From assembly GCA_021802705.1 (NCBI GenBank), contig JAJZRL010000001.1, positions 20,379-84,378 on the forward strand: 64,000 nucleotides of DNA, in the 5' to 3' direction. Positions 1-64,000 of this stretch are shown here, piece after piece; within the stretch, counting starts at the first letter, position 1, and each line of letters begins with the position of its first letter. The translations under genes and the position numbers were made by a program. The DNA comes from a bacterium. Lineage in GTDB: Bacteria; Patescibacteriota; Minisyncoccia; Phycocordibacterales; Phycocordibacteraceae. A model generated the notes under the pieces. That model was not told the origin of the DNA and searched no databases. It saw nothing but the letters and a program-made list of their open reading frames with translations.

Positions 1-217
1 CAAGTCTGCCGACAGGTGTGCTTTTACCGCACCCGCGCTGGTCAAACAAAATGACGCGGTGTTTGCTCAAATCAAAACGCTCCGCATGGCGCGGCTTACT
101 CTTTGAACCGGGTCCGCCGTGGAAAGACAGGACTGCCGGTCCTTTCGGGTTGCCGTGTTCGGAGAAAGAAACTGTATGGCCGTCTTTTTCCGGTAGCGTA
201 TAGGTTTTTGCCGACAT
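1..217 (-). CDS. Proline iminopeptidase-like alpha/beta hydrolase, 5' part only; gene runs off the window start
   Basis: Own minus-strand translation from ATG at 217 (AGGA SD 9 nt upstream): MSAKTYTLPEKDGHTVSFSEHGNPKGPAVLSFHGGPGSKSKPRHAERFDLSKHRVILFDQRGCGKSTP. The HGGPG...ILFDQRGCGKS motif is typical of prolyl aminopeptidase N-termini. Not in the ORF track because it has no in-window stop. Confidence 0.55.
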   Translation of the reverse strand, partial: MSAKTYTLPEKDGHTVSFSEHGNPKGPAVLSFHGGPGSKSKPRHAERFDLSKHRVILFDQRGCGKSTPVGRL

Positions 218-276
218 AAACACATCCTAGCAGATTTCAGGCAGATTTTAGCCCTACCAGGACTTGATTCCCGTGA

Positions 277-350
277 TGGTGGACCTACGGGGAGTCGGAC
301 CCCGACCTCGTCCATGCCATGGACGCGTTCTACCGCTGAACTATAGGCCC
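277..350 (-). tRNA. tRNA-Ala (anticodon GGC), CCA encoded
   Basis: Minus-strand cloverleaf GGGCCTATAGTTCAGCGGTAGAACG...TTCGA...TAGGTCCACCA. Anticodon loop ATGGCAT, G3:U70 Ala identity pair. Confidence 0.8.
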
Positions 351-448
351 TTCTGCTTACAGCTAAGTTTACGCCTTCTCTTCGCGTTGCTCAAGGCAGA
401 CGGTCATAAGACAGGTGCACGAAAACCGTGTTTTTCGCCTGGTTGAAA

Positions 449-769
449 TTACTCTTCAGTTTGTTCCAGTACGATTTTATCGTTGAAGCCGCCGCGTTCA
501 TTGAGCTTCTTCTTGCGGATTTCCTCAATCCTTTCCTTAGAAAAATCTTTTTCCGAGATAATGGCATTGAGTACTTCCATTATGTCCGCAAGCTCCTCTT
601 CGTTGACGTCTTTTGCAAACTCGTCAACTTCTTCCTTCAGCTTGTCTATAAGCCGAGCAAAATACTCGTCGCCTTTAATCGTGTGCGTTACAGATTTTAT
701 ACCTTTCGCATCCAGTACCTGCGGTATCTTGTCTCGTACCAACTTATCGTAAGTTGTAATCTTTCCCAT
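449..769 (-). CDS. MazG/HisE-like nucleoside-triphosphate pyrophosphohydrolase (about 107 aa)
   Basis: MGKITTYDKLVRDKIPQVL...EELADIMEVLNAI resembles small all-alpha NTP-PPase (MazG-like) proteins. The track ORF start at 817 overlaps the tRNA; the internal Met at 769 is the likelier start. Confidence 0.45.
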   Translation of the reverse strand: MGKITTYDKLVRDKIPQVLDAKGIKSVTHTIKGDEYFARLIDKLKEEVDEFAKDVNEEELADIMEVLNAIISEKDFSKERIEEIRKKKLNERGGFNDKIVLEQTEE

Positions 770-781
770 AGAAGTTCCGAG

Positions 782-854
782 TGGACCATAGGAGAGTCGA
801 ACTCCTGACCTCGTCAATGCGAATGACGCGCTCTACCAACTGAGCTAATGGCCC
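782..854 (-). tRNA. tRNA-Ala (anticodon CGC)
   Basis: GGGCCATTAGCTCAGTTGGTAGAGCGCGTCATTCGCATTGACG...GGTTCGACTCTCCTATGGTCCA. Anticodon loop TTCGCAT, G3:U70. Confidence 0.8.
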
Positions 855-932
855 GCGAACATGGGCTATCGTAACATGAACGGGAAAGAAAAGGCAGAAC
901 CTGCCGGTCCTCCCTTTTCGCTCGGCCGACAA

Positions 933-1802
933 TCAACCGAGCAGTATTTCCTGAACGTGAGAGACAATCTCCTCAAGGTTGAAATTGACTTTTACCATGA
1001 AGCCTTGGGCGCCGAGGCTTAGAGCGCGATCGACGTCTTTCTGTTCCCCCAGATTAGACAGTATGGTAACGGGGATCGGGGCGAACCGCTCATCTTTCTT
1101 GAGTCTCGAAAGGATCTCGAAGCCATCGACATCGGGAAGAATGAGGTCGAGAAGGATCAGATTCGGTTTCCAATGTTCAAGGGTTTCGAAAACCCCTTTC
1201 GCATCAACAGCGCTTTTCACTTCGAGTCCGGCAGAAGCGAGTTTGCGCACGAAGAGCTCTCTCAAGAATTTGTCATCTTCGACGACGAGCACGCCCCGTC
1301 CCTTCAGTTTCTCATTGGCAACTGATGATTGTTGCACTGCTTGTTCACGAATGGTCGCATGAGGAGCGTCTGCGGTTTGCTCCACGGCTTTCGGCGTGTC
1401 GAGGGCTGCGCTATCCGCCGTTTTATCCTCTTTATCGAGAAGGGCCTGCACTTTTTCAATCACCTCTGCTGGATCAAAGACCGCCTTCACGAGGAAATCT
1501 CTCGCGCCGAGTTTCTTCGCGAGGTCTATCTCGACTGGCTGCCCGGAATTCGAAATGATGATGATGGGGATCCCTTTGAGCATAGGATCGGCATTCATCT
1601 CCTCCATCACCTCCATGCCGTTCTTACGCGGCATGAGGATATCGAGAAGGATGAGGTCAGGTTTTAATCCGCCCCGCAATTTCGTAAGCGCAACCTCCCC
1701 ATCTTCGGCACCTTCGGTCACGTATCCGCTTTTTGAAAGTTTCTCCAGTAAGACTTTGCGCAAAATCGCATCATCTTCGACGACAAGTATCTTCTGATTC
1801 AT
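933..1802 (-). CDS. Response regulator with two tandem receiver (REC) domains and no output domain
   Basis: Two CheY-like repeats (ILVVEDD...LILLDILMP... and VLVVEDD...LILLDLILPDVDG) with conserved Asp pockets. Directly downstream of the histidine kinase. Confidence 0.8.
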   Translation of the reverse strand: MNQKILVVEDDAILRKVLLEKLSKSGYVTEGAEDGEVALTKLRGGLKPDLILLDILMPRKNGMEVMEEMNADPMLKGIPIIIISNSGQPVEIDLAKKLGARDFLVKAVFDPAEVIEKVQALLDKEDKTADSAALDTPKAVEQTADAPHATIREQAVQQSSVANEKLKGRGVLVVEDDKFLRELFVRKLASAGLEVKSAVDAKGVFETLEHWKPNLILLDLILPDVDGFEILSRLKKDERFAPIPVTILSNLGEQKDVDRALSLGAQGFMVKVNFNLEEIVSHVQEILLG

Positions 1803-1881
1803 GGTGGCGTACTTATGTTTTACAGTAATACGAATAATCTCGAATAGCTATAGGAACGCGAAGCGGGGTGTGGACAGGCGA

Positions 1882-3693
1882 TCATACCTCGTCGAGGGAA
1901 GCATCATCCTTCGGGATGCGTCCCTCCTCAAGAGGAAGTTTGAGAGAAAATGTCGATCCGACCCCTTCTTTCGATTCGATCTCGAGCGATCCTCCGTGTC
2001 GCAACGCCACATTCTTCGCAAGGTAGAGCCCGAGGCCGGAACCGTCCGTTTGTGTCCGTAAAGCGTTGTCAGCGCGGAAAAATTTAGTAAAGAGCATGCC
2101 GACCTGTTCTTTCGGGACACCGATACCGGTATCGCTTACACGCATGTCGAGATATTCGCCTTGTGTGCGGATTTCTACGGTGACTTTCCCGCCTGGTAAC
2201 GTATATTTGACGGCATTATCGAGCAGGTTCTGCAACGCAAGCGTTATCTTGCTCGCATCGAACACGAATGGCGGTGGGGCCCCGTCAGGCGTTTCAACGC
2301 TGACGGATATCCTTCTCTCACGTGCCGGTGCAGCAACGGAATCAACGACGCTCTTTGCGACAGCCAGTATGTCATTCCGCTTGAATTCATATCCGAAGCG
2401 TCCTTCTTCGATGCGTGCGACGTTAAGCAGGTCGTTGACGAGTTGGATCATTCGCTCGTTGGTCTCATACCCATTGCGAAGCAGCTCCAGCTGAGGCGCA
2501 TTTAACGGCCCTTCGTCTCCGTTCATGACCATATGGAGCGTCCACTTGATTGCCGAAAGCGGCGTACGCAATTGGTGCGCCGCGATAGAAATGAACTCGC
2601 TCTTGCTTCTCGAGATACTTTTCTCACGGGTAACATCGCGCAAAAGCTTGACGAACCCTTGCTGCTTCCTCGTCGACAAATCGATAATCGGCGCCGTCGT
2701 GACTTGCAGGTCACGTTCAAGAGGATAAGAGATCGTAACCTCGTTTATCTCGGCATCTAGTTCCGTTGCCGTACGCTTGAGTTTTTTCGAGGCGGATGCG
2801 AGGGCGGGATAAGAAACGTCAATAAGCGCTTGCCAATGTTCCTTATCGATATTTTTAGGGAGAATTTCTTTCCCGATGACTTCCTTGCGGTTGATGCCGA
2901 GGAGTATTTCGGCAGCGCGGTTTATACGGCGAAGCACGAAGCCGTTGTCGTATTCGAGAAGACCATTCGTGAGATTCTCGATTATCGTTTCGATATGCGT
3001 TTTCGACCGGGCGATTTCTTGGGTTTTCTCCTCGACGCTTTTTTCAAGCTGTCTTGAGTATTCCTCGACGAGACGTCGGCGGTCTTCCTCTGTCTTGCGT
3101 ATGGTCGCGATCCGTTCCTCTTGCTCTCTCTCGCGCTGAATCTTCGCTTCTTGCAGGTCCTCTATCATGAGACGGAGACCGACAAAAAGCTCGGTGAACT
3201 CGTCTTCTTCAACAGGGATTTCCGGCGCTTTCGAAAAATCTCCCGTGGAAGTCTGCTGAAGGAAAGGGGTGAGTTCCGAAAGACGTTTTGCGGTATTCGT
3301 CTTATATTGTTCGAGCTTTTTTTCGTTTGAAATATCACGGAACACGAGGAGTCCGGCTTTGCCGTCTTCAAGCACGAGCGGACGCGCGGAGATGAATATC
3401 GGGAACCTGTTTCCGGAACGAGACGTGAGGTACGCGACTTTGCCGTGCGGTACGGTAAATATCTTGCCGAGGGAGAAAAGCGTGTGGGTTATGCTTTCTT
3501 CGGGTTTGAGAAATCCCGCATCGAACGCCAGCGTCAGCATGTCGTCGACATTCTTGCCGAGAAGATCATCGCTTGTGCAGTCGAGCAAAAGGCTCGCGTG
3601 CGGATTGACGAGCGTAATCGCGCCCTTGGCATCAAACAGTATGACCCCTTCCGCGACAAAAGAAAGGATGCCGCTGAGGATCGACTGTACCAT
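1882..3693 (-). CDS. Cytoplasmic sensor histidine kinase with PAS domains, HisKA + HATPase_c
   Basis: H-box AHQLRTPLSAI. N/G boxes LDNAVKYT...DTGIGVP...GSGLGL. PAS-like repeats in the N-terminal half. No TM segments seen. Confidence 0.85.
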   Translation of the reverse strand: MVQSILSGILSFVAEGVILFDAKGAITLVNPHASLLLDCTSDDLLGKNVDDMLTLAFDAGFLKPEESITHTLFSLGKIFTVPHGKVAYLTSRSGNRFPIFISARPLVLEDGKAGLLVFRDISNEKKLEQYKTNTAKRLSELTPFLQQTSTGDFSKAPEIPVEEDEFTELFVGLRLMIEDLQEAKIQREREQEERIATIRKTEEDRRRLVEEYSRQLEKSVEEKTQEIARSKTHIETIIENLTNGLLEYDNGFVLRRINRAAEILLGINRKEVIGKEILPKNIDKEHWQALIDVSYPALASASKKLKRTATELDAEINEVTISYPLERDLQVTTAPIIDLSTRKQQGFVKLLRDVTREKSISRSKSEFISIAAHQLRTPLSAIKWTLHMVMNGDEGPLNAPQLELLRNGYETNERMIQLVNDLLNVARIEEGRFGYEFKRNDILAVAKSVVDSVAAPARERRISVSVETPDGAPPPFVFDASKITLALQNLLDNAVKYTLPGGKVTVEIRTQGEYLDMRVSDTGIGVPKEQVGMLFTKFFRADNALRTQTDGSGLGLYLAKNVALRHGGSLEIESKEGVGSTFSLKLPLEEGRIPKDDASLDEV

Positions 3694-3720
3694 TCTCTCT
3701 GTATCTCCCGTTTTCCGGCC

Positions 3721-3909
3721 CTACTCCGAAGGTTCAGGGATGTCTTTTATCGCCGCACGACATTTCTGATCGATGTTGGACGGAATCGCAGGAAGATTAT
3801 GCTCGCTCGCTGCGTGGGCTGCCGCTTGCGCCATGATGTCTTCTACCGTTTCTCCGACAAACTTTACATCACAATCGACACCGATATCTTTACAAGTAAG
3901 TTGTTTCAT
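3721..3909 (-). CDS. DUF1059-family small protein
   Basis: MKQLTCKDIGVDCDVKFVGETVEDIMAQAAAHAASEHN matches the conserved DUF1059 pattern. Confidence 0.5.
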   Translation of the reverse strand: MKQLTCKDIGVDCDVKFVGETVEDIMAQAAAHAASEHNLPAIPSNIDQKCRAAIKDIPEPSE

Positions 3910-3932
3910 TTCTGTTCTATATTATTTAGATG

Positions 3933-4328
3933 TTAAGCCTCTTCATCGGCGCGAAGCCACTCGATCGCTTCACGCTCGGTCGCGAAAAAGCGTATATTTT
4001 TCTTTTGCGACGCGCCGATAACGAACGTCGCAAGGGTCCGGACGAACGTATTTCCGCCAAAAATAGCGGTTTTCTTGATGTTCGGATGCCGGAGGAAACC
4101 TGCCCACCGTTTCCGGGCTGCGGAAGAAAAATAGCTTGAGCGACGGATATCGATAAGCACCCTGTCAGCGTCTTTGCTGTCCAAGAATGACCTCCCTACC
4201 GTATCGATCCTCTCCGCTTCCTCGTCATCAATGGGAACGAGCAGTCGATAGACGACCATGCCGTTCTCGCACGCCACCTCGTTTTTCAGCGTACGAATGT
4301 CCTGCCGTTCTGTGACAGCGGAAGTCAT
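3933..4328 (-). CDS. STAS-domain protein (anti-sigma-factor-antagonist-like)
   Basis: Length and hydrophobic pattern (VLIDIRRSSYFSSAARKRWAGFL...IFGGNTFVRTLATFVIG) are like SpoIIAA/STAS. Placed immediately upstream of the HK-RR pair. Confidence 0.4.
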   Translation of the reverse strand: MTSAVTERQDIRTLKNEVACENGMVVYRLLVPIDDEEAERIDTVGRSFLDSKDADRVLIDIRRSSYFSSAARKRWAGFLRHPNIKKTAIFGGNTFVRTLATFVIGASQKKNIRFFATEREAIEWLRADEEA

Positions 4329-4421
4329 GAATGTGTCTGATACGGATAAACGCTGCTCACGATACTAACTATACACTACCCTTGATCACATTCTGTCCAT
4401 CGGCGGTAGTGGATAAAACGG

Positions 4422-4492
4422 TCGGGCCGCCGGGAATTGAACCCGGTCTACATCCACCCCATGGACGCGTACTACCGGCATACTCCGGCCCG
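4422..4492 (-). tRNA. tRNA-Pro (anticodon GGG)
   Basis: Hand-folded: C1:G72 acceptor (bacterial tRNA-Pro feature), anticodon stem CGTCC/GGATG, loop ATGGGGT, T-loop GGTTCAATTCC. Confidence 0.75.
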
Positions 4493-4512
4493 TTCCCGCG
4501 AGATACCCCCTG

Positions 4513-4583
4513 TCGGGCCGCCGGGAATTGAACCCGGTCTACACGCACCCGAAGCGTGCGTACTACCGGCATACTCCGGCCCG
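4513..4583 (-). tRNA. tRNA-Pro (anticodon CGG), tandem paralog
   Basis: Identical to the neighbouring tRNA-Pro outside the anticodon arm. Stem CACGC/GCGTG, loop TTCGGGT. Confidence 0.75.
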
Positions 4584-4727
4584 ACAGGGGGCACCTGACG
4601 GAACTCGCTAAACAAAACTAAGGATAACCATATCAAACTTCCTGCGTACAGGAAAGAAAATCGTTCACTTCAAAAAGAAAAGGGCGCCTGGTTCCATCGG
4701 CGGATTTGCCAGACGCCCTTAATGAAT

Positions 4728-5327
4728 TCAGGACAGGAGCGGCTTTCCTTCGACTTCATCCATCCAAACGCTCAAACCGAGCCCGACGACGAAGTTGAGG
4801 CTCGGAGCAACGCCTGAAACGTAAAATAACTTCCGAAGAAGAAGGTTCTCGAGCGGACGCCACAAAATGTACCCCTCGCCCTGCTGAGCATAGAAGAAGA
4901 TCGCCCGCGGTCTGCATCGAGTCCATTCTATCTGAGCGAACGAATGACGGATCTCATCACTCAGAATCATCGGCCTGATGGTGAGTCTCATCGACCACGA
5001 ATGTTTGAATACTTTGCGAAACGAGTTTTCGGTGAGCGTACTGATCTCGACGGTTTCTCTGAAGTTTCTATCGAAGGAGTCCAGCGGGACTCGCAACTCG
5101 AGCACGCTGCCTTGGTAGATCTCGTCGCAGAGAACGACAAGGCGGCGGGCGTACTTGAGAAAATCACTCGCTGTGATATTGCCGAATCTCTTCTTGAGTA
5201 CTGCATGGTAATTCCATTCGAGTCTTGCCACATTCAGAAGATACTGCGGAGCATCTTCGGTGCCGATCGATTCGTTGTCGGAAAACAGGCTTGCTGTCGC
5301 TGTCATAACTGGTCCCTCCTCAGTCAA
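4728..5327 (-). CDS. Hypothetical protein (199 aa), no recognisable domain; lies between tRNA-Pro pair and tRNA-Val
   Basis: Long ORF. The antisense ORF 4944..5480 is rejected. Composition appears less GC-rich than flanking genes. Confidence 0.35.
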   Translation of the reverse strand: MTEEGPVMTATASLFSDNESIGTEDAPQYLLNVARLEWNYHAVLKKRFGNITASDFLKYARRLVVLCDEIYQGSVLELRVPLDSFDRNFRETVEISTLTENSFRKVFKHSWSMRLTIRPMILSDEIRHSFAQIEWTRCRPRAIFFYAQQGEGYILWRPLENLLLRKLFYVSGVAPSLNFVVGLGLSVWMDEVEGKPLLS

Positions 5328-5465
5328 GGTACAATTTTACCTGAGCACGATGTTCAGGCTTTTGCAGCAAAGCATACATACGACAAAAATCAAGACGCAG
5401 AACGCGCCGCACGATGTGTTTGTCGAGCCTCGTCCGCGGCGGCGCGCGGCTCGGCCTTCTCAACA

Positions 5466-5542
5466 TGGTGCGCTCTATAGGATTCGAACCTATGACCTTT
5501 CGCGTGTGAAGCGAACGCTCTAACCAACTGAGCTAAGAGCGC
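5466..5542 (-). tRNA. tRNA-Val (anticodon CAC), CCA encoded
   Basis: GCGCTCTTAGCTCAGTTGGTTAGAGC...TTCACAC loop...GGTTCGAATCC...AGAGCGCACCA. Confidence 0.8.
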
Positions 5543-5733
5543 GTACACTGAGTACCATATCAGAAATCCAAGCAGATTCCCATATTTATTGGTTGAGCGA
5601 ACGACTGGCTACCCTTTCTTAATCTCTTCAAGGTCAGCAAGCAGACGACGCATGTCTTGTATGAGCTGTCCAAACGAAGAAAGGGATGTAAAAAGAACGC
5701 GCCCTGAGTGTTTCAGAGCGCGCTTATTTTAGT

Positions 5734-7134
5734 TTATCTTTGCGTCATATAGGCGATTGCATCGGCTGCACCGTAAGAACTATTCTCATCTTGCATGAGA
5801 TGACGTAAGAAACTGACATCGTCACCCATAGTGAAGATCGGCGGTTCATTCGGATTCCCGAGCCCTGCAGCTGAGAAAAGTCCGTTGCACAGACACCGAA
5901 CCCCTATAGTGTCTTCTGATTTTCCACCTTTGAGGAGATACGTATCGAGAGGTTCGCTCGAGCAACGGAAGCCAATCTTGCCGTCCTTTCGCTCATACGG
6001 AACAATTAAGATGGACAGGTCACATATCCGCGTGCGAGCGGCATACACTGTCGGGTCGGATTGCGTGCCCGGCAATTGCACCACCTTGAACGGAAATCCT
6101 GTCGGTGACGTGCTCGGATCCGTGCGAATGAAGAGTTCGCCACGATAGCCACGACGCCTCATCTCGGAACGGAACGCGGGCTGCACGCCGGAATCTTCGC
6201 TGAGTGCAAAGATAGAACCAGCCTGGACACCCTTCGCACCCAGTGCCTGTGCTTTCGCGAGACCTTCGGGCGAGGCGAACGACCCGCCAATCCAGAACGG
6301 GATGCCCAGGTCTCGAAGCTTTTGGAATGCCACCTCGTCTTTTGGGCCGTAGACAGACTGTCCGCTTTCATCGAACACTCCTTTCTCTCGAGGCGGTGCA
6401 TTGTGGCCTCCCGCAGTCGGTAGTTCGACAACGAACCCCTGAATACTGCCTCGCGACAAGCGTTTGACCATGAGCGATGCCAGCACGTCTGTCGAGACAA
6501 TAGGGAGAAATCCTGGCCGCTTGAGTTCAGGAAGCTTCGCTTTGAAGAAGGCGCTCGGATCGAAACTGACGGTCCCCGCCCCACTGCTTTTTCCCTCTAT
6601 CGAAACACGATAGATCGGCATGCCTCCTGCGGCAATCGCATCGAGAACACTCGGTATCTGAAGCGTTATTCCCGCCCCCATCGTCACGAAATCAACGTTA
6701 GCAAGCATCGCTCCAGTGATATGGTAGATGTGAGGAATCTGGATTTTCTCCAAGTAATTCACGCTGACCGGATTCTCGTGCCCTTCTTTGGCAAGCCACA
6801 CGAACGCAAAACTTGCCGCTACCGTAAGCGCAATCAGGTCAGCGCGCGGTTGCATGCTAAATGCTGGCACCACCTTGAATTCTTGATCGGCGGAAATACC
6901 ACCCTCGACGAAGTACTTTTTAATGATACGTTCGGCTATGCCCGGGAACGGGAAGTGCGCGAGCGCACGTCGGTAGTCACCGCCTGGATCTCCAGACTGG
7001 AGAATTCTGGCTAGCAAACGTTCGGCGCCGACGCAAGAGACCGTGCCGAGCGCGCCATGACAAGAGCATACTTTGGCGAGAAAAGGAGTCGATATGTAGA
7101 CCCCCATCCCTCCCTGGATGATTGATCGATTCAT
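5734..7134 (-). CDS. Nitronate monooxygenase (2-nitropropane dioxygenase/FabK-like) family flavoprotein, long form
   Basis: N-terminal IIQGGMGVYIS...AKVCSCHGALGTVS motif of the NMO family. TIM-barrel-like spacing. Confidence 0.65.
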   Translation of the reverse strand: MNRSIIQGGMGVYISTPFLAKVCSCHGALGTVSCVGAERLLARILQSGDPGGDYRRALAHFPFPGIAERIIKKYFVEGGISADQEFKVVPAFSMQPRADLIALTVAASFAFVWLAKEGHENPVSVNYLEKIQIPHIYHITGAMLANVDFVTMGAGITLQIPSVLDAIAAGGMPIYRVSIEGKSSGAGTVSFDPSAFFKAKLPELKRPGFLPIVSTDVLASLMVKRLSRGSIQGFVVELPTAGGHNAPPREKGVFDESGQSVYGPKDEVAFQKLRDLGIPFWIGGSFASPEGLAKAQALGAKGVQAGSIFALSEDSGVQPAFRSEMRRRGYRGELFIRTDPSTSPTGFPFKVVQLPGTQSDPTVYAARTRICDLSILIVPYERKDGKIGFRCSSEPLDTYLLKGGKSEDTIGVRCLCNGLFSAAGLGNPNEPPIFTMGDDVSFLRHLMQDENSSYGAADAIAYMTQR

Positions 7135-7287
7135 GAGACTCTCCTTATCAAGGAACTGGTTGACGTTTTGACAGATACAACTGCCTCTCGCTAGATCCTA
7201 ACAAGATTTGACGAAAAAAACAGCAGACAACGTTTCGTTTGAGCGCACAAAACGGGACGTGGAGAAACATGCAATGTATACCGAGTG

Positions 7288-7360
7288 TGGACCCAAGGAG
7301 ATTCGAACTCCTGACCCCCTCATTGCAAATGAGGTGCTCTACCAACTGAGCTATGGGCCC
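7288..7360 (-). tRNA. tRNA-Ala (anticodon TGC)
   Basis: GGGCCCATAGCTCAGTTGGTAGAGC...loop TTTGCAA...GGTTCGAATCTCCTTGGGTCCA. G3:U70. Confidence 0.8.
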
Positions 7361-7449
7361 GCCAAAGCTCTCTCAGGCCTATCACCTGAAATTGCTGCGG
7401 TGGACGGTACTATACCATCCTAAGCAAAAATTTTTAAGCTGGTCTCGAG

Positions 7450-8412
7450 CTATCTCCGAAGTGCGAGGTCGACGAGGTGGGAGAGAAAATCAGGAAACGA
7501 TATACCGACCGCGGCAAGAGATTTCGGCAAGAGTGACTCGTTCGCGAGCGCCGGAAGAGCGTTCGTTTCGAGATAGTACGCTCCTCGGGGCGTGAGGATG
7601 AAATCCGAGCGCGAATAATGCCGCAGGCCAAGTGTGCGATGTATCGCTTTCGCGGCGCTCTGAAGTTCTTCCGTTACGGTACGCGAAAAGTTTCCGGGAC
7701 ATCGCTCGCGCGTCATGCCGGAATATTTCATCTCATAGGAAAGGAAGTCGCCATACGGAGACAGTATTTCGACCGTTGGGAGCGCGTAGAGCGTCTCGCC
7801 ACGGAACTTTTCGATGATACCGACCGTGGCTTCCCGTCCTCGGACGTACTCTTCGACAAGAACGCCGGCTGCTCCTGTCGCCATAAGCTGCTCGATGGCC
7901 GCGAATATCGGGGCATACCCGCCAACGATAGAAACGCCGATGGATGAACCCCAGCCGACGGGCTTGACAACGACTGGCTGAGAGAAGGTACGGATCACCT
8001 CGCGAACGACCGCTTCGCAGTCTGTTTTCCGCTCGACGTAACGGAACTTCGGTACAAGCAGCCCTATCTCCTGCGCTCGCGTCTTCGAGAGGAGCTTATG
8101 CATGGCGAAATAAGAACCGAAAGAAGTCGTGCCTGCATAGGGGATTCCGAAACAACCGAGGAGCCTCTGTATCTCTCCACCTTCGCCGTATTCGCCGTGA
8201 AGCCCGACAAGGGCGACATCAATCTGACGCAGCGCGCGGCTCGGCGTCGTCGGACGCCCGCGGTCGTGCCACTTTCCCTCTCTATCGATATAAATATCGC
8301 GTCCGACGAACCGTTCCTCCGGAAGATTCGCGAGCACAGCCGCTCCCGTACGGAGAGAAACATCGTGTTCGCGCGATGGACCGCCTCGCAGTACTCCTAC
8401 GATGGTGTGCAT
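7450..8412 (-). CDS. ddl: D-alanine--D-alanine ligase
   Basis: GGPSREHDVSL, HGEYGEGGEIQRLLG, KPVGWGSSIGV, YLETNALPA motifs of the ATP-grasp Ddl family. Confidence 0.85.
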   Translation of the reverse strand: MHTIVGVLRGGPSREHDVSLRTGAAVLANLPEERFVGRDIYIDREGKWHDRGRPTTPSRALRQIDVALVGLHGEYGEGGEIQRLLGCFGIPYAGTTSFGSYFAMHKLLSKTRAQEIGLLVPKFRYVERKTDCEAVVREVIRTFSQPVVVKPVGWGSSIGVSIVGGYAPIFAAIEQLMATGAAGVLVEEYVRGREATVGIIEKFRGETLYALPTVEILSPYGDFLSYEMKYSGMTRERCPGNFSRTVTEELQSAAKAIHRTLGLRHYSRSDFILTPRGAYYLETNALPALANESLLPKSLAAVGISFPDFLSHLVDLALRR

Positions 8413-8427
8413 GTGAGGTAGTATACC

Positions 8428-9654
8428 TCACCTTGCACGGAGCTCTTTCGAACGTGCCGCGCGATGTTTTGCAAGCGCGAAACGATGAGCTTCGGCATTC
8501 GCGAGAACGATATCGGTTTCGGAAACGGAAATGCTGGCAGCACGGACGCCGAGAATTTCACGCGGGCGATGCCGTTCATCCTTCACTACTGTTATGACAG
8601 GGATAGAAAGGCCCGCCGCCGCGAGCGCTTCTTCCGCCGTCTTCTTCTGGACTCTGCCGCCATCGACGACGATAACGTCAGGCAACGGCCACTCAGGATG
8701 TCCGAGTCGGCGCGAAAGGATTTCCCTGAGAGAACCGATGTCGTCGTCCTTCTTGAGTCCGCGGATGCGGAACGTGCGATACGCTTTCTTCACGGGCATA
8801 CCCGCTTCGACGACGACCATGACGCCGATTGCGTTGGTTCCGGCAAGATGGGCTGTGTCATAGGCCTCGATACGCATTTCTCCCGTCTCCTCGCGGTCTT
8901 CTTTGATAAGCGAAACGTCCTGCACATGATCGAGAGCATAGAGCTCGCGACGAAGCTCGGCCGCATCTTCGAAACGTTCTTCCTTCGCCGCCTGCCTCAT
9001 CTGTTTTTCGAGTGACTTGCGCAATTCGGTCGTGCGGCCGGCAAGGAAGAGCGCGATGTGCCGGATCGCTCGCCGGTATGCCTTCGCGTCGAGCGCGCGG
9101 GGATATTGCCCGATCTGCCGGTTAAACTCGACCTTCGCGAGCGCATGCTTGCTCTTTGTCATAACCGGCTTTGGCGTATCGTAGAAAGGGAAAATCTTAC
9201 GGATGAGCCGGAGCGCGTCGCGGAGCTGCGATCCGGATGGAAACGGCCCGAATATCTTCACGATTGGAAAGTCAGACTTTCCAGAATCAAGGTCTTTGCC
9301 GCGCATAGTGAGCACGCGCGGCCACTCCTCTTTCGTGATGACCGCATAAAGGAAAGTCTTGTCATCCTTCCCTTCCACGTTCGCCTTCGGCTGATATTTC
9401 TTGATAAGCGCCGCTTCACGCACCAAAGCTTCGAGCACGGTCAGCGTCGGCTCGAACGCGACCGTTCCGGCTTTCGTCACCATGTCGACAATACGCGGAC
9501 CTCGGGTCACGATGAGGTCGTCATCAAAATAGCTTCTCACGCGGTCGCGAAGCGATGTCGCTTTGCCGACATAGAGCACCGTCCGGCCTTTCTTGAAAAG
9601 ATACACGCCCGGTGTGTCGGGCAGATCGAGCTTATGAAGGTCGCTTCTTTGCAT
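8428..9654 (-). CDS. uvrC: Excinuclease ABC subunit C, short form (GIY-YIG + endonuclease; lacks C-terminal HhH)
   Basis: [49 protein letters not shown] motif. Start placed at the internal Met (9654), which overlaps the uvrA stop by about 23 nt. Confidence 0.75.
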   Translation of the reverse strand: MQRSDLHKLDLPDTPGVYLFKKGRTVLYVGKATSLRDRVRSYFDDDLIVTRGPRIVDMVTKAGTVAFEPTLTVLEALVREAALIKKYQPKANVEGKDDKTFLYAVITKEEWPRVLTMRGKDLDSGKSDFPIVKIFGPFPSGSQLRDALRLIRKIFPFYDTPKPVMTKSKHALAKVEFNRQIGQYPRALDAKAYRRAIRHIALFLAGRTTELRKSLEKQMRQAAKEERFEDAAELRRELYALDHVQDVSLIKEDREETGEMRIEAYDTAHLAGTNAIGVMVVVEAGMPVKKAYRTFRIRGLKKDDDIGSLREILSRRLGHPEWPLPDVIVVDGGRVQKKTAEEALAAAGLSIPVITVVKDERHRPREILGVRAASISVSETDIVLANAEAHRFALAKHRAARSKELRAR

Positions 9655-12289
9655 GGCGGTGCTTAAGCGTTCTCGAAAGGTAAACGCCGGTGTGAGAGTT
9701 GTCAGTCGCGGCGACTTCTTCAGGAGTACCTTTGGCGATAACCTTACCGCCGCCTTCACCGCCTTCGGGACCGAAATCAATGAGATGATCAGCGCTCTTG
9801 ATGACGTCAAGGTTGTGTTCGATGACGACGACCGTGTTGCCGCGCGCAACGAGCTCCTGGAGGATCTCGATAAGCTTCTTCACGTCGTCGTAATGGAGTC
9901 CGACGGTAGGCTCGTCGAGGAGGTAGAGCGTCTTCATCGTTGTCGGACGGTAAAGTTCCGAGGCGATCTTTATGCGCTGAGCTTCGCCGCCCGATAAGGT
10001 CGTCGCGCTCTGGCCGAGCGTAAGGTATTCGAGTCCGGTGGCGTTCAGCGAGCTCAGCCGTTCCTGGATAGCGGGGATATCTTCGAAGAATCTTTCCGCT
10101 TCCTCGACCGTCATTTCGAGCACGTCGCGGATATTCCTGCCGCGATAAGTCACTTCCAGCGTTTCCTTCATGAAGCGCGTACCGTTGCAGACATCGCAGG
10201 TTACGTAGACCGTCGGCAGGAAGTGCATCTCAACCGCGATAGAGCCGTTGCCCTGACAAGCCTCGCAGCGTCCGCCAGGCACGTTGAACGAGAAACGGCC
10301 GGGCTTCCATCCGCGAGCCCGCGCTTCGCTCGTAGCTGCAAAGAGGTCGCGGATATGCGTAAACGCGCCGGTATACGTAGCGGGATTAGACCGCGGCGTA
10401 CGGCCGATCGGTGACTGATCGATGAGGATCGCGCGCCCGATATACTCGGTACCGGCGAGCGAGGAGACATGCTCGAGCTTGGATTCGCGTTTCGCGAAGC
10501 GCTTGGCGATGTTCTTATGAAGGATGTCGTAAAGGAAGGTTGACTTGCCGGAGCCGGAAACGCCGGTGATGCAGACGAGTTTGCCGAGCGGCAGATCGAT
10601 GTTCTGGTTGACGAGATTATGGAGGGTCGCGCCACGCACTTTTATCCACCCGCGCTCGGCAGTGCGGCGCGTCTCGGGCACCGCTATGCTGTTTTCCTGG
10701 CGCAGGTAGGAGAGCGTGCGAGAGCCGCTCTTATTCTCTTTTGCTTCAAGAAGATCGGAGAGCCAACCCGAAACGACAACCTTGCCGCCATGCGTGCCGG
10801 CGCCGGGCCCGATGTCGACGATGTAGTCAGAGGCATAGATCGTATCCTCGTCATGCTCGACCACGATGATCGTGTTACCGAGGTCTTTGAGCGTAAGGAG
10901 GGTTTTGATAAGCCGGTCGTTGTCGCGCTGATGCAGCCCGACGGTCGGTTCATCGAGCACGTAGAGCGCGCCGGTGAGCCCGCTTCCGAGCTGAGAAGCG
11001 AGACGGATGCGCTGCGCCTCGCCTCCCGAGAGCGTCGCGGCCGATCGGTCGAGCGTGAGATAATCGAGCCCGACGTTCAGCATGAAGGTAAGACGGCTTT
11101 CGATCTCTTTGAGGATCGGTGCTGCTATGTCGAATTTCATGTCGGTAAGCTCGATCGAATCGATAAAATCTTTCGCGTCGCGGATCGACATCGACGTGAA
11201 ATCCACGATGTTCTTGCCAAGTCCCTTGTCTTTGTCGCCTTTCAGGTATACGCGCAGAGCTTCGGGACGCAGGCGTTTGCCTTCGCACGCCGGACACGCT
11301 TCCTCGGAAAAGAGCGTCTTGGTACCGAGCCCGTTACAGGCCGGGCACGCGCCGTAAGGCGAGTTGAATGAAAAGAGGCGCGGTTCGACTTCCGGGAATG
11401 ACGTACCATCGTCCGGACAAATGAATTTTGACGAGAGCGTTTCGACCGTGCTATCGGCGTGACCGATCTTCACGAGACCATCCGCTTCCTTAAGCGCGAG
11501 CTCGAGCGCTTCGGAGAGACGCTCGCGCGCCGTTGCGGCCGAACGTGTGAACTCGGAGACATAGATGCTGTCGACAATCGCATCGATGCTGTGGCGCTTG
11601 TTGCGGTCGAGAACGATCTTCTCGCGCAGGTTGTGCGGTGCGCCGTCAATCACCACCTTCTCGAAACCTTTGCCGAGGAGATCGTAAAGAAGCTGATAGT
11701 ATTCGCCCTTGCGCCCGACGACCACCGGTGCGTAAATGACGACCGCTCTCTTGTCGACGGCCACGCCGAGCACTTCGCCGGCTCCTTTCGGCTTATCCTG
11801 TCTTGCCTCGATGTGCGAGAAAACGAGTTTTATCATCTCCTCCTTCGAGAGACGCGAGATGTGCACGTCGTGATGGATGCAGTAGGGCTGGCCCGCACGG
11901 GCATACAAAACGCGCAGGTAGTCGTAAATCTCGGTGACGGTCGCCACGGTCGAACGCGGATTGTTGGAACGGCTTTTCTGGTCTATGGAAATGGCCGGCG
12001 AGAGGCCCGTGATCTCATCGACGTCGGGTTTCGCCATCTGATTCAGGAACTGGCGCGCATACGCGGAAAGCGACTCGACATACCGCCGCTGCCCTTCGGC
12101 GAAAATCGTATCGAAAGCGAGCGAAGACTTGCCCGAACCGGAGAGGCCGGTGATAACCGTCATCGCCCCGCGCGGCATCTCGACATCGATATCCTTCAGA
12201 TTATGCGTGCGCGCGCCCTTCACGCGGATCCAGTCGCTCCCGTGTCTGTGCGTATGTTCCTCTTTTTCTTTTGCGGTCTTTTTCGGCAT
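9632..12289 (-). CDS. uvrA: Excinuclease ABC subunit A
   Basis: Two ABC ATPase modules ([12 protein letters not shown]..., [11 protein letters not shown]...). Zinc-finger Cys clusters. LSGGEAQR signature twice. Start at internal Met 12289 ([10 protein letters not shown]...). Confidence 0.9.
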
Positions 12290-12529
12290 GCCTAAATCCT
12301 GCCCGTGGCGGGACAGGTACGATGTGACTATACCACGAAAACTCCCCTGCACAGAAACCTCCCGACCCCGATGACTCGACGCCGGAATATGCCCGCGTTC
12401 TTTATTCGTGCAGAGCGTATAGCCACGAAATATTGACAATGATTTAGTCCCTGTTTATATATAGCTAGCTGTTCGGTTCCGCTGCCCTTCTGGACCGCGG
12501 TTGATCCTTGAACTTTTGGGAGAGATCTC

Positions 12530-13258
12530 ATGAATACCGTTAGTCTCATTATCGCAGCATGGGTTGGACTCGGGACGCTCGGCATCTGGTTCCTCGTCTG
12601 TCTCTTCACCGTCGCGAATCTGCACTATCGCGACGAAAAGACGTGGCATGCACGGTTCATCCTTATGCCGAGAAACCTGATTGCTCAGGCCACTTCGGCA
12701 TCATCGACACCCAAGCTGCCGAGAGACAAGTGCTCCTATTTCCGGAGTATGTTTCTTTGGACGTTTGTCAGATGGATCCTTTTGGCCGTGATAATAACCG
12801 CCATCTTGGGCCTATACGCCATTACGACTAGCTTTAAGCTGATCAGAGACTGGATCGTCTATCCTGTCTTCACTGGCAAATACGTACTGCTCTTTCACGA
12901 GCTCGGGGACCGGAATGCTGATCCTCTTCCATGGAAGACAGCGGTTGGGGCATACCTGTCGACCGGATTCGGATTGTCAGAGGAAAGGTATGCTATCGAT
13001 GGCAAGATCCCGTTTACCCGGACTCCTCCCGTCGTATGGATATCCTTGTCGGCATTGCTGTACGAGACCGTCATACATTGGCGCGATGTGTCTCAGAGCG
13101 TTTTCGGGATAATTCCTCAGGCGCTATCCGTCATTGCTGTCTTTACCCTGATCTTTCTCGTCGTGAAAAACAAGCAGAAAATCGGAGCGACTATCGAGCG
13201 AGCACGCCACAGGGTTTGCTGGGAACTTCCCGACCCTCCTAGGGAGACGATCGAATAA
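12530..13258 (+). CDS. Hypothetical multi-pass membrane protein (242 aa)
   Basis: Several hydrophobic helices. Sole plus-strand gene in a divergent position between uvrA and uvrB. Looks less GC-rich than neighbours. Confidence 0.4.
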   Translation: MNTVSLIIAAWVGLGTLGIWFLVCLFTVANLHYRDEKTWHARFILMPRNLIAQATSASSTPKLPRDKCSYFRSMFLWTFVRWILLAVIITAILGLYAITTSFKLIRDWIVYPVFTGKYVLLFHELGDRNADPLPWKTAVGAYLSTGFGLSEERYAIDGKIPFTRTPPVVWISLSALLYETVIHWRDVSQSVFGIIPQALSVIAVFTLIFLVVKNKQKIGATIERARHRVCWELPDPPRETIE

Positions 13259-13297
13259 TTCCCCTTCTTATCGAGGCCTACATTGCGTAGGCCTTGT

Positions 13298-15340
13298 TTA
13301 TTTTCCTGATGGCGACCTTTTAGCCTGCTTCCTCCTTTTCGGCTCGGTACCCTCGAGCCGATAGATCTCATCGCGGATGAGCGCGGCTGTCTCAAAATCG
13401 AGACGTTCTACGGCCTCAGCCATCTCCTCGCGTTTTCTCTTGATGAGCGTTTTCGGGTTCTTCCTGTAAGCAAGTTCGTCGAGCGCTATGAGCTCGTCCA
13501 CGGTCTTCTGGTGCTCGCTCCGCATCGTCTCGGCGATATCTTTGATTTCTTTCTTGATCGTCTCCGGCGTGATGCCGTGCTCCCTGTTATACGCAAGTTG
13601 CAGTTCGCGGCGACGGTTGGTCTCGCCGATAGCCCTTTCCAGTGAGCCGGTCATAACGTCGGCATAGAGAATGACGCGGCCCTGAACGTTCCGGGCCGCC
13701 CGCCCGATGGTCTGAATGAGCGAGGTTTCGGAGCGCAAGAAGCCTTCCTTGTCGGCGTCGAGGATGCCTACGAGCTCGACTTCGGGCAAGTCGAGCCCTT
13801 CACGCAAAAGGTTCACGCCAACGAGGACGTCGAACTCGCCTCTGCGGAACTTCGTAAGGATCTCGATACGGTCGATCGTTTTCACATCGGAGTGGAGGTA
13901 CTCGGCCTTGACGCCCTTGTCACGCAGAAAGATCGAGAGGTCTTCAGCCATCTGCTTGGTGAGAGTCGTCGCGAGCACGCGGCCACCTCTCTTGATGACG
14001 CGTTCGGCCTCGGCGATGAAGTCTGCGACCTGGCCCGGATACTCCTTCGCCTCGATAACGCCCTTAACCGCGAGCTCCGGATCGACGAGCCCCGTCGGAC
14101 GGATGATCTGCTCGACTATCTGCTTGGAATGGTCGCGCTCATACGAACCCGGCGTGGCGCTCGTGCAGATGACCTGTCCCACGCGCTCCTCGAACTCTTC
14201 GCCGGTGAGCGGGCGGTTGTCGCGGGCCGACGGAAGGCGGAAACCGTATTCGACAAGATTATCCTTACGCGAACGATCGCCCGCGTACATGCCCGCGATC
14301 TGCGGCACCGTAACGTGCGATTCGTCGATTATCGTGAGGAAATCCTTATCGCATCGCTTGAAGTAGTCGAGGAGCGTGTACGGCGCATCGCCGGCTTTAC
14401 GGCCGTCGAAATGGCGCGAGTAGTTCTCGATACCGTTCACGTAACCGATCTCGCGAATCATCGCGATGTCATGGAGCGTACGGCGTTTCAGGCGTTCGGC
14501 TTCGAGCGGCTTGGATTCCCTTTTGAATTTCGCGAGCTGCTCGTCGAGCTCGACCTTGATATCCGCGAGCGCCCGTTCGCGTTCCTCCTCGTTCGTTACG
14601 AAATGTTTGGCCGGAAAGACAAAGACGCTCTCGGGTTCGCCGACATTCGCGCGCGAGATCGGATCAAGCTGGTCGATGCGCGCGATCCTGTCCTCGTCAA
14701 AGGCAACGCGATACACGATGCGCTCGTTAACCGGCATCACCTCGAGCGCGTTCCCGACCGCGCGCACCTTCCCCGGCTCAAGATCGGCACTCGTGCGCTC
14801 GAAATAGATAGTTACGAGTTTGCGGATGAGCGAAGCACGGTCCTCTTTGGCGCCTTTTTCGATCCTCACGTGCACCTTCTCGTACTCCTCGGGCGAACCG
14901 AGGCCGTAAATGGCGGAGACCGAAGCGACGATGATAACGTCTTTGCGCGTGAGGAGCGCCTGGGTCGCGGCGTGGCGCAGACGATCGATCTCGGCGTTGA
15001 TCATCGCCTCCTTCTCGATGTAGGTGTCGGAGTGCGCGATATACGCTTCCGGCTGGTAGTAGTCATAATAGGAAACGAAATAGTGCACCGCATTCTTCGG
15101 GAAGAATTCGCGATATTCCTGCGCAAGCTGTGCGGCCAGCGTCTTGTTGTGCGCAAGGACGATAGCGGGTTTCCCGTACGAGGCGATGACATTGGCTATC
15201 GTAAAAGTCTTGCCGGTGCCGGTTGCGCCGAAAAGCGTCTGGTGGCGCATCCCCTGCTCAAGCCCTTTTTCAAGCGCTTTGATGGCTTGCGGTTGGTCGC
15301 CTGATGGCGGCCACGGGGTATGTAACATGAAATCAGCCAT
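13298..15340 (-). CDS. uvrB: Excinuclease ABC subunit B
   Basis: Helicase motifs [13 protein letters not shown]. UvrB beta-hairpin region. C-terminal UVR motif RDEIYRLEG. Start taken at [10 protein letters not shown]. Confidence 0.9.
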
Positions 15341-16553
15341 AGTATTCGCGGATGAAGTCCGCGCGGTATTCGTCAAACCGTCCGTTTAAAATGGCTTCGC
15401 GCGCACCGGCGACGAGCTTCAGGATGAAACCGACATTGTGCATGGAAGCAATGGTAGCGCCAAGAAACTCTTTGGCGCGAATGAGGTGCGCGACATACGC
15501 TCGCGTAAAACCTTCGGTACCCGCGATGACTGTGTCAGGATCGAGCGGTCCGAAATCGTCCTTATACTTCTCGCCCGTGAGGTGGATGATGCCTCGCTTG
15601 GTGTAGAGAGAACCGTGACGGCCGATGCGGGTCGGCGCGACGCAGTCGAAAAGATCCATGCCGTTAGCGATGCCTTCAAGAATATCTCCGGGCTCGCCGA
15701 TGCCGAGGAAATGCCGCGGAAGCTCTTCCGGCAGTTCTTCCACGGCTGCTGAAAGCGCGCCGCGCATGTCTTCTTTTGAAAACGAACCGCCGATGCCGAT
15801 GCCGTCGAAGCCGAGAGAGGCTATCGTGCGCGCGGATTCGCGGCGCAGGTCTTCATGCCGACCGCCCTGCACGATGCCGAAGAGAGCCTGTCGCTCTCGC
15901 GCTCCAAGATTCTGCCGATGAGCGGCGAGTGACCGTTCCGCCCATCGGTGGGTACGCAGCATCGCTTCGCGTTGATAATCATACGGCTCCACAGGCGACG
16001 TGCACTCGTCAAAGGCGAAAAATATGTCGGCGCCGAGAGCGTGCTGTATCTCGACGGAACGTTCCGGCGTAAAGCGATGCAATGATCCGTCGATGTGCGA
16101 CGTGAACGAGACGCCTTCTTCATCGATGACCGCGAGCTGGCCGTGCTGGCTCGCGACGCTTTCATCATAAACCGCGAGCTGGTCCTCCTTCTCTCCGGTC
16201 TCGCCCTTCACGAATTTTGAAAGCGTCTTTCCGAAGGCCGCGCCGAGCGAGAAGACTTGGAAGCCGCCCGAGTCGGTCATCGTAGGTCCTTGCCACCCCA
16301 TAAACGTTCCCAGTCCGCCCGCGTTCCGCACGACCGCCTCTCCCGGCTGGAGATAGAGGTGGTAGGTGTTCGCGAGCACGACGTCGGCGCCAAGTCCTGA
16401 AAGGGTGCTTGGCAGAATACCTTTCACATCCGCCTTCGTGCCGACCGGCACGAAGGCGGGCGTGCGGATGACGCCGTGCGAGGTCGCGAGAGCGCCGGCG
16501 CGCGCGCCGGCGTGCGGCGCGCGCGCCTCTATGGCAAAAGAGAAGGCACTCAT
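15333..16553 (-). CDS. tgt: Queuine tRNA-ribosyltransferase
   Basis: TPAFVPVGTKADVKG, TYHLYLQPGE and C-terminal Zn-site pattern of Tgt. The stop overlaps the uvrB start by 8 nt. Confidence 0.9.
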   Translation of the reverse strand: MSAFSFAIEARAPHAGARAGALATSHGVIRTPAFVPVGTKADVKGILPSTLSGLGADVVLANTYHLYLQPGEAVVRNAGGLGTFMGWQGPTMTDSGGFQVFSLGAAFGKTLSKFVKGETGEKEDQLAVYDESVASQHGQLAVIDEEGVSFTSHIDGSLHRFTPERSVEIQHALGADIFFAFDECTSPVEPYDYQREAMLRTHRWAERSLAAHRQNLGARERQALFGIVQGGRHEDLRRESARTIASLGFDGIGIGGSFSKEDMRGALSAAVEELPEELPRHFLGIGEPGDILEGIANGMDLFDCVAPTRIGRHGSLYTKRGIIHLTGEKYKDDFGPLDPDTVIAGTEGFTRAYVAHLIRAKEFLGATIASMHNVGFILKLVAGAREAILNGRFDEYRADFIREYYG

Positions 16554-16637
16554 CCCTACACCGTAACAAAAATAAAAGAACCGTGCAGCACTCGTCGAAA
16601 GGACGATGCTGCACGGACCTTGAAAGACCTTTGATGA

Positions 16638-17255
16638 CTATCGCGAAACCGGCTTGGCTGCCGGCCGGTCGAGAAGCGCAGGCGGTATCGAATCCCCCGC
16701 TGCTTTCCCGGCATAGACGACGACGACATGCGTGCCGCGGAAATCCGGATCGATCCGGACTATGTCTTCCCAGAAATCGCGCGTACACGTTCCCTTCGCC
16801 GATGCCATGGCGTAGCTTCCGGTTATAAGACCGTTCACGGCGCCGGGCAAGACGTATGCGATACCGCCGTAGAGAGCGTACGCAGATTCGCTTGCGCCCG
16901 CGAATGCCGCTTTCGCGGCGGGGCCGACACCTAATCCGGCAAGACCGTACGGTACGGCGCCGTTTAAGCCGGATTGCCCGGAACCGGCGAGTTGGGCATC
17001 GATTTGCCGCTGGCACGAGATGGAATATTCTTGTATTTTTTGCAACGCTTTCGGCGAAATCTTCCCCCCGTTGAAATCCGGGTTCTGCACGATGGCGATC
17101 TGCGCCATCGCAGCGGGAGAATAGCCGCCGTGCTCTACCACCTTCATGTCATGCGGGGACGCCGATACGTACCCGTTAAACGACGACGTTGCGCACGCCC
17201 CGAGCAAAAGCGGGGCACCGGCGAGGACGCACCCTCGCACAACTGACTTCAACAT
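16638..17255 (-). CDS. Predicted lipoprotein with Gly-rich (glycine-zipper-like) segment
   Basis: Signal peptide + lipobox LLLGAC. GGAGAGGAGAG SD is 6 nt before ATG 17255. Gly/Ala-rich AVPYGLAGLGVGPAAKAAFAG. Confidence 0.4.
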   Translation of the reverse strand: MLKSVVRGCVLAGAPLLLGACATSSFNGYVSASPHDMKVVEHGGYSPAAMAQIAIVQNPDFNGGKISPKALQKIQEYSISCQRQIDAQLAGSGQSGLNGAVPYGLAGLGVGPAAKAAFAGASESAYALYGGIAYVLPGAVNGLITGSYAMASAKGTCTRDFWEDIVRIDPDFRGTHVVVVYAGKAAGDSIPPALLDRPAAKPVSR

Positions 17256-17362
17256 GATGATCTCTCCTCTCCAAGACACCCGACAAACCTTCGGGCAAGG
17301 CGTAACAAAGACCGCTCCTACCGAGTAGTCCTATAACACGAGACGGACGAAATAGCAATCCG

Positions 17363-17875
17363 TTACTGCGCCGGCTTCTGCACCTTCAAGAGCTCGACTT
17401 CAAATATAAGCGTCGAGTTTGCCGGAATGACGTTCCCGATAGCCTGATCGCCATACGCAAGAGGGGCGGGGATGACGAGCTTGCGCTTACCCCCGACTCT
17501 CATCCCGACGATACCTTCATCCCACCCTTTTATCACTTGTCCCGCTCCGAGCGTAAAGGTGAATCCTTGCGAGCCATGATTGGCGGATGCGTCAAAAACG
17601 GTGCCGTTGGCCAATGACCCGACATAGTTGACCGTAACCGAATCCCCCGGCTCGGCGACTGCGCCTGTTCCGACGGATTCATCGGTGATCTGTAGCTGGT
17701 TCGTAGTATCGTTTGGCATGGTTGTAGAGGCGGTTTGATTGATAGTGGTTGCTTCAGCCGTTTGCCCGTTTGACGGAGCAGCCGGCTGGAACGGCGAGAA
17801 TCCGGGAAGGATGAAAAATATGATGACGACAACGAGCGCGAGCGTAACAGCGATTCCTGTTGGTGTTGGTTTCAT
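17363..17875 (-). CDS. FKBP-type peptidyl-prolyl cis-trans isomerase, membrane anchored
   Basis: C-terminal GDSVTVNYVGSLANGTVFDAS...GAGQVIKGWDEGIVGMRVGGKRKLVIP...LIFEVELL FKBP domain. N-terminal TM. Confidence 0.8.
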   Translation of the reverse strand: MKPTPTGIAVTLALVVVIIFFILPGFSPFQPAAPSNGQTAEATTINQTASTTMPNDTTNQLQITDESVGTGAVAEPGDSVTVNYVGSLANGTVFDASANHGSQGFTFTLGAGQVIKGWDEGIVGMRVGGKRKLVIPAPLAYGDQAIGNVIPANSTLIFEVELLKVQKPAQ

Positions 17876-17890
17876 ATGGTGGAAAGTATA

Positions 17891-18199
17891 CTATGCGGCC
17901 TGGAATTTCTTAAAGCGTTGCACTTCTTCCGTAACAGCGCGTTTTACCAGCTCATCATGATCAGGGACTTCCCGATCAAGGAACGTCTTGAGCGCCACGA
18001 TATCTCCCGCTTCTGAGAGCTTTGAGAATTCAGCGCGCAGCTCTTCCGAAAGTCTCGAGAGTACGGATATCGTCGCTGCCTTGAGCGCAACTTCGCCGAA
18101 TTGCGCGATGAGCATACGCTGTTCCTCTTGCGGGCGGTCTGCGATACCGAGATCCTGAGCAATGCGAGCGGCTGCGTCATCGGGCATAGTCTGTATCAT
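17891..18199 (-). CDS. Hypothetical small protein (102 aa)
   Basis: ORF tightly spaced (15-16 nt) between the 802-aa protein and FKBP gene, suggesting co-transcription. Confidence 0.3.
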   Translation of the reverse strand: MIQTMPDDAAARIAQDLGIADRPQEEQRMLIAQFGEVALKAATISVLSRLSEELRAEFSKLSEAGDIVALKTFLDREVPDHDELVKRAVTEEVQRFKKFQAA

Positions 18200-18215
18200 A
18201 GCACGGGCCGTAAAG

Positions 18216-20624
18216 TTATTTGCCGACCTGTTTTACGAACGTTTCCGGATTGATGCTGCCTATCTGCGAGGGATCCGGTTCGCCGGCTGGAAACAGCACG
18301 TATACGCCCCGCAGCCAGCCCCCATACTTGACCGGAAATACCCAGGGTCGCCATGAGCCTTTATAAAAAACGGGTTTTTCGGCCTGCACCCAGACGACGG
18401 CATCGTGATGAGTCTTTACGTAATTTTCTGCCGCGACAAATTGAGCGCTATAGTCCTTGCCGTAAGCGAGAAAGGCGCCGGTCGAGTCCTCGAATACATG
18501 TCCGGCTGCAAGATCGATCGACAGGCCGTTTCGATTTGTAAACGAAAGGACCTGTTCCGGCGACAAGGGCGATGTCGCTGCTTTTTCCGAATTCGGTTCC
18601 AAGGACGCGACAGCAGACGGAGCATGCTCGTTTCCCGCCTCATGTTTGGTTATCGGCTCATGACTGCCGGATTTCGCTTCAGAAGATTCTGAATGGGGTT
18701 TTTCGGAAAAAACAGCGGAAGGGATGACCTCTTTCAGACGCCGATGTGGCGGGGAAACATGATGACGCGCGGCTTTAGCCACTGGAGCTCGCGCAACGTG
18801 AGCGGTACCCGTACCGTGCGACGAGATGCTCGGCAACGTCTCAAACGTCGAGGAGAACGTTTGCTCGCGAGTATGCGTACCGGTTGTAAGAGGCGCTCCT
18901 CCTTTGGCAGGCGCTGAGGTCTCCGTATCATGGCCGAGCGTATGTGCGATCCATGCTTCGCTTACGCGCGATGCGCCAAGAAACGAAGCGGTCTCGTACG
19001 CCCCGAGACCGACGATCGCGGCGATGATGATTTTCATTTTCCAGGACACGCCGAACTTGTCCATCTCCTTCTTGAGTTCTTCGTCCCGTTTCAGGAAGTA
19101 TGCCCGGGACGTTTCGGCGCTTTCCGCTGTTCCTCCCGCCAGACGTCCGATAAGCTCGCGCAGAAGACTCTTCGACTCCGCAGGAGTACGCTCCGGGACG
19201 GTGGTCTTATACGCTCCGTTATCGCGAGACGAGTAACTTGATTCCGGCTCTTCTCTCTCCATCCCTCCCGCACGACGCATCATCCAGGCATGCTGCGGAT
19301 CGATTGCCTCGTCAGGATCCGGGACGATCGGCAATTCGCTCTTTACCGGCGCCGGAGAAGCACCGGCAATGATGATGTTTGAGGTCCGGATTGTGCCGCC
19401 TGCCTCTTCTTTCGGTTTCTGCGGGATTTCATCAGAGTGTCCTCTTGCTGCCGCACGCTCCCGGGCAAGGAAGGACTCGATATCCGTTTCGGGAAGCGTA
19501 TCGGACGTCGAGAGGTTCTTTGCGCGCGTATCGAAGAAATCCTGGAATCTTTGATGTACTTCGTCCGGAACGGCGCTGAATTCCATAGGACCGTTCGCGT
19601 CTCTTCGGTACAATGCGTAAAGCTCCCCGAGCGTGGCGCTGCGCTGTTCCTCGAGGGGAGAAGGCGTCCACGGCGCACCTTCTTTCTCCCCCTCATCTTC
19701 GTGCGATGGTTCGGGTGTCAGTTCGTTCGGAGTCTCCTGTTCCCTGCCAAACGTAAACTCGAGCGGTTCGCGTTTCTCGGGACTCTTGCGAGGCGCGGGT
19801 GATTCCAGACGGCGCAGCTCATTCTCGAGCTCGAGAACTTCTTTTTCAAGCTCGTCATGGTCGTGCGGGTAGTCGGCCGGGCTCGCCGCTTCGCGCTCAA
19901 GCGTCGAAAGGCGCTGCCGGATTTCCTGTGCGCGATCCACAGTCGTACTGATTGCGCTCGACTCCTGCTTTATAGATGCGCTTTCTCCCGCTTCAAGAGC
20001 GTGCAGCTTAGCTTCGCGCATTAGGACATCCGATTCGATATCCTTACGGGCGCCGGGTCGTGCGGCTTCCGCTTCAAGATCCCGTATCTCTGCCCGTAGT
20101 TGTCGAATAGCGGTCTCTTTCGGCGAGAGTTCGGTCTCCTTTTCGCTTATCGAGCCTTCGTTCTCGGACACGTGTACGACCTCAGAAGCTTCGCCCGCTG
20201 AGTCCGGAGGGCTTGGCTCTGGGTTCGCCTGCGCGACCGACCCTGGCTCCGGTTCCGATTCCGAATCAAGAGGGTTCGGATTCGGACTCCCAGACGGGAC
20301 GTCTTCGGCAGATTCCGGAGTATCCGGGTTTGTTATTCGCCTGCGCGGCCTCGATGACTTTTCGCTTTCTGGCTTTTTTTTCTCCGCTTCACTGGAAGCG
20401 AGTCTCTCTACATAGCTTTTTTTTGTTTTCGGATTCTTGAGTTTCTCATACATTGCCAAGACCTGCGGGGGGATCTTATCGCCGTAGATCTGCTTCAAAG
20501 GAGACAAAGGGTCCTTCTCCGCCTGCGGCGACTTAGCCTCGGAAGATGCCGGCGATTTCGGAAGGTTCTCCGGCTCGACGGGAATATCTTTCTTTTTCAA
20601 GAACTCCGGAATTCGTTCGACCAT
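18216..20624 (-). CDS. Large (802 aa) single-pass membrane protein: acidic/low-complexity coiled-coil N-terminal region, TM helix, C-terminal globular domain
   Basis: N-terminal 550 aa rich in E/S/P/K with ELEKEVLELENELRRLE coiled coil. TM helix MKIIIAAIVGLGAYETASFLG. C-terminal 180 aa conserved-looking domain. Start is 14 nt after the VirB4-like gene stop. Confidence 0.45.
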   Translation of the reverse strand: MVERIPEFLKKKDIPVEPENLPKSPASSEAKSPQAEKDPLSPLKQIYGDKIPPQVLAMYEKLKNPKTKKSYVERLASSEAEKKKPESEKSSRPRRRITNPDTPESAEDVPSGSPNPNPLDSESEPEPGSVAQANPEPSPPDSAGEASEVVHVSENEGSISEKETELSPKETAIRQLRAEIRDLEAEAARPGARKDIESDVLMREAKLHALEAGESASIKQESSAISTTVDRAQEIRQRLSTLEREAASPADYPHDHDELEKEVLELENELRRLESPAPRKSPEKREPLEFTFGREQETPNELTPEPSHEDEGEKEGAPWTPSPLEEQRSATLGELYALYRRDANGPMEFSAVPDEVHQRFQDFFDTRAKNLSTSDTLPETDIESFLARERAAARGHSDEIPQKPKEEAGGTIRTSNIIIAGASPAPVKSELPIVPDPDEAIDPQHAWMMRRAGGMEREEPESSYSSRDNGAYKTTVPERTPAESKSLLRELIGRLAGGTAESAETSRAYFLKRDEELKKEMDKFGVSWKMKIIIAAIVGLGAYETASFLGASRVSEAWIAHTLGHDTETSAPAKGGAPLTTGTHTREQTFSSTFETLPSISSHGTGTAHVARAPVAKAARHHVSPPHRRLKEVIPSAVFSEKPHSESSEAKSGSHEPITKHEAGNEHAPSAVASLEPNSEKAATSPLSPEQVLSFTNRNGLSIDLAAGHVFEDSTGAFLAYGKDYSAQFVAAENYVKTHHDAVVWVQAEKPVFYKGSWRPWVFPVKYGGWLRGVYVLFPAGEPDPSQIGSINPETFVKQVGK

Positions 20625-20638
20625 ATAGAAATGGATAA

Positions 20639-23416
20639 TCAGCGCGAGAGGTATCGCTCTCGTATCGCATTCTCAATGGTAGCACGGTCCCGTCCGTAGG
20701 TGAGTGCGGAAAGCTGGATAAGATCGGCCATTTGGGCATGGTTTGGCAGCGGCAGGTCCGGCGTATGCAGATCGAACGGTTTTTGCGGCACGCCACTCGC
20801 AAGGATCTTGACGTACGCGTTCCGGTTTTCCAAGTTGACGAAATCCAGAGCCGTAAAAACCGGAGCGAACTGTTTTTCGAAGAATTCGGCATCTTCTTCT
20901 CCGACGCGGAAAATCGCCATACTGCCGACGTTGCCGAAAACGGCGTTCCGCGTCTTCTCATCCACCTGCGCGAGAAACTGGTGCGCCATCGAAAGCGAGA
21001 GCTTGTACTTGCGCGCTTCCGAAAGGATGCCGGGGATCGAATCGGTCGTGATGTTCTGGAATTCATCGATATACAGGTAGAAAGGCGGACGCAACGCGTG
21101 CGGGCTGTCAGCACGCGAAAGCGCCGCCATGAAGAGCTTGCCGACGACGATAAGCCCGATCAGGTTCGCATTCCGTTCTCCGAGACGTCCTTTCGAAAGG
21201 TTAACGAGCAGAATCTTCCTCGTATCCATGACCTCGCGAAACTTAAACGAAGATTCCTGCTGTCCGACGATGGGGCGTATGAAATCGTTCGCGGTGAAAT
21301 CGTCGAATTTGTTCGTGATGTACGGCACGATGTTCTCAAGCGCCGCTTCGCCGCCGGCCTTTGTCGCAATCTCGTTCCAGAACTGATTGACGACGGGATT
21401 CATGCTTTTCGCGAGTTTTGCCCGCCTGAACTCGGCGCTCGAAAGGACGCGCGCGATATCGAGTATGGTCGAATCGCTGCTCGGGTCTTCCATCACGAGC
21501 AGCGTCGCGTTCCGGAAATACTGTTCGAACGCCGGCCCCATGCTCTCGGGCACGTCGCCATAGAGGCGGCGGAAGATCATGAGAAGCTCGTTGACGATGA
21601 ACGTCTTCTGTTCGGGCCGTGAAAGGTCGTACTCGAGGAAGTTGAGACCGAAGGGCCTGGAAAGATCCGCCGGATCGAAATAAATAACATCTCCGTATCG
21701 CTCCGGCGGCACGCTTGCGAGGATGTCGAGAATATCGGAACCGTGCGGGTCGATGAAACAGCAGCCTTCGCCGTTCCTGATATCCTGGATGATCATCGAC
21801 TTCATGAGACCGGTCTTACCGGTACCGGTCTGTCCGATGACATAGAGATGCCGCAGGCGATCCTCCGCACTCAGATAGACGCGCGTCTCGTGCCCCCGGT
21901 ACGTATTGATACCGAGAAGCGTGCCCGCCTGAGGAAGAGTGAGCGGTGCGGGAGCGTGCGTAAAACGTGCTTGTTTCAGATGCGGCGAGGAGCCGGTGTC
22001 GAACGTCGGGAAATGATAGACGGTCGTCAGTTCGTGCAGCGAAAGGGGAATCGCGGAAGGAGCCGGGAGCCGGAAAGAGAAATTGTCGAGAATATCCTGC
22101 GTGCGCCGGTCTCTTACGCGGGTGAACGAGAGCTTGTTCCCTTGCGTATTCGAAAACTGGTTAAACGCGGCTTCAAGTTCTCCGAGAATCTGTTCGGCTC
22201 TTCCCTTTTCCTGCGCTGAGACGACGAGACGCATCGTCGTGTCGACGATGGGTGAGGCGATTTTTTTCTCGATCTGTTCGATATGGGCCTTGTTCGCTTC
22301 GATCTGGCGGGTTTCCGCTTCTTTCTCTTTCTCTTCGTCTTTCGGCTTGTCCGAGAAGAGCGTCCGGCCGATATCACGAGCTACTTCTCCGAAGATGGTC
22401 TCCGGAGTGGCAAACGCCGCATTACTCTTCTCGCCCTTACGGAGCGCCTGGAGGATTTTCCGGTAATGCTTCACGTACCGGTCGCCTCGCGGCTCGACGA
22501 TAATCTGGAGCGCGACGCCTTCGCCTTCGTGCTTCACGTTGGCAAAGGCGTTGGTAACCGCATTGATCGGGTCATGATCGAAGTCGGCGTAATCTTTGAG
22601 AGGCAGTGCGGGATGCTCGGTGAATGCGGCGACAGACACGACAGAAGCGCCGCTGGAAACGAAGATGTTGTAATCCCTCGGTTGCGGCGTCACATGGGCG
22701 TCCGGGAAAACGGCAAGGAGCTGCTTTTCGAAAAGGTCGCGTTTCCCGTTCGGTACGGCGGCGTAAAATTGGAGTTCAGGGCTGTCCGAAGGTATGGCAA
22801 GCTCAAGCGCGTAATACGAAGGTTCGCCGGGCAGGGCATCGCCGACGGAAAGGAGTCCCGCATAAAACTGCTCCATCGCGGAAATGAGCTCTTTAAGCGG
22901 TCTTGTCTGCTTGTCCGGCCCGCCGTTTCTCGAGCCGGGGAGCGCGATCTCGTAGAGCGTCATGCGGAGCGCCCGAAAACGCGGCGCGCGCTCATCGCCG
23001 GAGGAAAGCGGCAATCCTGCAGCCACATAACGCACGAGATATCGGTGAAAATCGTCTGTAAGGTGCGGATCGTGGAGTTTTTCCAATACGGCAAGCGCAT
23101 TCTTGATGCCTCGTTCTTCGATCGTCCGCTGCAAGCTCTCGATCGCCTGCGTGTCGCTGCCAAGATTAAGTTCGGCAAGTATGCTCGAAGCGGCCGATTC
23201 GACCGCCGCCTCGTTCATACGGTATGCCGGTGCAAGCATCTCCTCGGCAGGTCTTGCATGGTGCGCGTGGATTTGTTCGGAAATGATCGCCGGACGCTCG
23301 ATCGCTGCGTCAGGCCGGACGCTCTGTGCCCGGACCTCCGCTTCCTTGCGAGCCACTTGCTCGCGCAGATATGCAAGCTCTTCTTCCGGCGTGGATAATG
23401 TAGGTAACGATTCCAT
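20639..23416 (-). CDS. VirB4/TraC-like type IV secretion (conjugation-type) P-loop ATPase
   Basis: Walker A VIGQTGTGKTGLMKS. Walker B/DEAW-like FYLYIDEFQN. AHQ motif. About 500-aa N-terminal non-ATPase domain as in VirB4/TraC (AAA_10). Confidence 0.55.
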   Translation of the reverse strand: MESLPTLSTPEEELAYLREQVARKEAEVRAQSVRPDAAIERPAIISEQIHAHHARPAEEMLAPAYRMNEAAVESAASSILAELNLGSDTQAIESLQRTIEERGIKNALAVLEKLHDPHLTDDFHRYLVRYVAAGLPLSSGDERAPRFRALRMTLYEIALPGSRNGGPDKQTRPLKELISAMEQFYAGLLSVGDALPGEPSYYALELAIPSDSPELQFYAAVPNGKRDLFEKQLLAVFPDAHVTPQPRDYNIFVSSGASVVSVAAFTEHPALPLKDYADFDHDPINAVTNAFANVKHEGEGVALQIIVEPRGDRYVKHYRKILQALRKGEKSNAAFATPETIFGEVARDIGRTLFSDKPKDEEKEKEAETRQIEANKAHIEQIEKKIASPIVDTTMRLVVSAQEKGRAEQILGELEAAFNQFSNTQGNKLSFTRVRDRRTQDILDNFSFRLPAPSAIPLSLHELTTVYHFPTFDTGSSPHLKQARFTHAPAPLTLPQAGTLLGINTYRGHETRVYLSAEDRLRHLYVIGQTGTGKTGLMKSMIIQDIRNGEGCCFIDPHGSDILDILASVPPERYGDVIYFDPADLSRPFGLNFLEYDLSRPEQKTFIVNELLMIFRRLYGDVPESMGPAFEQYFRNATLLVMEDPSSDSTILDIARVLSSAEFRRAKLAKSMNPVVNQFWNEIATKAGGEAALENIVPYITNKFDDFTANDFIRPIVGQQESSFKFREVMDTRKILLVNLSKGRLGERNANLIGLIVVGKLFMAALSRADSPHALRPPFYLYIDEFQNITTDSIPGILSEARKYKLSLSMAHQFLAQVDEKTRNAVFGNVGSMAIFRVGEEDAEFFEKQFAPVFTALDFVNLENRNAYVKILASGVPQKPFDLHTPDLPLPNHAQMADLIQLSALTYGRDRATIENAIRERYLSR

Positions 23417-23442
23417 CGGTACGCATAGTATACTGCACGTGA

Positions 23443-24072
23443 ATGCTTGATTTCTTTACCGCTTGTATACATCTCGACCCGATCGGCATCATCAAAGCCG
23501 GCGGATACCTCGGGCTTGCGGTGCTCGTCTTTGCCGAGAGCGGTCTTCTCGTCGGTATCTTCTTGCCCGGCGATTCGCTGCTCTTCGTCGCGGGTCTTCT
23601 TGCCGCCGGCGGTTTTCTCGAGCCATTGTCGCTCACCTTCATCGTCGTCGGCGCGGCGATACTCGGCGATTCGGTCGGCTACTGGTTCGGCACGCGTATC
23701 GGCAGCGCTCTCTTTACCCGCAAGGATTCCCGATTCTTCAAGCAAGCGTACGTCGCGCGAACGCAGGGCTTTTTCGAAACTTACGGCGGACGAGCGATCA
23801 TCCTCGCACGCTTCGTGCCGATCGTACGCACGATCGCGCCGATCCTCGCGGGAGTCGGTTCCATGCGCTACACGCGCTTTCTCTCGTACAATGCGCTCGG
23901 AGGAGTCCTTTGGGGAGCGGGAGTGATCCTGCTCGGGTATTCGCTCGGATCGGTAATCCCGAATAGCGACAAATACGTACTCCCTATCTCGCTTGGCATC
24001 ATCATCCTTTCTTTCTCGCCCCTCCTCCTGAACCTCGTGCGCGGCAAAAGCAAAAGATTGACACGGCAGTAA
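23443..24072 (+). CDS. DedA/VTT-domain family membrane protein
   Basis: GYLGLAVLVFAESGLLVGIFLPGDSLLFVAGLLAA...ARFVPIVRTIAPILAGVGSMRY conserved DedA pattern. Confidence 0.8.
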   Translation: MLDFFTACIHLDPIGIIKAGGYLGLAVLVFAESGLLVGIFLPGDSLLFVAGLLAAGGFLEPLSLTFIVVGAAILGDSVGYWFGTRIGSALFTRKDSRFFKQAYVARTQGFFETYGGRAIILARFVPIVRTIAPILAGVGSMRYTRFLSYNALGGVLWGAGVILLGYSLGSVIPNSDKYVLPISLGIIILSFSPLLLNLVRGKSKRLTRQ

Positions 24073-24157
24073 TAAGTATTAAAGTTTCTCGCGGCTGTCA
24101 GAGAGGCGTCATGCCTCTCCTTTTCTGTCCCAAACCGCATGAACCAAGGAGACCGCT

Positions 24158-24538
24158 ATGGACACCGAAGCGCAACTTGCTGCAACCCTTAAAGATGCTG
24201 CAATCTCGTATCGCAACAAAACGCTCGTCCCGGAGATCGTTCCCCGACTCTACGGACAACTGATGACGGAACCCGTCATCCTCCAGGTCGTCGAGCCTTT
24301 CGTGGCTCAAAGCAGCGAACACCTTCCTCCCGATACTCGTGAGTTGGTAGAAACAAAGCTGAAGTCATACGCATCAAAAGCTCTGAATCTTATGAGCGAT
24401 TATCCGAACGTGCACCAGGCGAATGGCACGAGCTTCTTAACGCAGGATAACGCGGATGCGCTGCTCACGCTCTTCGTAAACGAAGTCTATGCGCACTTTG
24501 CTCCGGACCCGCTCCTGAACTCCCGCGACCTTTCCTGA
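24158..24538 (+). CDS. Hypothetical protein (126 aa)
   Basis: AAGGAG SD upstream. Followed directly by a hairpin terminator. Confidence 0.4.
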   Translation: MDTEAQLAATLKDAAISYRNKTLVPEIVPRLYGQLMTEPVILQVVEPFVAQSSEHLPPDTRELVETKLKSYASKALNLMSDYPNVHQANGTSFLTQDNADALLTLFVNEVYAHFAPDPLLNSRDLS

Positions 24539-24554
24539 ATGTTCCTCTGAAGAA

Positions 24555-24592
24555 ACCCGCCTCTGCAGCTTCCCTGCGAGGCGGTTTTTTAT
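24555..24592. terminator. Bidirectional rho-independent terminator between convergent genes
   Basis: CCCGCCTC-N14-GAGGCGG stem. T6 run on plus, A-run (T-run on minus) 5' of it. Confidence 0.55.
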
Positions 24593-24610
24593 TATCGAAA
24601 GGAACGCGTA

Positions 24611-26119
24611 TCAGCGGCTCCAGAGATGGAAGACCCAGTTTATGACGGAGAGCACGAGGCCGAAGAGGAGCGCCGTCCAGAATCCCGCGACAGAAAATCC
24701 GGGGACGAGAGCGGCAGCAAGCATGATGAGGAGCGCGTTGATGACAAGCGAAAAGAGGCCGAGCGTAAGAATCGTAATGGGAAGCGCGAGGAGAAGGAGG
24801 GCGGGCCGGATGAAGAGATTGAGCGCGCCCAAGACGATCGCAGCGATAAACGCACCGGTGAGCGTTATGGTCACGCCGGGGACGATATACGCCGCCACGC
24901 CGATCGCGAGCGCGGCGACAAGCCAGTGGGAGAAAAGCTTCATACGAGAGAGTGTAGCAAGAAACGGGAATCTTGCATTGCCGCCGCCTTCCTCAAGCTC
25001 GGGCTCGCGTCCCTCCGCTGAAGGGAATCCCGTGAGGAAGAATATCGCCGCGATCGTCGAAAGAGGGACCGCAAGCACGATACCGAGCGACCCGACGATA
25101 GCCCGCGCGATCTCCGTCGCGAACATCTCGCGGTTTATCGTCTCCAGAAACGTCTCGCCCCCGTAAGACTGGAAAAGCAGAAGGAGCGGGAGCGCGGCGC
25201 CGACATAGGCGATTGCGAGCGTATTGACGAGCGCGCCGATATGCTCCCGGCCCATACGCATCGCCCGCGCGAAAAGCTGGTACGGAGACACGTGCGGCGA
25301 AGCCCGCAGGAGCTCTTCCACCGCGACGGCCTGCCCTATCGCCGCGTCGTACAGGATCCCGAGCGCGCCGATAAGCATCGCGCCGAGAAGAAGGCCGATG
25401 AAATCAAAATGTCCGTGCATGGCAAAACTGAGATCGACGGTGTTTTCGTCGGAGATACCCGAAAGCTGCAGCGCGCCTATCACCGCATGCGCGATGAATG
25501 TCGTAACGACAACCGTCGCGATAAGCCCGAGAACGGCGGCGCTCGTCGTACGGTTTATGCCATGCGTGAGGAAAGATCCGAAAATGACGATAAGGGAAGA
25601 GACGCCGAAAGCGACCAGGAACGGATTGTATCCGGCCACGATACCGGGAAGGAGCACATAGAACACGAGCATGATGCTCGCGGAAAGGGCGAGGAGCCCC
25701 CGCAGCCCGGTCCAACCGCCGATAAGGATGACGGCAAGAACGAATAAGCCGAGCAGCATCCCGAGCGCATTCAGACGGTCAGGCTCAAGCATGACGTAGC
25801 GGTCGGCTCCCGCGCTTCCGCTGCGGGTCAGGAAGAACGTGTCACCGGGGCGCAGCGGAGAACGATCGTTCTCCACCGTCACGGTCTTTCCTTCATCGCT
25901 TCCGGAGAGGACGAGCGCCGAAAGCATCTGGTACGTCGCCGAATTGTCGGTACCGGGTATATTCCTGATCTGCGTGCTCTCGACGGAAAGCACGCGCGCT
26001 TTCTCGACAGAGACGGATGATTCGCTCGAAGTCGCCGTCGCCGGTGCGGAAGCTTGCGCGTGCGTAACGGTTACGGGAAGCGCGAGGAGAAAAAGCGGAA
26101 TGACGAGGATACGGAACAT
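24611..26119 (-). CDS. YibE/F-like polytopic membrane protein fused to a C-terminal DUF360/phage-holin-4-like four-helix module
   Basis: Signal peptide, about 100-aa exported segment, then 6+ TM helices resembling the YibE/F family. The last 120 aa (IVPGVTITLTGAFIAAIVLGALNLFIRPALLLLALPITILTLGLFSLVINAL...) resemble the DUF360/holin superfamily IV. Confidence 0.4.
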   Translation of the reverse strand: MFRILVIPLFLLALPVTVTHAQASAPATATSSESSVSVEKARVLSVESTQIRNIPGTDNSATYQMLSALVLSGSDEGKTVTVENDRSPLRPGDTFFLTRSGSAGADRYVMLEPDRLNALGMLLGLFVLAVILIGGWTGLRGLLALSASIMLVFYVLLPGIVAGYNPFLVAFGVSSLIVIFGSFLTHGINRTTSAAVLGLIATVVVTTFIAHAVIGALQLSGISDENTVDLSFAMHGHFDFIGLLLGAMLIGALGILYDAAIGQAVAVEELLRASPHVSPYQLFARAMRMGREHIGALVNTLAIAYVGAALPLLLLFQSYGGETFLETINREMFATEIARAIVGSLGIVLAVPLSTIAAIFFLTGFPSAEGREPELEEGGGNARFPFLATLSRMKLFSHWLVAALAIGVAAYIVPGVTITLTGAFIAAIVLGALNLFIRPALLLLALPITILTLGLFSLVINALLIMLAAALVPGFSVAGFWTALLFGLVLSVINWVFHLWSR

Positions 26120-26137
26120 AAGGAAAGCCGGGCGGGA

Positions 26138-26857
26138 TTATCCGGCAAGATGCACGACAACATAGAGAAGCAGCGCGCCAAGGAGCGTCATGACGGTCGT
26201 AAGGGCTCGCGGATGCCGGTGGTGGCTTTCGGGAATAAGGTCGCTCGACGAGAGATAGAGGAAGGTGCCGACGAAAACCGCAAGCACGAGGCCGATGAGC
26301 GAATCGGGAATGCGGAAAAGGAGCGTCGAAGCGACGCCGGCAACCGGCGCGAAAGCGTCAACCAGAAGCCAGTGAAAAGCTTTTTTCCGCGTGCCTCCGT
26401 TGCGCAGCACGAGACTCACCGTGTTGATGCCGTCGGAAAAATCATGCGTCAGTACCGCAGCCGTGATGACAACCCCGAGCGCTACGGAAGCCTGGAATCC
26501 TATCCCGATAGCAACGCCGTCAAGGAAGCTATGCGCCGAGAGCGTAAGCGCGCCGAATGAGCCCCGGGAATCGTTCACGATTCCTTCGTCCTCCTCGTGC
26601 GTGTGCAAGAGTATGAGCCGATCGAGGATGAGATACCCGAAAAGCCCGAACGCGACAAAGAGAGCTACGGTCGAAGCGCTGTGATACGGCGTGCCGAACC
26701 GTATCGCTTCGGGAAGAAGGTCGAAGAGCGCGACGCCCGCGACAGCACCGGCAGAAAAGCCGAGGATAAGATGCAGCTTGTCGCGGAAACGGAGCGCGAA
26801 CGATCCGCCGATGAGCGTAGCAAGCGCTGTCGAAGCGGCGATCAGGAGGAGAATCAT
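26138..26857 (-). CDS. ZIP-family divalent metal (zinc) transporter
   Basis: HSFLDGVAIGIGF...LTHDFSDG...HWLLVDAFAPVAG conserved ZIP/ZupT motifs. 8 TM. Confidence 0.8.
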   Translation of the reverse strand: MILLLIAASTALATLIGGSFALRFRDKLHLILGFSAGAVAGVALFDLLPEAIRFGTPYHSASTVALFVAFGLFGYLILDRLILLHTHEEDEGIVNDSRGSFGALTLSAHSFLDGVAIGIGFQASVALGVVITAAVLTHDFSDGINTVSLVLRNGGTRKKAFHWLLVDAFAPVAGVASTLLFRIPDSLIGLVLAVFVGTFLYLSSSDLIPESHHRHPRALTTVMTLLGALLLYVVVHLAG

Positions 26858-26882
26858 ACCGCAGAGAGCCCGTATTTAGGCT

Positions 26883-27587
26883 TTATTTTGCCAACTCCGT
26901 GTCGATTGCCGCCTTGAAGTTCGCGTAAGGGTATGCGCCCTGGATGAGCTGTGTGCCGATGATGAAGGAAGGCGTCGCATTGATGCCGAATTTCTGCGCT
27001 TCGGTCCGGTCGGCATCGATTGCCGTGTCATACGCAGCTTTGTTGGCCGCGACAGTCTCTTTCACCTTGTTTACGTCGATACCGGAAACCGATCCCGTCA
27101 CCTTCAAGAGCCACGCGAGGTTCGCGCTCGCGTCGAGGCTGTTCTCTTGCGGCTGCTCGGCATAAAACGCGGTGCGCCAGGCGAAGAACTTGTCAGGATA
27201 GAGCGCCCATATCGCACGGGCGTACTCGGCATCGACCATAGAGTTCGGGCCAAGGAACTCGAAATCCTTGAAGACGACTTTGACTTTTCCGGCGTTCACA
27301 TAATCCTGGATGATCTGCGGCAGTGTCGTGACTTCGAACTGCTTGCAGAAAGGACACTGGTAATCCGACCACTCGACGAGCGTAACCGGCGCGTTCTGAT
27401 TTCCGATATAAGGCTCTCCGTCGAGAGATACGTCTTTGACGTTTACCGCCTGTCCCGTCCCCGCGCTCGGTGCCGCTGGTGCAGCGGGGTGCGACCCGTT
27501 CCAAAAAACCGCGCCCGCGATAAAAAGGCCCGCAAGCACCACCGCTGCCGGCAAAAGCAGCTTATTGCTCATCTCATTGGTATTCAT
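26883..27587 (-). CDS. DsbA-like thiol:disulfide oxidoreductase
   Basis: Signal/TM anchor + CPFC active site (EWSDYQCPFCKQF). Thioredoxin fold. Confidence 0.75.
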   Translation of the reverse strand: MNTNEMSNKLLLPAAVVLAGLFIAGAVFWNGSHPAAPAAPSAGTGQAVNVKDVSLDGEPYIGNQNAPVTLVEWSDYQCPFCKQFEVTTLPQIIQDYVNAGKVKVVFKDFEFLGPNSMVDAEYARAIWALYPDKFFAWRTAFYAEQPQENSLDASANLAWLLKVTGSVSGIDVNKVKETVAANKAAYDTAIDADRTEAQKFGINATPSFIIGTQLIQGAYPYANFKAAIDTELAK

Positions 27588-27653
27588 ATGCTTACCATGC
27601 TACCACACGCCGTTTTCCCCTGCTATCCGACTTAATAACAGGCTATGCGGACT

Positions 27654-28730
27654 TCACTGGTATTGGATAAAGATAGGCTCGGGAGTAAGCGAGAGGACCT
27701 CGGCGGGAGTGAGCATGCCGGTTGAGGGGGGTTTCAGGTCGTTTTTATAGAAGAGCTTGATGCCGGTAAATTGCACCGGTTCGGGATAGATGACCGAATT
27801 GTATGTTCCCCGCTTCTTCGCTTTCGAACCCCAACCATCCATATCCATGACTATCTCGACTTCCGGCAGCGGCTGTATCTTCTTGTAGCGAGTGACCATC
27901 GCTTCCGTAAAACGATGCACGATGAGGATCTTGGGCGGCAAGTGGTATTCGCGGACAAGCCCGGCAAGGTATTGCGCGGCGTAATTTATGTCGGATGCGT
28001 CGAACGTGCCGATAACCGTACCCGGCGGGTTCCCGTATTTCATGGAAAACTCCGGGTCGATAGCAAGCTCGACCTGCGGCAGCTTGAGATAAGGTTCAAG
28101 GAGCGGAAGCTCTTCTTGCAAAGTGCTGAGCCCGACCTGTACGTCGAGGATCGTGAGCCCGTGCACCTGATCGGCAAGCTGGATCGTCTTCTCGATCTGG
28201 TCATCAGGCATTCTTAACCGATATTTCCCGTCCTTGCCCGGGCTCCCCTGCGCGACAACCGCGATATACTCGAGCGCCGGCAAGACCGGCGTGGAAGGAT
28301 CCGCCACTTCCCAGCTTTTTACTTCCGCACCAAGCATCGCGAGCATCTGTTCTGGCGGGTATTCGCCCAAGACTCCCATCTGTTTCGAATAGTAATTGCC
28401 GTAATAGGCGACGATGCGCTTAAAAGGCAGGATGGCGCCGGCATCCGGATACACCGTCTTTACCGGCCAGAGCCGCATGGTCGAAGACGCCTCCGGTACG
28501 GTCGTCGAAGCCGTCAGAACCGCAACGGTCGTCGTGCTCTCGTGGGCAAGGGCCAGGAGCCGCGCGTCATATGCGGCCTTGTCGAGCACCGGCAAAGGGA
28601 TGAAACGCTCCGGCGTATCCGATGCCGTCGAACGGTATTCCGTCGCGAAAAGGTTCGTGTAGCTGAAAACGTAGGCGAATGCGAATACTGCGATCCCTAC
28701 GCCTGCCCCACGCAATAGTGCCGTCACCAT
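27654..28730 (-). CDS. Hypothetical exported protein (358 aa from internal Met); possible TIM-barrel glycoside-hydrolase-like fold
   Basis: N-terminal TM/signal (MVTALLRGAGVGIAVFAFAYVF). No firm family match by eye. The track ORF start at 28898 is probably too long. Confidence 0.4.
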   Translation of the reverse strand: MVTALLRGAGVGIAVFAFAYVFSYTNLFATEYRSTASDTPERFIPLPVLDKAAYDARLLALAHESTTTVAVLTASTTVPEASSTMRLWPVKTVYPDAGAILPFKRIVAYYGNYYSKQMGVLGEYPPEQMLAMLGAEVKSWEVADPSTPVLPALEYIAVVAQGSPGKDGKYRLRMPDDQIEKTIQLADQVHGLTILDVQVGLSTLQEELPLLEPYLKLPQVELAIDPEFSMKYGNPPGTVIGTFDASDINYAAQYLAGLVREYHLPPKILIVHRFTEAMVTRYKKIQPLPEVEIVMDMDGWGSKAKKRGTYNSVIYPEPVQFTGIKLFYKNDLKPPSTGMLTPAEVLSLTPEPIFIQYQ

Positions 28731-28912
28731 GGTTAAAATTAATAATAAATATTGAGTATATTCTAGCCGACGCGTAAGGAAAACGCTAAAAAATCGACAA
28801 GGGAGCACATGCGTGCTATTCTCGCATCTGGATGTTCCTTGTAGCGTCTGAGGATCATCGTACCTGCCCGAAAGGGTCTCTCTACCACGTTCAAGCAAAA
28901 GGAAGAAGAAGT

Positions 28913-29083
28913 ATGGAAAAGAGGAATTCGCCCGAAAAGAATGAAAATGTCATCGGGGAAAAAGAAAAGGTCTTAGTCATCGACGATAGGATCGGCTTCA
29001 ACGGGAAACCGCGAAAACCGCTCTGTCCGGAAATGCTCAGAGAGTTTGAGAAGATGCTCGCCTGTAAAGATATCCAGACGTGA
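28913..29083 (+). CDS. Small hypothetical protein (56 aa) in AT-rich intergenic island
   Basis: AGGAAG SD 6-8 nt before ATG 28913. Followed by a hairpin terminator. Shorter than the track ORF 28832..29083. Confidence 0.3.
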   Translation: MEKRNSPEKNENVIGEKEKVLVIDDRIGFNGKPRKPLCPEMLREFEKMLACKDIQT

Positions 29084-29095
29084 CGTTATAAACGA

Positions 29096-29124
29096 ATCTC
29101 CGCAGATTGCGGGGATTTTTCTTT
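29096..29124 (+). terminator. Rho-independent terminator
   Basis: TCCGCAGATTGCGGGGA hairpin followed by TTTTTCTTT. Confidence 0.45.
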
Positions 29125-29251
29125 GCCTCGATGCAACCGATGCCTTTTAGTTTGAAACAAACGTTTGCTCCGGGTAGTATTAAAAAAGAGAGGTGTCGTC
29201 TCTATGGCGGCTGATGATTTGTTCTTTAACTTTCTTTAAAGGAGAGACCTG

Positions 29252-29764
29252 ATGAAGAAACCTGTACCCGTCTTTTGTTTGACTCTAGCTTTGTTTTTGT
29301 CCCCCGGTCCCGCATGGAGTCAGACAAAAAGCGAGAAAGGAAATGCTTCCTGGCTGAAGGGCGTGCGAGCTTCGGCAACGCGCGTCGTTGCGCGATATAG
29401 CGCCACTATCACGGCTTTCGCAAAACGCTATGACATCCCGAGCGAGTGGCTTGGCGGTATCATGCTTGTCGAAAGCTCGGGGGATGCCCGCGTACCAGGC
29501 GGGCTCATGCAAGCCGGAGAAAGCGCCAAGCGCGCCACAGGGATATGGTGCGACACGCGCGATCCCCGCTGCTCGATCGAGATTTCGGCAGCGTACCTGA
29601 GAGAACTCAGAAAGATGTACGGTAACAACTGGCCGCGGATCGTGCTCGCCTACAACAGAGGGCCGGGCGGCGTGCGGAAAGTCAGAGATCCGTATCGACA
29701 CCAGTATCTCAGCCGGTTTACGTATGCGCTTGTCGTGTATAACGATGCATGCGCGCACAGGTAG
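29252..29764 (+). CDS. Secreted lytic transglycosylase (SLT family 1 domain)
   Basis: Signal peptide MKKPVPVFCLTLALFLSPGPAWS. ES...GLMQ...AYNRG catalytic motifs. AGGAGAG SD. Confidence 0.75.
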   Translation: MKKPVPVFCLTLALFLSPGPAWSQTKSEKGNASWLKGVRASATRVVARYSATITAFAKRYDIPSEWLGGIMLVESSGDARVPGGLMQAGESAKRATGIWCDTRDPRCSIEISAAYLRELRKMYGNNWPRIVLAYNRGPGGVRKVRDPYRHQYLSRFTYALVVYNDACAHR

Positions 29765-29778
29765 GAAACCGAGGTTCT

Positions 29779-29806
29779 GCCCCCGCATTCCATGCGGGGG
29801 TTTTTC
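29779..29806 (+). terminator. Rho-independent terminator
   Basis: GCCCCCGCAT-TCC-ATGCGGGGG stem followed by TTTTT. Confidence 0.55.
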
Positions 29807-29820
29807 TATACTAAACCCGA

Positions 29821-31047
29821 TCAGTGCCCCGCCATCGGCTGTTCGACCCCGTTAAAGATAGCGGGATTAGCCGGTCCTGTTACATGGAGCACGCCCCAGG
29901 CACCGCGGTCGATGCGCGCGAGCGCGTGATCGACGAGGACATAATTGCCCGGTTCAAGCAGCTTGAAGTCGACGACGGTCGCGCCGCCGGCAGGAACGAG
30001 CGTCGTCTGCACATCGGTCAAAGGCGGACTTGTGAGCGAGCCCTCTTCGTACACATGGTCGAATATCTCGCCGATGACATGGAAGCTCGAGATGAGGTTT
30101 ACCCCGCCATTCCCGAAAAAGATGCGCACCGTCTGCCCCGCTTTCGCCTGCATCGTACTTGTTCCGGTGAGCGCTCCCGTGCGGCCATTGAAAACGATGT
30201 ACTGCGGCGTTCCGGCGAGAAAAGCGTCGGAATCGAATATCTGGAGACCCTGCTGGCCGAGGAGGCCGGTCGTGTAGAACTCGCCCTGCATGACATAGAA
30301 CTCCTTATCGACTTTCGGCAGGCCGCCCTTCGGCTCGACGAGGATGAGGCCGTACTGCCCGTGAGCCATGTGCACCGCCGGATCCGGATTCGCGCAGTGA
30401 TAGACGAAAAGCCCGGGGTGAAGCGCGGTGAAGGTGAGAGTTTTCGTTTCGCCCGGTTTTGCGGAGAGCACGCCGGCCCCGCCGCCCGGGCCGATGACGG
30501 CATGGAAATCGATCGTGTGCGAGTGCAGGCTCGTCGCGTCGTTATGGAATGTCACGACGACCGTATCGCCCTGCATCACTCGCAGGAACGGCCCGGGCAC
30601 GGTACCGTCGAATGTCCAGTAATTCTGGTACACACCGGGCGCAATCTCGCCGATGACCTCCTTCGCGGTGATGCTCACGTGGTCGGTCGTGGTCGCCGTA
30701 CGCGTTATGGGCGGCGGAATGTCATTCGGGTTGCGAGCGATGTCCTTCACCTGTTCGAACTGACCGAAATGCCGGAAGAAGGCGATGATGTTTCCAAACG
30801 GAAGCCCGGGGCTTCCGGCAGGGCCGTAACTGGTGATGAACGAGGTCGAACCGAAACCGCGCGGAAGGCCGTTTGGAACGTAGAAGAAAATAAAGATACC
30901 GATGAAGACCGCGCACAAGAGAAGCGTAATCCGGAGAGAATGGAATCGACGGAGAATGATGAAAAGCAGGGCCGCAGCCGCGCTAAACGCGATTACGAGA
31001 CCGAGCGTCCGAATAAAGACGTACGAGAGGAGAGAAAGAAGGACCAT
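29821..31047 (-). CDS. nirK: Copper-containing nitrite reductase (NirK-type two-domain multicopper protein) with about 100-aa N-terminal membrane anchor
   Basis: Type-1/type-2 Cu ligand motifs HNDATSLHSHTIDFHA and VYHCANPDPAVHMAHGQYG. Three N-terminal TM helices. Confidence 0.75.
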   Translation of the reverse strand: MVLLSLLSYVFIRTLGLVIAFSAAAALLFIILRRFHSLRITLLLCAVFIGIFIFFYVPNGLPRGFGSTSFITSYGPAGSPGLPFGNIIAFFRHFGQFEQVKDIARNPNDIPPPITRTATTTDHVSITAKEVIGEIAPGVYQNYWTFDGTVPGPFLRVMQGDTVVVTFHNDATSLHSHTIDFHAVIGPGGGAGVLSAKPGETKTLTFTALHPGLFVYHCANPDPAVHMAHGQYGLILVEPKGGLPKVDKEFYVMQGEFYTTGLLGQQGLQIFDSDAFLAGTPQYIVFNGRTGALTGTSTMQAKAGQTVRIFFGNGGVNLISSFHVIGEIFDHVYEEGSLTSPPLTDVQTTLVPAGGATVVDFKLLEPGNYVLVDHALARIDRGAWGVLHVTGPANPAIFNGVEQPMAGH

Positions 31048-31227
31048 TCTTTTAGTATAGAGTGGATATCAGGTATCGCCGCGCCACGGATGGGATAACT
31101 TCGCCATAAGTTCCTCGGAACCTTCCGGGGCGGGATAGATGCTCGTGGGTTTCTGCGTCCTAGACCCGTCGTTGCTTTACTCTTCAGAAAAGCGTTGTTT
31201 TGACGTGTCTCGGGCGCTAGCACGAGT

Positions 31228-31301
31228 TGGCTGGGGGACTAGGAGTCGAACCTAGATTGAGGGCTTCAAAGGCCCCTGTCCTACCATTAGACGATCCCCC
31301 A
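31228..31301 (-). tRNA. tRNA-Gln (anticodon TTG), CCA encoded
   Basis: U1:A72 acceptor typical of bacterial tRNA-Gln. Loop CTTTGAA. GGTTCGACTCC T-arm. Confidence 0.8.
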
Positions 31302-31324
31302 ATACGTTACGCAACAACACTGTA

Positions 31325-32437
31325 TCACTTGTCTGAAAAGAGTTCGAGAACGGCGAGCTCCAAAGGAAGGGCCGGTATCGGCGCATAGCGAACGTGTTCC
31401 GTGGCGGCGAGGAAGGCAAGAAGCGTCCGGTGGGTGATTCCCTGCTCTTTTTTCGCCTCGACTTCGAGCACGGCAAAATCATCGGTGCCGAGTTCGTCCT
31501 TAAGCGCGGCATGGAGTTCCGGCGCATAGCGAATAAGGAGCGTTGCGCGGAGCGTCTCGATGACAAGCTCAAGGAAGAGCCTCATGTCGACATCGGCGTG
31601 GGATGCCCGTTCGATAATCGCGAGTGCCGCACCCCGATCACCTTCGGAGAGCGCCGCGACAAAAGAGAGCACTTGTTCCCTCTTCGGCGCGCCCGTAAGC
31701 GATTCGACGTCTTCTCGAGAAAGGGCCGCTGGGTTATCTTTCGACACTCCGGACGCCGCGCTTGCTTCTTCAAGCGGGCGGAGCACTTTCTGCAAGACAG
31801 AGAGAGCGTCGCGATACGAGCCTTCCGCGAGAAGTGCGATGAGCTCCGCGGCGTCGCTTGTGAGCGCGTATCCCTCTTTCTTCGCGACAACGGTTACGGT
31901 CTTCGCGAGCACCTGACGCGACGGCTTCCTGAACTCAAACACCTGGCAGCGCGACTGCACTGTCTTTGGGACTTTCTCAAGCTCGGTCGTCGCAAGGATG
32001 AAGACGGCGTATGCGGGAGGCTCTTCGAGCGTCTTTAGAAACGCGTTCCATGCGCTTTTCGAGAGCATGTGCGCCTCGTCGAGAATATATACCTTGTATG
32101 GCGACTCGAACGGCAGCGTATAGACGCCTTCGGTAAGCGAACGGATATCCTCGACGCTGTTGTTGCTCGCCGCGTCGATCTCATAGAGGTCATTCGGGGT
32201 GCAGCCGATCGCCTGAGCGAAGATGCGCGCCACCGACGTCTTTCCAAGGCCTCGCGAACCTGCGAAAAGGTACGCGTGTCCGATGCGTTTCGTCTTCACT
32301 GCATCCTCAAGCGGCGCCGTCACGTGTTCTTGGCCGATGACATCCGAAAACGAAGCGGGGCGATACGCGCGATACAGGGATTGATGCGCCATAGATAGCG
32401 GCACTATAGCACGGGCATGAAAAGAAGGCGGCCGCAT
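31325..32437 (-). CDS. dnaX: DNA polymerase III subunit gamma/tau (short)
   Basis: GHAYLFAGSRGLGKTSVARIFAQAIGC Walker A. DEAH. SRC motif. Confidence 0.85.
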   Translation of the reverse strand: MRPPSFHARAIVPLSMAHQSLYRAYRPASFSDVIGQEHVTAPLEDAVKTKRIGHAYLFAGSRGLGKTSVARIFAQAIGCTPNDLYEIDAASNNSVEDIRSLTEGVYTLPFESPYKVYILDEAHMLSKSAWNAFLKTLEEPPAYAVFILATTELEKVPKTVQSRCQVFEFRKPSRQVLAKTVTVVAKKEGYALTSDAAELIALLAEGSYRDALSVLQKVLRPLEEASAASGVSKDNPAALSREDVESLTGAPKREQVLSFVAALSEGDRGAALAIIERASHADVDMRLFLELVIETLRATLLIRYAPELHAALKDELGTDDFAVLEVEAKKEQGITHRTLLAFLAATEHVRYAPIPALPLELAVLELFSDK

Positions 32438-32462
32438 CGAGGACGAAGCGGCCGCTTACATT

Positions 32463-33092
32463 TTAAGACAGGAGCGCAAACATGAAGGTTTGCGTGCCTT
32501 CGCACCATTTGAATCCGCACCTTACCGATTCCTTATCATAGACGATGTGCATCCTCTGCGCCCGCGCGATACTCTCCTTGCGAGAGAGCGCACAGCCGAC
32601 TTCCGGATTCCCGAGCGGATAATAATCCGATTGTCGGGCGGGAAGCACATGGACCGTCTCGATCCCCAGTATGCGGCCGAATGAGATAGCGACGCGATAC
32701 AGGAGCCTCTCCCAATGGAGCGGGCGAAGATGTTCCTTTCTCCCCCGCACGCCTTGCACCTGCCGGACGACGAGACGGTTCGACCTGATCTCGAAGCCGA
32801 TAGCGGCGATCGGGATGACCGCTGACCCTTCCCGTGCGCAGAGCACGAACCCGAAGCTGGTTTCCCAGTAGATCTCCGGATGCGGCATGCGCCGGCCAGA
32901 GTTTCTTGCGGCCGAAAAATCAAGCAGGTATCGGCTTGCGTTATGACGATGCGTTTGCGACTTCTTTATGTGTTCTTCGATGAGCGCGTGAAAACCGTCA
33001 GGCGCGCTTCGGGACAGGAAGTCGCGGATTCCCTGTGCCCGCGCGGCAAAACGACGTTCAAAGAAGTTCTGCAGAAGGGCGATAGGATTCAC
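32463..33092 (-). CDS. Hypothetical protein (209 aa), possibly divergent GNAT-like fold
   Basis: GTG start with GGGAG SD. Own TTGACA-like promoter element upstream. VRQVQGVRGRKE resembles a GNAT motif-A Q/RxxGxG/A, but weakly. Confidence 0.35.
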   Translation of the reverse strand: MNPIALLQNFFERRFAARAQGIRDFLSRSAPDGFHALIEEHIKKSQTHRHNASRYLLDFSAARNSGRRMPHPEIYWETSFGFVLCAREGSAVIPIAAIGFEIRSNRLVVRQVQGVRGRKEHLRPLHWERLLYRVAISFGRILGIETVHVLPARQSDYYPLGNPEVGCALSRKESIARAQRMHIVYDKESVRCGFKWCEGTQTFMFALLS

Positions 33093-33242
33093 AGGATTCT
33101 CCCAGAGTTTTTCCGAAGCTAGTGTGCTACAAACGAATTTTTTGTCAACATGCCCTCAAGGGCTCGTTTCGTTCTCTCCAGACGCTTCAGTCTGTATTCG
33201 ACGGTCCGGCACACAGGTTCTTGGACGAAAGTTTCCAATTCT

Positions 33243-33809
33243 TCATGAGGTTGATTGCCTGTTCATGATTCCATAGTGCTTCACGTTTATTCGAACCCCT
33301 TTCTTTACCCGGGCGGATACGAAAAGCCCATCCTGGGTGAAACCGACACCCTCGAGCACTTTGGCGATGCCGATGTTGCCCGCCTCTGCCTCAGCGCTCA
33401 CACGCATGAGGCCAAGGGTATCGAAGGCGTAGTCGACAATTGCGCGCACGACCTCGGTCGCCGCACCTTTGCCCCACCAGGTCTTGTCGCCGATGACGAT
33501 GCCTATCTCCGCAATCTTGTGATACTCGTTTATGTCGGTGAGCGCCACCGTGCCGATGGTCTCACCAGTTTTCGTTTCGATCGACCAGTAGCGGCCTTCT
33601 TCATCGGCTTCGCATTCTTTAATGTATGCGTACTGTCCGGCGATATCCTGCGACTCGTTCATCGGCTCGGGCATGTGCTCCTGCACCGCTTCGTCCACGT
33701 CCCACTTCTGCCAGAGCTCCGCGTCCGACTCTTTGAAGGGACGGATGAGATAATGCTCGGTCTCAAGGATCGGCGATTTCATGAGGTGAGTATAGCAAAC
33801 ATCGGTCAC
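33243..33809 (-). CDS. GNAT family N-acetyltransferase, RimJ/RimL-like
   Basis: YLIRPFKESDAELW...IGIVIGDKTWWGKGAATEVVRAIVDYAF...GFTQDG pattern of RimL/RimJ-type GNATs. Confidence 0.75.
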   Translation of the reverse strand: MTDVCYTHLMKSPILETEHYLIRPFKESDAELWQKWDVDEAVQEHMPEPMNESQDIAGQYAYIKECEADEEGRYWSIETKTGETIGTVALTDINEYHKIAEIGIVIGDKTWWGKGAATEVVRAIVDYAFDTLGLMRVSAEAEAGNIGIAKVLEGVGFTQDGLFVSARVKKGVRINVKHYGIMNRQSTS

Positions 33810-33830
33810 GCTGATGTTAGAGTACCGTCA

Positions 33831-33947
33831 TGAAGATAAGACCGGTAAAACAGAAAGACGATACGGCCTGCGGCCCGACTTCCATTCTTATGGCCAGCCG
33901 TTATTTGGGTACGAAACTCATCTTCGAAGAGATGAGGACAGTATAAC
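33831..33947 (+). pseudogene. Remnant of a C39 bacteriocin-processing peptidase domain (N-terminal 38 codons then stop)
   Basis: Own translation MKIRPVKQKDDTACGPTSILMASRYLGTKLIFEEMRTV*. Q-x5-6-CGP(A/T)...LM is the catalytic Cys motif of C39 peptidase/ABC exporter N-termini. Different frame from track ORF 33814..34068. Confidence 0.4.
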
Positions 33948-34077
33948 GCTCTCAGAGCCAGAGACAGGCAGGCTGGTCACCTTAGAAAAGATGAAGTTCA
34001 TATGGCTTTGGATGAGTTACGACGATATGTGGTATCCGGAGAAGGATACCGATATCAAACTGCGATAGATGTGTGTA

Positions 34078-34121
34078 CTGAAAAAGAAAAAGCTCAAGTA
34101 GGCGTTAACCTTCTTGAGCTT
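34078..34121 (-). terminator. Rho-independent terminator ending the modification-enzyme operon
   Basis: Minus-strand AAGCTCAAG-N14-CTTGAGCTT hairpin followed by TTTCTTTTTC. Confidence 0.5.
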
Positions 34122-34134
34122 CAGAGCGACAATA

Positions 34135-35376
34135 CTAGCCGTGGATGTATGCTAGCAAAGCCATGAGAACATGGAACACCAGACTGCTGGTTATGTCTCG
34201 ATGATCCTGGTCTGGGCACAATTCCACAATGTCAATACCGATTACCTCATTGTGTAGGCACACAGCTTCGAAAAGCCGCAACAACTGGCGTGGTTGCATG
34301 CCCATGGGAACGGGAGTGCCGGTTCCCGGCGCGTAGACGGGATCAAGAACGTCTACGTCCAGCGAGATATAGCACTTCTTTCCCACCGGAAGACTTGCGA
34401 CGACCTGTGCCCAGCTGCTCTCGATCTCGGCTTGCATAACGGTCGTGCATCGATTGTTTTCTTCCGGCGTCCCGGGAAAACCCCGTATGCCAAGCTGAAC
34501 GATCGTATGCGTTTGGCATGTATGCAACATCCGCCGCATCACGTTGCCATGGTGGTGAGTGGTCCCAGGAATCCATTCCCCGAGGTCGGTATGGGCATCG
34601 AAATGCACCACAACCGTCTCTCCACCGTGCACACTCGCGCAGCCAGCGATAGCCGGCTCAGAGATGGAATGATCACCACCGACACAAACCGGGATGCCGC
34701 CTCTCTTGCAAATTTCCGCAGTCGCACGCTTTATGCGAGAAAAGAATCGCTCCGGAGATTCTCCAAGGATGTGAGAAACGTTCCCCACGTCCACGAACTG
34801 ACTACCCACAAGCGTCATGCGGCCTAGTTCTGCGTTGAACCAGCCACGATTAGCGCGCGTGAAGATGCCGCGATCATAGGTCAGGAAACGACCCGAGATT
34901 TCCCGGAGCTTGTTCGGTCCTAGTTTCGCGCCTGATTTGCCGGTAGTACCGAAGTCCACTCCGGCCCCACAGAACACGAACGCGCCAGGAACCACCTCTT
35001 CCAACTTACCCGAAGGGCAGCAAACGAAGGTCAGTGGCTGAACTGCGACCACATCGCTATCCGCCAGTTCCTGAGAACGTGCCAGCAACGAATCCTTCTC
35101 GCCGCTCCAACAGAGGACCGACTGCATAATCAACTCATCGACATATACTGCAATCGATCGTTGATCTGCTTGATCCTCAATCCCGAGCGCGCAGTATAGC
35201 TCGTCCAAGGTGATTGGGGTCTGGCACATCCGTAACAGATATAGCGCTTGTTCGTTTACAGATACTCGTGTGCCAGCAATACTATTGAAGATGACCTGTT
35301 CGCCGATTTTTGCATCGTACGATTCAAGTGCCAAGTGAGCTGAGAGCTCAAACGTGCGTGACGTTCGGTTGTCCAT
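34135..35376 (-). CDS. Arginase/agmatinase (ureohydrolase) family enzyme with N-terminal PqqD-like RiPP-recognition-element (RRE) domain
   Basis: Intact binuclear-Mn motifs GGDHS, DAHTD, SLDVDVLDP and substrate loop FCGAGVDFGTTGKSGAKLGP. N-terminal about 110 aa VNEQALYLLRMCQTPITLDELYCALGI...VYVDELIMQSVL is PqqD/RRE-like. GAGGAG SD before ATG 35376. Confidence 0.65.
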   Translation of the reverse strand: MDNRTSRTFELSAHLALESYDAKIGEQVIFNSIAGTRVSVNEQALYLLRMCQTPITLDELYCALGIEDQADQRSIAVYVDELIMQSVLCWSGEKDSLLARSQELADSDVVAVQPLTFVCCPSGKLEEVVPGAFVFCGAGVDFGTTGKSGAKLGPNKLREISGRFLTYDRGIFTRANRGWFNAELGRMTLVGSQFVDVGNVSHILGESPERFFSRIKRATAEICKRGGIPVCVGGDHSISEPAIAGCASVHGGETVVVHFDAHTDLGEWIPGTTHHHGNVMRRMLHTCQTHTIVQLGIRGFPGTPEENNRCTTVMQAEIESSWAQVVASLPVGKKCYISLDVDVLDPVYAPGTGTPVPMGMQPRQLLRLFEAVCLHNEVIGIDIVELCPDQDHRDITSSLVFHVLMALLAYIHG

Positions 35377-36463
35377 CGGTAATCTCCTCATCTGATTGCG
35401 TGCCGCAGACGGCACAGTCGTGACGTTTGCGGTATGCCCGCAGGTGCAGGCCATAGGTCAGAAAGTCGACTTCCGCTGCCTGGTTAATCAGGGTCGGCGG
35501 AGCGAAACCTGTCATGACCTTGAGCGCTTCTATGACATGGTAGTTCGCGATAATGGCACTGATTGCCCCCAGATTCCCGCCCTTTATTTGGGCGGGAGTG
35601 ACCTGTAGGTGTATATACCCCGCAGAACGTAGTTGATGCTCGAGCGTATGCTCATAACACAACCAGCACCCTGACCGTTTTGGAACGATAGTCGGGCCGA
35701 TAAACCCTAAGTGACCATCGTATCCGCCACACAAGATGTGTGGAATCCCTCTTGGATAACATGCTCTGGAAACGATACGGTTTATCTCGTCCGTCCCGGG
35801 TTCATCAGCACAGCAAATCACAAGATCGGCACCTGTGGCTACCTCCGAGCAAGCTTGAAGAGAATCCACCAGACGATGCACCTGCTCCACCTCAAGCGCC
35901 GGATCGACGAGCCGCAATTTCTGAGCAAGCATCTCTGCCTTAGGCAGGCCGATACAGGCTATGTCGTATAGGCATTGCCTGTTTAGGTTCGCTAACTCGA
36001 CCACATCATTGTCCACTAGCGTCAGCTTCTTTACCCCTGCCAGCACTAGACCGTATGCGACCCAACTGCCGATACCGCCAAGACCGATGATAGCTACGTG
36101 AGAAGCATCTATCGCCTCTTGCATGTCGGGACTTTCGTCGTTTGCAAACCCGGCAAGAAAATTCGCTTGGGTCGCAAAGCGGGTTCCCTCATAGCGATCG
36201 TAGATACGGTCACGTGTACGCAGCAATTTCTGGTCGTACAATAGTGCCGCCAAGCCACTTACGGACGCTTCGCTCACGCCAATCGCCGTTGATATATCGG
36301 CTATCGTGTGAGTTCCGTCGAACATCCGGACGCATCGCAGCGTATGCGCATCAACCTCGAAAGGCATGATCACACTGCTGCTTTCGACCAGGAAGTTGAG
36401 TTCATATCCACCTGCCAACGGCCGATACAGGACGGATATGCCATCTCTAATGGCAGGTTTCAT
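35348..36463 (-). CDS. MccB-like ThiF/E1 adenylyltransferase with N-terminal RRE/peptide-clamp domain
   Basis: E1 nucleotide motif VAIIGLGGIGSWVAYGLVLAGVKKLTLVDNDVVELANLNRQ. Two CxxC pairs (CWLC, CAVC) as in MccB/MoeB Zn site. N-terminal VDAHTLRCVRMFDGTHTIADISTAIGVSEASVSGLAALLYDQKLL is RRE-like. AAAGGAGAG SD. Confidence 0.7.
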   Translation of the reverse strand: MKPAIRDGISVLYRPLAGGYELNFLVESSSVIMPFEVDAHTLRCVRMFDGTHTIADISTAIGVSEASVSGLAALLYDQKLLRTRDRIYDRYEGTRFATQANFLAGFANDESPDMQEAIDASHVAIIGLGGIGSWVAYGLVLAGVKKLTLVDNDVVELANLNRQCLYDIACIGLPKAEMLAQKLRLVDPALEVEQVHRLVDSLQACSEVATGADLVICCADEPGTDEINRIVSRACYPRGIPHILCGGYDGHLGFIGPTIVPKRSGCWLCYEHTLEHQLRSAGYIHLQVTPAQIKGGNLGAISAIIANYHVIEALKVMTGFAPPTLINQAAEVDFLTYGLHLRAYRKRHDCAVCGTQSDEEITDGQPNVTHV

Positions 36464-36530
36464 GAGACTCTCCTTTCAGACGTGAAAGGGGATCGCTCGC
36501 GCAATCCCCCTAGTTGTAACCGACCTGAGA

Positions 36531-36728
36531 TTAGGCGCGGCGGTGACGGAGACCCCGCATGTATGCGTCGTCGGAACGACGCGCCAACGGGGTGATTTTC
36601 AGCTCAGCGACCTTGAACTTGAAGGGTTGCTGATTGGCGCTGGTGCTGGGCTTCTGATTCCCGGCGTTTGCGGTTGCGGTGTGCATATTCATCTCCATGA
36701 TTGACGTCAACGAACGGATAAGAACCAT
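36531..36728 (-). CDS. Candidate precursor peptide (51-65 aa, Arg-rich C-terminus)
   Basis: Only coding frame in the 280-nt gap upstream of the E1 gene: M(VLIRSLTSIMEMN)MHTATANAGNQKPSTSANQQPFKFKVAELKITPLARRSDDAYMRGLRHRRA*. Internal GGAG gives a good SD for the MHTATA start. Confidence 0.35.
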   Translation of the reverse strand: MVLIRSLTSIMEMNMHTATANAGNQKPSTSANQQPFKFKVAELKITPLARRSDDAYMRGLRHRRA

Positions 36729-36746
36729 TTCCTATCCACAAGAAAT

Positions 36747-37727
36747 CTACAACAAAGCGCGATAAAAGTCAATGTAAACGCCCGCAAGTTCTGCGGCGTT
36801 CTCGGCCTCCATGAGCTGCGCGCGTAGCGGAGCCGCGCCTTCAAACCCGATAACGAACGCCTTGATGTGCTTCTTGAGTATCGAAAAATTCTTCGGCGGC
36901 GAGAGCTTCTCGAAAGCGTACGCAAGCTCCATAAGCGCCGAAAATTTCTCTTCGCGCGGGACATCGTCAGCTTTTCGTCCGGCAAAAACCCACGGATTGC
37001 CGAAAAGCGCGCGACCGAGCATAGCACCGTCGCATCCCGACGCCGCAACTTTCGCCTTCGCATCCTCGAGATCGCTCACGTCCCCGTTTCCGATGAGCAG
37101 CACTTCCGGATCGACGGCATCGCGGATCTCTACCGCCTTTTTCATGAGATTCCAATCAGCCGGCACGAGCGAGAGGTCTTTGCGGGTACGTAAATGGAGC
37201 GTGATGGCGGCCGGAGCGGCCTTAAGAAGCGTCGGGAGCCACTCATCGAGAGTCTCTTTGTGGTATCCGACACGGGTCTTGACGGAAACCGGCAAGCCGC
37301 TCGCTCTTTTCGCGGCATGGATAACCGCCTGCGCGATTTCCGGAGTCCGTATCATCGCGGAACCGCAGCCTTGTTTCTCGACACTCGCATCCGGACAACC
37401 CATATTGATATCGATGCCGTCAAAACCGAGCTTCTCGATAAGGGCGGCGGCGTACGCGATCATATCGGGATCGCTTGAGAATACTTGCGCGACGATCGGG
37501 CGTTCGGCAGGGCTCTTCTTGAGGTCGCGCATGAGCGGATTCTCTTCATCAGGCACCTTCTTTATCTCGCGCGTATGGTAGAGCCCGTCCGCTGAAACGA
37601 ACTCGGTCCAGAAGACATCGGGTGCGCCGCGGGCCGCGACAAGCGCGCGAAACGCCGCATCGGTCACGTCCGCCATCGGCGCCATGACGAAAAAAGGTTT
37701 TGGCAACTTGCTCCAAAATGATGCCAT
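36747..37727 (-). CDS. tRNA-dihydrouridine synthase
   Basis: FVMAPMADVTD...INMGCP...catalytic Cys context and TIM-barrel Dus family pattern. Confidence 0.85.
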   Translation of the reverse strand: MASFWSKLPKPFFVMAPMADVTDAAFRALVAARGAPDVFWTEFVSADGLYHTREIKKVPDEENPLMRDLKKSPAERPIVAQVFSSDPDMIAYAAALIEKLGFDGIDINMGCPDASVEKQGCGSAMIRTPEIAQAVIHAAKRASGLPVSVKTRVGYHKETLDEWLPTLLKAAPAAITLHLRTRKDLSLVPADWNLMKKAVEIRDAVDPEVLLIGNGDVSDLEDAKAKVAASGCDGAMLGRALFGNPWVFAGRKADDVPREEKFSALMELAYAFEKLSPPKNFSILKKHIKAFVIGFEGAAPLRAQLMEAENAAELAGVYIDFYRALL

Positions 37728-37729
37728 GA

Positions 37730-38668
37730 TTATTTCTGGTTCCGCTTGAAATAGATCTTCCCGCTGAAGCGGAGGTCGACATATTCGAGCGTCGGATCGG
37801 AAAGGTTCAACTGCCCTTTCGCGGATACGAGCGCATTAAGAGCATTCTGTTCGTCGCCGAGAAGATAGGTGATGCGCGGACCGCTTAGGCCCTGTGCTGG
37901 GGCGGTGAGGAAGAAATCGGCCTCGTCGCCCCGGATGACGATGGTCTTGACCGCGGGACCGAGCGAACCGACTTGTCGTGCGAAATCGAAAATGGCGGGA
38001 ATCCGGTCGGCATCCCGAAGCGTCTCACCGACAGGCCCCGATGACGCGTTCGGAAGCGCGTCGAAAAGGACGAAAGGCGTGAGCGTCTGGTCGGGATTCG
38101 GTTCAGGCGGGCTTGAAGACGAGGCGGGACCCGCAGGTGAAAAGGGCTCCGTTGCCGTCGCATAGAGAAAGCCGCTCGCGTCGAAGAGGTAGCAATCGCC
38201 GCTTGCGGTAAGAGACGCTTCTGAAAGAGGAGTGCTCGCAGGCGAAGTCGTCGCGGAAGAGGAGCCGCACCAGCGAGCGACGGGCGTCCGGTCGTCCACT
38301 TTGATGGAGAGTCCGGTGAATCCGTTTCTGGATATCGAGACGGCTGCTACGCCCGTGTATGTCGAAAGTATGTCCGTGCGTATGCGTGCTTCCGGGAAAA
38401 AGAAGGTCGAGTCGCGCGGGATGATGCCGAAATAGCTTCCCCGCATGGCGGTTTCCGCTATCGCCGCGAGCGAAGGATCTGCTCCGTGCACTTCGACGCG
38501 CGAGATACGGACAGCCGGCTGCCACAACCCGTAGATCCCGATCCCTAAGAGAACGAAAAAGAGGACGGTGAGCGCGAGGAAAGAACGGTAACGACGTCTG
38601 CGGCGGCGCACCGCAAGCCGTTCATTACCGTACCCCCTCGATGCGATCCTTGCCGACATACGGCACAA
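37730..38668 (-). CDS. Cell division protein FtsQ/DivIB-like (TM + POTRA domain)
   Basis: Cytoplasmic Arg-rich N-terminus, TM FLALTVLFFVLLGIGIYGLW. POTRA-like ISRVEVHG...PVARW. Confidence 0.5.
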   Translation of the reverse strand: MCRMSARIASRGYGNERLAVRRRRRRYRSFLALTVLFFVLLGIGIYGLWQPAVRISRVEVHGADPSLAAIAETAMRGSYFGIIPRDSTFFFPEARIRTDILSTYTGVAAVSISRNGFTGLSIKVDDRTPVARWCGSSSATTSPASTPLSEASLTASGDCYLFDASGFLYATATEPFSPAGPASSSSPPEPNPDQTLTPFVLFDALPNASSGPVGETLRDADRIPAIFDFARQVGSLGPAVKTIVIRGDEADFFLTAPAQGLSGPRITYLLGDEQNALNALVSAKGQLNLSDPTLEYVDLRFSGKIYFKRNQK

Positions 38669-39902
38669 GAGCTTTCGGCACCGTGACCGTGCCGTCGGGC
38701 TGCTGATAATTCTCGATGATGGAGACGAGGATGCGCGGGGTCGGTATGGCGGTCGAATTCAGCGAGTGCGGGAATTTCAGATTCCCTTCCCCGTCGCGGT
38801 ACCGTATGTTGAGCCGCCGCGTCTGGAAATCGTGGAAATATGACGCGGAACTTATTTCCCTGTACGTGCCCTCTCCGGGAACCCAGAGCTCGATGTCATA
38901 TTTCTTCACCTGACCGAGCCCGAGGTCGCCGCCGCAGTTCACTACGGTGCGATACGGGATCTCGAGAAGCTCGATAAACTCCTCGGTATTGCGGTTAAGC
39001 TGTTCGTGCAGACGGACAGATTCATCGTGTTCGGCCTTACAGAGCGTGACCTGTTCCCATTTGAAAAACTCATGGACGCGGATGAGGCCGCGCACATCTT
39101 TTCCGTGCGCGCCCGCTTCGCGCCGGAAACAGGGAGAGAACGAGAGGAACCGGACAGAGTCCGCAGACAGGTCGATGATCTCGTTCATGTAATAAGCCAT
39201 GCTCGCGACTTCCGCCGTTCCGGCGAGATACTCTCCGTCCTGCGTCTTGTAAAGGTCCTCTTCTCCTTGCGGGAGGTAGCCGGTACCGAGAAACGCTTCT
39301 CGACGCACCAGGGAAGGAACGCTCATGGGTTCGAGCCCCTTGAGAGAGAAATGCTTGAGCGCGAGCTGCCAGACGGCGTTTGCGAGAAGGACCCCGTCGC
39401 CCTTGAGGAAATAACCGCGGAACCCCGCGACCTTCGCGCCGCGCTCGAAATCCGCGATGCCAAGCGCGGTCATGATCTCGACATGATCCTTCGGAGCGAA
39501 AGCGAACGTCGTCGGTTCGCCCCATCTCTTCACTTCGAGATTGTCCGCGTCGCTGTCGCCATCGGGTACCGATATGTCCGGGATGTTCGGTACCGTGAGC
39601 ATGAGCTTCTGCCACTCCTCCATCACGGTCTTCAGTGCCGCATCGATCTCAGCCATGCCGGACTTGAGATGCCGCATCGCTTCGAGCAGTTTTTCGCGTT
39701 CCGCGCCTTGTGCGCGGCGCATTTCGGAACTTCGCCGGTTCTGTTCGGCTTTCTTCGTATCGAGCTCGAATCGGAGCGCCTTGCGCTTGTCATCGACGGC
39801 AAGAAGCTGGTCGATATCGACATTTATATGCTTCTTCTCCGCACCGGCTTTCACGATATCGGCATTTTCCCGTATGAAATGAATATCGAGCATGTTCACC
39901 AA
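38625..39902 (-). CDS. serS: Seryl-tRNA synthetase
   Basis: N-terminal coiled-coil arm + class II motifs (FRREAGAHGKDVRGLIRVHEF, GEGTYREISS). Confidence 0.9.
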   Translation of the reverse strand: MVNMLDIHFIRENADIVKAGAEKKHINVDIDQLLAVDDKRKALRFELDTKKAEQNRRSSEMRRAQGAEREKLLEAMRHLKSGMAEIDAALKTVMEEWQKLMLTVPNIPDISVPDGDSDADNLEVKRWGEPTTFAFAPKDHVEIMTALGIADFERGAKVAGFRGYFLKGDGVLLANAVWQLALKHFSLKGLEPMSVPSLVRREAFLGTGYLPQGEEDLYKTQDGEYLAGTAEVASMAYYMNEIIDLSADSVRFLSFSPCFRREAGAHGKDVRGLIRVHEFFKWEQVTLCKAEHDESVRLHEQLNRNTEEFIELLEIPYRTVVNCGGDLGLGQVKKYDIELWVPGEGTYREISSASYFHDFQTRRLNIRYRDGEGNLKFPHSLNSTAIPTPRILVSIIENYQQPDGTVTVPKALVPYVGKDRIEGVR

Positions 39903-39916
39903 GTATACTCTACTCT

Positions 39917-40771
39917 ATGGAGATACGTGAACTCGTGCGCGAAGAGCTTCCGGAACAATTGCTCGAGATACCGCAGCCGCCGGAACGGCTGTGGCTGCGC
40001 GGGTCCTTGCCGAACCGCGGGGAAAGACTGCTTACGGTGGTCGGCTCGCGTGCGATGACAAGTTACGGGAGAGAAGCGTGCGAGAAGCTCATCGCCGGAC
40101 TTGCCGGATATCCCGTCTCGATAGTTTCCGGTCTTGCGCTCGGCATCGACACCTGTGCGCATAAAGCGGCGCTTGCCGCCGGTCTCCACACCATCGCCAT
40201 ACCGGGATCCGGTCTCGATGACAGCGTCCTTTATCCGAGGTCGAATCGCGCTCTGGCAAACGACATCGTGAAAGCCGGCGGCGCGCTCATAAGCGAACAC
40301 GAGCCGCTCTACGCCGCCCGAGCATACGACTTCCCTTCAAGGAACCGCCTTATGGTCGGGCTTGCCGATGCGGTCCTCGTCATCGAGGCCGGTCCGAAAT
40401 CAGGCACGCTCATCACGGCGCGTCTTGCAAGCGAATACAATAGGGAGCTGCTTTGCGTCCCTCATCGCATCGGCGATCCGCACGCGTTCGGCCCCCACCT
40501 TTTCATCCGCCTCGGCGCGGCTCTCGTGAGCGAACCGCTCCATATCCTCGAAGCCCTGAAGATACCTCCGCGGGAAGAAACCGAGACAACATCCGCTCCG
40601 AGACTCGAGGGTATCGAGCACGAGGTGTGGACACAGCTCGCCGAATCGAAAACGCGCGACGAAATCCTTCGCGCGGGGTTTGGCGACCCGGGAGAGGTCC
40701 TCACCGCGCTCGTTACCTTGGAACTGCGCGGGCTCATTACGGAAGAATTCGGGGCCTGGCGCAGGACGTAA
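39917..40771 (+). CDS. dprA: DNA processing protein DprA/Smf
   Basis: Rossmann-like GSRAMTSYGREACEKL...SGLALGIDTCAHKAAL pattern of DprA. Confidence 0.85.
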   Translation: MEIRELVREELPEQLLEIPQPPERLWLRGSLPNRGERLLTVVGSRAMTSYGREACEKLIAGLAGYPVSIVSGLALGIDTCAHKAALAAGLHTIAIPGSGLDDSVLYPRSNRALANDIVKAGGALISEHEPLYAARAYDFPSRNRLMVGLADAVLVIEAGPKSGTLITARLASEYNRELLCVPHRIGDPHAFGPHLFIRLGAALVSEPLHILEALKIPPREETETTSAPRLEGIEHEVWTQLAESKTRDEILRAGFGDPGEVLTALVTLELRGLITEEFGAWRRT

Positions 40772-40834
40772 AAAATGCAGAACGGGCCGCCTCATTACAC
40801 ACGGACCACTTGACCGTTCCTAGGTATACGCGTT

Positions 40835-43255
40835 ATGAGTGAACACATGAGCAAACGGCTTGTTATCGTCGAATCGCCCACCAAAGCGCAGACCATCGGC
40901 CATTATCTTGGCAAGGACTATACCGTTCTCGCTTCGGTGGGGCACGTGCGCGACTTGCCGAAATCGAACAAAGACGCGGTCGATATCGAAAACGGCTTCG
41001 CTCCACGTTATGTCGTTCCTGCCGAAAAGCGCGATATCATCGAAAAGATAAAACAAGCCTCGACGAAAGCCGACGAGGTGTATCTTGCGACCGACCCGGA
41101 CCGCGAAGGAGAGGCGATAGCATGGCACCTGAAGGAAACGGTCGGGCTCACGCGCCCGAAGCGTGTCGTCTTCCACGAGATCACCAAAACCGCCGTCGAA
41201 GAAGCGCTTGCCCACCCCCGCACGATCGACGAACACCTGCGTCGCGCCCAAGAAGCGCGGCGTGTCCTCGATCGCATCGTCGGCTACGACCTTTCCGGCC
41301 TCATCTGGAAGAAGGTACGCTACGGATTGTCAGCGGGGCGCGTGCAGTCCCCGGCGCTCCGTATCCTCGCGGAACGTGAGCGCGAGATCGAGGCATTCAT
41401 CCCGAAGACATATTTCGTATTGCAGGCGGCTTTCGGGTCAAAAGCCGGAGAATTCAACGCTGTCTGCGCCGAACAGCCCGCGACCGAAGAAGAGGCTCGA
41501 CGGATCGTACAAGCCGGACGGAGCGCTTCCTGGCATGTTGCAGCCCTTTCCGAAAAAACCGAAGAACGGCATCCTCGACCGCCCTTCACGACCTCGACCC
41601 TGCAGCAAGCGGCTTCGACACGTCTCGGTTTTGCACCGTCGCGCACGATGCGCGCCGCACAAAAGCTTTATGAGGCCGGTCATATAACGTATATGCGCAC
41701 TGACTCGGTGAACCTCGCGCGCGAGGCGGTAGCGGCGATGGCTGCCGTCATTGAAAAAGAGTATGGGAAGGAATACCTCACCGTACGAACATTCAAGACG
41801 ACGAGCAAGAATGCCCAGGAAGCGCACGAGGCTATAAGGCCGACCGAGGCGCTCCGCGCACGCGCAGGAACTTCATCGGATGAAGAACACCTCTACGAGC
41901 TCATCCGCACGCGGGCGCTTTCTTCGCAGATGGCAAGCGCACGGATCGTACGCACGAACATCGCGGCAAAAGCCGATGCCGATATACCTCTCTTCAATGC
42001 GAGCGGTTCGCGCACCCTCTTCCCCGGCTGGCTTGCGCTTGATACGAAAGCGCGCGGCGAAGATGTCGAGCTTCCGCACCTCAGCGAGGGCAACGCTCTG
42101 ACGCTCGTATCGCTCGAAGCCGAAGAGAAACAGACTGAACCGCCGAACCGCTACACCGAAGCCGGACTCATCAAAGAGCTTGAGAAGCGGGGTATCGGCC
42201 GGCCTTCGACATACGCCTCCATCATGAAGACCATCATCGACCGCGGCTATGTCGAGAAGACAGGACGGACGCTCACTCCCACCGCGACCGGCATGGTCGT
42301 TTCCGGTTGGCTCGAAAAACATTTTCCCGAATACGTAAGCGACACGTTTACCGCTACCATGGAGGACGAGCTCGACGAGATCGCGCGCGGCGAACGCGGC
42401 TACGTCGAAACGCTCAAAGAATTCTACGGTCCGTTCGAAAAAGCCGTGCACGCGAAGGAAAAATTGCCGAAAGCCACTTCGCTCGGCGATGTTCCGGACA
42501 CCTTCCCTTGTCCGTTGTGTGGAGGCCCGATGGAATACAAGCTCGGCCGCGGAGGGGTTTTCATGAGCTGCAAACGCTATCCGGATTGCACCGGCGCGCG
42601 AACGGAAGAAGGGGTCGAGTTGAAAAACGAAGAGCCTCTCGGATATCACCCCGACACCGGGGCGCCGATTTTCGTCAAAACCGGCCGCTTCGGGCCGTAT
42701 GTGGAAATGGTTCTCGAGAAAGATCCCGCATCGGCGTCGCAAGAAGGGCAGCCCTCTGGAAAGTCAGACTTTCCAGAGGGCGAAGCGCCGAAAAAGAAGC
42801 GCGGCAAGGGGCGCCCGAAGAAGGCCGCGAAGCGTGCGAGTATCCCGCCCGGTACCGACCCGAGCCGCATTACGCTTGATGATGCGCTCAAATACCTTTC
42901 GCTTCCGCGCGAACTGGGCATGCACCCTTCAACCGGCAAGCCTGTCGTCGCATCAACCGGCCGTTTCGGGCCGTACGTCGGCAGTGATGGCGAGTTTCGT
43001 TCCATCAAAAAGGGCGATCCTTACACCATCACGCTCGACGAGGCGCTCGCCCTTCTTTCCGAGCCGAAGCGGCCACCGAAAGGCGTCGAGATCGTGAAAG
43101 AGATCGGCAAGCACCCGAAAACCGGAAAGACGCTGACGCTCTATAAATCGAAACAGGGTCTCTTTCTCAAGAAGGGCCTCCGTCGTATATACCTCCCGAA
43201 TAACGCCGATCTAAGCTCTCTCACTCCCGCCGAAGCGGCCGAATATCTGAAATAA
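40835..43255 (+). CDS. topA: DNA topoisomerase I
   Basis: Toprim LVIVESPTKA. Catalytic Tyr region. Zn-ribbon CPLCGGPMEYKLGRGGVFMSCKRYPDC. Lys-rich C-terminal repeats. Confidence 0.9.
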   Translation: MSEHMSKRLVIVESPTKAQTIGHYLGKDYTVLASVGHVRDLPKSNKDAVDIENGFAPRYVVPAEKRDIIEKIKQASTKADEVYLATDPDREGEAIAWHLKETVGLTRPKRVVFHEITKTAVEEALAHPRTIDEHLRRAQEARRVLDRIVGYDLSGLIWKKVRYGLSAGRVQSPALRILAEREREIEAFIPKTYFVLQAAFGSKAGEFNAVCAEQPATEEEARRIVQAGRSASWHVAALSEKTEERHPRPPFTTSTLQQAASTRLGFAPSRTMRAAQKLYEAGHITYMRTDSVNLAREAVAAMAAVIEKEYGKEYLTVRTFKTTSKNAQEAHEAIRPTEALRARAGTSSDEEHLYELIRTRALSSQMASARIVRTNIAAKADADIPLFNASGSRTLFPGWLALDTKARGEDVELPHLSEGNALTLVSLEAEEKQTEPPNRYTEAGLIKELEKRGIGRPSTYASIMKTIIDRGYVEKTGRTLTPTATGMVVSGWLEKHFPEYVSDTFTATMEDELDEIARGERGYVETLKEFYGPFEKAVHAKEKLPKATSLGDVPDTFPCPLCGGPMEYKLGRGGVFMSCKRYPDCTGARTEEGVELKNEEPLGYHPDTGAPIFVKTGRFGPYVEMVLEKDPASASQEGQPSGKSDFPEGEAPKKKRGKGRPKKAAKRASIPPGTDPSRITLDDALKYLSLPRELGMHPSTGKPVVASTGRFGPYVGSDGEFRSIKKGDPYTITLDEALALLSEPKRPPKGVEIVKEIGKHPKTGKTLTLYKSKQGLFLKKGLRRIYLPNNADLSSLTPAEAAEYLK

Positions 43256-43280
43256 ATACGCGGGTGTATAATGGCTGCTC

Positions 43281-44882
43281 ATGACTACGGTCAAGGAGAT
43301 AGTCGCTGCGATGCACAAGCCGTCCGAAGAGGATGTGGTCTATATCGAAAAAGCCTACGATCTCTCCAGGCGAGCGCACGAGGGGCAGCTTCGCTATTCG
43401 GGCGAACCGTATTTCATCCACCCCGCCGCGACCGCGAAGCTTCTTGCCGAGTTCGGCATGGACGCGACTACGATCGCCGCGGGCCTCCTGCATGACGTCG
43501 TTGAAGACGGCAAGGCGACCCGCGAAGATATCGAAAAAGAATTCGGGAAAGAGCTCCTCTTTATCGTCGACGGCGTGACGAAACTCGGTACGCATAGATA
43601 TCACGGCGCCGAGCGCCATGCTGAAAGCCTCCGCCGGCTCCTCGTCGCGACAGCGAGCGACATACGCGTACTCATCGTGAAGCTCGCCGACCGCTATCAC
43701 AACATGCAAACGCTCGAGCACGTGCCGGAACACAAACGGCGGCGTATCGCGCTTGAAACGATCGAGATCTATGCGCCCATCGCCGACCGCCTCGGCATGG
43801 GGAAAGTGAAACGCGAGATCGAGGATCTCGCCTTCCCCTTCGTCGACCCGGATGCGGCGCGCCATACCGCCGAGGTGCGCAAACTGAAAACGAAAGAGAC
43901 GGAAGACGGTCTCGCTAAAGTAAGGAAAGAGCTTGTCCAGGAGCTTGCGAAGAAGGGTTTGGTGACATTCCGAACCGATATCCGGATGAAAGGGCTCTGG
44001 AGCCTGCATCAAAAGCTGTCGAGAAAGCATGACGATATCACGCTCATTCACGACATCGCCGCGCTGCGCATCATCGTACCGAAAATCGAAGACTGTTACG
44101 CCGCGCTCGGTATCGTGCATGCGCTCTACAGGCCGCTGCCCGGCGAATTCAAAGACTACATCGCTTTCCCGAAACCGAACGGTTATCAATCGCTCCACAC
44201 GACGGTCGTAACGCCAGAGGCGGGAATCGTCGAGATCCAAATCCGTACGGAAGAGATGCATCGGAGCGCGCAGTTCGGTATCGCTTCGCACATGTCCTAT
44301 AAGCAACTGGGGAAAGATGTCGAAAAGCTCGAGAAGGACATGCAGAAAAGCCGGTTCTCATCGCTCTCTTTCGCGTGGGTCCGGTCGCTCATCCCCTCCT
44401 TGCTGAAAGTGTCGGAAGGAGACGGCAAGAGCTCCGGCGAAACGAAAATCCCTTCGTGGCTCGCCGAGCTCGCCGAAGCGCACGCGGAAGTCGCGGGCTC
44501 GCAAGAATTCGTCGAAGGACTCAAGGAGGATTTCTTTTCACACCGCGTATTCGTCTTCACGCCGCATGGAGACGTCGTCGACCTCCCGACAGCATCGACA
44601 CCGATCGACTTCGCATACGCGATACACAGCGATCTGGGCAATCATCTCCAGGGAGCGAAGGTCAACGGCAAGCTCGTCTCGTTCGACACGGCACTCGGTA
44701 ACGGCGATGTCGTCGAGATCATACGCCGCGACTCCGCGCATCCGTCACCGAAATGGGTCGAGTACGCGAAGACGTCGCTCGCGCGGCGGCATATCCGCGC
44801 GGCGCTCGGCATAATCGAGCCGGAAAGACGGCCTCTGCGGCACCGAAACAGGAAGCATTTAAATCGTAAAACCGCTCACTGA
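43281..44882 (+). CDS. Bifunctional (p)ppGpp synthetase/hydrolase (RelA/SpoT family, HD + synthetase + TGS)
   Basis: HD motif HDVVEDG. Synthetase motif. C-terminal TGS (FVFTPHGDVVDLP). Confidence 0.85.
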   Translation: MTTVKEIVAAMHKPSEEDVVYIEKAYDLSRRAHEGQLRYSGEPYFIHPAATAKLLAEFGMDATTIAAGLLHDVVEDGKATREDIEKEFGKELLFIVDGVTKLGTHRYHGAERHAESLRRLLVATASDIRVLIVKLADRYHNMQTLEHVPEHKRRRIALETIEIYAPIADRLGMGKVKREIEDLAFPFVDPDAARHTAEVRKLKTKETEDGLAKVRKELVQELAKKGLVTFRTDIRMKGLWSLHQKLSRKHDDITLIHDIAALRIIVPKIEDCYAALGIVHALYRPLPGEFKDYIAFPKPNGYQSLHTTVVTPEAGIVEIQIRTEEMHRSAQFGIASHMSYKQLGKDVEKLEKDMQKSRFSSLSFAWVRSLIPSLLKVSEGDGKSSGETKIPSWLAELAEAHAEVAGSQEFVEGLKEDFFSHRVFVFTPHGDVVDLPTASTPIDFAYAIHSDLGNHLQGAKVNGKLVSFDTALGNGDVVEIIRRDSAHPSPKWVEYAKTSLARRHIRAALGIIEPERRPLRHRNRKHLNRKTAH

Positions 44883-45929
44883 GTACAGTTCGTCTTCGGG
44901 AGATCCTTCAGAGGGCTCTTCGGGAACCGCGGGAAGGGCGCTTTCGTCCGGAACCTGGGTGGTATTCGGGAATACCGGCGGCGGGACAAGCGTAAAATTC
45001 TTCTTTGAAGAGGAGTCTTTCGCTGTTTCCAGAGATTTCTGTTCGGCCGCAAGCGCAGCGACGAGATGGGAAAGGTCGTCCGAAGAAAAGAAGTCTATGA
45101 GGAGGCGGCCTCCCTCGGCGTTCGTCTCGATGATGACGCGGGTGCCGAGCGTCTGGGTCAGGGATTTTTCGAGCTCGACCATTTCGGGGGTTTTCCGATG
45201 ATAGGAACGCACGCGTTCCTGCGCGATCGAGCGGGCGATACGCTCGGCGGTGCGCACGGGAAGCCTTTTAAGAATGATCTCCTTAAAGAGGGTCTCGCGC
45301 TCTTCCGGGCGGTCATTGAGCGCCAGGAGCGTACGCGCATGGCCCTCGCTTATCTCTTTTTCCACGATGGCCTGCTGCATATGCTCCGGCAAAGAAAGGA
45401 GACGGAGACTGTTGGAAACATACTCGCGGCTCTTGCCGATCTTTGCCGCCGTCTCGGCATGCGAAATGCCGAATTCTTCAATGAGCTTCTGCAGCGCTTT
45501 CGCCCGGTCGATGGCGTTGAGGTCTTCCCGCTGGAGGTTCTCAATGATCGCGAGCTCGAGCTTCGTCAGGTTATTTTCGCCCTGACGTATGACTGCCGGC
45601 ACCTGCTTGAGGCCGGCGAGCTTTGAAGCGCGCAAGCGCCGCTCGCCGGCGATAAGCTCGTAGACGCTCTCGAGGCCGCCTTCCGGTTTTTCGATATCCG
45701 TGCGGCTGACAACGAGCGGCATGAGCACGCCGTATTGACGGATGCTCTCCGCGAGAGATCTCAATCCTTCTTCGCTGAAATCCTTCCGGGGCTGGTACGG
45801 GTTCGGCCGTATCCGATCGACCTCGATCCAAAAAACCGAGTCGTATTTCGTCGGTACGTAACGAGCATCTTCGTTCATAAACATCATTCTATCATGGTGA
45901 AAAAACGGCTGCGAAATGGTACTGTGCAA
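44859..45929 (-). CDS. parB: Chromosome partitioning protein ParB/Spo0J
   Basis: ParB box NPYQPRKDFSEEGLRSLAESIRQYGVLMPLVV. HTH. The true start is probably one of the internal Met (MFMNEDARY). Confidence 0.85.
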   Translation of the reverse strand: MHSTISQPFFHHDRMMFMNEDARYVPTKYDSVFWIEVDRIRPNPYQPRKDFSEEGLRSLAESIRQYGVLMPLVVSRTDIEKPEGGLESVYELIAGERRLRASKLAGLKQVPAVIRQGENNLTKLELAIIENLQREDLNAIDRAKALQKLIEEFGISHAETAAKIGKSREYVSNSLRLLSLPEHMQQAIVEKEISEGHARTLLALNDRPEERETLFKEIILKRLPVRTAERIARSIAQERVRSYHRKTPEMVELEKSLTQTLGTRVIIETNAEGGRLLIDFFSSDDLSHLVAALAAEQKSLETAKDSSSKKNFTLVPPPVFPNTTQVPDESALPAVPEEPSEGSPEDELYSVSGFTI

Positions 45930-45951
45930 TCAAGACGCGATGTTCGCGGAT

Positions 45952-46033
45952 TGCCGGGATGGCGGAATTGGTAGACGCAACGGATTCAAAACCCGTCGCC
46001 GCAAGGCATGAGAGTTCGATTCTCTCTCCCGGC
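45952..46033 (+). tRNA. tRNA-Leu (anticodon CAA), long variable arm
   Basis: GCCGGGATGGCGGAATTGGTAGACGC...loop TTCAAAA...long V-arm...GAGAGTTCGATTCTCTCTCCCGGCA. Confidence 0.8.
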
Positions 46034-46069
46034 ACAATAACGTAGAAAAAATCGGTGCCGCTCGAACCT

Positions 46070-46729
46070 TCAGAGTTTCCCCACAAGACCGAGCCCCGGC
46101 TCAAGCGAGTCGTCCCCGGGTTCCCATGAAGCGGGACATACCTGCCCCTTATGCGTCTCGACGTACTGTGCGGCTTGAAGTTTGCGCAGCGTTTCCGCTG
46201 CCCTTCGTCCCATTGCCGTGTCATTGATTTCCATAGCGCGCAACACGCCGGAAGGATCGATGACGAAAGTCCCGCGCATCGCAAGACCTTCATCCGGCGT
46301 AAATGCCGCCTCGCCGCCTTCGACAAGGACTCCGAAAGCGTAGGAGAGCTTCCCGGAAGGATCCGCAGCCATCGGATATTCGATCTCTCTGATACCGGAA
46401 GAAACGTCATGCCACGCCTTGTGCGCGAAGACGGTATCCGAAGAGACCGAAACGATCTCGGCATTGAGCTCCTGGAATTTCGGATAGAGCTTTGCGAACT
46501 CTTCCAGTTCGGTCGGACAGACGAACGTGAAGTCGGCAGGATAGAAAACGAGTATGACCCACTTCCCCCTCATCTGTGAAAGGCTCGTGACCTTGATGGC
46601 GCCCTTCTGGTACGTCTCGAATTCGAAATCGGGGACGGTCTCTCCTACCTTCACCTGCGAGGCGTAATCCTGAACCGCGTCATGGAATTCGCCGCAGTGT
46701 TCACAGTAATTGCTTTTTGTTTCCTTCAT
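46070..46729 (-). CDS. 2-Cys peroxiredoxin (AhpC/Prx1 type) with short Cys-containing N-terminal extension
   Basis: FTFVCPTE peroxidatic Cys. Resolving Cys in VCPA. Confidence 0.85.
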   Translation of the reverse strand: MKETKSNYCEHCGEFHDAVQDYASQVKVGETVPDFEFETYQKGAIKVTSLSQMRGKWVILVFYPADFTFVCPTELEEFAKLYPKFQELNAEIVSVSSDTVFAHKAWHDVSSGIREIEYPMAADPSGKLSYAFGVLVEGGEAAFTPDEGLAMRGTFVIDPSGVLRAMEINDTAMGRRAAETLRKLQAAQYVETHKGQVCPASWEPGDDSLEPGLGLVGKL

Positions 46730-46768
46730 GGTTTTTGGTTATCGGCGGTTATGATACCATCGCGTCTG

Positions 46769-47641
46769 ATGGCGATACAAATACTCTGCGTCGCAGGACC
46801 AACCGCTTCGGGCAAATCCTCACGCGCGGTCGAAGAAGCGCTTGTGCGCGGCGGTGAGATTATTTCGGTCGATTCGCGGCAAGTGTATCGCGGGCTTGAT
46901 ATCGGAACTGAAAAAATAACCCATGAAGAGATGCGGGGTGTCCCGCACCACCTCATTGACATACGCGATCCGCGCGACGCTTATAGCGCCGGAGATTTCG
47001 TCAAAGATGCGACGCGGCTTATCAAAGACATCTCCGCGCGCAAGAAACTTCCCATCCTTGCAGGCGGGACGCATTTTTATTTTGATGCTTTACTGCGCGG
47101 TCTTCCGACGGATGTTGATGCGAATCCTGCGCTGCGTGCAGAACTCGAAAGACTTTCAAGCGAAGAATTGTATGCGCGGGTGGAGGCTGCTGACAAGCGC
47201 CGCGCGATCGAGCTTGATCCGCAGAATCGTCGGCGCCTCATCCGAGCTCTTGAGATTATCGAAACGAGAGGAGTCGTGCCACCGCGCGCCCAGAACGATG
47301 ACGGAGAGCCGCGTTATACGGTCGAATGGATCGTTATCGACCCGCCATGCGAAGAGTTGCGAGAAAAGATCGACGCGCGTCTCGCATCCGCAATAGCGCG
47401 CGGGCTCATCGATGAAGTACGGCGCGTGCGGGAGGAAGTTGGTGACGCCCGCTTGAACGAACTCGGCCTCGAATACCGAGTCACCGGTGAATTCCTCCGC
47501 TCGAACGTTGACTTGGCGGTTTCACCGCCAAGTCAGCTTGGCGGTGAAACCGCCAAGCTGCTCAATGCGTTGTCGGCAAAGCTCTGGCAGTATGCGCGTC
47601 GCCAGAAAGCATGGCTGCGCAAACTGGACCTCTCGAAATAG
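46769..47641 (+). CDS. miaA: tRNA dimethylallyltransferase
   Basis: ILCVAGPTASGKS P-loop, DSRQVYRGLDIGT motif. C-terminal YARRQKAWLRK. Start taken at MAIQIL (the track ORF start 46682 would overlap the divergent prx gene). Confidence 0.85.
   Translation: MAIQILCVAGPTASGKSSRAVEEALVRGGEIISVDSRQVYRGLDIGTEKITHEEMRGVPHHLIDIRDPRDAYSAGDFVKDATRLIKDISARKKLPILAGGTHFYFDALLRGLPTDVDANPALRAELERLSSEELYARVEAADKRRAIELDPQNRRRLIRALEIIETRGVVPPRAQNDDGEPRYTVEWIVIDPPCEELREKIDARLASAIARGLIDEVRRVREEVGDARLNELGLEYRVTGEFLRSNVDLAVSPPSQLGGETAKLLNALSAKLWQYARRQKAWLRKLDLSK
47512..47557. repeat. Two adjacent 21-nt perfect palindromes, mutually inverted, inside miaA 3' region
   Basis: CTTGGCGGTTTCACCGCCAAG (47512-47532) and CTTGGCGGTGAAACCGCCAAG (47537-47557), in frame (encoding ...LAVSPPSQLGGETAKLL...). 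Confidence 0.5.
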
Positions 47642-47663
47642 ACGGGCTCGGGATCCGGTCTCC

Positions 47664-48224
47664 CTATTGCGGCAATACTGTCGCGCCCGGACAGAAACTG
47701 AAGCCGAGGTTCAGTCCCGAAAATTGCGAATTAACTCGGTCGGGCACGCTAACCATATAGTCGAGCTGGCACATCTGAGCCTGTGTAATACCGAGACGAT
47801 TCATAAGGTACTGCTCTGCCTGTAATCGCACCGATCCTATCGGCTCTTGCAAGAGAGCGATATTGAAATAATGCGTTGTACTGATGTAGGTGATGATGTA
47901 GGGAGGATTCGCCGTTGCGGTCGGATCGGGAACACCCTCGCTTACATGATATCCGAGATAATAATAGCCTGTATTAATAGGATCTTTTACCGTTGTCGGG
48001 TCAGTGATGAAATTATTAGTCTGTACGGTTGAAGAAGTGCCACCGCTCCCGGTAGCCAAACTATTCGGCTGAGGAACGGAAGCTGCTGTAGGTAATCCGA
48101 CATTTTGATTAGTTGAAGAATCGGCTGTCTGTGTTCTCGGTCCGGCAAACGTAAAGGCGAGCGTAGCAAGTCCGCCTGCCACGAGTATCCCGACAATGAT
48201 GATGATTGTGACTGGTTTACTCAT
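47664..48224 (-). CDS. Hypothetical membrane-anchored/secreted protein (186 aa)
   Basis: N-terminal TM IIIIVGILVAGGLATLAF, then Ser/Thr/Pro-rich linker and a Tyr-rich globular part. Confidence 0.4.
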   Translation of the reverse strand: MSKPVTIIIIVGILVAGGLATLAFTFAGPRTQTADSSTNQNVGLPTAASVPQPNSLATGSGGTSSTVQTNNFITDPTTVKDPINTGYYYLGYHVSEGVPDPTATANPPYIITYISTTHYFNIALLQEPIGSVRLQAEQYLMNRLGITQAQMCQLDYMVSVPDRVNSQFSGLNLGFSFCPGATVLPQ

Positions 48225-48232
48225 ACTAATTA

Positions 48233-49159
48233 TTAAGGACCATACTGCTGTATGCAGGAGGCCGCTTTACTGTTGCAATTCGCGCAAGTCCAGTCCTTAT
48301 AGCCATTTTGTGATACTAATGTCTGTGCGACCTGTGCGTTACACGCCGCGTTCTGACAGCTTGAAAAGAAGTTGGAGCACGCACCTGTCGCGTATTTGTT
48401 CCAGGTTGTTTGTGTTATTTGAAAAGTGCCGCAGGCGGTCGAGTTAGAGCCGGGGTGCGTGGTGTTATAGGGAGGTGTACTAGGAATCCCAGAGCTCTCG
48501 GTCACCGCAATACAAGACATCACATTCGCTTGGGTCGCTGTAAACCCTGCCGCCTGCAAGGCTGCAGGACTGCATGCGGTATTGCCACTGGAACACTGTG
48601 CGAGAGTGCCGCCGCTTGGCGTGACGGTACTGCCGCTCACACTTACGCCTGACGGCGCTGTCGGTTGCGACACGGAACCGGCCTGAGGGAGACAAAACGG
48701 AGCGCCGCCAGAAGAGACGAGCGAGTACCAGGTGCCGCCGGCGGCCGCGGGGTTATAGAGCACCGCCATAACAGCGTCGACGATAAGCCACGCGGCGAGC
48801 GCAATGACGATACCGAGAATGGTGTTCAGCAAGATCGTCTTGGCACGGCCGATACCGTTCGGACTGAACGGATTTATAACATAGAGAAACCCGGCATACG
48901 CGATCATGATCGGAGCGACGAAAACGATGGCGAGCGTAATGAGGAGGCTTATGATGTTATTGACGACCGTCATGAGCATTCCCCAACCCGCGGGACAGGT
49001 GGCCTGGTTTGCGGTCTGGGGAATGATCGGACCGAAAAATGGTATCGCCGCATAGGCGAAATGCGGCAAAACAAACAATCCTATCGCAAAAACAGAAAGA
49101 AGAGTGGCGCGGAAGCGCATACGCATGTATATATAATACCGTATCGCAAAACCGCGCAC
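48233..49159 (-). CDS. Fusion protein: signal peptide + VirB2/TrbC-like two-helix pilin module + Ser/Gly linker + Cys-rich lysozyme-like (SLT-like) domain
   Basis: Two hydrophobic helices with basic loop (IISLLITLAIVFVAPIMIAYAGFLYVI...GRAKTILLNTILGIVIALAAWLIVDAV) like the small pilin paralogs at 58.5-61.2 kb. C-terminal VTESSG...STACGTFQIT resembles ES...GLMQ transglycosylase motifs. Ten Cys in the last 110 aa. Confidence 0.4.
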   Translation of the reverse strand: MRGFAIRYYIYMRMRFRATLLSVFAIGLFVLPHFAYAAIPFFGPIIPQTANQATCPAGWGMLMTVVNNIISLLITLAIVFVAPIMIAYAGFLYVINPFSPNGIGRAKTILLNTILGIVIALAAWLIVDAVMAVLYNPAAAGGTWYSLVSSGGAPFCLPQAGSVSQPTAPSGVSVSGSTVTPSGGTLAQCSSGNTACSPAALQAAGFTATQANVMSCIAVTESSGIPSTPPYNTTHPGSNSTACGTFQITQTTWNKYATGACSNFFSSCQNAACNAQVAQTLVSQNGYKDWTCANCNSKAASCIQQYGP

Positions 49160-49215
49160 GGCTTTTCCCCCACCCTTCTTTCTGCTATCGTTTCCTGGGT
49201 GAACGTAAATTATCC

Positions 49216-49289
49216 GGGCCTATAGTTTAGTGGCAGAACGTCGGTCTCCAAAACCGTCGGCCGAGGTTCGATTCCTCGTGGGCCCGCCA
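49216..49289 (+). tRNA. tRNA-Trp (anticodon CCA), CCA end encoded
   Basis: Loop CTCCAAA as in bacterial tRNA-Trp. GGTTCGATTCC T-arm. Confidence 0.8.
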
Positions 49290-49323
49290 ACAAATGCTCA
49301 TGCAAGTGTCATGGGGAGCGATT

Positions 49324-49360
49324 TTAAAAAACGAAACCGCTTACAAGAAGCGGTTTCGTT
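49324..49360 (-). terminator. Rho-independent terminator downstream of rpmG
   Basis: Minus-strand hairpin AACGAAACCGCTTCTTGTAAGCGGTTTCGTT followed by TTTTTTAAAAT. Confidence 0.5.
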
Positions 49361-49387
49361 GTCCCTGTTCGTGAACCTGTCCCTCCT

Positions 49388-49543
49388 TTATTTCTTTACC
49401 TCTTTGAAAGTAACGCGGGTGCGGAGCGTCGGGTCGAATTTAACAAGCTCTATCTTGCGCTCGACTTTCTTTTTGTTCTTACGAGTCCAGATGACGTGCT
49501 TCGATTTCGTGGACTTCAGTTTTATAAGGCGTTCTTGAGACAT
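49388..49543 (-). CDS. rpmG: 50S ribosomal protein L33 (51 aa; too short for the ORF track)
   Basis: Own translation MSQERLIKLKSTKSKHVIWTRKNKKKVERKIELVKFDPTLRTRVTFKEVKK, matching the L33 pattern (TRKNKKN.PERLELKKFDP..R.HV.FKE.K), non-zinc type. Confidence 0.7.
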   Translation of the reverse strand: MSQERLIKLKSTKSKHVIWTRKNKKKVERKIELVKFDPTLRTRVTFKEVKK

Positions 49544-49586
49544 ACGAATATCCTAGCACGTTTATGAGGAACCGCCAACCGGAATC

Positions 49587-52262
49587 TTAAGCAGGGACCG
49601 TCTTAGCGGCACGCGATGCCTTCGATGCCCGTTTTTTCACTTCGAAATACGGTTCGCCGTTCTTTAAGGAGACGACCGCCGTACCGCCCTCCATGAGACC
49701 TTGCTCGACCATGAGCGAAGCGAGCGGATTGAGTATCCTCTCTTGGATCGTGCGCCGCAGCGGCCGGGCGCCGTACTGAGGATTGTACCCTTTCTCGGCA
49801 AGCCATTCCCGAACCTCCTGATCCACGGTGAAGCTGATGCGTTTCTGCGCGAGCCGTTTCACCACGTCTTCTATCTGGTTGTCGACGATTTTCGCAAGCG
49901 CTTCCTTCGCGAGAACGTCGAATATGATGATGTCGTCGAGCCGGTTGAGGAACTCGGGACGGAAATGCTCCTTCAGCTCATCCATCACCTTTTCTTTCGT
50001 CTCTTCATAGCGGGAGGATTCGGTCTCATCCGCCTTCCCGAAGCCGATGTGCGCAAGCCTGTCGATGAATTCCCCGCCGATGTTTGATGTGAGCACGATG
50101 ATGGTGTTCTTGAAATTCACCCTCCGACCCTTGCCGTCGGTGAGATGACCGGAATCAAGCACCTGGAGAAGTATGTTGAACACTTCCGGATGGGCTTTCT
50201 CGATCTCGTCGAAGAGCACCACCGCGTAAGGGCGGTGACGGATGCGCTCGGTGAGCGTCCCCGACTCTTCATAACCGACGTAGCCCGGCGGCGCGCCGAT
50301 GAGCTTCGCCACCGAATGCTTCTCCATGAATTCGCTCATGTCGACGCGGACGAGAGCGTCGGCGTCGTTAAACATGAACTCCGCGAGTTTCCTCGAGAGC
50401 TCCGTCTTCCCGACGCCGGTCGGGCCGAGGAAAAGAAACGAGCCGATAGGGCGGTTGGGATCGCTGATCCCGACGCGCGAACGCTTAACCGCGTCCGTAA
50501 CCTTCCTGACCGCATCATCCTGGCCGATAATGCCCTGCTTGAGCGCGTCTTCCATGCGCGTAAGCTTTGCGGCCTCTTCTTCGAGCATCTTGGCGACCGG
50601 AATGCCCGTCCAGCGGGAGACGACCGCTGCGATGTCTTGCTCGGTAACCTCTTCGTTCAACACGCGCCGCGATTTCTGGAGGGTCTTCAAGCGCTTGAGC
50701 TTCGTTTCGAGGTCTTTCTGGATATGCGGGATCCGGCCGTAACGGATCTCTGCGACGGTTCCGAGATCGGCGGCGATTTCAGCATTATCAGCCTGCATCT
50801 TCAGAGCTTCGAGCTCTTTTTTCGCCGTACGGATGCCTTCGAGGACTTCTTTCTCGTTCTTCCACTTGAGCTCGAGCTCGCCGGTCTTCTCTTTGAGGTC
50901 CGCTGTCTCCTTGTCGATAAGCTTGATACGCTCTTTTATCTCCTTTCCGTGTTCGCCTTCCATGTCTTTCTGAAGCGCCTGCCGCTCTATCTCAAGCCGA
51001 CGGATCTTACGGTCGGTCTCTTCGAGAAGCGGGGGCTTGTTTTCAAGCGCGATGCGCAATCCGGAAGCCGCTTCGTCGACGAGATCGATGGCCTTATCGG
51101 GCAGGAAACGATCGCTGATGTAGCGAGCAGAGAGCTCGACAGCAGCAACGATGGCGCCGTCAGTGATGCGCACGCCATGAAAAAGCTCGTATTTGTCGCG
51201 CAAACCGCGCAAGATGGCGACCCCGTCCTCGACGGAAGGTTCCTGCACGAACACTGACTGGAAACGACGCGTGAGCGCAGCGTCCTTCTCGATATATTTC
51301 TGGTATTCCTTGAGCGTCGTCGCGCCAATGATGCGGATCTCGCCGCGCGAAAGGGCGGGCTTGAGCATATTGGATGCATCGAGCGAACCTTCGGCGCCTC
51401 CGGCTCCGACGAGCGTATGGAGCTCATCGACAAAGAGGATGATGTTTTCCGCGCGCTCCACTTCTTTCATCACGTTTTTCATGCGCTCTTCGAATTCGCC
51501 GCGATATTTCGTGCCGGCGATCATGAGTCCGAGGTCGAGCGAGAGGAGCTCTTTGCCTCGAAGCGACTCGGGAACGTCCTGGACCGCCATGCGCGCAGCG
51601 AGTCCTTCCGCGATCGCGGTCTTCCCGACTCCCGCTTCTCCGATAAGCACGGGGTTGTTCTTGGTGCGACGCGCAAGGATCTGGATCACGCGGTTGATCT
51701 CGATATCGCGCCCGATGACCGGATCGAGCTTATTCTCGGCAGCGAGCTTGGTGAGATTACGCGCGTACTTCGCAAGAGAACGGAAACGTTTCGGTTCCGC
51801 CGCCTGTCCGTCTTTCGAGCTCTTGATCTCCTTAAGGACGGCGAGCGCGGAATCGCGGGTTATTGAAAATCGCGCGAGTATATCGGCCGCCGGGCCGGGA
51901 AATTCGACGACCGCAAGGAAGAGATGTTCGGTACCGACGAAAGCCTCGTTCATGCGTGCGGCGATTTTTCCCGAAGCTTCGAGTGCTTGCGCGAGGTCGG
52001 GTGTGAGATAGATCTGATACGACGGCGAGAGCACGGAGGCGCTTTCGGGAGCCTCAAGATGTTCGAGTATCGAATCAGTAAGCAGAGCGGTATCGATCTC
52101 CATGCGGTCGAGCATGGAGAAAACGAGCGACTCTTCCTGCAGCACGAGCGCCGCGAGAAGATGGAGCGGCGAAACGTGGTTCTGGCCGCGTTCTATGGCA
52201 AGCTCATGCGCACGGCGCACGGCCTCTTTTGCTTTGGTAGTGAAATTAGTGAAGGGAGGCAT
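49587..52262 (-). CDS. clpB: ATP-dependent chaperone ClpB
   Basis: Two AAA+ modules (GEAGVGKTAIAEGLA..., LFLGPTGVGKTELSRKLA). Long coiled-coil M-domain. Confidence 0.9.
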   Translation of the reverse strand: MPPFTNFTTKAKEAVRRAHELAIERGQNHVSPLHLLAALVLQEESLVFSMLDRMEIDTALLTDSILEHLEAPESASVLSPSYQIYLTPDLAQALEASGKIAARMNEAFVGTEHLFLAVVEFPGPAADILARFSITRDSALAVLKEIKSSKDGQAAEPKRFRSLAKYARNLTKLAAENKLDPVIGRDIEINRVIQILARRTKNNPVLIGEAGVGKTAIAEGLAARMAVQDVPESLRGKELLSLDLGLMIAGTKYRGEFEERMKNVMKEVERAENIILFVDELHTLVGAGGAEGSLDASNMLKPALSRGEIRIIGATTLKEYQKYIEKDAALTRRFQSVFVQEPSVEDGVAILRGLRDKYELFHGVRITDGAIVAAVELSARYISDRFLPDKAIDLVDEAASGLRIALENKPPLLEETDRKIRRLEIERQALQKDMEGEHGKEIKERIKLIDKETADLKEKTGELELKWKNEKEVLEGIRTAKKELEALKMQADNAEIAADLGTVAEIRYGRIPHIQKDLETKLKRLKTLQKSRRVLNEEVTEQDIAAVVSRWTGIPVAKMLEEEAAKLTRMEDALKQGIIGQDDAVRKVTDAVKRSRVGISDPNRPIGSFLFLGPTGVGKTELSRKLAEFMFNDADALVRVDMSEFMEKHSVAKLIGAPPGYVGYEESGTLTERIRHRPYAVVLFDEIEKAHPEVFNILLQVLDSGHLTDGKGRRVNFKNTIIVLTSNIGGEFIDRLAHIGFGKADETESSRYEETKEKVMDELKEHFRPEFLNRLDDIIIFDVLAKEALAKIVDNQIEDVVKRLAQKRISFTVDQEVREWLAEKGYNPQYGARPLRRTIQERILNPLASLMVEQGLMEGGTAVVSLKNGEPYFEVKKRASKASRAAKTVPA

Positions 52263-52276
52263 GGCGGTTAAGGTGA

Positions 52277-53050
52277 TTAAGAAGATGTTGCGGTGGTTGA
52301 TGTTGCGGTGGTGGATGTCGCAGTGAGGAGCGCGGCTATCGCGTCTGCGGGGATGAGGAGGCCGGAAGACGCGCCGGCACCGATGCCGATAAGGTTGCCT
52401 GAGAGGTCGACGGCGCCGCTCCCTGCTCCGATATCCGGAAGCGTAGTATGTACGCTCTTCTCGCTTACCCGGGAAACGATGCCGGTCGCCGCAAATCCGT
52501 CGGCGCCTATGGCAAGCGCCGTCTCACCGAGCTTCAAGTCGCTTCCGGGGACGAGGGTCGAGGCATGCACTTTCGGGAGTTTCGCGGTATCGGCAAAACC
52601 GTAAATCGCGATGCCTTTTCCATCTCGCGAGAGCGACGCTGGATCGTACGAATTATCGGAGAACTCGACGAGAACGTCTTTCGGGAGGGCGTCTTGTGCC
52701 GCGGTAACGACGGCCCGCGCGTTCGGAAGATACGTCCCTACCGCGAGTGCCGGCGTCGATGTTCCATCCTTTGCGGAATACAGGGCGACAACGCGTTCCG
52801 CGTCTGATGCGAGAGCTGCCGTAACAAGGTCCTGAGTGGACGGTGCAGGAGCGGAAATGACGGCTGCCGGAGCAGCCTGAGCGACTGTCTCGATCGTGTG
52901 CTCGACGACACGGTTCACGGTCTGCGTAACGAAAGCCGGAGCATGATCGAGCAGCGAAACGGTCAGGATGCCGGTCGCTATCGACGTGACAAAATTCACG
53001 AGAATCGTGAGCAGTATGAGTTGGGATTTTGAGAGTTCCTCGATGTTCAT
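52277..53050 (-). CDS. Membrane-anchored trypsin-like (S1C/HtrA-like) peptidase-domain protein, divergent
   Basis: N-terminal TM. GAGSGAVDLSGNLIGIGAG resembles the GNSGGPL...VIGI serine motif. Ends in TSTTATSTTATSS repeat. Catalytic triad not confirmed. Confidence 0.35.
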   Translation of the reverse strand: MNIEELSKSQLILLTILVNFVTSIATGILTVSLLDHAPAFVTQTVNRVVEHTIETVAQAAPAAVISAPAPSTQDLVTAALASDAERVVALYSAKDGTSTPALAVGTYLPNARAVVTAAQDALPKDVLVEFSDNSYDPASLSRDGKGIAIYGFADTAKLPKVHASTLVPGSDLKLGETALAIGADGFAATGIVSRVSEKSVHTTLPDIGAGSGAVDLSGNLIGIGAGASSGLLIPADAIAALLTATSTTATSTTATSS

Positions 53051-53071
53051 AAGAAGTTACTCATAATGATG

Positions 53072-54208
53072 CTACCGACTCTCCTTTGTGTCAATAAACG
53101 CAACTGCCTGCGCAAGCGCACGGGAAAAACGCATGAGGTCGCGCGGACGGGTGCGGGGACCCCACGAGATACGCAGCGTCGTCCGAGCCCGTTCCCTATC
53201 GCCGGTCAAAGCGAAAACCGCACGCGAACCCTCCTCGGAATCAGTCTCGCAGGCGCTCCTCGATGAAACGGCAAAGCCAGCCTCATCAAGGAGCGCCAGA
53301 AGATAGTCGGTGTCTCGCCCCGGAAGAGCGAGATTGAGGATGTTCGGCGCTTGCAGACGTCCCTCTTGTATATATACGTCAGGTATGGCGTTCGTGATGT
53401 GTTCAACGACCCGTACCCGCTCGCGCAGGGCGGCAAAACGGAATGCTGCGCGGCCGGCAACGGCCGCTTCGAGAGAGCGCACGAAAGACTCGGCGAGATC
53501 GGGCGTTCCGGATCCCGGACGGAGACCTCGCTCTTGTCCGCCGCCTCGATAGAAAGGAGTCATCGGAATCGTACGGTGCGCGATCAAAGCGCCGATGCCG
53601 CGCGTCTTTCCGACTTTCGAAGCGTCAAACGTAAGCACATCCGCCCCGAAGTGCGCGCGTGAGATCTTTTCGGTAAGAGGCGCTTGGCTCGCGTCGACAT
53701 GGAGGAGCGCTCGCGGAACGCCATCGCCGTCGTGTGATTTTCGTAGCGTTTCCGCGACTTCGCGCGTATTCCACACCACCCCCGTCTCTCCGCACACCGC
53801 ATCCATGGAGACGAGGACGGTCCCCTTCCGCAACATTTTCGCGAGAACGTCGGTATCGACACGAGCATCCCGTATCGGCAGTTCGTCGACTTCAGCCCCC
53901 TCTTCGGCGAGAATGCGCATGTTCTCGACGATCGAGGCGTGCGCGCTTGGCAGATAGAGTATATGGATGTCTTTTTTGCCAGCCTTCCGCAGTGCCCGGA
54001 CGTGTCCGATGATTGCAAGAGCGTTCGCCTCGGTCGCGCCGCTCGTGAAGATGACGTCATCGGGCTTCGCCTCGACGAGCCGCGCGAGCCTCGTCCTCGC
54101 TCCTTCGAGCGCCTTCTTTGCATGACGGCCTTCTTCATGCGCCGACGAAGGATTTCCGACCTCTCCCGATGCGTAGTCGAGATATACCCGTCTCGCCATG
54201 AACGACAT
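53072..54208 (-). CDS. Cysteine desulfurase (class V aminotransferase, IscS/NifS-like)
   Basis: PLP-Lys context FDASKVGKTRGIGAL. Active-site Cys SSRSACE. N-terminal DYASGEV. Confidence 0.85.
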   Translation of the reverse strand: MSFMARRVYLDYASGEVGNPSSAHEEGRHAKKALEGARTRLARLVEAKPDDVIFTSGATEANALAIIGHVRALRKAGKKDIHILYLPSAHASIVENMRILAEEGAEVDELPIRDARVDTDVLAKMLRKGTVLVSMDAVCGETGVVWNTREVAETLRKSHDGDGVPRALLHVDASQAPLTEKISRAHFGADVLTFDASKVGKTRGIGALIAHRTIPMTPFYRGGGQERGLRPGSGTPDLAESFVRSLEAAVAGRAAFRFAALRERVRVVEHITNAIPDVYIQEGRLQAPNILNLALPGRDTDYLLALLDEAGFAVSSRSACETDSEEGSRAVFALTGDRERARTTLRISWGPRTRPRDLMRFSRALAQAVAFIDTKESR

Positions 54209-54266
54209 GCGTTCATTCTACGATACGATTGCAATCATGCAATTTCCGTGATGAAATAGGGACGCT

Positions 54267-55730
54267 ATGGCACGAGAGACACGGCCGCCCGTCATTGCGG
54301 TGATGGGCCATATAGATCATGGGAAGTCATCGCTCCTGGACTACATCCGAAAAACGAATGTCGTCGCCGACGAGGCTGGCGGCATCACGCAGCACGTCGC
54401 CGCGTATATCGCCAAGCATGACGGCCGATCGGTCACGTTTCTCGACACGCCCGGGCACGAGGCGTTCAAGGCGCTCCGCGCGCGCGGCGCGGCAGCTGCG
54501 GATATCGCGATACTCGTCGTTGCAGCAGACGAAGGCGTGATGCCACAGACCCTCGACGCGCTTACGGCGATCAAAGAGGCGGAGATCCCGTTTATCGTCG
54601 CGATAACTAAAATCGACAAGAACAACGCGGATGTAGAGCGCGCAAAGACGTCATTGCTCGAGCATGAGATATTCCTCGAGGGAGTGGGAGGCGATGTCGC
54701 GTACGCGCCGGTATCATCGAAAACCGGCGAAGGGGTGTCGGATCTGCTTGATCTCGTCCTGCTGGCCGCCGACCTTACGGAGATAACCGCTGACCCCGCC
54801 TTGCCTGCGACCGGTTTCGTCCTCGAGTCGACACAAGACCCGAAGCGCGGGGCATCAGCGACGCTTGTCGTGAAAGACGGGACGCTCGACGTCGGGGGCT
54901 TCATCGTCGCCGGCGACGCCTACGCGCCGGTTCGTTTTATCGAAGATTTCAGGGGGAAACGTATCGAGCACGCCTACCCTTCGGAACCGGCGCACGTTTC
55001 GGGATTCAGCAAGCTGCCTCCTTCCGGCACCCTGTTCAGCATCGTAAAAAACAAAAAGGAAGCGGAAGCGCTCGCAGCAGAAGGCGCAGGGACGCTAAAA
55101 ACGAAACAGCACGAAGCAGCCAGGGACGGTATAACGCTTCCGCTCGTCGTGAAGGCGGATGTCGCGGGATCAGTCGACGCGATCGTTCATGAGCTGGCCA
55201 AAATCACGCACGAGCGCGCCTCTATCCATATCGTCGCTTCAGGTGTCGGTAACGTGTCCGAAAACGATGTTAAGGTCGCGCACGCTGCGCTCGGAATGAT
55301 TCTCGCCTTCAATGTCGGCACGGATCCCATCGCGCGAGAGCTTGCCGAACGTAACGGAGTTCAGATCCTCCCCTTCTCCATCATTTACGAGATGTCTGAA
55401 AAGATCGCAGAACTTCTCAAGGAGCGCGCGCCGAAAGTCTCGACAGAAAAAGAGCTTGGGCGTGCCACCGTAGCGCAAACGTTCTCTTCGAGCGCTAAAA
55501 AGCAGGTGCTCGGCGCGCGCTACCGTTCCGGCGTGTTTTCAGTCGGGAATCAGGTGAAGATGCTGCGCAAGGGCGTCGAGATCGCGCGCGGCAGCGTTAC
55601 GAACCTCCAGCAAGCGCGCGCGAACGTAAAGGAGATAAAGACCGAGGGCGATTTTGGCATCGAGATCGAAGCTCGTGAAAGTGCGGCACAAAATGACGAG
55701 ATCGTCGCGTTTACCGTAACGGAATCATGA
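54267..55730 (+). CDS. infB: Translation initiation factor IF-2, short form beginning directly with the G domain
   Basis: GHIDHGKSSLLD, DTPGHEAF, NKID G-motifs at residues 12-120. IF-2 C-terminal beta-barrel domains. Only 487 aa. Confidence 0.85.
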   Translation: MARETRPPVIAVMGHIDHGKSSLLDYIRKTNVVADEAGGITQHVAAYIAKHDGRSVTFLDTPGHEAFKALRARGAAAADIAILVVAADEGVMPQTLDALTAIKEAEIPFIVAITKIDKNNADVERAKTSLLEHEIFLEGVGGDVAYAPVSSKTGEGVSDLLDLVLLAADLTEITADPALPATGFVLESTQDPKRGASATLVVKDGTLDVGGFIVAGDAYAPVRFIEDFRGKRIEHAYPSEPAHVSGFSKLPPSGTLFSIVKNKKEAEALAAEGAGTLKTKQHEAARDGITLPLVVKADVAGSVDAIVHELAKITHERASIHIVASGVGNVSENDVKVAHAALGMILAFNVGTDPIARELAERNGVQILPFSIIYEMSEKIAELLKERAPKVSTEKELGRATVAQTFSSSAKKQVLGARYRSGVFSVGNQVKMLRKGVEIARGSVTNLQQARANVKEIKTEGDFGIEIEARESAAQNDEIVAFTVTES

Positions 55731-56056
55731 CAGGAACAGCTCGCCAAAAGGAAAACCGGCATACTTCCCGCGCGACCGAGGTCATCGCGCGGGAAGCTGC
55801 GCAATTCATCGCGCGGGAAGCGGGGACCGAGTCTCTCATTACCGTCATCCGCGCGGCGGCAGCGCCGCGCGGCGAGACGATCAATGTTTTCGTAAGCGTC
55901 TTCCCCGAGGAAAAATCCTCCGCGGCGCTCGCGCTGCTCTCCCGCAAACGAGAGGCGTTCTCGGATCATCTGAAATCTTATGCGCGACTGCGCCCGCTAC
56001 CGCGCGTCGACTTCCTCCTTGATAACCGCGAACGATTAGACGAAGCGGGACAATAG
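55727..56056 (+). CDS. rbfA: Ribosome-binding factor A
   Basis: ATGA overlap with infB stop (classic infB-rbfA order). KH-like pattern RATEVIAREAAQFI...ITVIRAAAAPRGETINVFVSVF. Confidence 0.6.
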   Translation: MTGTARQKENRHTSRATEVIAREAAQFIAREAGTESLITVIRAAAAPRGETINVFVSVFPEEKSSAALALLSRKREAFSDHLKSYARLRPLPRVDFLLDNRERLDEAGQ

Positions 56057-56074
56057 TCGTACTATCTTCAACAA

Positions 56075-56147
56075 GGCCCGGTGGTGAAGTGGTAACACGA
56101 CGATCTGCAAAATCGTTATTGCGCGGGTTCGATTCCCGCCCGGGCCT
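56075..56147 (+). tRNA. tRNA-Cys (anticodon GCA)
   Basis: GGCCCGGTGGTGAAGTGGTAACAC...loop CTGCAAA...GGTTCGATTCCCGCCCGGGCCT. Confidence 0.8.
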
Positions 56148-56157
56148 CTCGTGCGAT

Positions 56158-56246
56158 GCCGAGGTGGCGGAATGGTAGACGCACCGGGCTTAAAACCCGG
56201 AGATGGCCTAAAAACCTTCATGTGGGTTCGAGTCCCACCCTCGGTA
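56158..56246 (+). tRNA. tRNA-Leu (anticodon TAA), long variable arm; G1:U72
   Basis: GCCGAGGTGGCGGAATGGTAGACGC...loop CTTAAAA...long V-arm...GGTTCGAGTCCCACCCTCGGTA. Confidence 0.75.
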
Positions 56247-56262
56247 CTCTCTTCGATTCCGG

Positions 56263-56335
56263 TGCGCCTACCTGGGCTCGAACCAGGGACCGTCTCCTTA
56301 AGAGGGAGCTGCTCTACCGACTGAGCTATAGGCGC
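56263..56335 (-). tRNA. tRNA-Lys (anticodon CTT)
   Basis: GCGCCTATAGCTCAGTCGGTAGAGC...loop CTCTTAA...GGTTCGAGCCCAGGTAGGCGCA. Confidence 0.75.
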
Positions 56336-56387
56336 GGAACGTGAGCACGTAAGAGAAATATAGCAGAACGTAGTATCGTTTCAATAT

Positions 56388-56469
56388 GCTGGGGTGGCGA
56401 AACCGGTAGACGCACGAGCCTTAGGAGCTCGCGGGGCAACCCATGGAGGTTCGAGTCCTCTCCCCAGCA
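56388..56469 (+). tRNA. tRNA-Leu (anticodon TAG), long variable arm
   Basis: GCTGGGGTGGCGAAACCGGTAGACGC...loop CTTAGGA...GGTTCGAGTCCTCTCCCCAGCA. Confidence 0.75.
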
Positions 56470-56551
56470 CCTTGACTTTTATATGTTTTTGTGAGATGCT
56501 TAAAGCGGAAAGAAGTTCGTTCCATCTTCAAACTTCGATAGGAGAAACATC

Positions 56552-57706
56552 ATGGTTCTATTGCTATCACTGCTTCTAGCGTTTGCCGTACTCGCCATGA
56601 TGGTCCCGGGAATCCTTTTCTTCCTGCAGTGGCTTGCGGAGGAGAATATCCTCTTCACCACCGTGAAGGAAGGTACCGCGAAGGCCATCGTGCGCAGTAC
56701 GCGCGGCAACTCTTCGTTCAGCCGCCTCATCATGTCCTTCGCCGGATATCATCTGAATGCTTCGAAGAGCACATGGTATCGCGACGGATTTCCCGACTGG
56801 GAAGTCCTTTACCACGGCAAAGGTAATGGGAACGGATTCCCCGAAACTGACGATGAACATTATGACCGCCGATCGCGGCTGCTGAAGCATCTCGGCTTAT
56901 ACTGGGTCGGATGGCCCTGGGCCGAAAGCGTGTACGTGTATCAGTTCGAGTGGAACGAGACCTACACGAACGATCAGGGGAAAGAGGAGGTGCTTCCGCG
57001 CGCCAAAGCGACCGATTTCATCTATATCGCCGATTTCACCTATGCCATCGTAACGGAAGGCGCCGAAACAAAGGATCGTCTTTCGACCGACGAGCTCACG
57101 CTCGTGACGGTCGCGATACGGAATCCCTACCGTGCGCTTTTCAGCGGAGAAGATTGGATGCGGCGTATCACGGCCGCGATCAATCGCCATGTCCGGAATT
57201 TTGTCGGGAATCAAGTCTACAAAGACCTCATCTCCTCGACAGATTGGACGGCGTTCTCCGCTCCCGTTATCGAGCTCAATGCAAAACTGCCGGACGACAA
57301 GGACGGCACTTCTCCTTGCGGATTGCTCGGCCGGTACGGCGTAGAGATACGCACGGCCGACCTGCAGACCATCGAGCTCTCCGGAGAAGGAAAGAAACAG
57401 CATCAAGAAGCCGCGACGAGAGAATATGTCGCGGGACAGAATGCGGAAGCGGAACGCATCCTCGGGAGAGCGAAGGCGGATGTCGTCGAAATGATGGGAG
57501 AAAAAGAGGCCTCTGCCCTTCACAAACGGCTGGAGGTTATCAAGGAACACGGCCGCGCCGGCGAGCTCCTCGCTCAGCTTGATGCAATACAGGAGTCTTC
57601 AAAAGGGGCAGGCAACACGATCGTATGGGCGAATAATCCGTTCGTGGCGCTTGCAGAAACTTTGAAATCCGGGAGATCCGAAACGAAAGAAGGAGGTGAG
57701 AAATGA
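56552..57706 (+). CDS. SPFH/band-7 (stomatin/prohibitin-like) membrane protein
   Basis: N-terminal TM then FTTVKEGTAKAIVRSTRG... SPFH core. Ala/Glu-rich C-terminal helix (AEAERILGRAKADV...) typical of the family. AGGAGA SD. Confidence 0.5.
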   Translation: MVLLLSLLLAFAVLAMMVPGILFFLQWLAEENILFTTVKEGTAKAIVRSTRGNSSFSRLIMSFAGYHLNASKSTWYRDGFPDWEVLYHGKGNGNGFPETDDEHYDRRSRLLKHLGLYWVGWPWAESVYVYQFEWNETYTNDQGKEEVLPRAKATDFIYIADFTYAIVTEGAETKDRLSTDELTLVTVAIRNPYRALFSGEDWMRRITAAINRHVRNFVGNQVYKDLISSTDWTAFSAPVIELNAKLPDDKDGTSPCGLLGRYGVEIRTADLQTIELSGEGKKQHQEAATREYVAGQNAEAERILGRAKADVVEMMGEKEASALHKRLEVIKEHGRAGELLAQLDAIQESSKGAGNTIVWANNPFVALAETLKSGRSETKEGGEK

Positions 57707-58485
57707 ACGTGCTCTTGGCACTTTCCGTGGTGCTTATCATCCCGCTCGCCTTTGTCGTCATGCTCGTCATCATTCGGACGGGAAGGCCGCACTCCAGGAA
57801 GATGGCCGAAGAGCAAGGGCATCTGAACGTGAAAATAGGAGGGAGCAGCAATAGGGCCGCATACCCTCCTTCAACAGAGGGTTACGGTAAAGGGCTCAAA
57901 TGGTTTGGCGCGTGGCTCAAAAAGCTCGGCTCAAACCTGTGGTTTACGCTACTTGTCATCGCAGGTTGCGTGATCGCATACGAAGGGCTCTACGGCTCGG
58001 CTATAAAGAGCCCGCGGCCGAGCGAAGTCGGGATCTGGAGCTGGCAGCACTGGCTTCCGCTCCTTATCTTTTGGGGTATCCTTGCCACTCTCATCGCGCT
58101 TGGCGCGACGAAAGAGTGGAAGAAGACGCTCCAGAAGACAGTGGCGGCCGTCATGCTGACGCTTCTCGCGGGAGCCCTCATCATGAGCGGCGGACCTGCG
58201 GCGGTAGTCACCAGTGCAATGCCTTATCGCGACAACGTCGTCGGAAACCCGGGAGTGCTGATCATACCGCCGAAAGGAAGATCGAAGCTCGTCTCTGTTC
58301 CGCCTGGAACGCGTCTCGTGATGGTCGGAGAGGGGTTTGTCAACCATACCGTGTACAGTGATGGCCGCGATTGCGCTTTTGACGGGAACCCGTGTCCAAA
58401 CGGCGACGTCGTGGGGAGTTATGCGGTAAACGAAACGAACGAGACAAATACCGTTTCGTATACTTTCGCTCCAATCTACCCGTAG
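57703..58485 (+). CDS. Membrane protein co-transcribed with SPFH gene (possible NfeD-like partner with C-terminal beta domain)
   Basis: ATGA start/stop overlap with the upstream gene. Four or more TM helices then a Gly/Pro-rich beta-type C-terminal segment. The NfeD assignment is inference only. Confidence 0.35.
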   Translation: MNVLLALSVVLIIPLAFVVMLVIIRTGRPHSRKMAEEQGHLNVKIGGSSNRAAYPPSTEGYGKGLKWFGAWLKKLGSNLWFTLLVIAGCVIAYEGLYGSAIKSPRPSEVGIWSWQHWLPLLIFWGILATLIALGATKEWKKTLQKTVAAVMLTLLAGALIMSGGPAAVVTSAMPYRDNVVGNPGVLIIPPKGRSKLVSVPPGTRLVMVGEGFVNHTVYSDGRDCAFDGNPCPNGDVVGSYAVNETNETNTVSYTFAPIYP

Positions 58486-58511
58486 TTCCTTCGGATGATC
58501 TTTGAACGCAA

Positions 58512-58546
58512 AGACCGCACAGCAACTGTGCGGTCTTTTTCTTTTT
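58512..58546. terminator. Strong hairpin terminator, usable in both directions
   Basis: AGACCGCACAG-CAA-CTGTGCGGTCT followed by TTTTTCTTTTT on plus. Lies 20 nt beyond the end of the minus-strand pilin operon. Confidence 0.55.
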
Positions 58547-58565
58547 CCTGCTTACAGGCCGTTTC

Positions 58566-58856
58566 TTACGGCGAAGCGGTAGTAGAGGGGGGCGAAAACT
58601 TTTGTATCGGCGGAAGATTGAAGGAACCGAGAACGGTATTGACGATGCCGTATGCGCCGAAGATTATCACGAGCCCGATGATGCCCCAGAGGATAGCCCG
58701 TCGGCCGCTCCTGCGCTTTTCTTCGTCCCCGGCATTCGCAATGAACTCGAACACTCCCCAAACGAATACGACGAACGCGCCACCGGCTAAGAGAAGGATG
58801 ATCGGATTGACGATCTGCGTAACGACGTTTGCGAGAAACGCGTTAAGAACGGACAT
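58566..58856 (-). CDS. VirB2/TrbC-like pilin-family small membrane protein, paralog 1 (96 aa)
   Basis: Two hydrophobic helices separated by basic loop (…AGDEEKRRSGRRAILWGIIGLVIIFGAYGIV). Start overlaps the upstream stop (TAATG). Confidence 0.45.
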   Translation of the reverse strand: MSVLNAFLANVVTQIVNPIILLLAGGAFVVFVWGVFEFIANAGDEEKRRSGRRAILWGIIGLVIIFGAYGIVNTVLGSFNLPPIQKFSPPSTTASP

Positions 58857-59236
58857 TACGGCTTGACTTGTACACCCGTCTGCGGTGTTCCGCCAGTCGG
58901 TCCGGTGTTATTTCCGAACGTAACGGTTCCCGTAAGGATATTCACGAGACCCCAGATCGAAACCATGACAAAGAAACCGATAAGACCCCAGAGCATGAGG
59001 TTCTTCCCTTTCTCTTTCACTTCTCCGGAATTCGCGCCGAGAATAAAAGTAGTGAATGCACCCCACAGGAAGACGATGAATGCCACCGCGAAAAGCACCG
59101 GGACAATGACATTATTGATCAGGTTGATTACGAACGACCCGACGTCGGAGACATTGCTCAGCGTCTGCGCCGATGAAATGAGCGGCAAGGCGAATGCGGA
59201 AAGCGTTAGCGAAGTAAATGCGAGGACTTTTTTCAT
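58856..59236 (-). CDS. VirB2/TrbC-like pilin-family protein, paralog 2 (signal peptide, 126 aa)
   Basis: MKKVLAFTSLTLSAFALPLISSA signal, then ...NSGEVKEKGKNLMLWGLIGFFVMVSIWGLV. The internal Met at 59236 is preferred over the track start 59395. Confidence 0.45.
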   Translation of the reverse strand: MKKVLAFTSLTLSAFALPLISSAQTLSNVSDVGSFVINLINNVIVPVLFAVAFIVFLWGAFTTFILGANSGEVKEKGKNLMLWGLIGFFVMVSIWGLVNILTGTVTFGNNTGPTGGTPQTGVQVKP

Positions 59237-59316
59237 AAAGTGAATAAACGGATAATGGTGTAATTGTAACTTCCCTACACTGCCGGTCAACGGCGAGCCG
59301 GTGACCGTGTGGATAA

Positions 59317-59622
59317 CTAAAGCGTCGGATAGGCCGGCGCCGATCCGCCGGGGGAAAGATTGAGCGTGCTGCCGACGATGCCGACGAGCCCCCACACCGA
59401 CAGGATGACGACGAAACCGATGACGCCATAAAGGATAAATTTCCTACCCGTAGCGCGTTCGGTATCGCTCGCCGCGCCCAGGAAAAAATACCGGTACACG
59501 CCGAGGAAAAAGGTGAAGAGCGCGAGCGCCATCAAGATGGGCATCAGGATGCCGTTGATGATGTTCACGATGCTTGTGGCGTACCCTTGCAGGTATATCG
59601 TGTTGATGCCGGTAGTACCCAT
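59317..59622 (-). CDS. VirB2/TrbC-like pilin-family protein, paralog 3
   Basis: ...ASDTERATGRKFILYGVIGFVVILSVWGLVGIV shares the same two-helix architecture. Confidence 0.45.
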   Translation of the reverse strand: MGTTGINTIYLQGYATSIVNIINGILMPILMALALFTFFLGVYRYFFLGAASDTERATGRKFILYGVIGFVVILSVWGLVGIVGSTLNLSPGGSAPAYPTL

Positions 59623-59647
59623 AATTTGAATCGCGTTATTCTGCTAA

Positions 59648-60130
59648 TCAATACGACGTTGGGAGCGGCGGCGCGCTGTAACCGGCGAGCCCGAAGGTAT
59701 TCGCAACCACGTTTACGAGGCCCCACAAAGACACCATCACGACGAAACCGATGATGCCCCAGAGGATAAGCTTGTGTCCGCGCTCTGTTTTCGCCGGATC
59801 GCCGCGGGAAAAGATGTACGCATCAGCGACACCGAAAAGAAACACGAGAAAGGCGATCGCGAAAAGAAGAGGGACCAGGACGGAGTTGATGATCGCGAGG
59901 ATGGTGACCGCAACCTGGCAGATATTATTCGAGCCGCAGGCAAAGGCGTTCGTCCCCGCTCCCGACCCCCATCCGATCTGGAAATTCCCGTTATTGAAGT
60001 AGAAGCCGTTTGATGAAAAAGACGTATAGGAACCCGGACTGGAGATGGTAACGCCTGCAAACGCGAAAGACGGTGACACAAACACTATGACCGCTATAAG
60101 GAAGGAGACGGATCGTGCGACTGATTTCAT
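59648..60130 (-). CDS. VirB2/TrbC-like pilin-family protein, paralog 4 (signal peptide + extra Gly/Ser/Asn-rich N-terminal segment)
   Basis: MKSVARSVSFLIAVIVFVSPSFAFA signal. ...RGDPAKTERGHKLILWGIIGFVVMVSLWGLVNVV. Confidence 0.45.
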   Translation of the reverse strand: MKSVARSVSFLIAVIVFVSPSFAFAGVTISSPGSYTSFSSNGFYFNNGNFQIGWGSGAGTNAFACGSNNICQVAVTILAIINSVLVPLLFAIAFLVFLFGVADAYIFSRGDPAKTERGHKLILWGIIGFVVMVSLWGLVNVVANTFGLAGYSAPPLPTSY

Positions 60131-60152
60131 ATACGGAAAGTATGACACGGTC

Positions 60153-60422
60153 TTATGGCGATGGCGCAATGCCGAGCGTGGATAACATGATATTCACGAC
60201 CCCCCAGATAGCAAAGAGCAGCACCATGGCGAGAATACCCCATAGGATGAAATAGCGCCCCTCTTTCCGTTTCACTTCATTCCCGCCGTTAAGGAAGAAG
60301 TGGTCGACGACGCCCCAGATGAAAGCGATGAATGCGAACGCAAAGATGACCGGTATCACAACCGTATTGAAGACGCCGATGATGCCGGTCGTTCCGTTTC
60401 CGACGAACTGGGCGAAAGTCAT
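60153..60422 (-). CDS. VirB2/TrbC-like pilin-family protein, paralog 5
   Basis: ...NGGNEVKRKEGRYFILWGILAMVLLFAIWGVVNI. ATG 60422 abuts the upstream stop (TGATATG), which supports this start over 60467. Confidence 0.45.
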   Translation of the reverse strand: MTFAQFVGNGTTGIIGVFNTVVIPVIFAFAFIAFIWGVVDHFFLNGGNEVKRKEGRYFILWGILAMVLLFAIWGVVNIMLSTLGIAPSP

Positions 60423-60423
60423 A

Positions 60424-61224
60424 TCAACTGCCGACCGAAAGCGCCTGCACGGTCGCCTGGATGCCAAGCGCTATAGCCTCCGCGCCAAGAAGGATCAGGG
60501 CGCCGATGAGCGTATAGAGAAGCGCTCGCCTCGCCTCGCTTATCTTCCCCGGTTCGCCGCGTGCGACAATAAAAAGGAATCCGACGTAGACGAGCATGAA
60601 GATGACGATGATGGAGCCTATCTGCACGACAAACTGCAAGATGTCATTTAGAAGCGCGGGGAGGCTCGTACCGGCGCCAAGCGGATTGATAAGAGTAACA
60701 TTCTGCCCGGTGTTGCCGCCGCTCGATTGCGAGGAATTTCCGCCGCTCGATTGAGTCGTCGGCGATGGCGTGGACGGCGTATAAGCTGAACAGTAAAGAG
60801 ATCCGAATGCGGATTGGCATATGCCCGTAGTCCCGCTGCTCGTCACGCAGGAGGCGCCGATACTTGTGCACGTTGTCTGCGAAACTGAACCCGAGAGCGT
60901 GGTGAAAGACGCGCAGTAAAGAATCCCATTGGACGACTGGCACACGCCGGCAGCCCCGCTGCTCGTGGTGCACGAGTCGCCGGCGTTCATACACAAGGAG
61001 GACGTATTGCTGTTTGAGGTATTGCCTCCTCCTGATGACGAAGGGGACTGTGCCGGAAGGCAGACGTTTGCAGGATTGAGCGCGTTATCGCTTCCGCAGA
61101 CGCCCGATGCGCAGGCGCTGTTTGATATACAGGGTGTGCCGACGTCTTGATACCCCGCAAATGCCACCGGAGCAAACGCTAAAAAAGCGAAGAGGACGAA
61201 GGAGGCGGAACGTGAGGTTGCCAT
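60424..61224 (-). CDS. Secreted Cys-rich triple-repeat protein fused to C-terminal VirB2/TrbC-like pilin module
   Basis: Signal peptide. Three about 32-aa repeats with pattern C-x6-C-x(8-10)-G-x-CQS-x-x-G-x-LYC (8+ Cys). Ser/Gly linker. C-terminal two-helix module LQFVVQIGSIIVIFMLVYVGFLFIVARGEPGKISEARRALLYTLIGALILLG. Confidence 0.45.
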   Translation of the reverse strand: MATSRSASFVLFAFLAFAPVAFAGYQDVGTPCISNSACASGVCGSDNALNPANVCLPAQSPSSSGGGNTSNSNTSSLCMNAGDSCTTSSGAAGVCQSSNGILYCASFTTLSGSVSQTTCTSIGASCVTSSGTTGICQSAFGSLYCSAYTPSTPSPTTQSSGGNSSQSSGGNTGQNVTLINPLGAGTSLPALLNDILQFVVQIGSIIVIFMLVYVGFLFIVARGEPGKISEARRALLYTLIGALILLGAEAIALGIQATVQALSVGS

Positions 61225-61226
61225 TT

Positions 61227-62531
61227 TTATCGCAAGAGCGGATTGAGAGCGTTTTCAGCAGAAATAAGCGCAACATTCAGAGTCGAACCGCCGCTTATCA
61301 CGCTTCCAATCATACTTGAGAAAACGCGATCCGTATCCCCTGGCGTTGGGGACAACCATCCGTTCGCGTAAAGCGCTTCGGCATAAGAAACTGCCGCGAC
61401 AGGATCATTCGAGGGGATGGTCGCGAGCGCACTTAGGGTTGCCGGCGCGAGCCCTGTCGCAGCGGCAGCGACGTTTTGTCCGGGAGTGCTCGTAAGGAGG
61501 AGCGCTGCCTGATACGCTCCCGCCGGATTTTTAGCGCCGCGCGGGATCATAAAAGCGTAGACAAGACCGTAGGCGCTCTTTACGGGAGCCGTGGCCGGTT
61601 GCGGCAGAGGAGTCACGTTGAAATCGAGGTTCGGATTCGCCGCGCTCAGGAAGCGCGCTTCCGAAGCGAAGCCGAGATACAGTGCGAGGTCGCCCGAAAG
61701 GAAGGCCTGTTGCGAATCCGGCAACGAGGGATTCCAGGTATAAGAAACCTTCGAGGGATCGGCAAACTGCGTATAGAAGCCGAGTACGGCCTGCCCCGGG
61801 GGGACCGTGCTTGAATTTGCCTGACCGAGGTTTGCGGAAAGGATGTCGTTACCCGTATACGAAGAGATCGGTACGCCCTCCTGGAGGAAGAGGGCGGAAA
61901 GTATGCCGCGAGCGTCATGTACGTTGTCGTATGTCCCAAGAGCGATGAGACCGCGGGTAACCTGTTGCGTCGGGGTGAGAAGCGCGACCTGCGGCACGAG
62001 ACCCGTCAGCGCCTCCCACGTCGAAGGCGGGCTCGCGATACCGTCGGAAGAAAGGATGGAACGGTTCGAGAAAAGAACGAGCGGATCGACGAGGAACGGG
62101 ATGCCGTAATAACCGGCGCCGCCCGGTATGGTGAAAAGGTTCCCTTCTCCGACGAAGGAGCTCTGGAACGTGTGTACCGAAAGCGAAGAGAACGGTATCG
62201 GAACGATGAATTTCTTGAGCGAAAGCAGGTCCTCTTGCGAGGAGAGGATGAGGTCGGGCGCATTGCCGGTCGCTATCGCGGTGGCGAGGTCGGTTGAGAG
62301 CGTTTCGGGGTCCTTCTGCACGTACGAGATGTTCTTGAACGCGGTATTGGACTTCGTCGCGCTCGTGAGGACAGCGTCCATGCCGCTCTTCGGCAGCGTC
62401 CCCCATATGACGACATTGCCGACGGTATTGTTGGTGCTATGGCTCGTATAGGTCGCGAAGATGAAAAGACCGATAAGGGCGCTCACGCCGAAAGCGCCGA
62501 ATAAGATACTTTGGAATAAAGATATTTTCAT
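61227..62531 (-). CDS. Extracellular solute-binding protein (ABC-type, family-1/sugar-like), solitary
   Basis: N-terminal TM/signal. VVIWGTLP...GNAPDLIL...periplasmic binding protein fold pattern. No permease/ATPase genes adjacent. Confidence 0.5.
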   Translation of the reverse strand: MKISLFQSILFGAFGVSALIGLFIFATYTSHSTNNTVGNVVIWGTLPKSGMDAVLTSATKSNTAFKNISYVQKDPETLSTDLATAIATGNAPDLILSSQEDLLSLKKFIVPIPFSSLSVHTFQSSFVGEGNLFTIPGGAGYYGIPFLVDPLVLFSNRSILSSDGIASPPSTWEALTGLVPQVALLTPTQQVTRGLIALGTYDNVHDARGILSALFLQEGVPISSYTGNDILSANLGQANSSTVPPGQAVLGFYTQFADPSKVSYTWNPSLPDSQQAFLSGDLALYLGFASEARFLSAANPNLDFNVTPLPQPATAPVKSAYGLVYAFMIPRGAKNPAGAYQAALLLTSTPGQNVAAAATGLAPATLSALATIPSNDPVAAVSYAEALYANGWLSPTPGDTDRVFSSMIGSVISGGSTLNVALISAENALNPLLR

Positions 62532-63064
62532 GGGGCAGTAAAGATGATGCCGTAATGGTGCGGCCCTGCGCGAAATGACTTCACCTTATGGAAACCGCCG
62601 TTAATAAAGAGATCCTCGGCTTCGTGTTCGGAAACGACCTTGTCGGACGCCGGCCCCATGCCGCCGTAACTGCCGGCCCAATCGACGAGCATGAGCTTGC
62701 CGTCCGGTTTTAACACGCGTTTTATTTCTTCAAGAAGGCCCAGGCGGTTCTCGATCTGGAAAAGCGTATTGGCAAGGATGATCGCGTCAAGCGTATCGTC
62801 GCGCAGGTGCGTACCGCCGGGTTTTTCGATATCACCCCAGAGCGTCTCGATGACATGCCGATGATGGTCATGCGTATTGAGCTTCAGGTGCTTGAGAACG
62901 TCTTCCTGCACGTCGACCGCATAGACTTTTCCGCTTTCTCCGACGATGCCGGCTGCCGCGCGCGCATAATGGCCGCTGCCGGCGCCGAAATCACCAACCT
63001 TCATGCCTTCGTGTAGCCCGAGCTGCAGCACATTCTCACGCGGGTCGCTGAAATGGGCACTCAT
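62528..63064 (-). CDS. Class I SAM-dependent methyltransferase
   Basis: Motif I VGDFGAGSGHYARAAA. Motif post-I VYAVDVQ. LKPDGKLMLVDW. Confidence 0.75.
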   Translation of the reverse strand: MSAHFSDPRENVLQLGLHEGMKVGDFGAGSGHYARAAAGIVGESGKVYAVDVQEDVLKHLKLNTHDHHRHVIETLWGDIEKPGGTHLRDDTLDAIILANTLFQIENRLGLLEEIKRVLKPDGKLMLVDWAGSYGGMGPASDKVVSEHEAEDLFINGGFHKVKSFRAGPHHYGIIFTAP

Positions 63065-63143
63065 GATTCTTATAAAATACCACAGGTAAATCGCGCTAGC
63101 GCCGCGAAATCAACATGTGAGCGATTCAGACGAGAATGACGTT

Positions 63144-63995
63144 TTACAACGCCGCCATCGAGGCGATACTGTCGCCTTCGTAAAGCTTCATCACGCGGAC
63201 GCCCTGGGTCGCGCGGGAAAGCTGGGAGATTTCCGCTACGCTCGTGCGGATCACCTGCCCTTTTTTCGAGACCACGACAATCTCGTCGCTATCGTTTTTA
63301 TCGTTCACCACTTTCGCACCGATGATCTCACCGGTCTTCGTTGTGACCTCGGCGGTCTTCACGCCCGAGCCGCCGCGGCCTTGTACCTTGTATTCGGAGA
63401 GCGCCGTGCGCTTGCCATAGCCTTTGCTCATGATGACGAGAAGCGAAGAATGGCCGGCTTCTTCCGCCTTGATGACTTCGGCAGAAACGACGCGATCCCC
63501 TTTCCTGACCGCCATGCCCTTCACGCCGCCTGCGGTGCGGCCCATCTCGCGCACGTCTTCGACCGAGAACCGGATCGACTGCCCTTTCGCCGACACGATC
63601 GAAACCGTATCGCCTTCCGTCGCGAGATTCGCGGAAACGAGCCTGTCCGAACCCTTGAGATTGATCGCGATGATGCCCGAGCGGCGCACGTCGGCGAAAG
63701 ACTTTGCCGCGACGCGCTTCACCACGCCGCCTTCCGTCACGAAGACGACCGATGCCGCGTCGAGCGCCGCGCCTTTCGGAACCGGTAGGATCGAAGTTAC
63801 CTTCTCGTCAGACGCGAGCGAAAGGAAGTTCATGATGCTCTTGCCCTTGGTGGCGCGGCGACCTTCAGGAAGCTCGTACATCTTGAGCTGGTATGCCTTG
63901 CCGAAGTCGGTAAAGAAGAGGAGGTCGCTATGCGCCGAAGCGACAAGGAAGTGCGTAACGACGTCTTCTTCCTTGGTTGCGATATCAACGACGCC
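63144..63995 (-). CDS. gyrA: DNA gyrase subunit A C-terminal beta-pinwheel domain (3' part of gene; upstream part beyond window)
   Basis: Repeated blade motifs (...FFTDFGKAYQLKMYELPEGRRATKGKSIMNFLSL...VTSILPV...). In my reading an in-frame TAG occurs at 63996-63998, right at the window edge. Confidence 0.6.
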   Translation of the reverse strand, partial: GVVDIATKEEDVVTHFLVASAHSDLLFFTDFGKAYQLKMYELPEGRRATKGKSIMNFLSLASDEKVTSILPVPKGAALDAASVVFVTEGGVVKRVAAKSFADVRRSGIIAINLKGSDRLVSANLATEGDTVSIVSAKGQSIRFSVEDVREMGRTAGGVKGMAVRKGDRVVSAEVIKAEEAGHSSLLVIMSKGYGKRTALSEYKVQGRGGSGVKTAEVTTKTGEIIGAKVVNDKNDSDEIVVVSKKGQVIRTSVAEISQLSRATQGVRVMKLYEGDSIASMAAL

Positions 63996-64000
63996 TACGC

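Follow-up and report, generated by a model that had tools for sequence, protein, structure and literature searches.

The locus described here is a further example of the tandem pilin arrays known from Patescibacteria, a kind that has already been published. It is fairly probable, with room left for doubt, that it represents the Kaiserbacteria/Paceibacteria version of the PF18895 array, in which six pilins within an eight-gene operon would give rise to a surface structure built by a type IV secretion system (T4SS). Four of its properties were not found described before, namely the fixed methyltransferase and solute-binding protein (SBP) partners, the fixed order of the six pilins, the putative carrier function of pilin 1, and the promoter in front of pilin 5. 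The features are compiled in Table 1; the window denotes the whole stretch of 64,000 nucleotides that was analysed.

Table 1. Features of the pilin operon, its flanks and a further pilin-module gene (positions within the window)
Feature	Position	Strand	Remarks
Class I SAM-dependent methyltransferase, 178 aa, cytoplasmic	62528..63064	-	Pfam Methyltransf_31/11/25; first gene of the operon
Family-1 (MalE-like) SBP, 434 aa, N-terminal membrane anchor	61227..62531	-	Pfam SBP_bac_8, SBP_bac_1
Pilin 1 (A), 266 aa	60424..61224	-	PF18895 36.4 bits
Pilin 1 signal peptide	61156..61224	-	
Pilin 1 Cys unit R1, aa 32-55	61060..61131	-	Cys spacing 5-4-11
Pilin 1 Cys unit R2, aa 78-104	60913..60993	-	Cys spacing 6-9-8
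Pilin 1 Cys unit R3, aa 119-145	60790..60870	-	Cys spacing 6-9-8
Pilin 1 two-helix pilin module	60424..60711	-	
Pilin 2 (B), 89 aa, without signal peptide	60153..60422	-	PF18895 22.3 bits, under 26.6 cut-off
Pilin 3 (C), 160 aa, signal peptide	59648..60130	-	PF18895 31.9 bits
Pilin 4 (D), 101 aa, lacking both signal peptide and extension	59317..59622	-	PF18895 37.3 bits
Pilin 5 (E), 126 aa, signal peptide	58856..59236	-	PF18895 31.4 bits
Pilin 6 (F), 96 aa, without signal peptide	58566..58856	-	PF18895 46.0 bits
Internal promoter before pilin 5 (predicted)	59263..59315	-	TATCCACA box 59308..59315; TTGACC-16 nt-TACAAT 59263..59290
Conserved element directly upstream of methyltransferase start	63065..63114	-	GTTGATT, GC-rich palindrome, then TGGTATTTTATAAG
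13-bp GC-rich hairpin	58510..58538	.	Between convergent pilin 6 and 260-aa membrane-protein gene
Seventh pilin-module protein with lysozyme-like domain	48233..49159	-	Pfam SLT_3 28.7 bits, PF18895 18.2 bits

Architecture of the six pilin-like proteins

The minus strand of the window carries six consecutive pilin genes (A–F, from 61224 down to 58566), in agreement with the earlier note, whose coordinates could be refined. The hydropathy and charge maps bear out its description of two hydrophobic helices with a basic loop for all six products, the loop being rich in K/R and 10–14 residues long, and each pilin is a helical hairpin. The WG(L/I)IG motif ascribed to the whole set occurs in pilins B, C, E and F, in the form LWG(I/L)(I/L)(G/A), but is LYGVIG in D and LYTLIG in A. 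Since K/R residues cluster in the inter-helix loop, while the mature N- and C-terminal tails are nearly devoid of them, the positive-inside rule predicts a cytoplasmic loop with both termini facing outward; every cysteine sits in an N- or C-terminal tail. Signal-peptide-like N termini are restricted to pilins A, C and E, and in B, D and F helix 1 begins 12–20 residues after the start. Of the coupled junctions claimed for the array, two were recovered, TGAtATG between A and B, where the start of pilin 2 lies 1 nt past the stop of pilin 1, and TAATG between E and F, where start and stop codons overlap. The other three of the five pilin–pilin junctions are gaps of 22 nt (B/C), 25 nt (C/D) and 80 nt (D/E, containing the conserved promoter), such that the array is not uniformly translationally coupled.

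Pilin 1 possesses the signal peptide and the Cys-rich units that had been noticed earlier, together with S/G/T/N/Q linkers and an NVTLINPL motif ahead of the pilin module. Its 12 Cys residues form three 4-Cys units, so that the proposed triplication holds for their number but not for their origin: R2 and R3 are duplicates with 17/33 residues and 60% of nucleotides in common, and R1 is, as judged from its sequence, a different module. In the AF2 model the hairpin comprises residues 188–223/226–264 (pLDDT 80–89), and R2 and R3 appear as small beta units (pLDDT 84–90). Full-length relatives of pilin 1 were found (P0002, P0003). The fusion of Cys units to a pilin, regarded as unusual in the earlier note, is the rule in this clade, Cys residues being located N-terminal to the pilin module in 103 of 120 pilin-1 homologs; their number in relatives varies between 0 and 20, with 4 as the commonest count. 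An assembly artefact could be dismissed as the source of the Cys repeats, because Tandem Repeats Finder detected no DNA-level repeat in this region and the same 4.7 kb is present in two further public assemblies (100% and 99.98% identity). We infer that pilin 1 is a carrier of extracellular passenger domains, whose disulfide-rich heads probably sit on the cell surface.

In the relatives, passenger domains are found at either the N or the C terminus. Pilin 3 is extended on the N-terminal side of its pilin module, and this stretch contains a conserved pair of Cys (CGSNNIC). Position 4 in relatives is extended at the N or C terminus, reaching 310 aa with three Cys repeats at the C-terminal end, with an EB module (30.7 bits) in pilin 4 of the relative L004. 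Position-2 orthologs measure 85–89 aa in all relatives compared and have precomputed PF18895 matches, some of them flagged as weak. The best-conserved position is that of pilin 5, with 77% mean identity in the identity matrix and an AF2 hairpin at residues 29–66/71–108 (pLDDT 70–78), which makes it a candidate for the major subunit.

Family identity and known counterparts

The cut-offs applied were 26.6 bits for PF18895, 27.9 bits for PF04956, 40 bits for NF045849 and 28.4 bits for Phage_holin_3_6. The PF18895 "T4SS_pilin" module is present in all six pilins, five of which pass the cut-off, with B (22.3) narrowly missing it. Proteins of this family have been termed VirB2-like pilins of Patescibacteria (PMC12102498, PMC12857230), and to this extent the original assignment to VirB2/TrbC pilins stands; it does not extend to PF04956, for which no pilin attains the cut-off (A 20.7, F 16.3, E 13.4 bits). 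Among pilin-1 homologs, TrbC matches under the threshold recur (E ~1e-4; 21–23 bits in relatives) and cover a common section of the model, and against a small reference alignment of five MPF_T VirB2/TrbC sequences the pilin-1 profile reached 21% probability (E 1e-3, 39 columns). The corresponding hhalign value for pilins 2–6 against the small MPF_T VirB2 reference alignment was 0.3%. Pilin 1 and pilins 2–6 are homologous by profile comparison (hhalign 93.7%). Neither the PDB profile search nor Foldseek returned a pilin or a significant match, respectively, and no homology to VirB2/TraA pilins of known structure could be demonstrated. The search with TrbC and type IV pilin profiles that had been suggested earlier excludes PilA-like proteins: there was no N_methyl or pilin Pfam match at E <= 1, and a class III prepilin leader with G/FxxxE is absent from all six N termini. 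Both a PilA-like and a holin identity were rejected, no Pfam match lying above the cut-off.

The closest curated NCBIfam family is NF045849, the Mbov_0395 family pilin-like conjugal transfer protein of the Mycoplasma ICE, with which the window proteins align over nearly the entire 80-residue model. Scores amount to 43.3 bits for D (above the cut-off), 38.1 for F, 32.7 for E, 30.4 for C, 22.1 for B (E 9e-5) and 15.6 for A, and all 30 pilins 2–6 from six genomes match with E <= 1e-3 (best E 2e-11). Pilins 2–6 are, on these scores, homologous to NF045849 but not equivalogs, most of them falling under the equivalog cut-off; the chromosomal housekeeping context and the presence of six paralogs also set them apart. 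The likeness fits the reported kinship of Patescibacteria VirB4 with monoderm (MPF-FATA) systems. With TrbC/VirB2 pilins (PF04956; Agrobacterium VirB2, RP4 TrbC, F TraA) the window pilins share their size, the hydrophobic hairpin with a short basic loop, the predicted topology with outside termini and cytoplasmic loop, and a signal peptide on some members. They differ in their sub-threshold sequence match, in having no adjacent virB3/virB4, in comprising six different subunits instead of one major pilin, in their large terminal passenger domains, and in the monoderm host. F and T pili of known structure have their termini pointing toward the outer surface and the loop toward the lumen, so that terminal fusions would lie outside.

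Patescibacteria pilin arrays comprise 2–11 copies in 383 assemblies, with an average identity of 25% and a maximum of 54% (PMC12102498), and the six copies of the window conform to this definition of 2–11 divergent tandem copies. One such array is Southlakia epibionticum SEML1_0014-0019, six essential PF18895 genes beside a VirB6-like gene (PMC10633639, PMC12857230). Both arrays encode six divergent two-helix PF18895 proteins in tandem, with some signal peptides and low paralog identity, and both belong to monoderm ultrasmall bacteria. In contrast to the Southlakia type, the window array lies outside a T4SS gene cluster, between gyrA and infB, is joined to methyltransferase and SBP genes in a single operon, contains a conserved internal promoter, and bears Cys-rich passenger domains; these four differences were not found in Wang et al. 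2023 (PMC10633639) or Quinonero-Coronel et al. 2025 (PMC12102498). According to the published survey, a pilin gene is located near virB4 (within ~20 genes) in 1,135 of 1,948 assemblies, i.e. this neighborhood is common but not obligatory.

Partner genes and regulatory elements

Pfam confirmed the identities that had been proposed for the two upstream genes. For the methyltransferase, NCBIfam provides no more than generic matches. Its stop codon runs into the start of the SBP gene as ATGA, and 37 of the 74 relatives likewise have an overlap of 4 nt here; SBP and pilin 1 abut as TAAaaATG. The SBP has the family-1 fold on account of its matches to SBP_bac_8 (3.7e-22, 79.9 bits) and SBP_bac_1 (1.1e-18, 68.7 bits); its PDB profile matches are the sugar-binding proteins 4r9f and 4qrz (E 1.5e-8). 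Hydropathy reveals a single hydrophobic segment (aa 9–27), and no lipobox is present. Although the earlier note had called it an orphan, the SBP is a fixed partner of the array: methyltransferase and membrane-anchored SBP precede the pilins in 74/74 evaluable species-level relatives, with the SBP gene lying directly between methyltransferase and pilin 1 at each of these loci. The operon is situated between gyrA and infB, amid housekeeping genes, in all relatives checked, and the whole region is syntenic in the clade; the methyltransferase/SBP adjacency could partly stem from such general conservation of gene order and not from function.

Pilins 5 and 6 are predicted to have a near-consensus promoter of their own, which agrees with the consensus at 10/12 positions and is kept in 66 of 73 sequences (the window and 72 relatives), mostly 54 nt upstream of the ATG. 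It is the sole occurrence of TTGACN-N15-17-TAYAAT in 64 kb, with 0.03 expected; between it and pilin 5 lies a short leader that lacks a Shine-Dalgarno sequence. The element ahead of the methyltransferase is arranged and spaced alike in most of 58 relatives, its GC-rich palindrome being degenerate in the window; judging from its position and motifs, it is a candidate transcription start for the operon (extended -10), a candidate gyrA terminator, or both. The hairpin downstream of pilin 6 has a strong T-run on the + strand only and likely serves as terminator for both convergent genes.

Proposed assembly and alternative readings

In the favored reading, the operon would supply a methyltransferase, an SBP of the sugar type anchored in the membrane, and six pilin-like proteins, each orthologous by position. 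The six subunits would enter the membrane, pilins 1, 3 and 5 via a Sec signal peptide and the other three without one, and would be extracted by a type IV secretion apparatus, with genes in another part of the genome, to form one hetero-oligomeric filament or an envelope-spanning conduit. Pilin 5 would be the bulk subunit, with the remaining pilins as minor, specialised components. On the flexible Ser/Gly/Thr linker of pilin 1, three small disulfide-bonded domains could be displayed outside and act as species-variable adhesin heads recognising the host cell; their disulfides could be made by the DsbA-like protein encoded in the window at 26883..27587. The co-transcribed SBP might capture a host-derived sugar at the structure or serve as a glycan-binding adhesin. 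Both the major/minor subunit roles and the adhesin function are what we infer, and no pilus has been demonstrated for any PF18895 member (PMC12857230). The position of the operon between gyrA and infB, without VirB4, VirB6 or PrgI in the window, counts against this reading; VirB4, VirB6 and VirB3/PrgI were not encountered among the larger ORFs scanned in the 64 kb.

A T4SS-independent uptake or sensing complex of a new kind, i.e. a membrane-embedded hetero-oligomer of 6 x 2 = 12 transmembrane helices with a tethered SBP, is a rather unlikely alternative, yet one that several observations suit. The SBP is coupled to the pilins in 74/74 relatives through overlapping or abutting junctions and, at 67–76% identity across >120 clusters, is better conserved than they are; no ABC permease or ATPase gene lies next to it in the window or in five relatives (called genes and Pfam tables), nor are T4SS genes nearby. 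Furthermore, the set is fixed, non-redundant and six-membered with constant order, and could not be shown to be homologous to genuine pilus subunits. On the other hand, PF18895 genes adjoin virB4/virB6, without an SBP, in other Patescibacteria (PMC12102498), and the family is related to proteins of Mycoplasma conjugative elements. Bulky, variable Cys-rich or lysozyme-like passengers suit surface display better than a transporter core, and equal stoichiometry is hard to reconcile with two of the six subunits having a strong promoter of their own.

The notion of interchangeable pilin variants for antigenic or host-range variation, akin to the diversified repertoire of the earlier note, has been raised for Patescibacteria (PMC12102498), and the VirB2 genes of the Bartonella and Anaplasma type IV secretion systems, likewise several in tandem and divergent from one another, have been read as repertoires for variation (PMC12102498). 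The six window paralogs are only 24–44% identical pairwise (local alignments), and species differ strongly in how pilins 1, 3 and 4 are extended. Unlike the Bartonella/Anaplasma genes, however, the window paralogs are conserved positional orthologs: the best cross-genome match was found at the same array position in 172/180 comparisons, with 53–77% identity within and 25–46% between positions. The paralogs are syntenic, all six being retained in the order 1–6 in 62 of 68 evaluable relatives, and there are neither recent duplicates nor recombination-driving DNA repeats. Variation is concentrated in the appended head domains and not in which core gene is present. A variant repertoire is improbable; by these alignments, the pilins are old and non-redundant, not a fast-diversifying set. 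That unrelated small membrane proteins of holin, immunity or toxin type merely resemble pilins has negligible likelihood, for the weak Pfam matches to Phage_holin_3_6 (13.1 bits, E 0.099) and Saf_2TM (E 0.12) are far under their cut-offs while PF18895 passes in five of six, no phage or toxin context surrounds the array in the window, and the operon is a conserved chromosomal one in at least 74 species.

Two further genes lie outside the operon. The ATPase at 20.6–23.4 kb, formerly considered VirB4-like, matches instead the coupling-protein models TraD, VirD4-like CD1115 and TraG-D_C; hydropathy predicts no transmembrane segment in it, and it is located 35 kb from the array amid housekeeping genes. 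Gene 48233..49159 combines a two-helix module (aa ~60–135) with a C-terminal Cys-rich SLT_3 domain, its true start likely being an internal Met that gives 295 aa. The comparison of its module with the pilins, as advised before, yielded an hhalign match to the pilin-1 profile (96% probability, E 4e-9), which assigns it by sequence to the pilin-1 type. The module may anchor the lysozyme-like domain, and the product is a candidate VirB1-like wall hydrolase; many of its 619 homologs combine PF18895 with PF18896.

The six-gene array and its pilin family

Six consecutive genes occupy the minus strand from 58566 to 61224 (A to F, encoding pilins 1 to 6; see the table), each of them closing with a pair of hydrophobic helices that flank a K/R-rich loop of 10-14 residues. 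B to F have the consensus ...ILWGIIGFVV..S.WGLVN... in common; A is more divergent, yet homologous to them (hhalign 93.7%, E 2e-7). The coupled six-gene array proposed in the earlier note holds in substance, with the solute-binding protein (SBP) and the methyltransferase upstream, but tight coupling is confined to two of the five pilin-pilin junctions. A 13-bp GC-rich hairpin lies 3' of F.

Features of the window and, for contiguous genes, the junction with the gene before
Feature	Coordinates	Strand	Length	Junction	Position or product
SAM-dependent methyltransferase	62528..63064	minus			directly upstream of SBP/pilin array
Family-1 SBP	61227..62531	minus		ATGA overlap	directly upstream of A
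A (pilin 1)	60424..61224	minus	266 aa	TAAaaATG
R2/R3 units of pilin 1	60790..60993
B (pilin 2)	60153..60422	minus	89 aa	TGAtATG
C (pilin 3)	59648..60130	minus	160 aa	22 nt
D (pilin 4)	59317..59622	minus	101 aa	25 nt
E (pilin 5)	58856..59236	minus	126 aa	80 nt
F (pilin 6)	58566..58856	minus	96 aa	TAATG
Conserved element before methyltransferase	63065..63114	minus
Promoter element before pilin 5	59263..59315	minus
Two convergent genes	56552..58485	plus			downstream of array
Pilin-module/SLT_3 gene	48233..49159	minus
Single-span protein	47664..48224		186 aa		after the pilin-module/SLT_3 gene
Multicopper-oxidase-like protein	29821..31047	minus
DsbA-like thioredoxin-fold gene	26883..27587	minus
YibE/F-like membrane protein	24611..26119	minus	502 aa
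ATPase	20639..23416	minus	925 aa
Low-complexity protein	18216..20624	minus	802 aa

All six proteins match the Pfam family PF18895 (T4SS_pilin), five above the gathering score and B just below it, and the designation as a VirB2-like pilin array stands in the sense in which the literature uses the term. Matches of the six to PF04956 (TrbC/VirB2) were sub-threshold only; they recur among pilin-1 homologs at E around 1e-4. When compared with five genuine VirB2/TrbC proteins from MPF_T plasmids, the pilin-1 profile reached a probability of 21% (E 1e-3) and the profile of pilins 2-6 one of 0.3%. Among curated NCBIfam families the nearest is NF045849, which comes from Mycoplasma conjugative elements and bears the name 'Mbov_0395 family pilin-like conjugal transfer protein'. 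It is matched by 30/30 pilins 2-6 from six genomes (best E 2e-11), and D passes its cut-off; a search of the literature on Mbov_0395/MMCAP2_0565 yielded nothing useful. The Pfam search led to rejection of both a type IV pilin and a holin identity. Against PDB sequences the profile of pilins 2-6 found no pilin, only chance membrane-helix matches, and a Foldseek search of the PDB with the pilin-1 model returned nothing with E < 1, colipase and maurocalcin aligning with its Cys units at E around 3.

The K/R residues are concentrated in the inter-helix loop and the beginning of helix 2, while the mature tails are almost devoid of them; by the positive-inside rule, this distribution predicts that both termini are outside and the loop is cytoplasmic. 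Every Cys of the pilins sits in a tail. The predicted topology is the one known for VirB2 and TraA.

Arrays of this kind are already known in Patescibacteria, as two published accounts report them. A search of 3,035 genomes with PF04956 and PF18895 identified 1,948 assemblies with VirB2-like pilins, together with 441 arrays that each contain 2-11 pilin genes, at a mean identity of 25% (Quinonero-Coronel et al. 2025, PMC12102498). In Southlakia, a pilin series within the T4SS cluster is essential, and the tables of that study contain six PF18895 genes, SEML1_0014-0019, adjoining a VirB6-like gene (Wang et al. 2023, PMC10633639). Neither account (PMC12102498, PMC10633639) mentions an SBP, a co-operonic methyltransferase or Cys-rich fusions.

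Passenger domains on the pilin module

Pilin 1 carries a signal peptide (aa 1-23) followed by 12 Cys in three 4-Cys units. The first, R1 (aa 32-55, spacing 5-4-11), is a different unit from R2 (aa 78-104) and R3 (aa 119-145), which follow the pattern C-x6-C-x9-C-x8-C, ending G.LYC; their identical spacing, with 17/33 residues and 60% of nucleotides in common, marks them as an old duplication. Between the units, and again between them and a conserved NVTLINPL motif ahead of helix 1, run linkers of Ser, Gly, Thr, Asn and Gln. In an AlphaFold2 model run with 64 homologs, R2 and R3 each fold into a small unit of three strands (pLDDT 84-90), the pilin module forms a hairpin (188-223/226-264, pLDDT 80-89), and the linkers are disordered. 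Pfam assigned no family to the Cys region and R2/R3 match none of its models; some R1-type units of relatives match DUF7107, Dickkopf_N or EB models. An assembly artefact as the origin of the repeats was ruled out, since Tandem Repeats Finder detected no DNA-level repeat in gene A and the same 4.7 kb occurs in two other public assemblies at 100% and 99.98% identity.

Public calls of pilin 1, as made in those two assemblies (protein P0001; loci L089 and L090), begin at the internal Met79 and give 188 aa instead of 266 aa, leaving a 236-nt 'gap' after the SBP and hiding the signal peptide and R1. The long form is supported by the full-length orthologs P0002 and P0003, which are 54-58% identical and have 12 Cys. 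Database architectures of the pilin-1 family may consequently be systematically truncated.

The fusion of Cys repeats to a pilin, regarded at first as unusual, proved to be the common state: Cys residues lie N-terminal to the module in 103 of the best 120 pilin-1 homologs listed. Among these 120 proteins (146 to 444 aa), the commonest Cys count is 4 (55 proteins), with 8, 12, 16 and 20 also present. In relatives, C-terminal Cys repeats are found on pilin 4 (locus L004) and pilin 3 (locus L006), and pilin 1 can bear a long C-terminal tail. When 1.84 billion cluster representatives were searched with R2+R3, six matches came up, of which two are real, the large SGL/NHL beta-propeller proteins P0241 and P0245 with 7-11 tandem copies, the only ones outside pilins; the others were dismissed as NHL-like repeats matching through low-complexity similarity.

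In a seventh gene elsewhere in the window, a pilin-1-type two-helix module (hhalign 96%, E 4e-9) is fused to a lysozyme-like SLT_3 domain (PF18896), which is C-terminal and rich in Cys. This fusion has 619 homologs, and its product may be a wall hydrolase of the VirB1 type, with the pilin module as anchor. Since the public call is 295 aa, the ORF list probably sets the GTG start too far upstream. The place of the single-span protein encoded after it is taken in a relative (L096) by a 171-aa gene. The occurrence of disulfide-rich and lysozyme-like fusions at either terminus argues that the termini are extracellular and that the module serves as a display or anchoring device. The window also contains a DsbA-like thioredoxin-fold gene, of relevance to disulfide formation in the Cys heads.

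Conservation of the operon and its expression signals

In five relatives with called genes, the order is gyrA, methyltransferase (178 aa), SBP (431-436 aa) and six PF18895 genes, followed 3' of the array by two convergent membrane genes and then rbfA-infB. Sampling one genome for each species, a scan detected a pilin-1 relative in 221 species, and the best 80 of their loci were analysed with position-specific HMMs. Within these 80, 74/74 evaluable loci have the methyltransferase and SBP ahead of pilin 1, so that the SBP, taken in the earlier note for an orphan, is a constant partner of the array; the order 1-2-3-4-5-6 is kept in 62/68 evaluable loci, the exceptions being duplications or re-assignments. 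Across six genomes, the best cross-genome match of a pilin lies at the same position in 172/180 cases, with identities of 53-77% within positions versus 25-46% between positions. By these two counts the six genes are, at the level of sequence, old and non-redundant paralogs, which argues against an interchangeable 'variation repertoire', and the diversified surface repertoire that the array had suggested must be abandoned. The SBP is 67-76% identical across >120 clusters (best-listed matches); the pilin-1 module is less conserved, with 40-76% identity over the best local alignments.

Several loci, among them L026, L029, L033, L039, L040 and L084, are titled Saccharibacteria, Hydrogenedentes or Bacillota, yet carry a Kaiserbacteria-type operon in the same order; these labels are probably wrong, or the bins contaminated. 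The metagenome-assembled genome BP5.bin105 holds two diverged copies of the whole operon (L009 and L010; JAJXUQ010000031, JAJXUQ010000044), a pattern more likely caused by the joint binning of two strains or species than by real duplication.

Within the 80 nt that separate pilins 4 and 5 lies a near-consensus sigma-70-type promoter, TTGACC-16 nt-TACAAT; the pattern TTGACN-N15-17-TAYAAT occurs once in the 64-kb window, at this place (0.03 expected), and the element is kept in 66/73 sequences (the window and 72 relatives), mostly 54 nt before the ATG. Upstream of it lies the box TATCCACA, and the conserved leader has no Shine-Dalgarno sequence. A TATCCAC-like sequence recurs in this short leader, and the two copies could thus be a pair of operator sites. 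Pilin 5 is the most conserved position (77%) and, given this and its own conserved promoter, our candidate for the major subunit.

A second conserved element abuts the methyltransferase ATG on its 5' side; in order, it comprises GTTGATT, a GC-rich palindrome and TGGTATTTTATAGG. This element may act as an extended -10 from which a leaderless mRNA starts, as the gyrA terminator, or in both ways, and is consistent with a transcription unit that begins here. Rfam recognised no RNA family between 58 and 64 kb. Of the two convergent genes downstream of the array, one encodes an SPFH/Band_7-like protein of 384 aa, the other a polytopic membrane protein of 260 aa whose C-terminal domain contains Cys; around two-thirds of the 80 relatives show a homolog of at least one of them beside the array.

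Possible function and neighbouring genes

For the function of the array in these uncultivated organisms, we infer that the six subunits would enter the membrane with their N and C termini facing outward, and that a T4SS encoded elsewhere would polymerise them into one hetero-oligomeric filament or conduit with pilin 5 as the bulk subunit; that the six are non-redundant positional orthologs speaks for such a hetero-oligomer and against antigenic variation. To recognise the host, pilin 1 would carry, on a flexible linker, disulfide-bonded heads that vary between species; the related lysozyme fusion would open the cell wall, and the tethered SBP would bind a host glycan or sugar at the pilin structure. 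In the main rival reading there is no pilus, and a complex of twelve helices embedded in the membrane serves the SBP. It would explain both the invariable SBP linkage and the lack of T4SS genes nearby, but accounts less well for the passenger domains and for the association of the family with T4SSs elsewhere.

The filament or conduit can be extended to a host-tapping organelle of a new type, in which a conduit of six fixed subunits with a Cys-knot adhesin on pilin 1 is functionally coupled to the membrane-tethered, sugar-binding SBP, the latter feeding host-derived molecules into the pilin channel or receiving them from it. This is a long shot; if true, import would depend on a binding protein and proceed through either a T4SS-type pilus or a pilin-derived pore of 12 helices, without an ABC permease. 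The T4SS and pilin array are essential for the sole genetically tractable patescibacterium, and a pilus in a monoderm would be unprecedented. To the question of the essential role of the T4SS in Patescibacteria the locus adds testable structure, namely a topology, a fixed stoichiometric set and the SBP link; the invariably co-transcribed sugar-type SBP offers a concrete, testable connection to nutrient capture or glycan recognition.

Housekeeping genes are found throughout the window, which is chromosomal DNA of a Kaiserbacteria-like member of the Paceibacteria, as the names of homologs also indicate, and none of the larger ORFs scanned across it has a VirB4, VirB6 or PrgI domain. The ATPase at 20.6-23.4 kb, initially read as VirB4-like, instead matches coupling-protein models (Pfam DUF87 and TraG-D_C; partial NCBIfam TraD and VirD4-like (CD1115)), and its hydropathy predicts no transmembrane segment. 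It resembles the coupling-protein-like ATPases recorded across the Patescibacteria in PMC12102498, which lie mostly far from virB4, and is not itself a VirB4. Its neighbours are FKBP, TGT and the low-complexity 802-aa protein, which is rich in Glu, Pro and Ser, has one hydrophobic segment and no Pfam match, and bears no resemblance to VirB4 either. The window also encodes a multicopper-oxidase-like protein; respiration is generally lacking in this organism group. In the 502-aa protein, a YibE/F-like membrane domain is joined to a C-terminal four-helix 'Phage_holin_4_2' domain, an unusual fusion.
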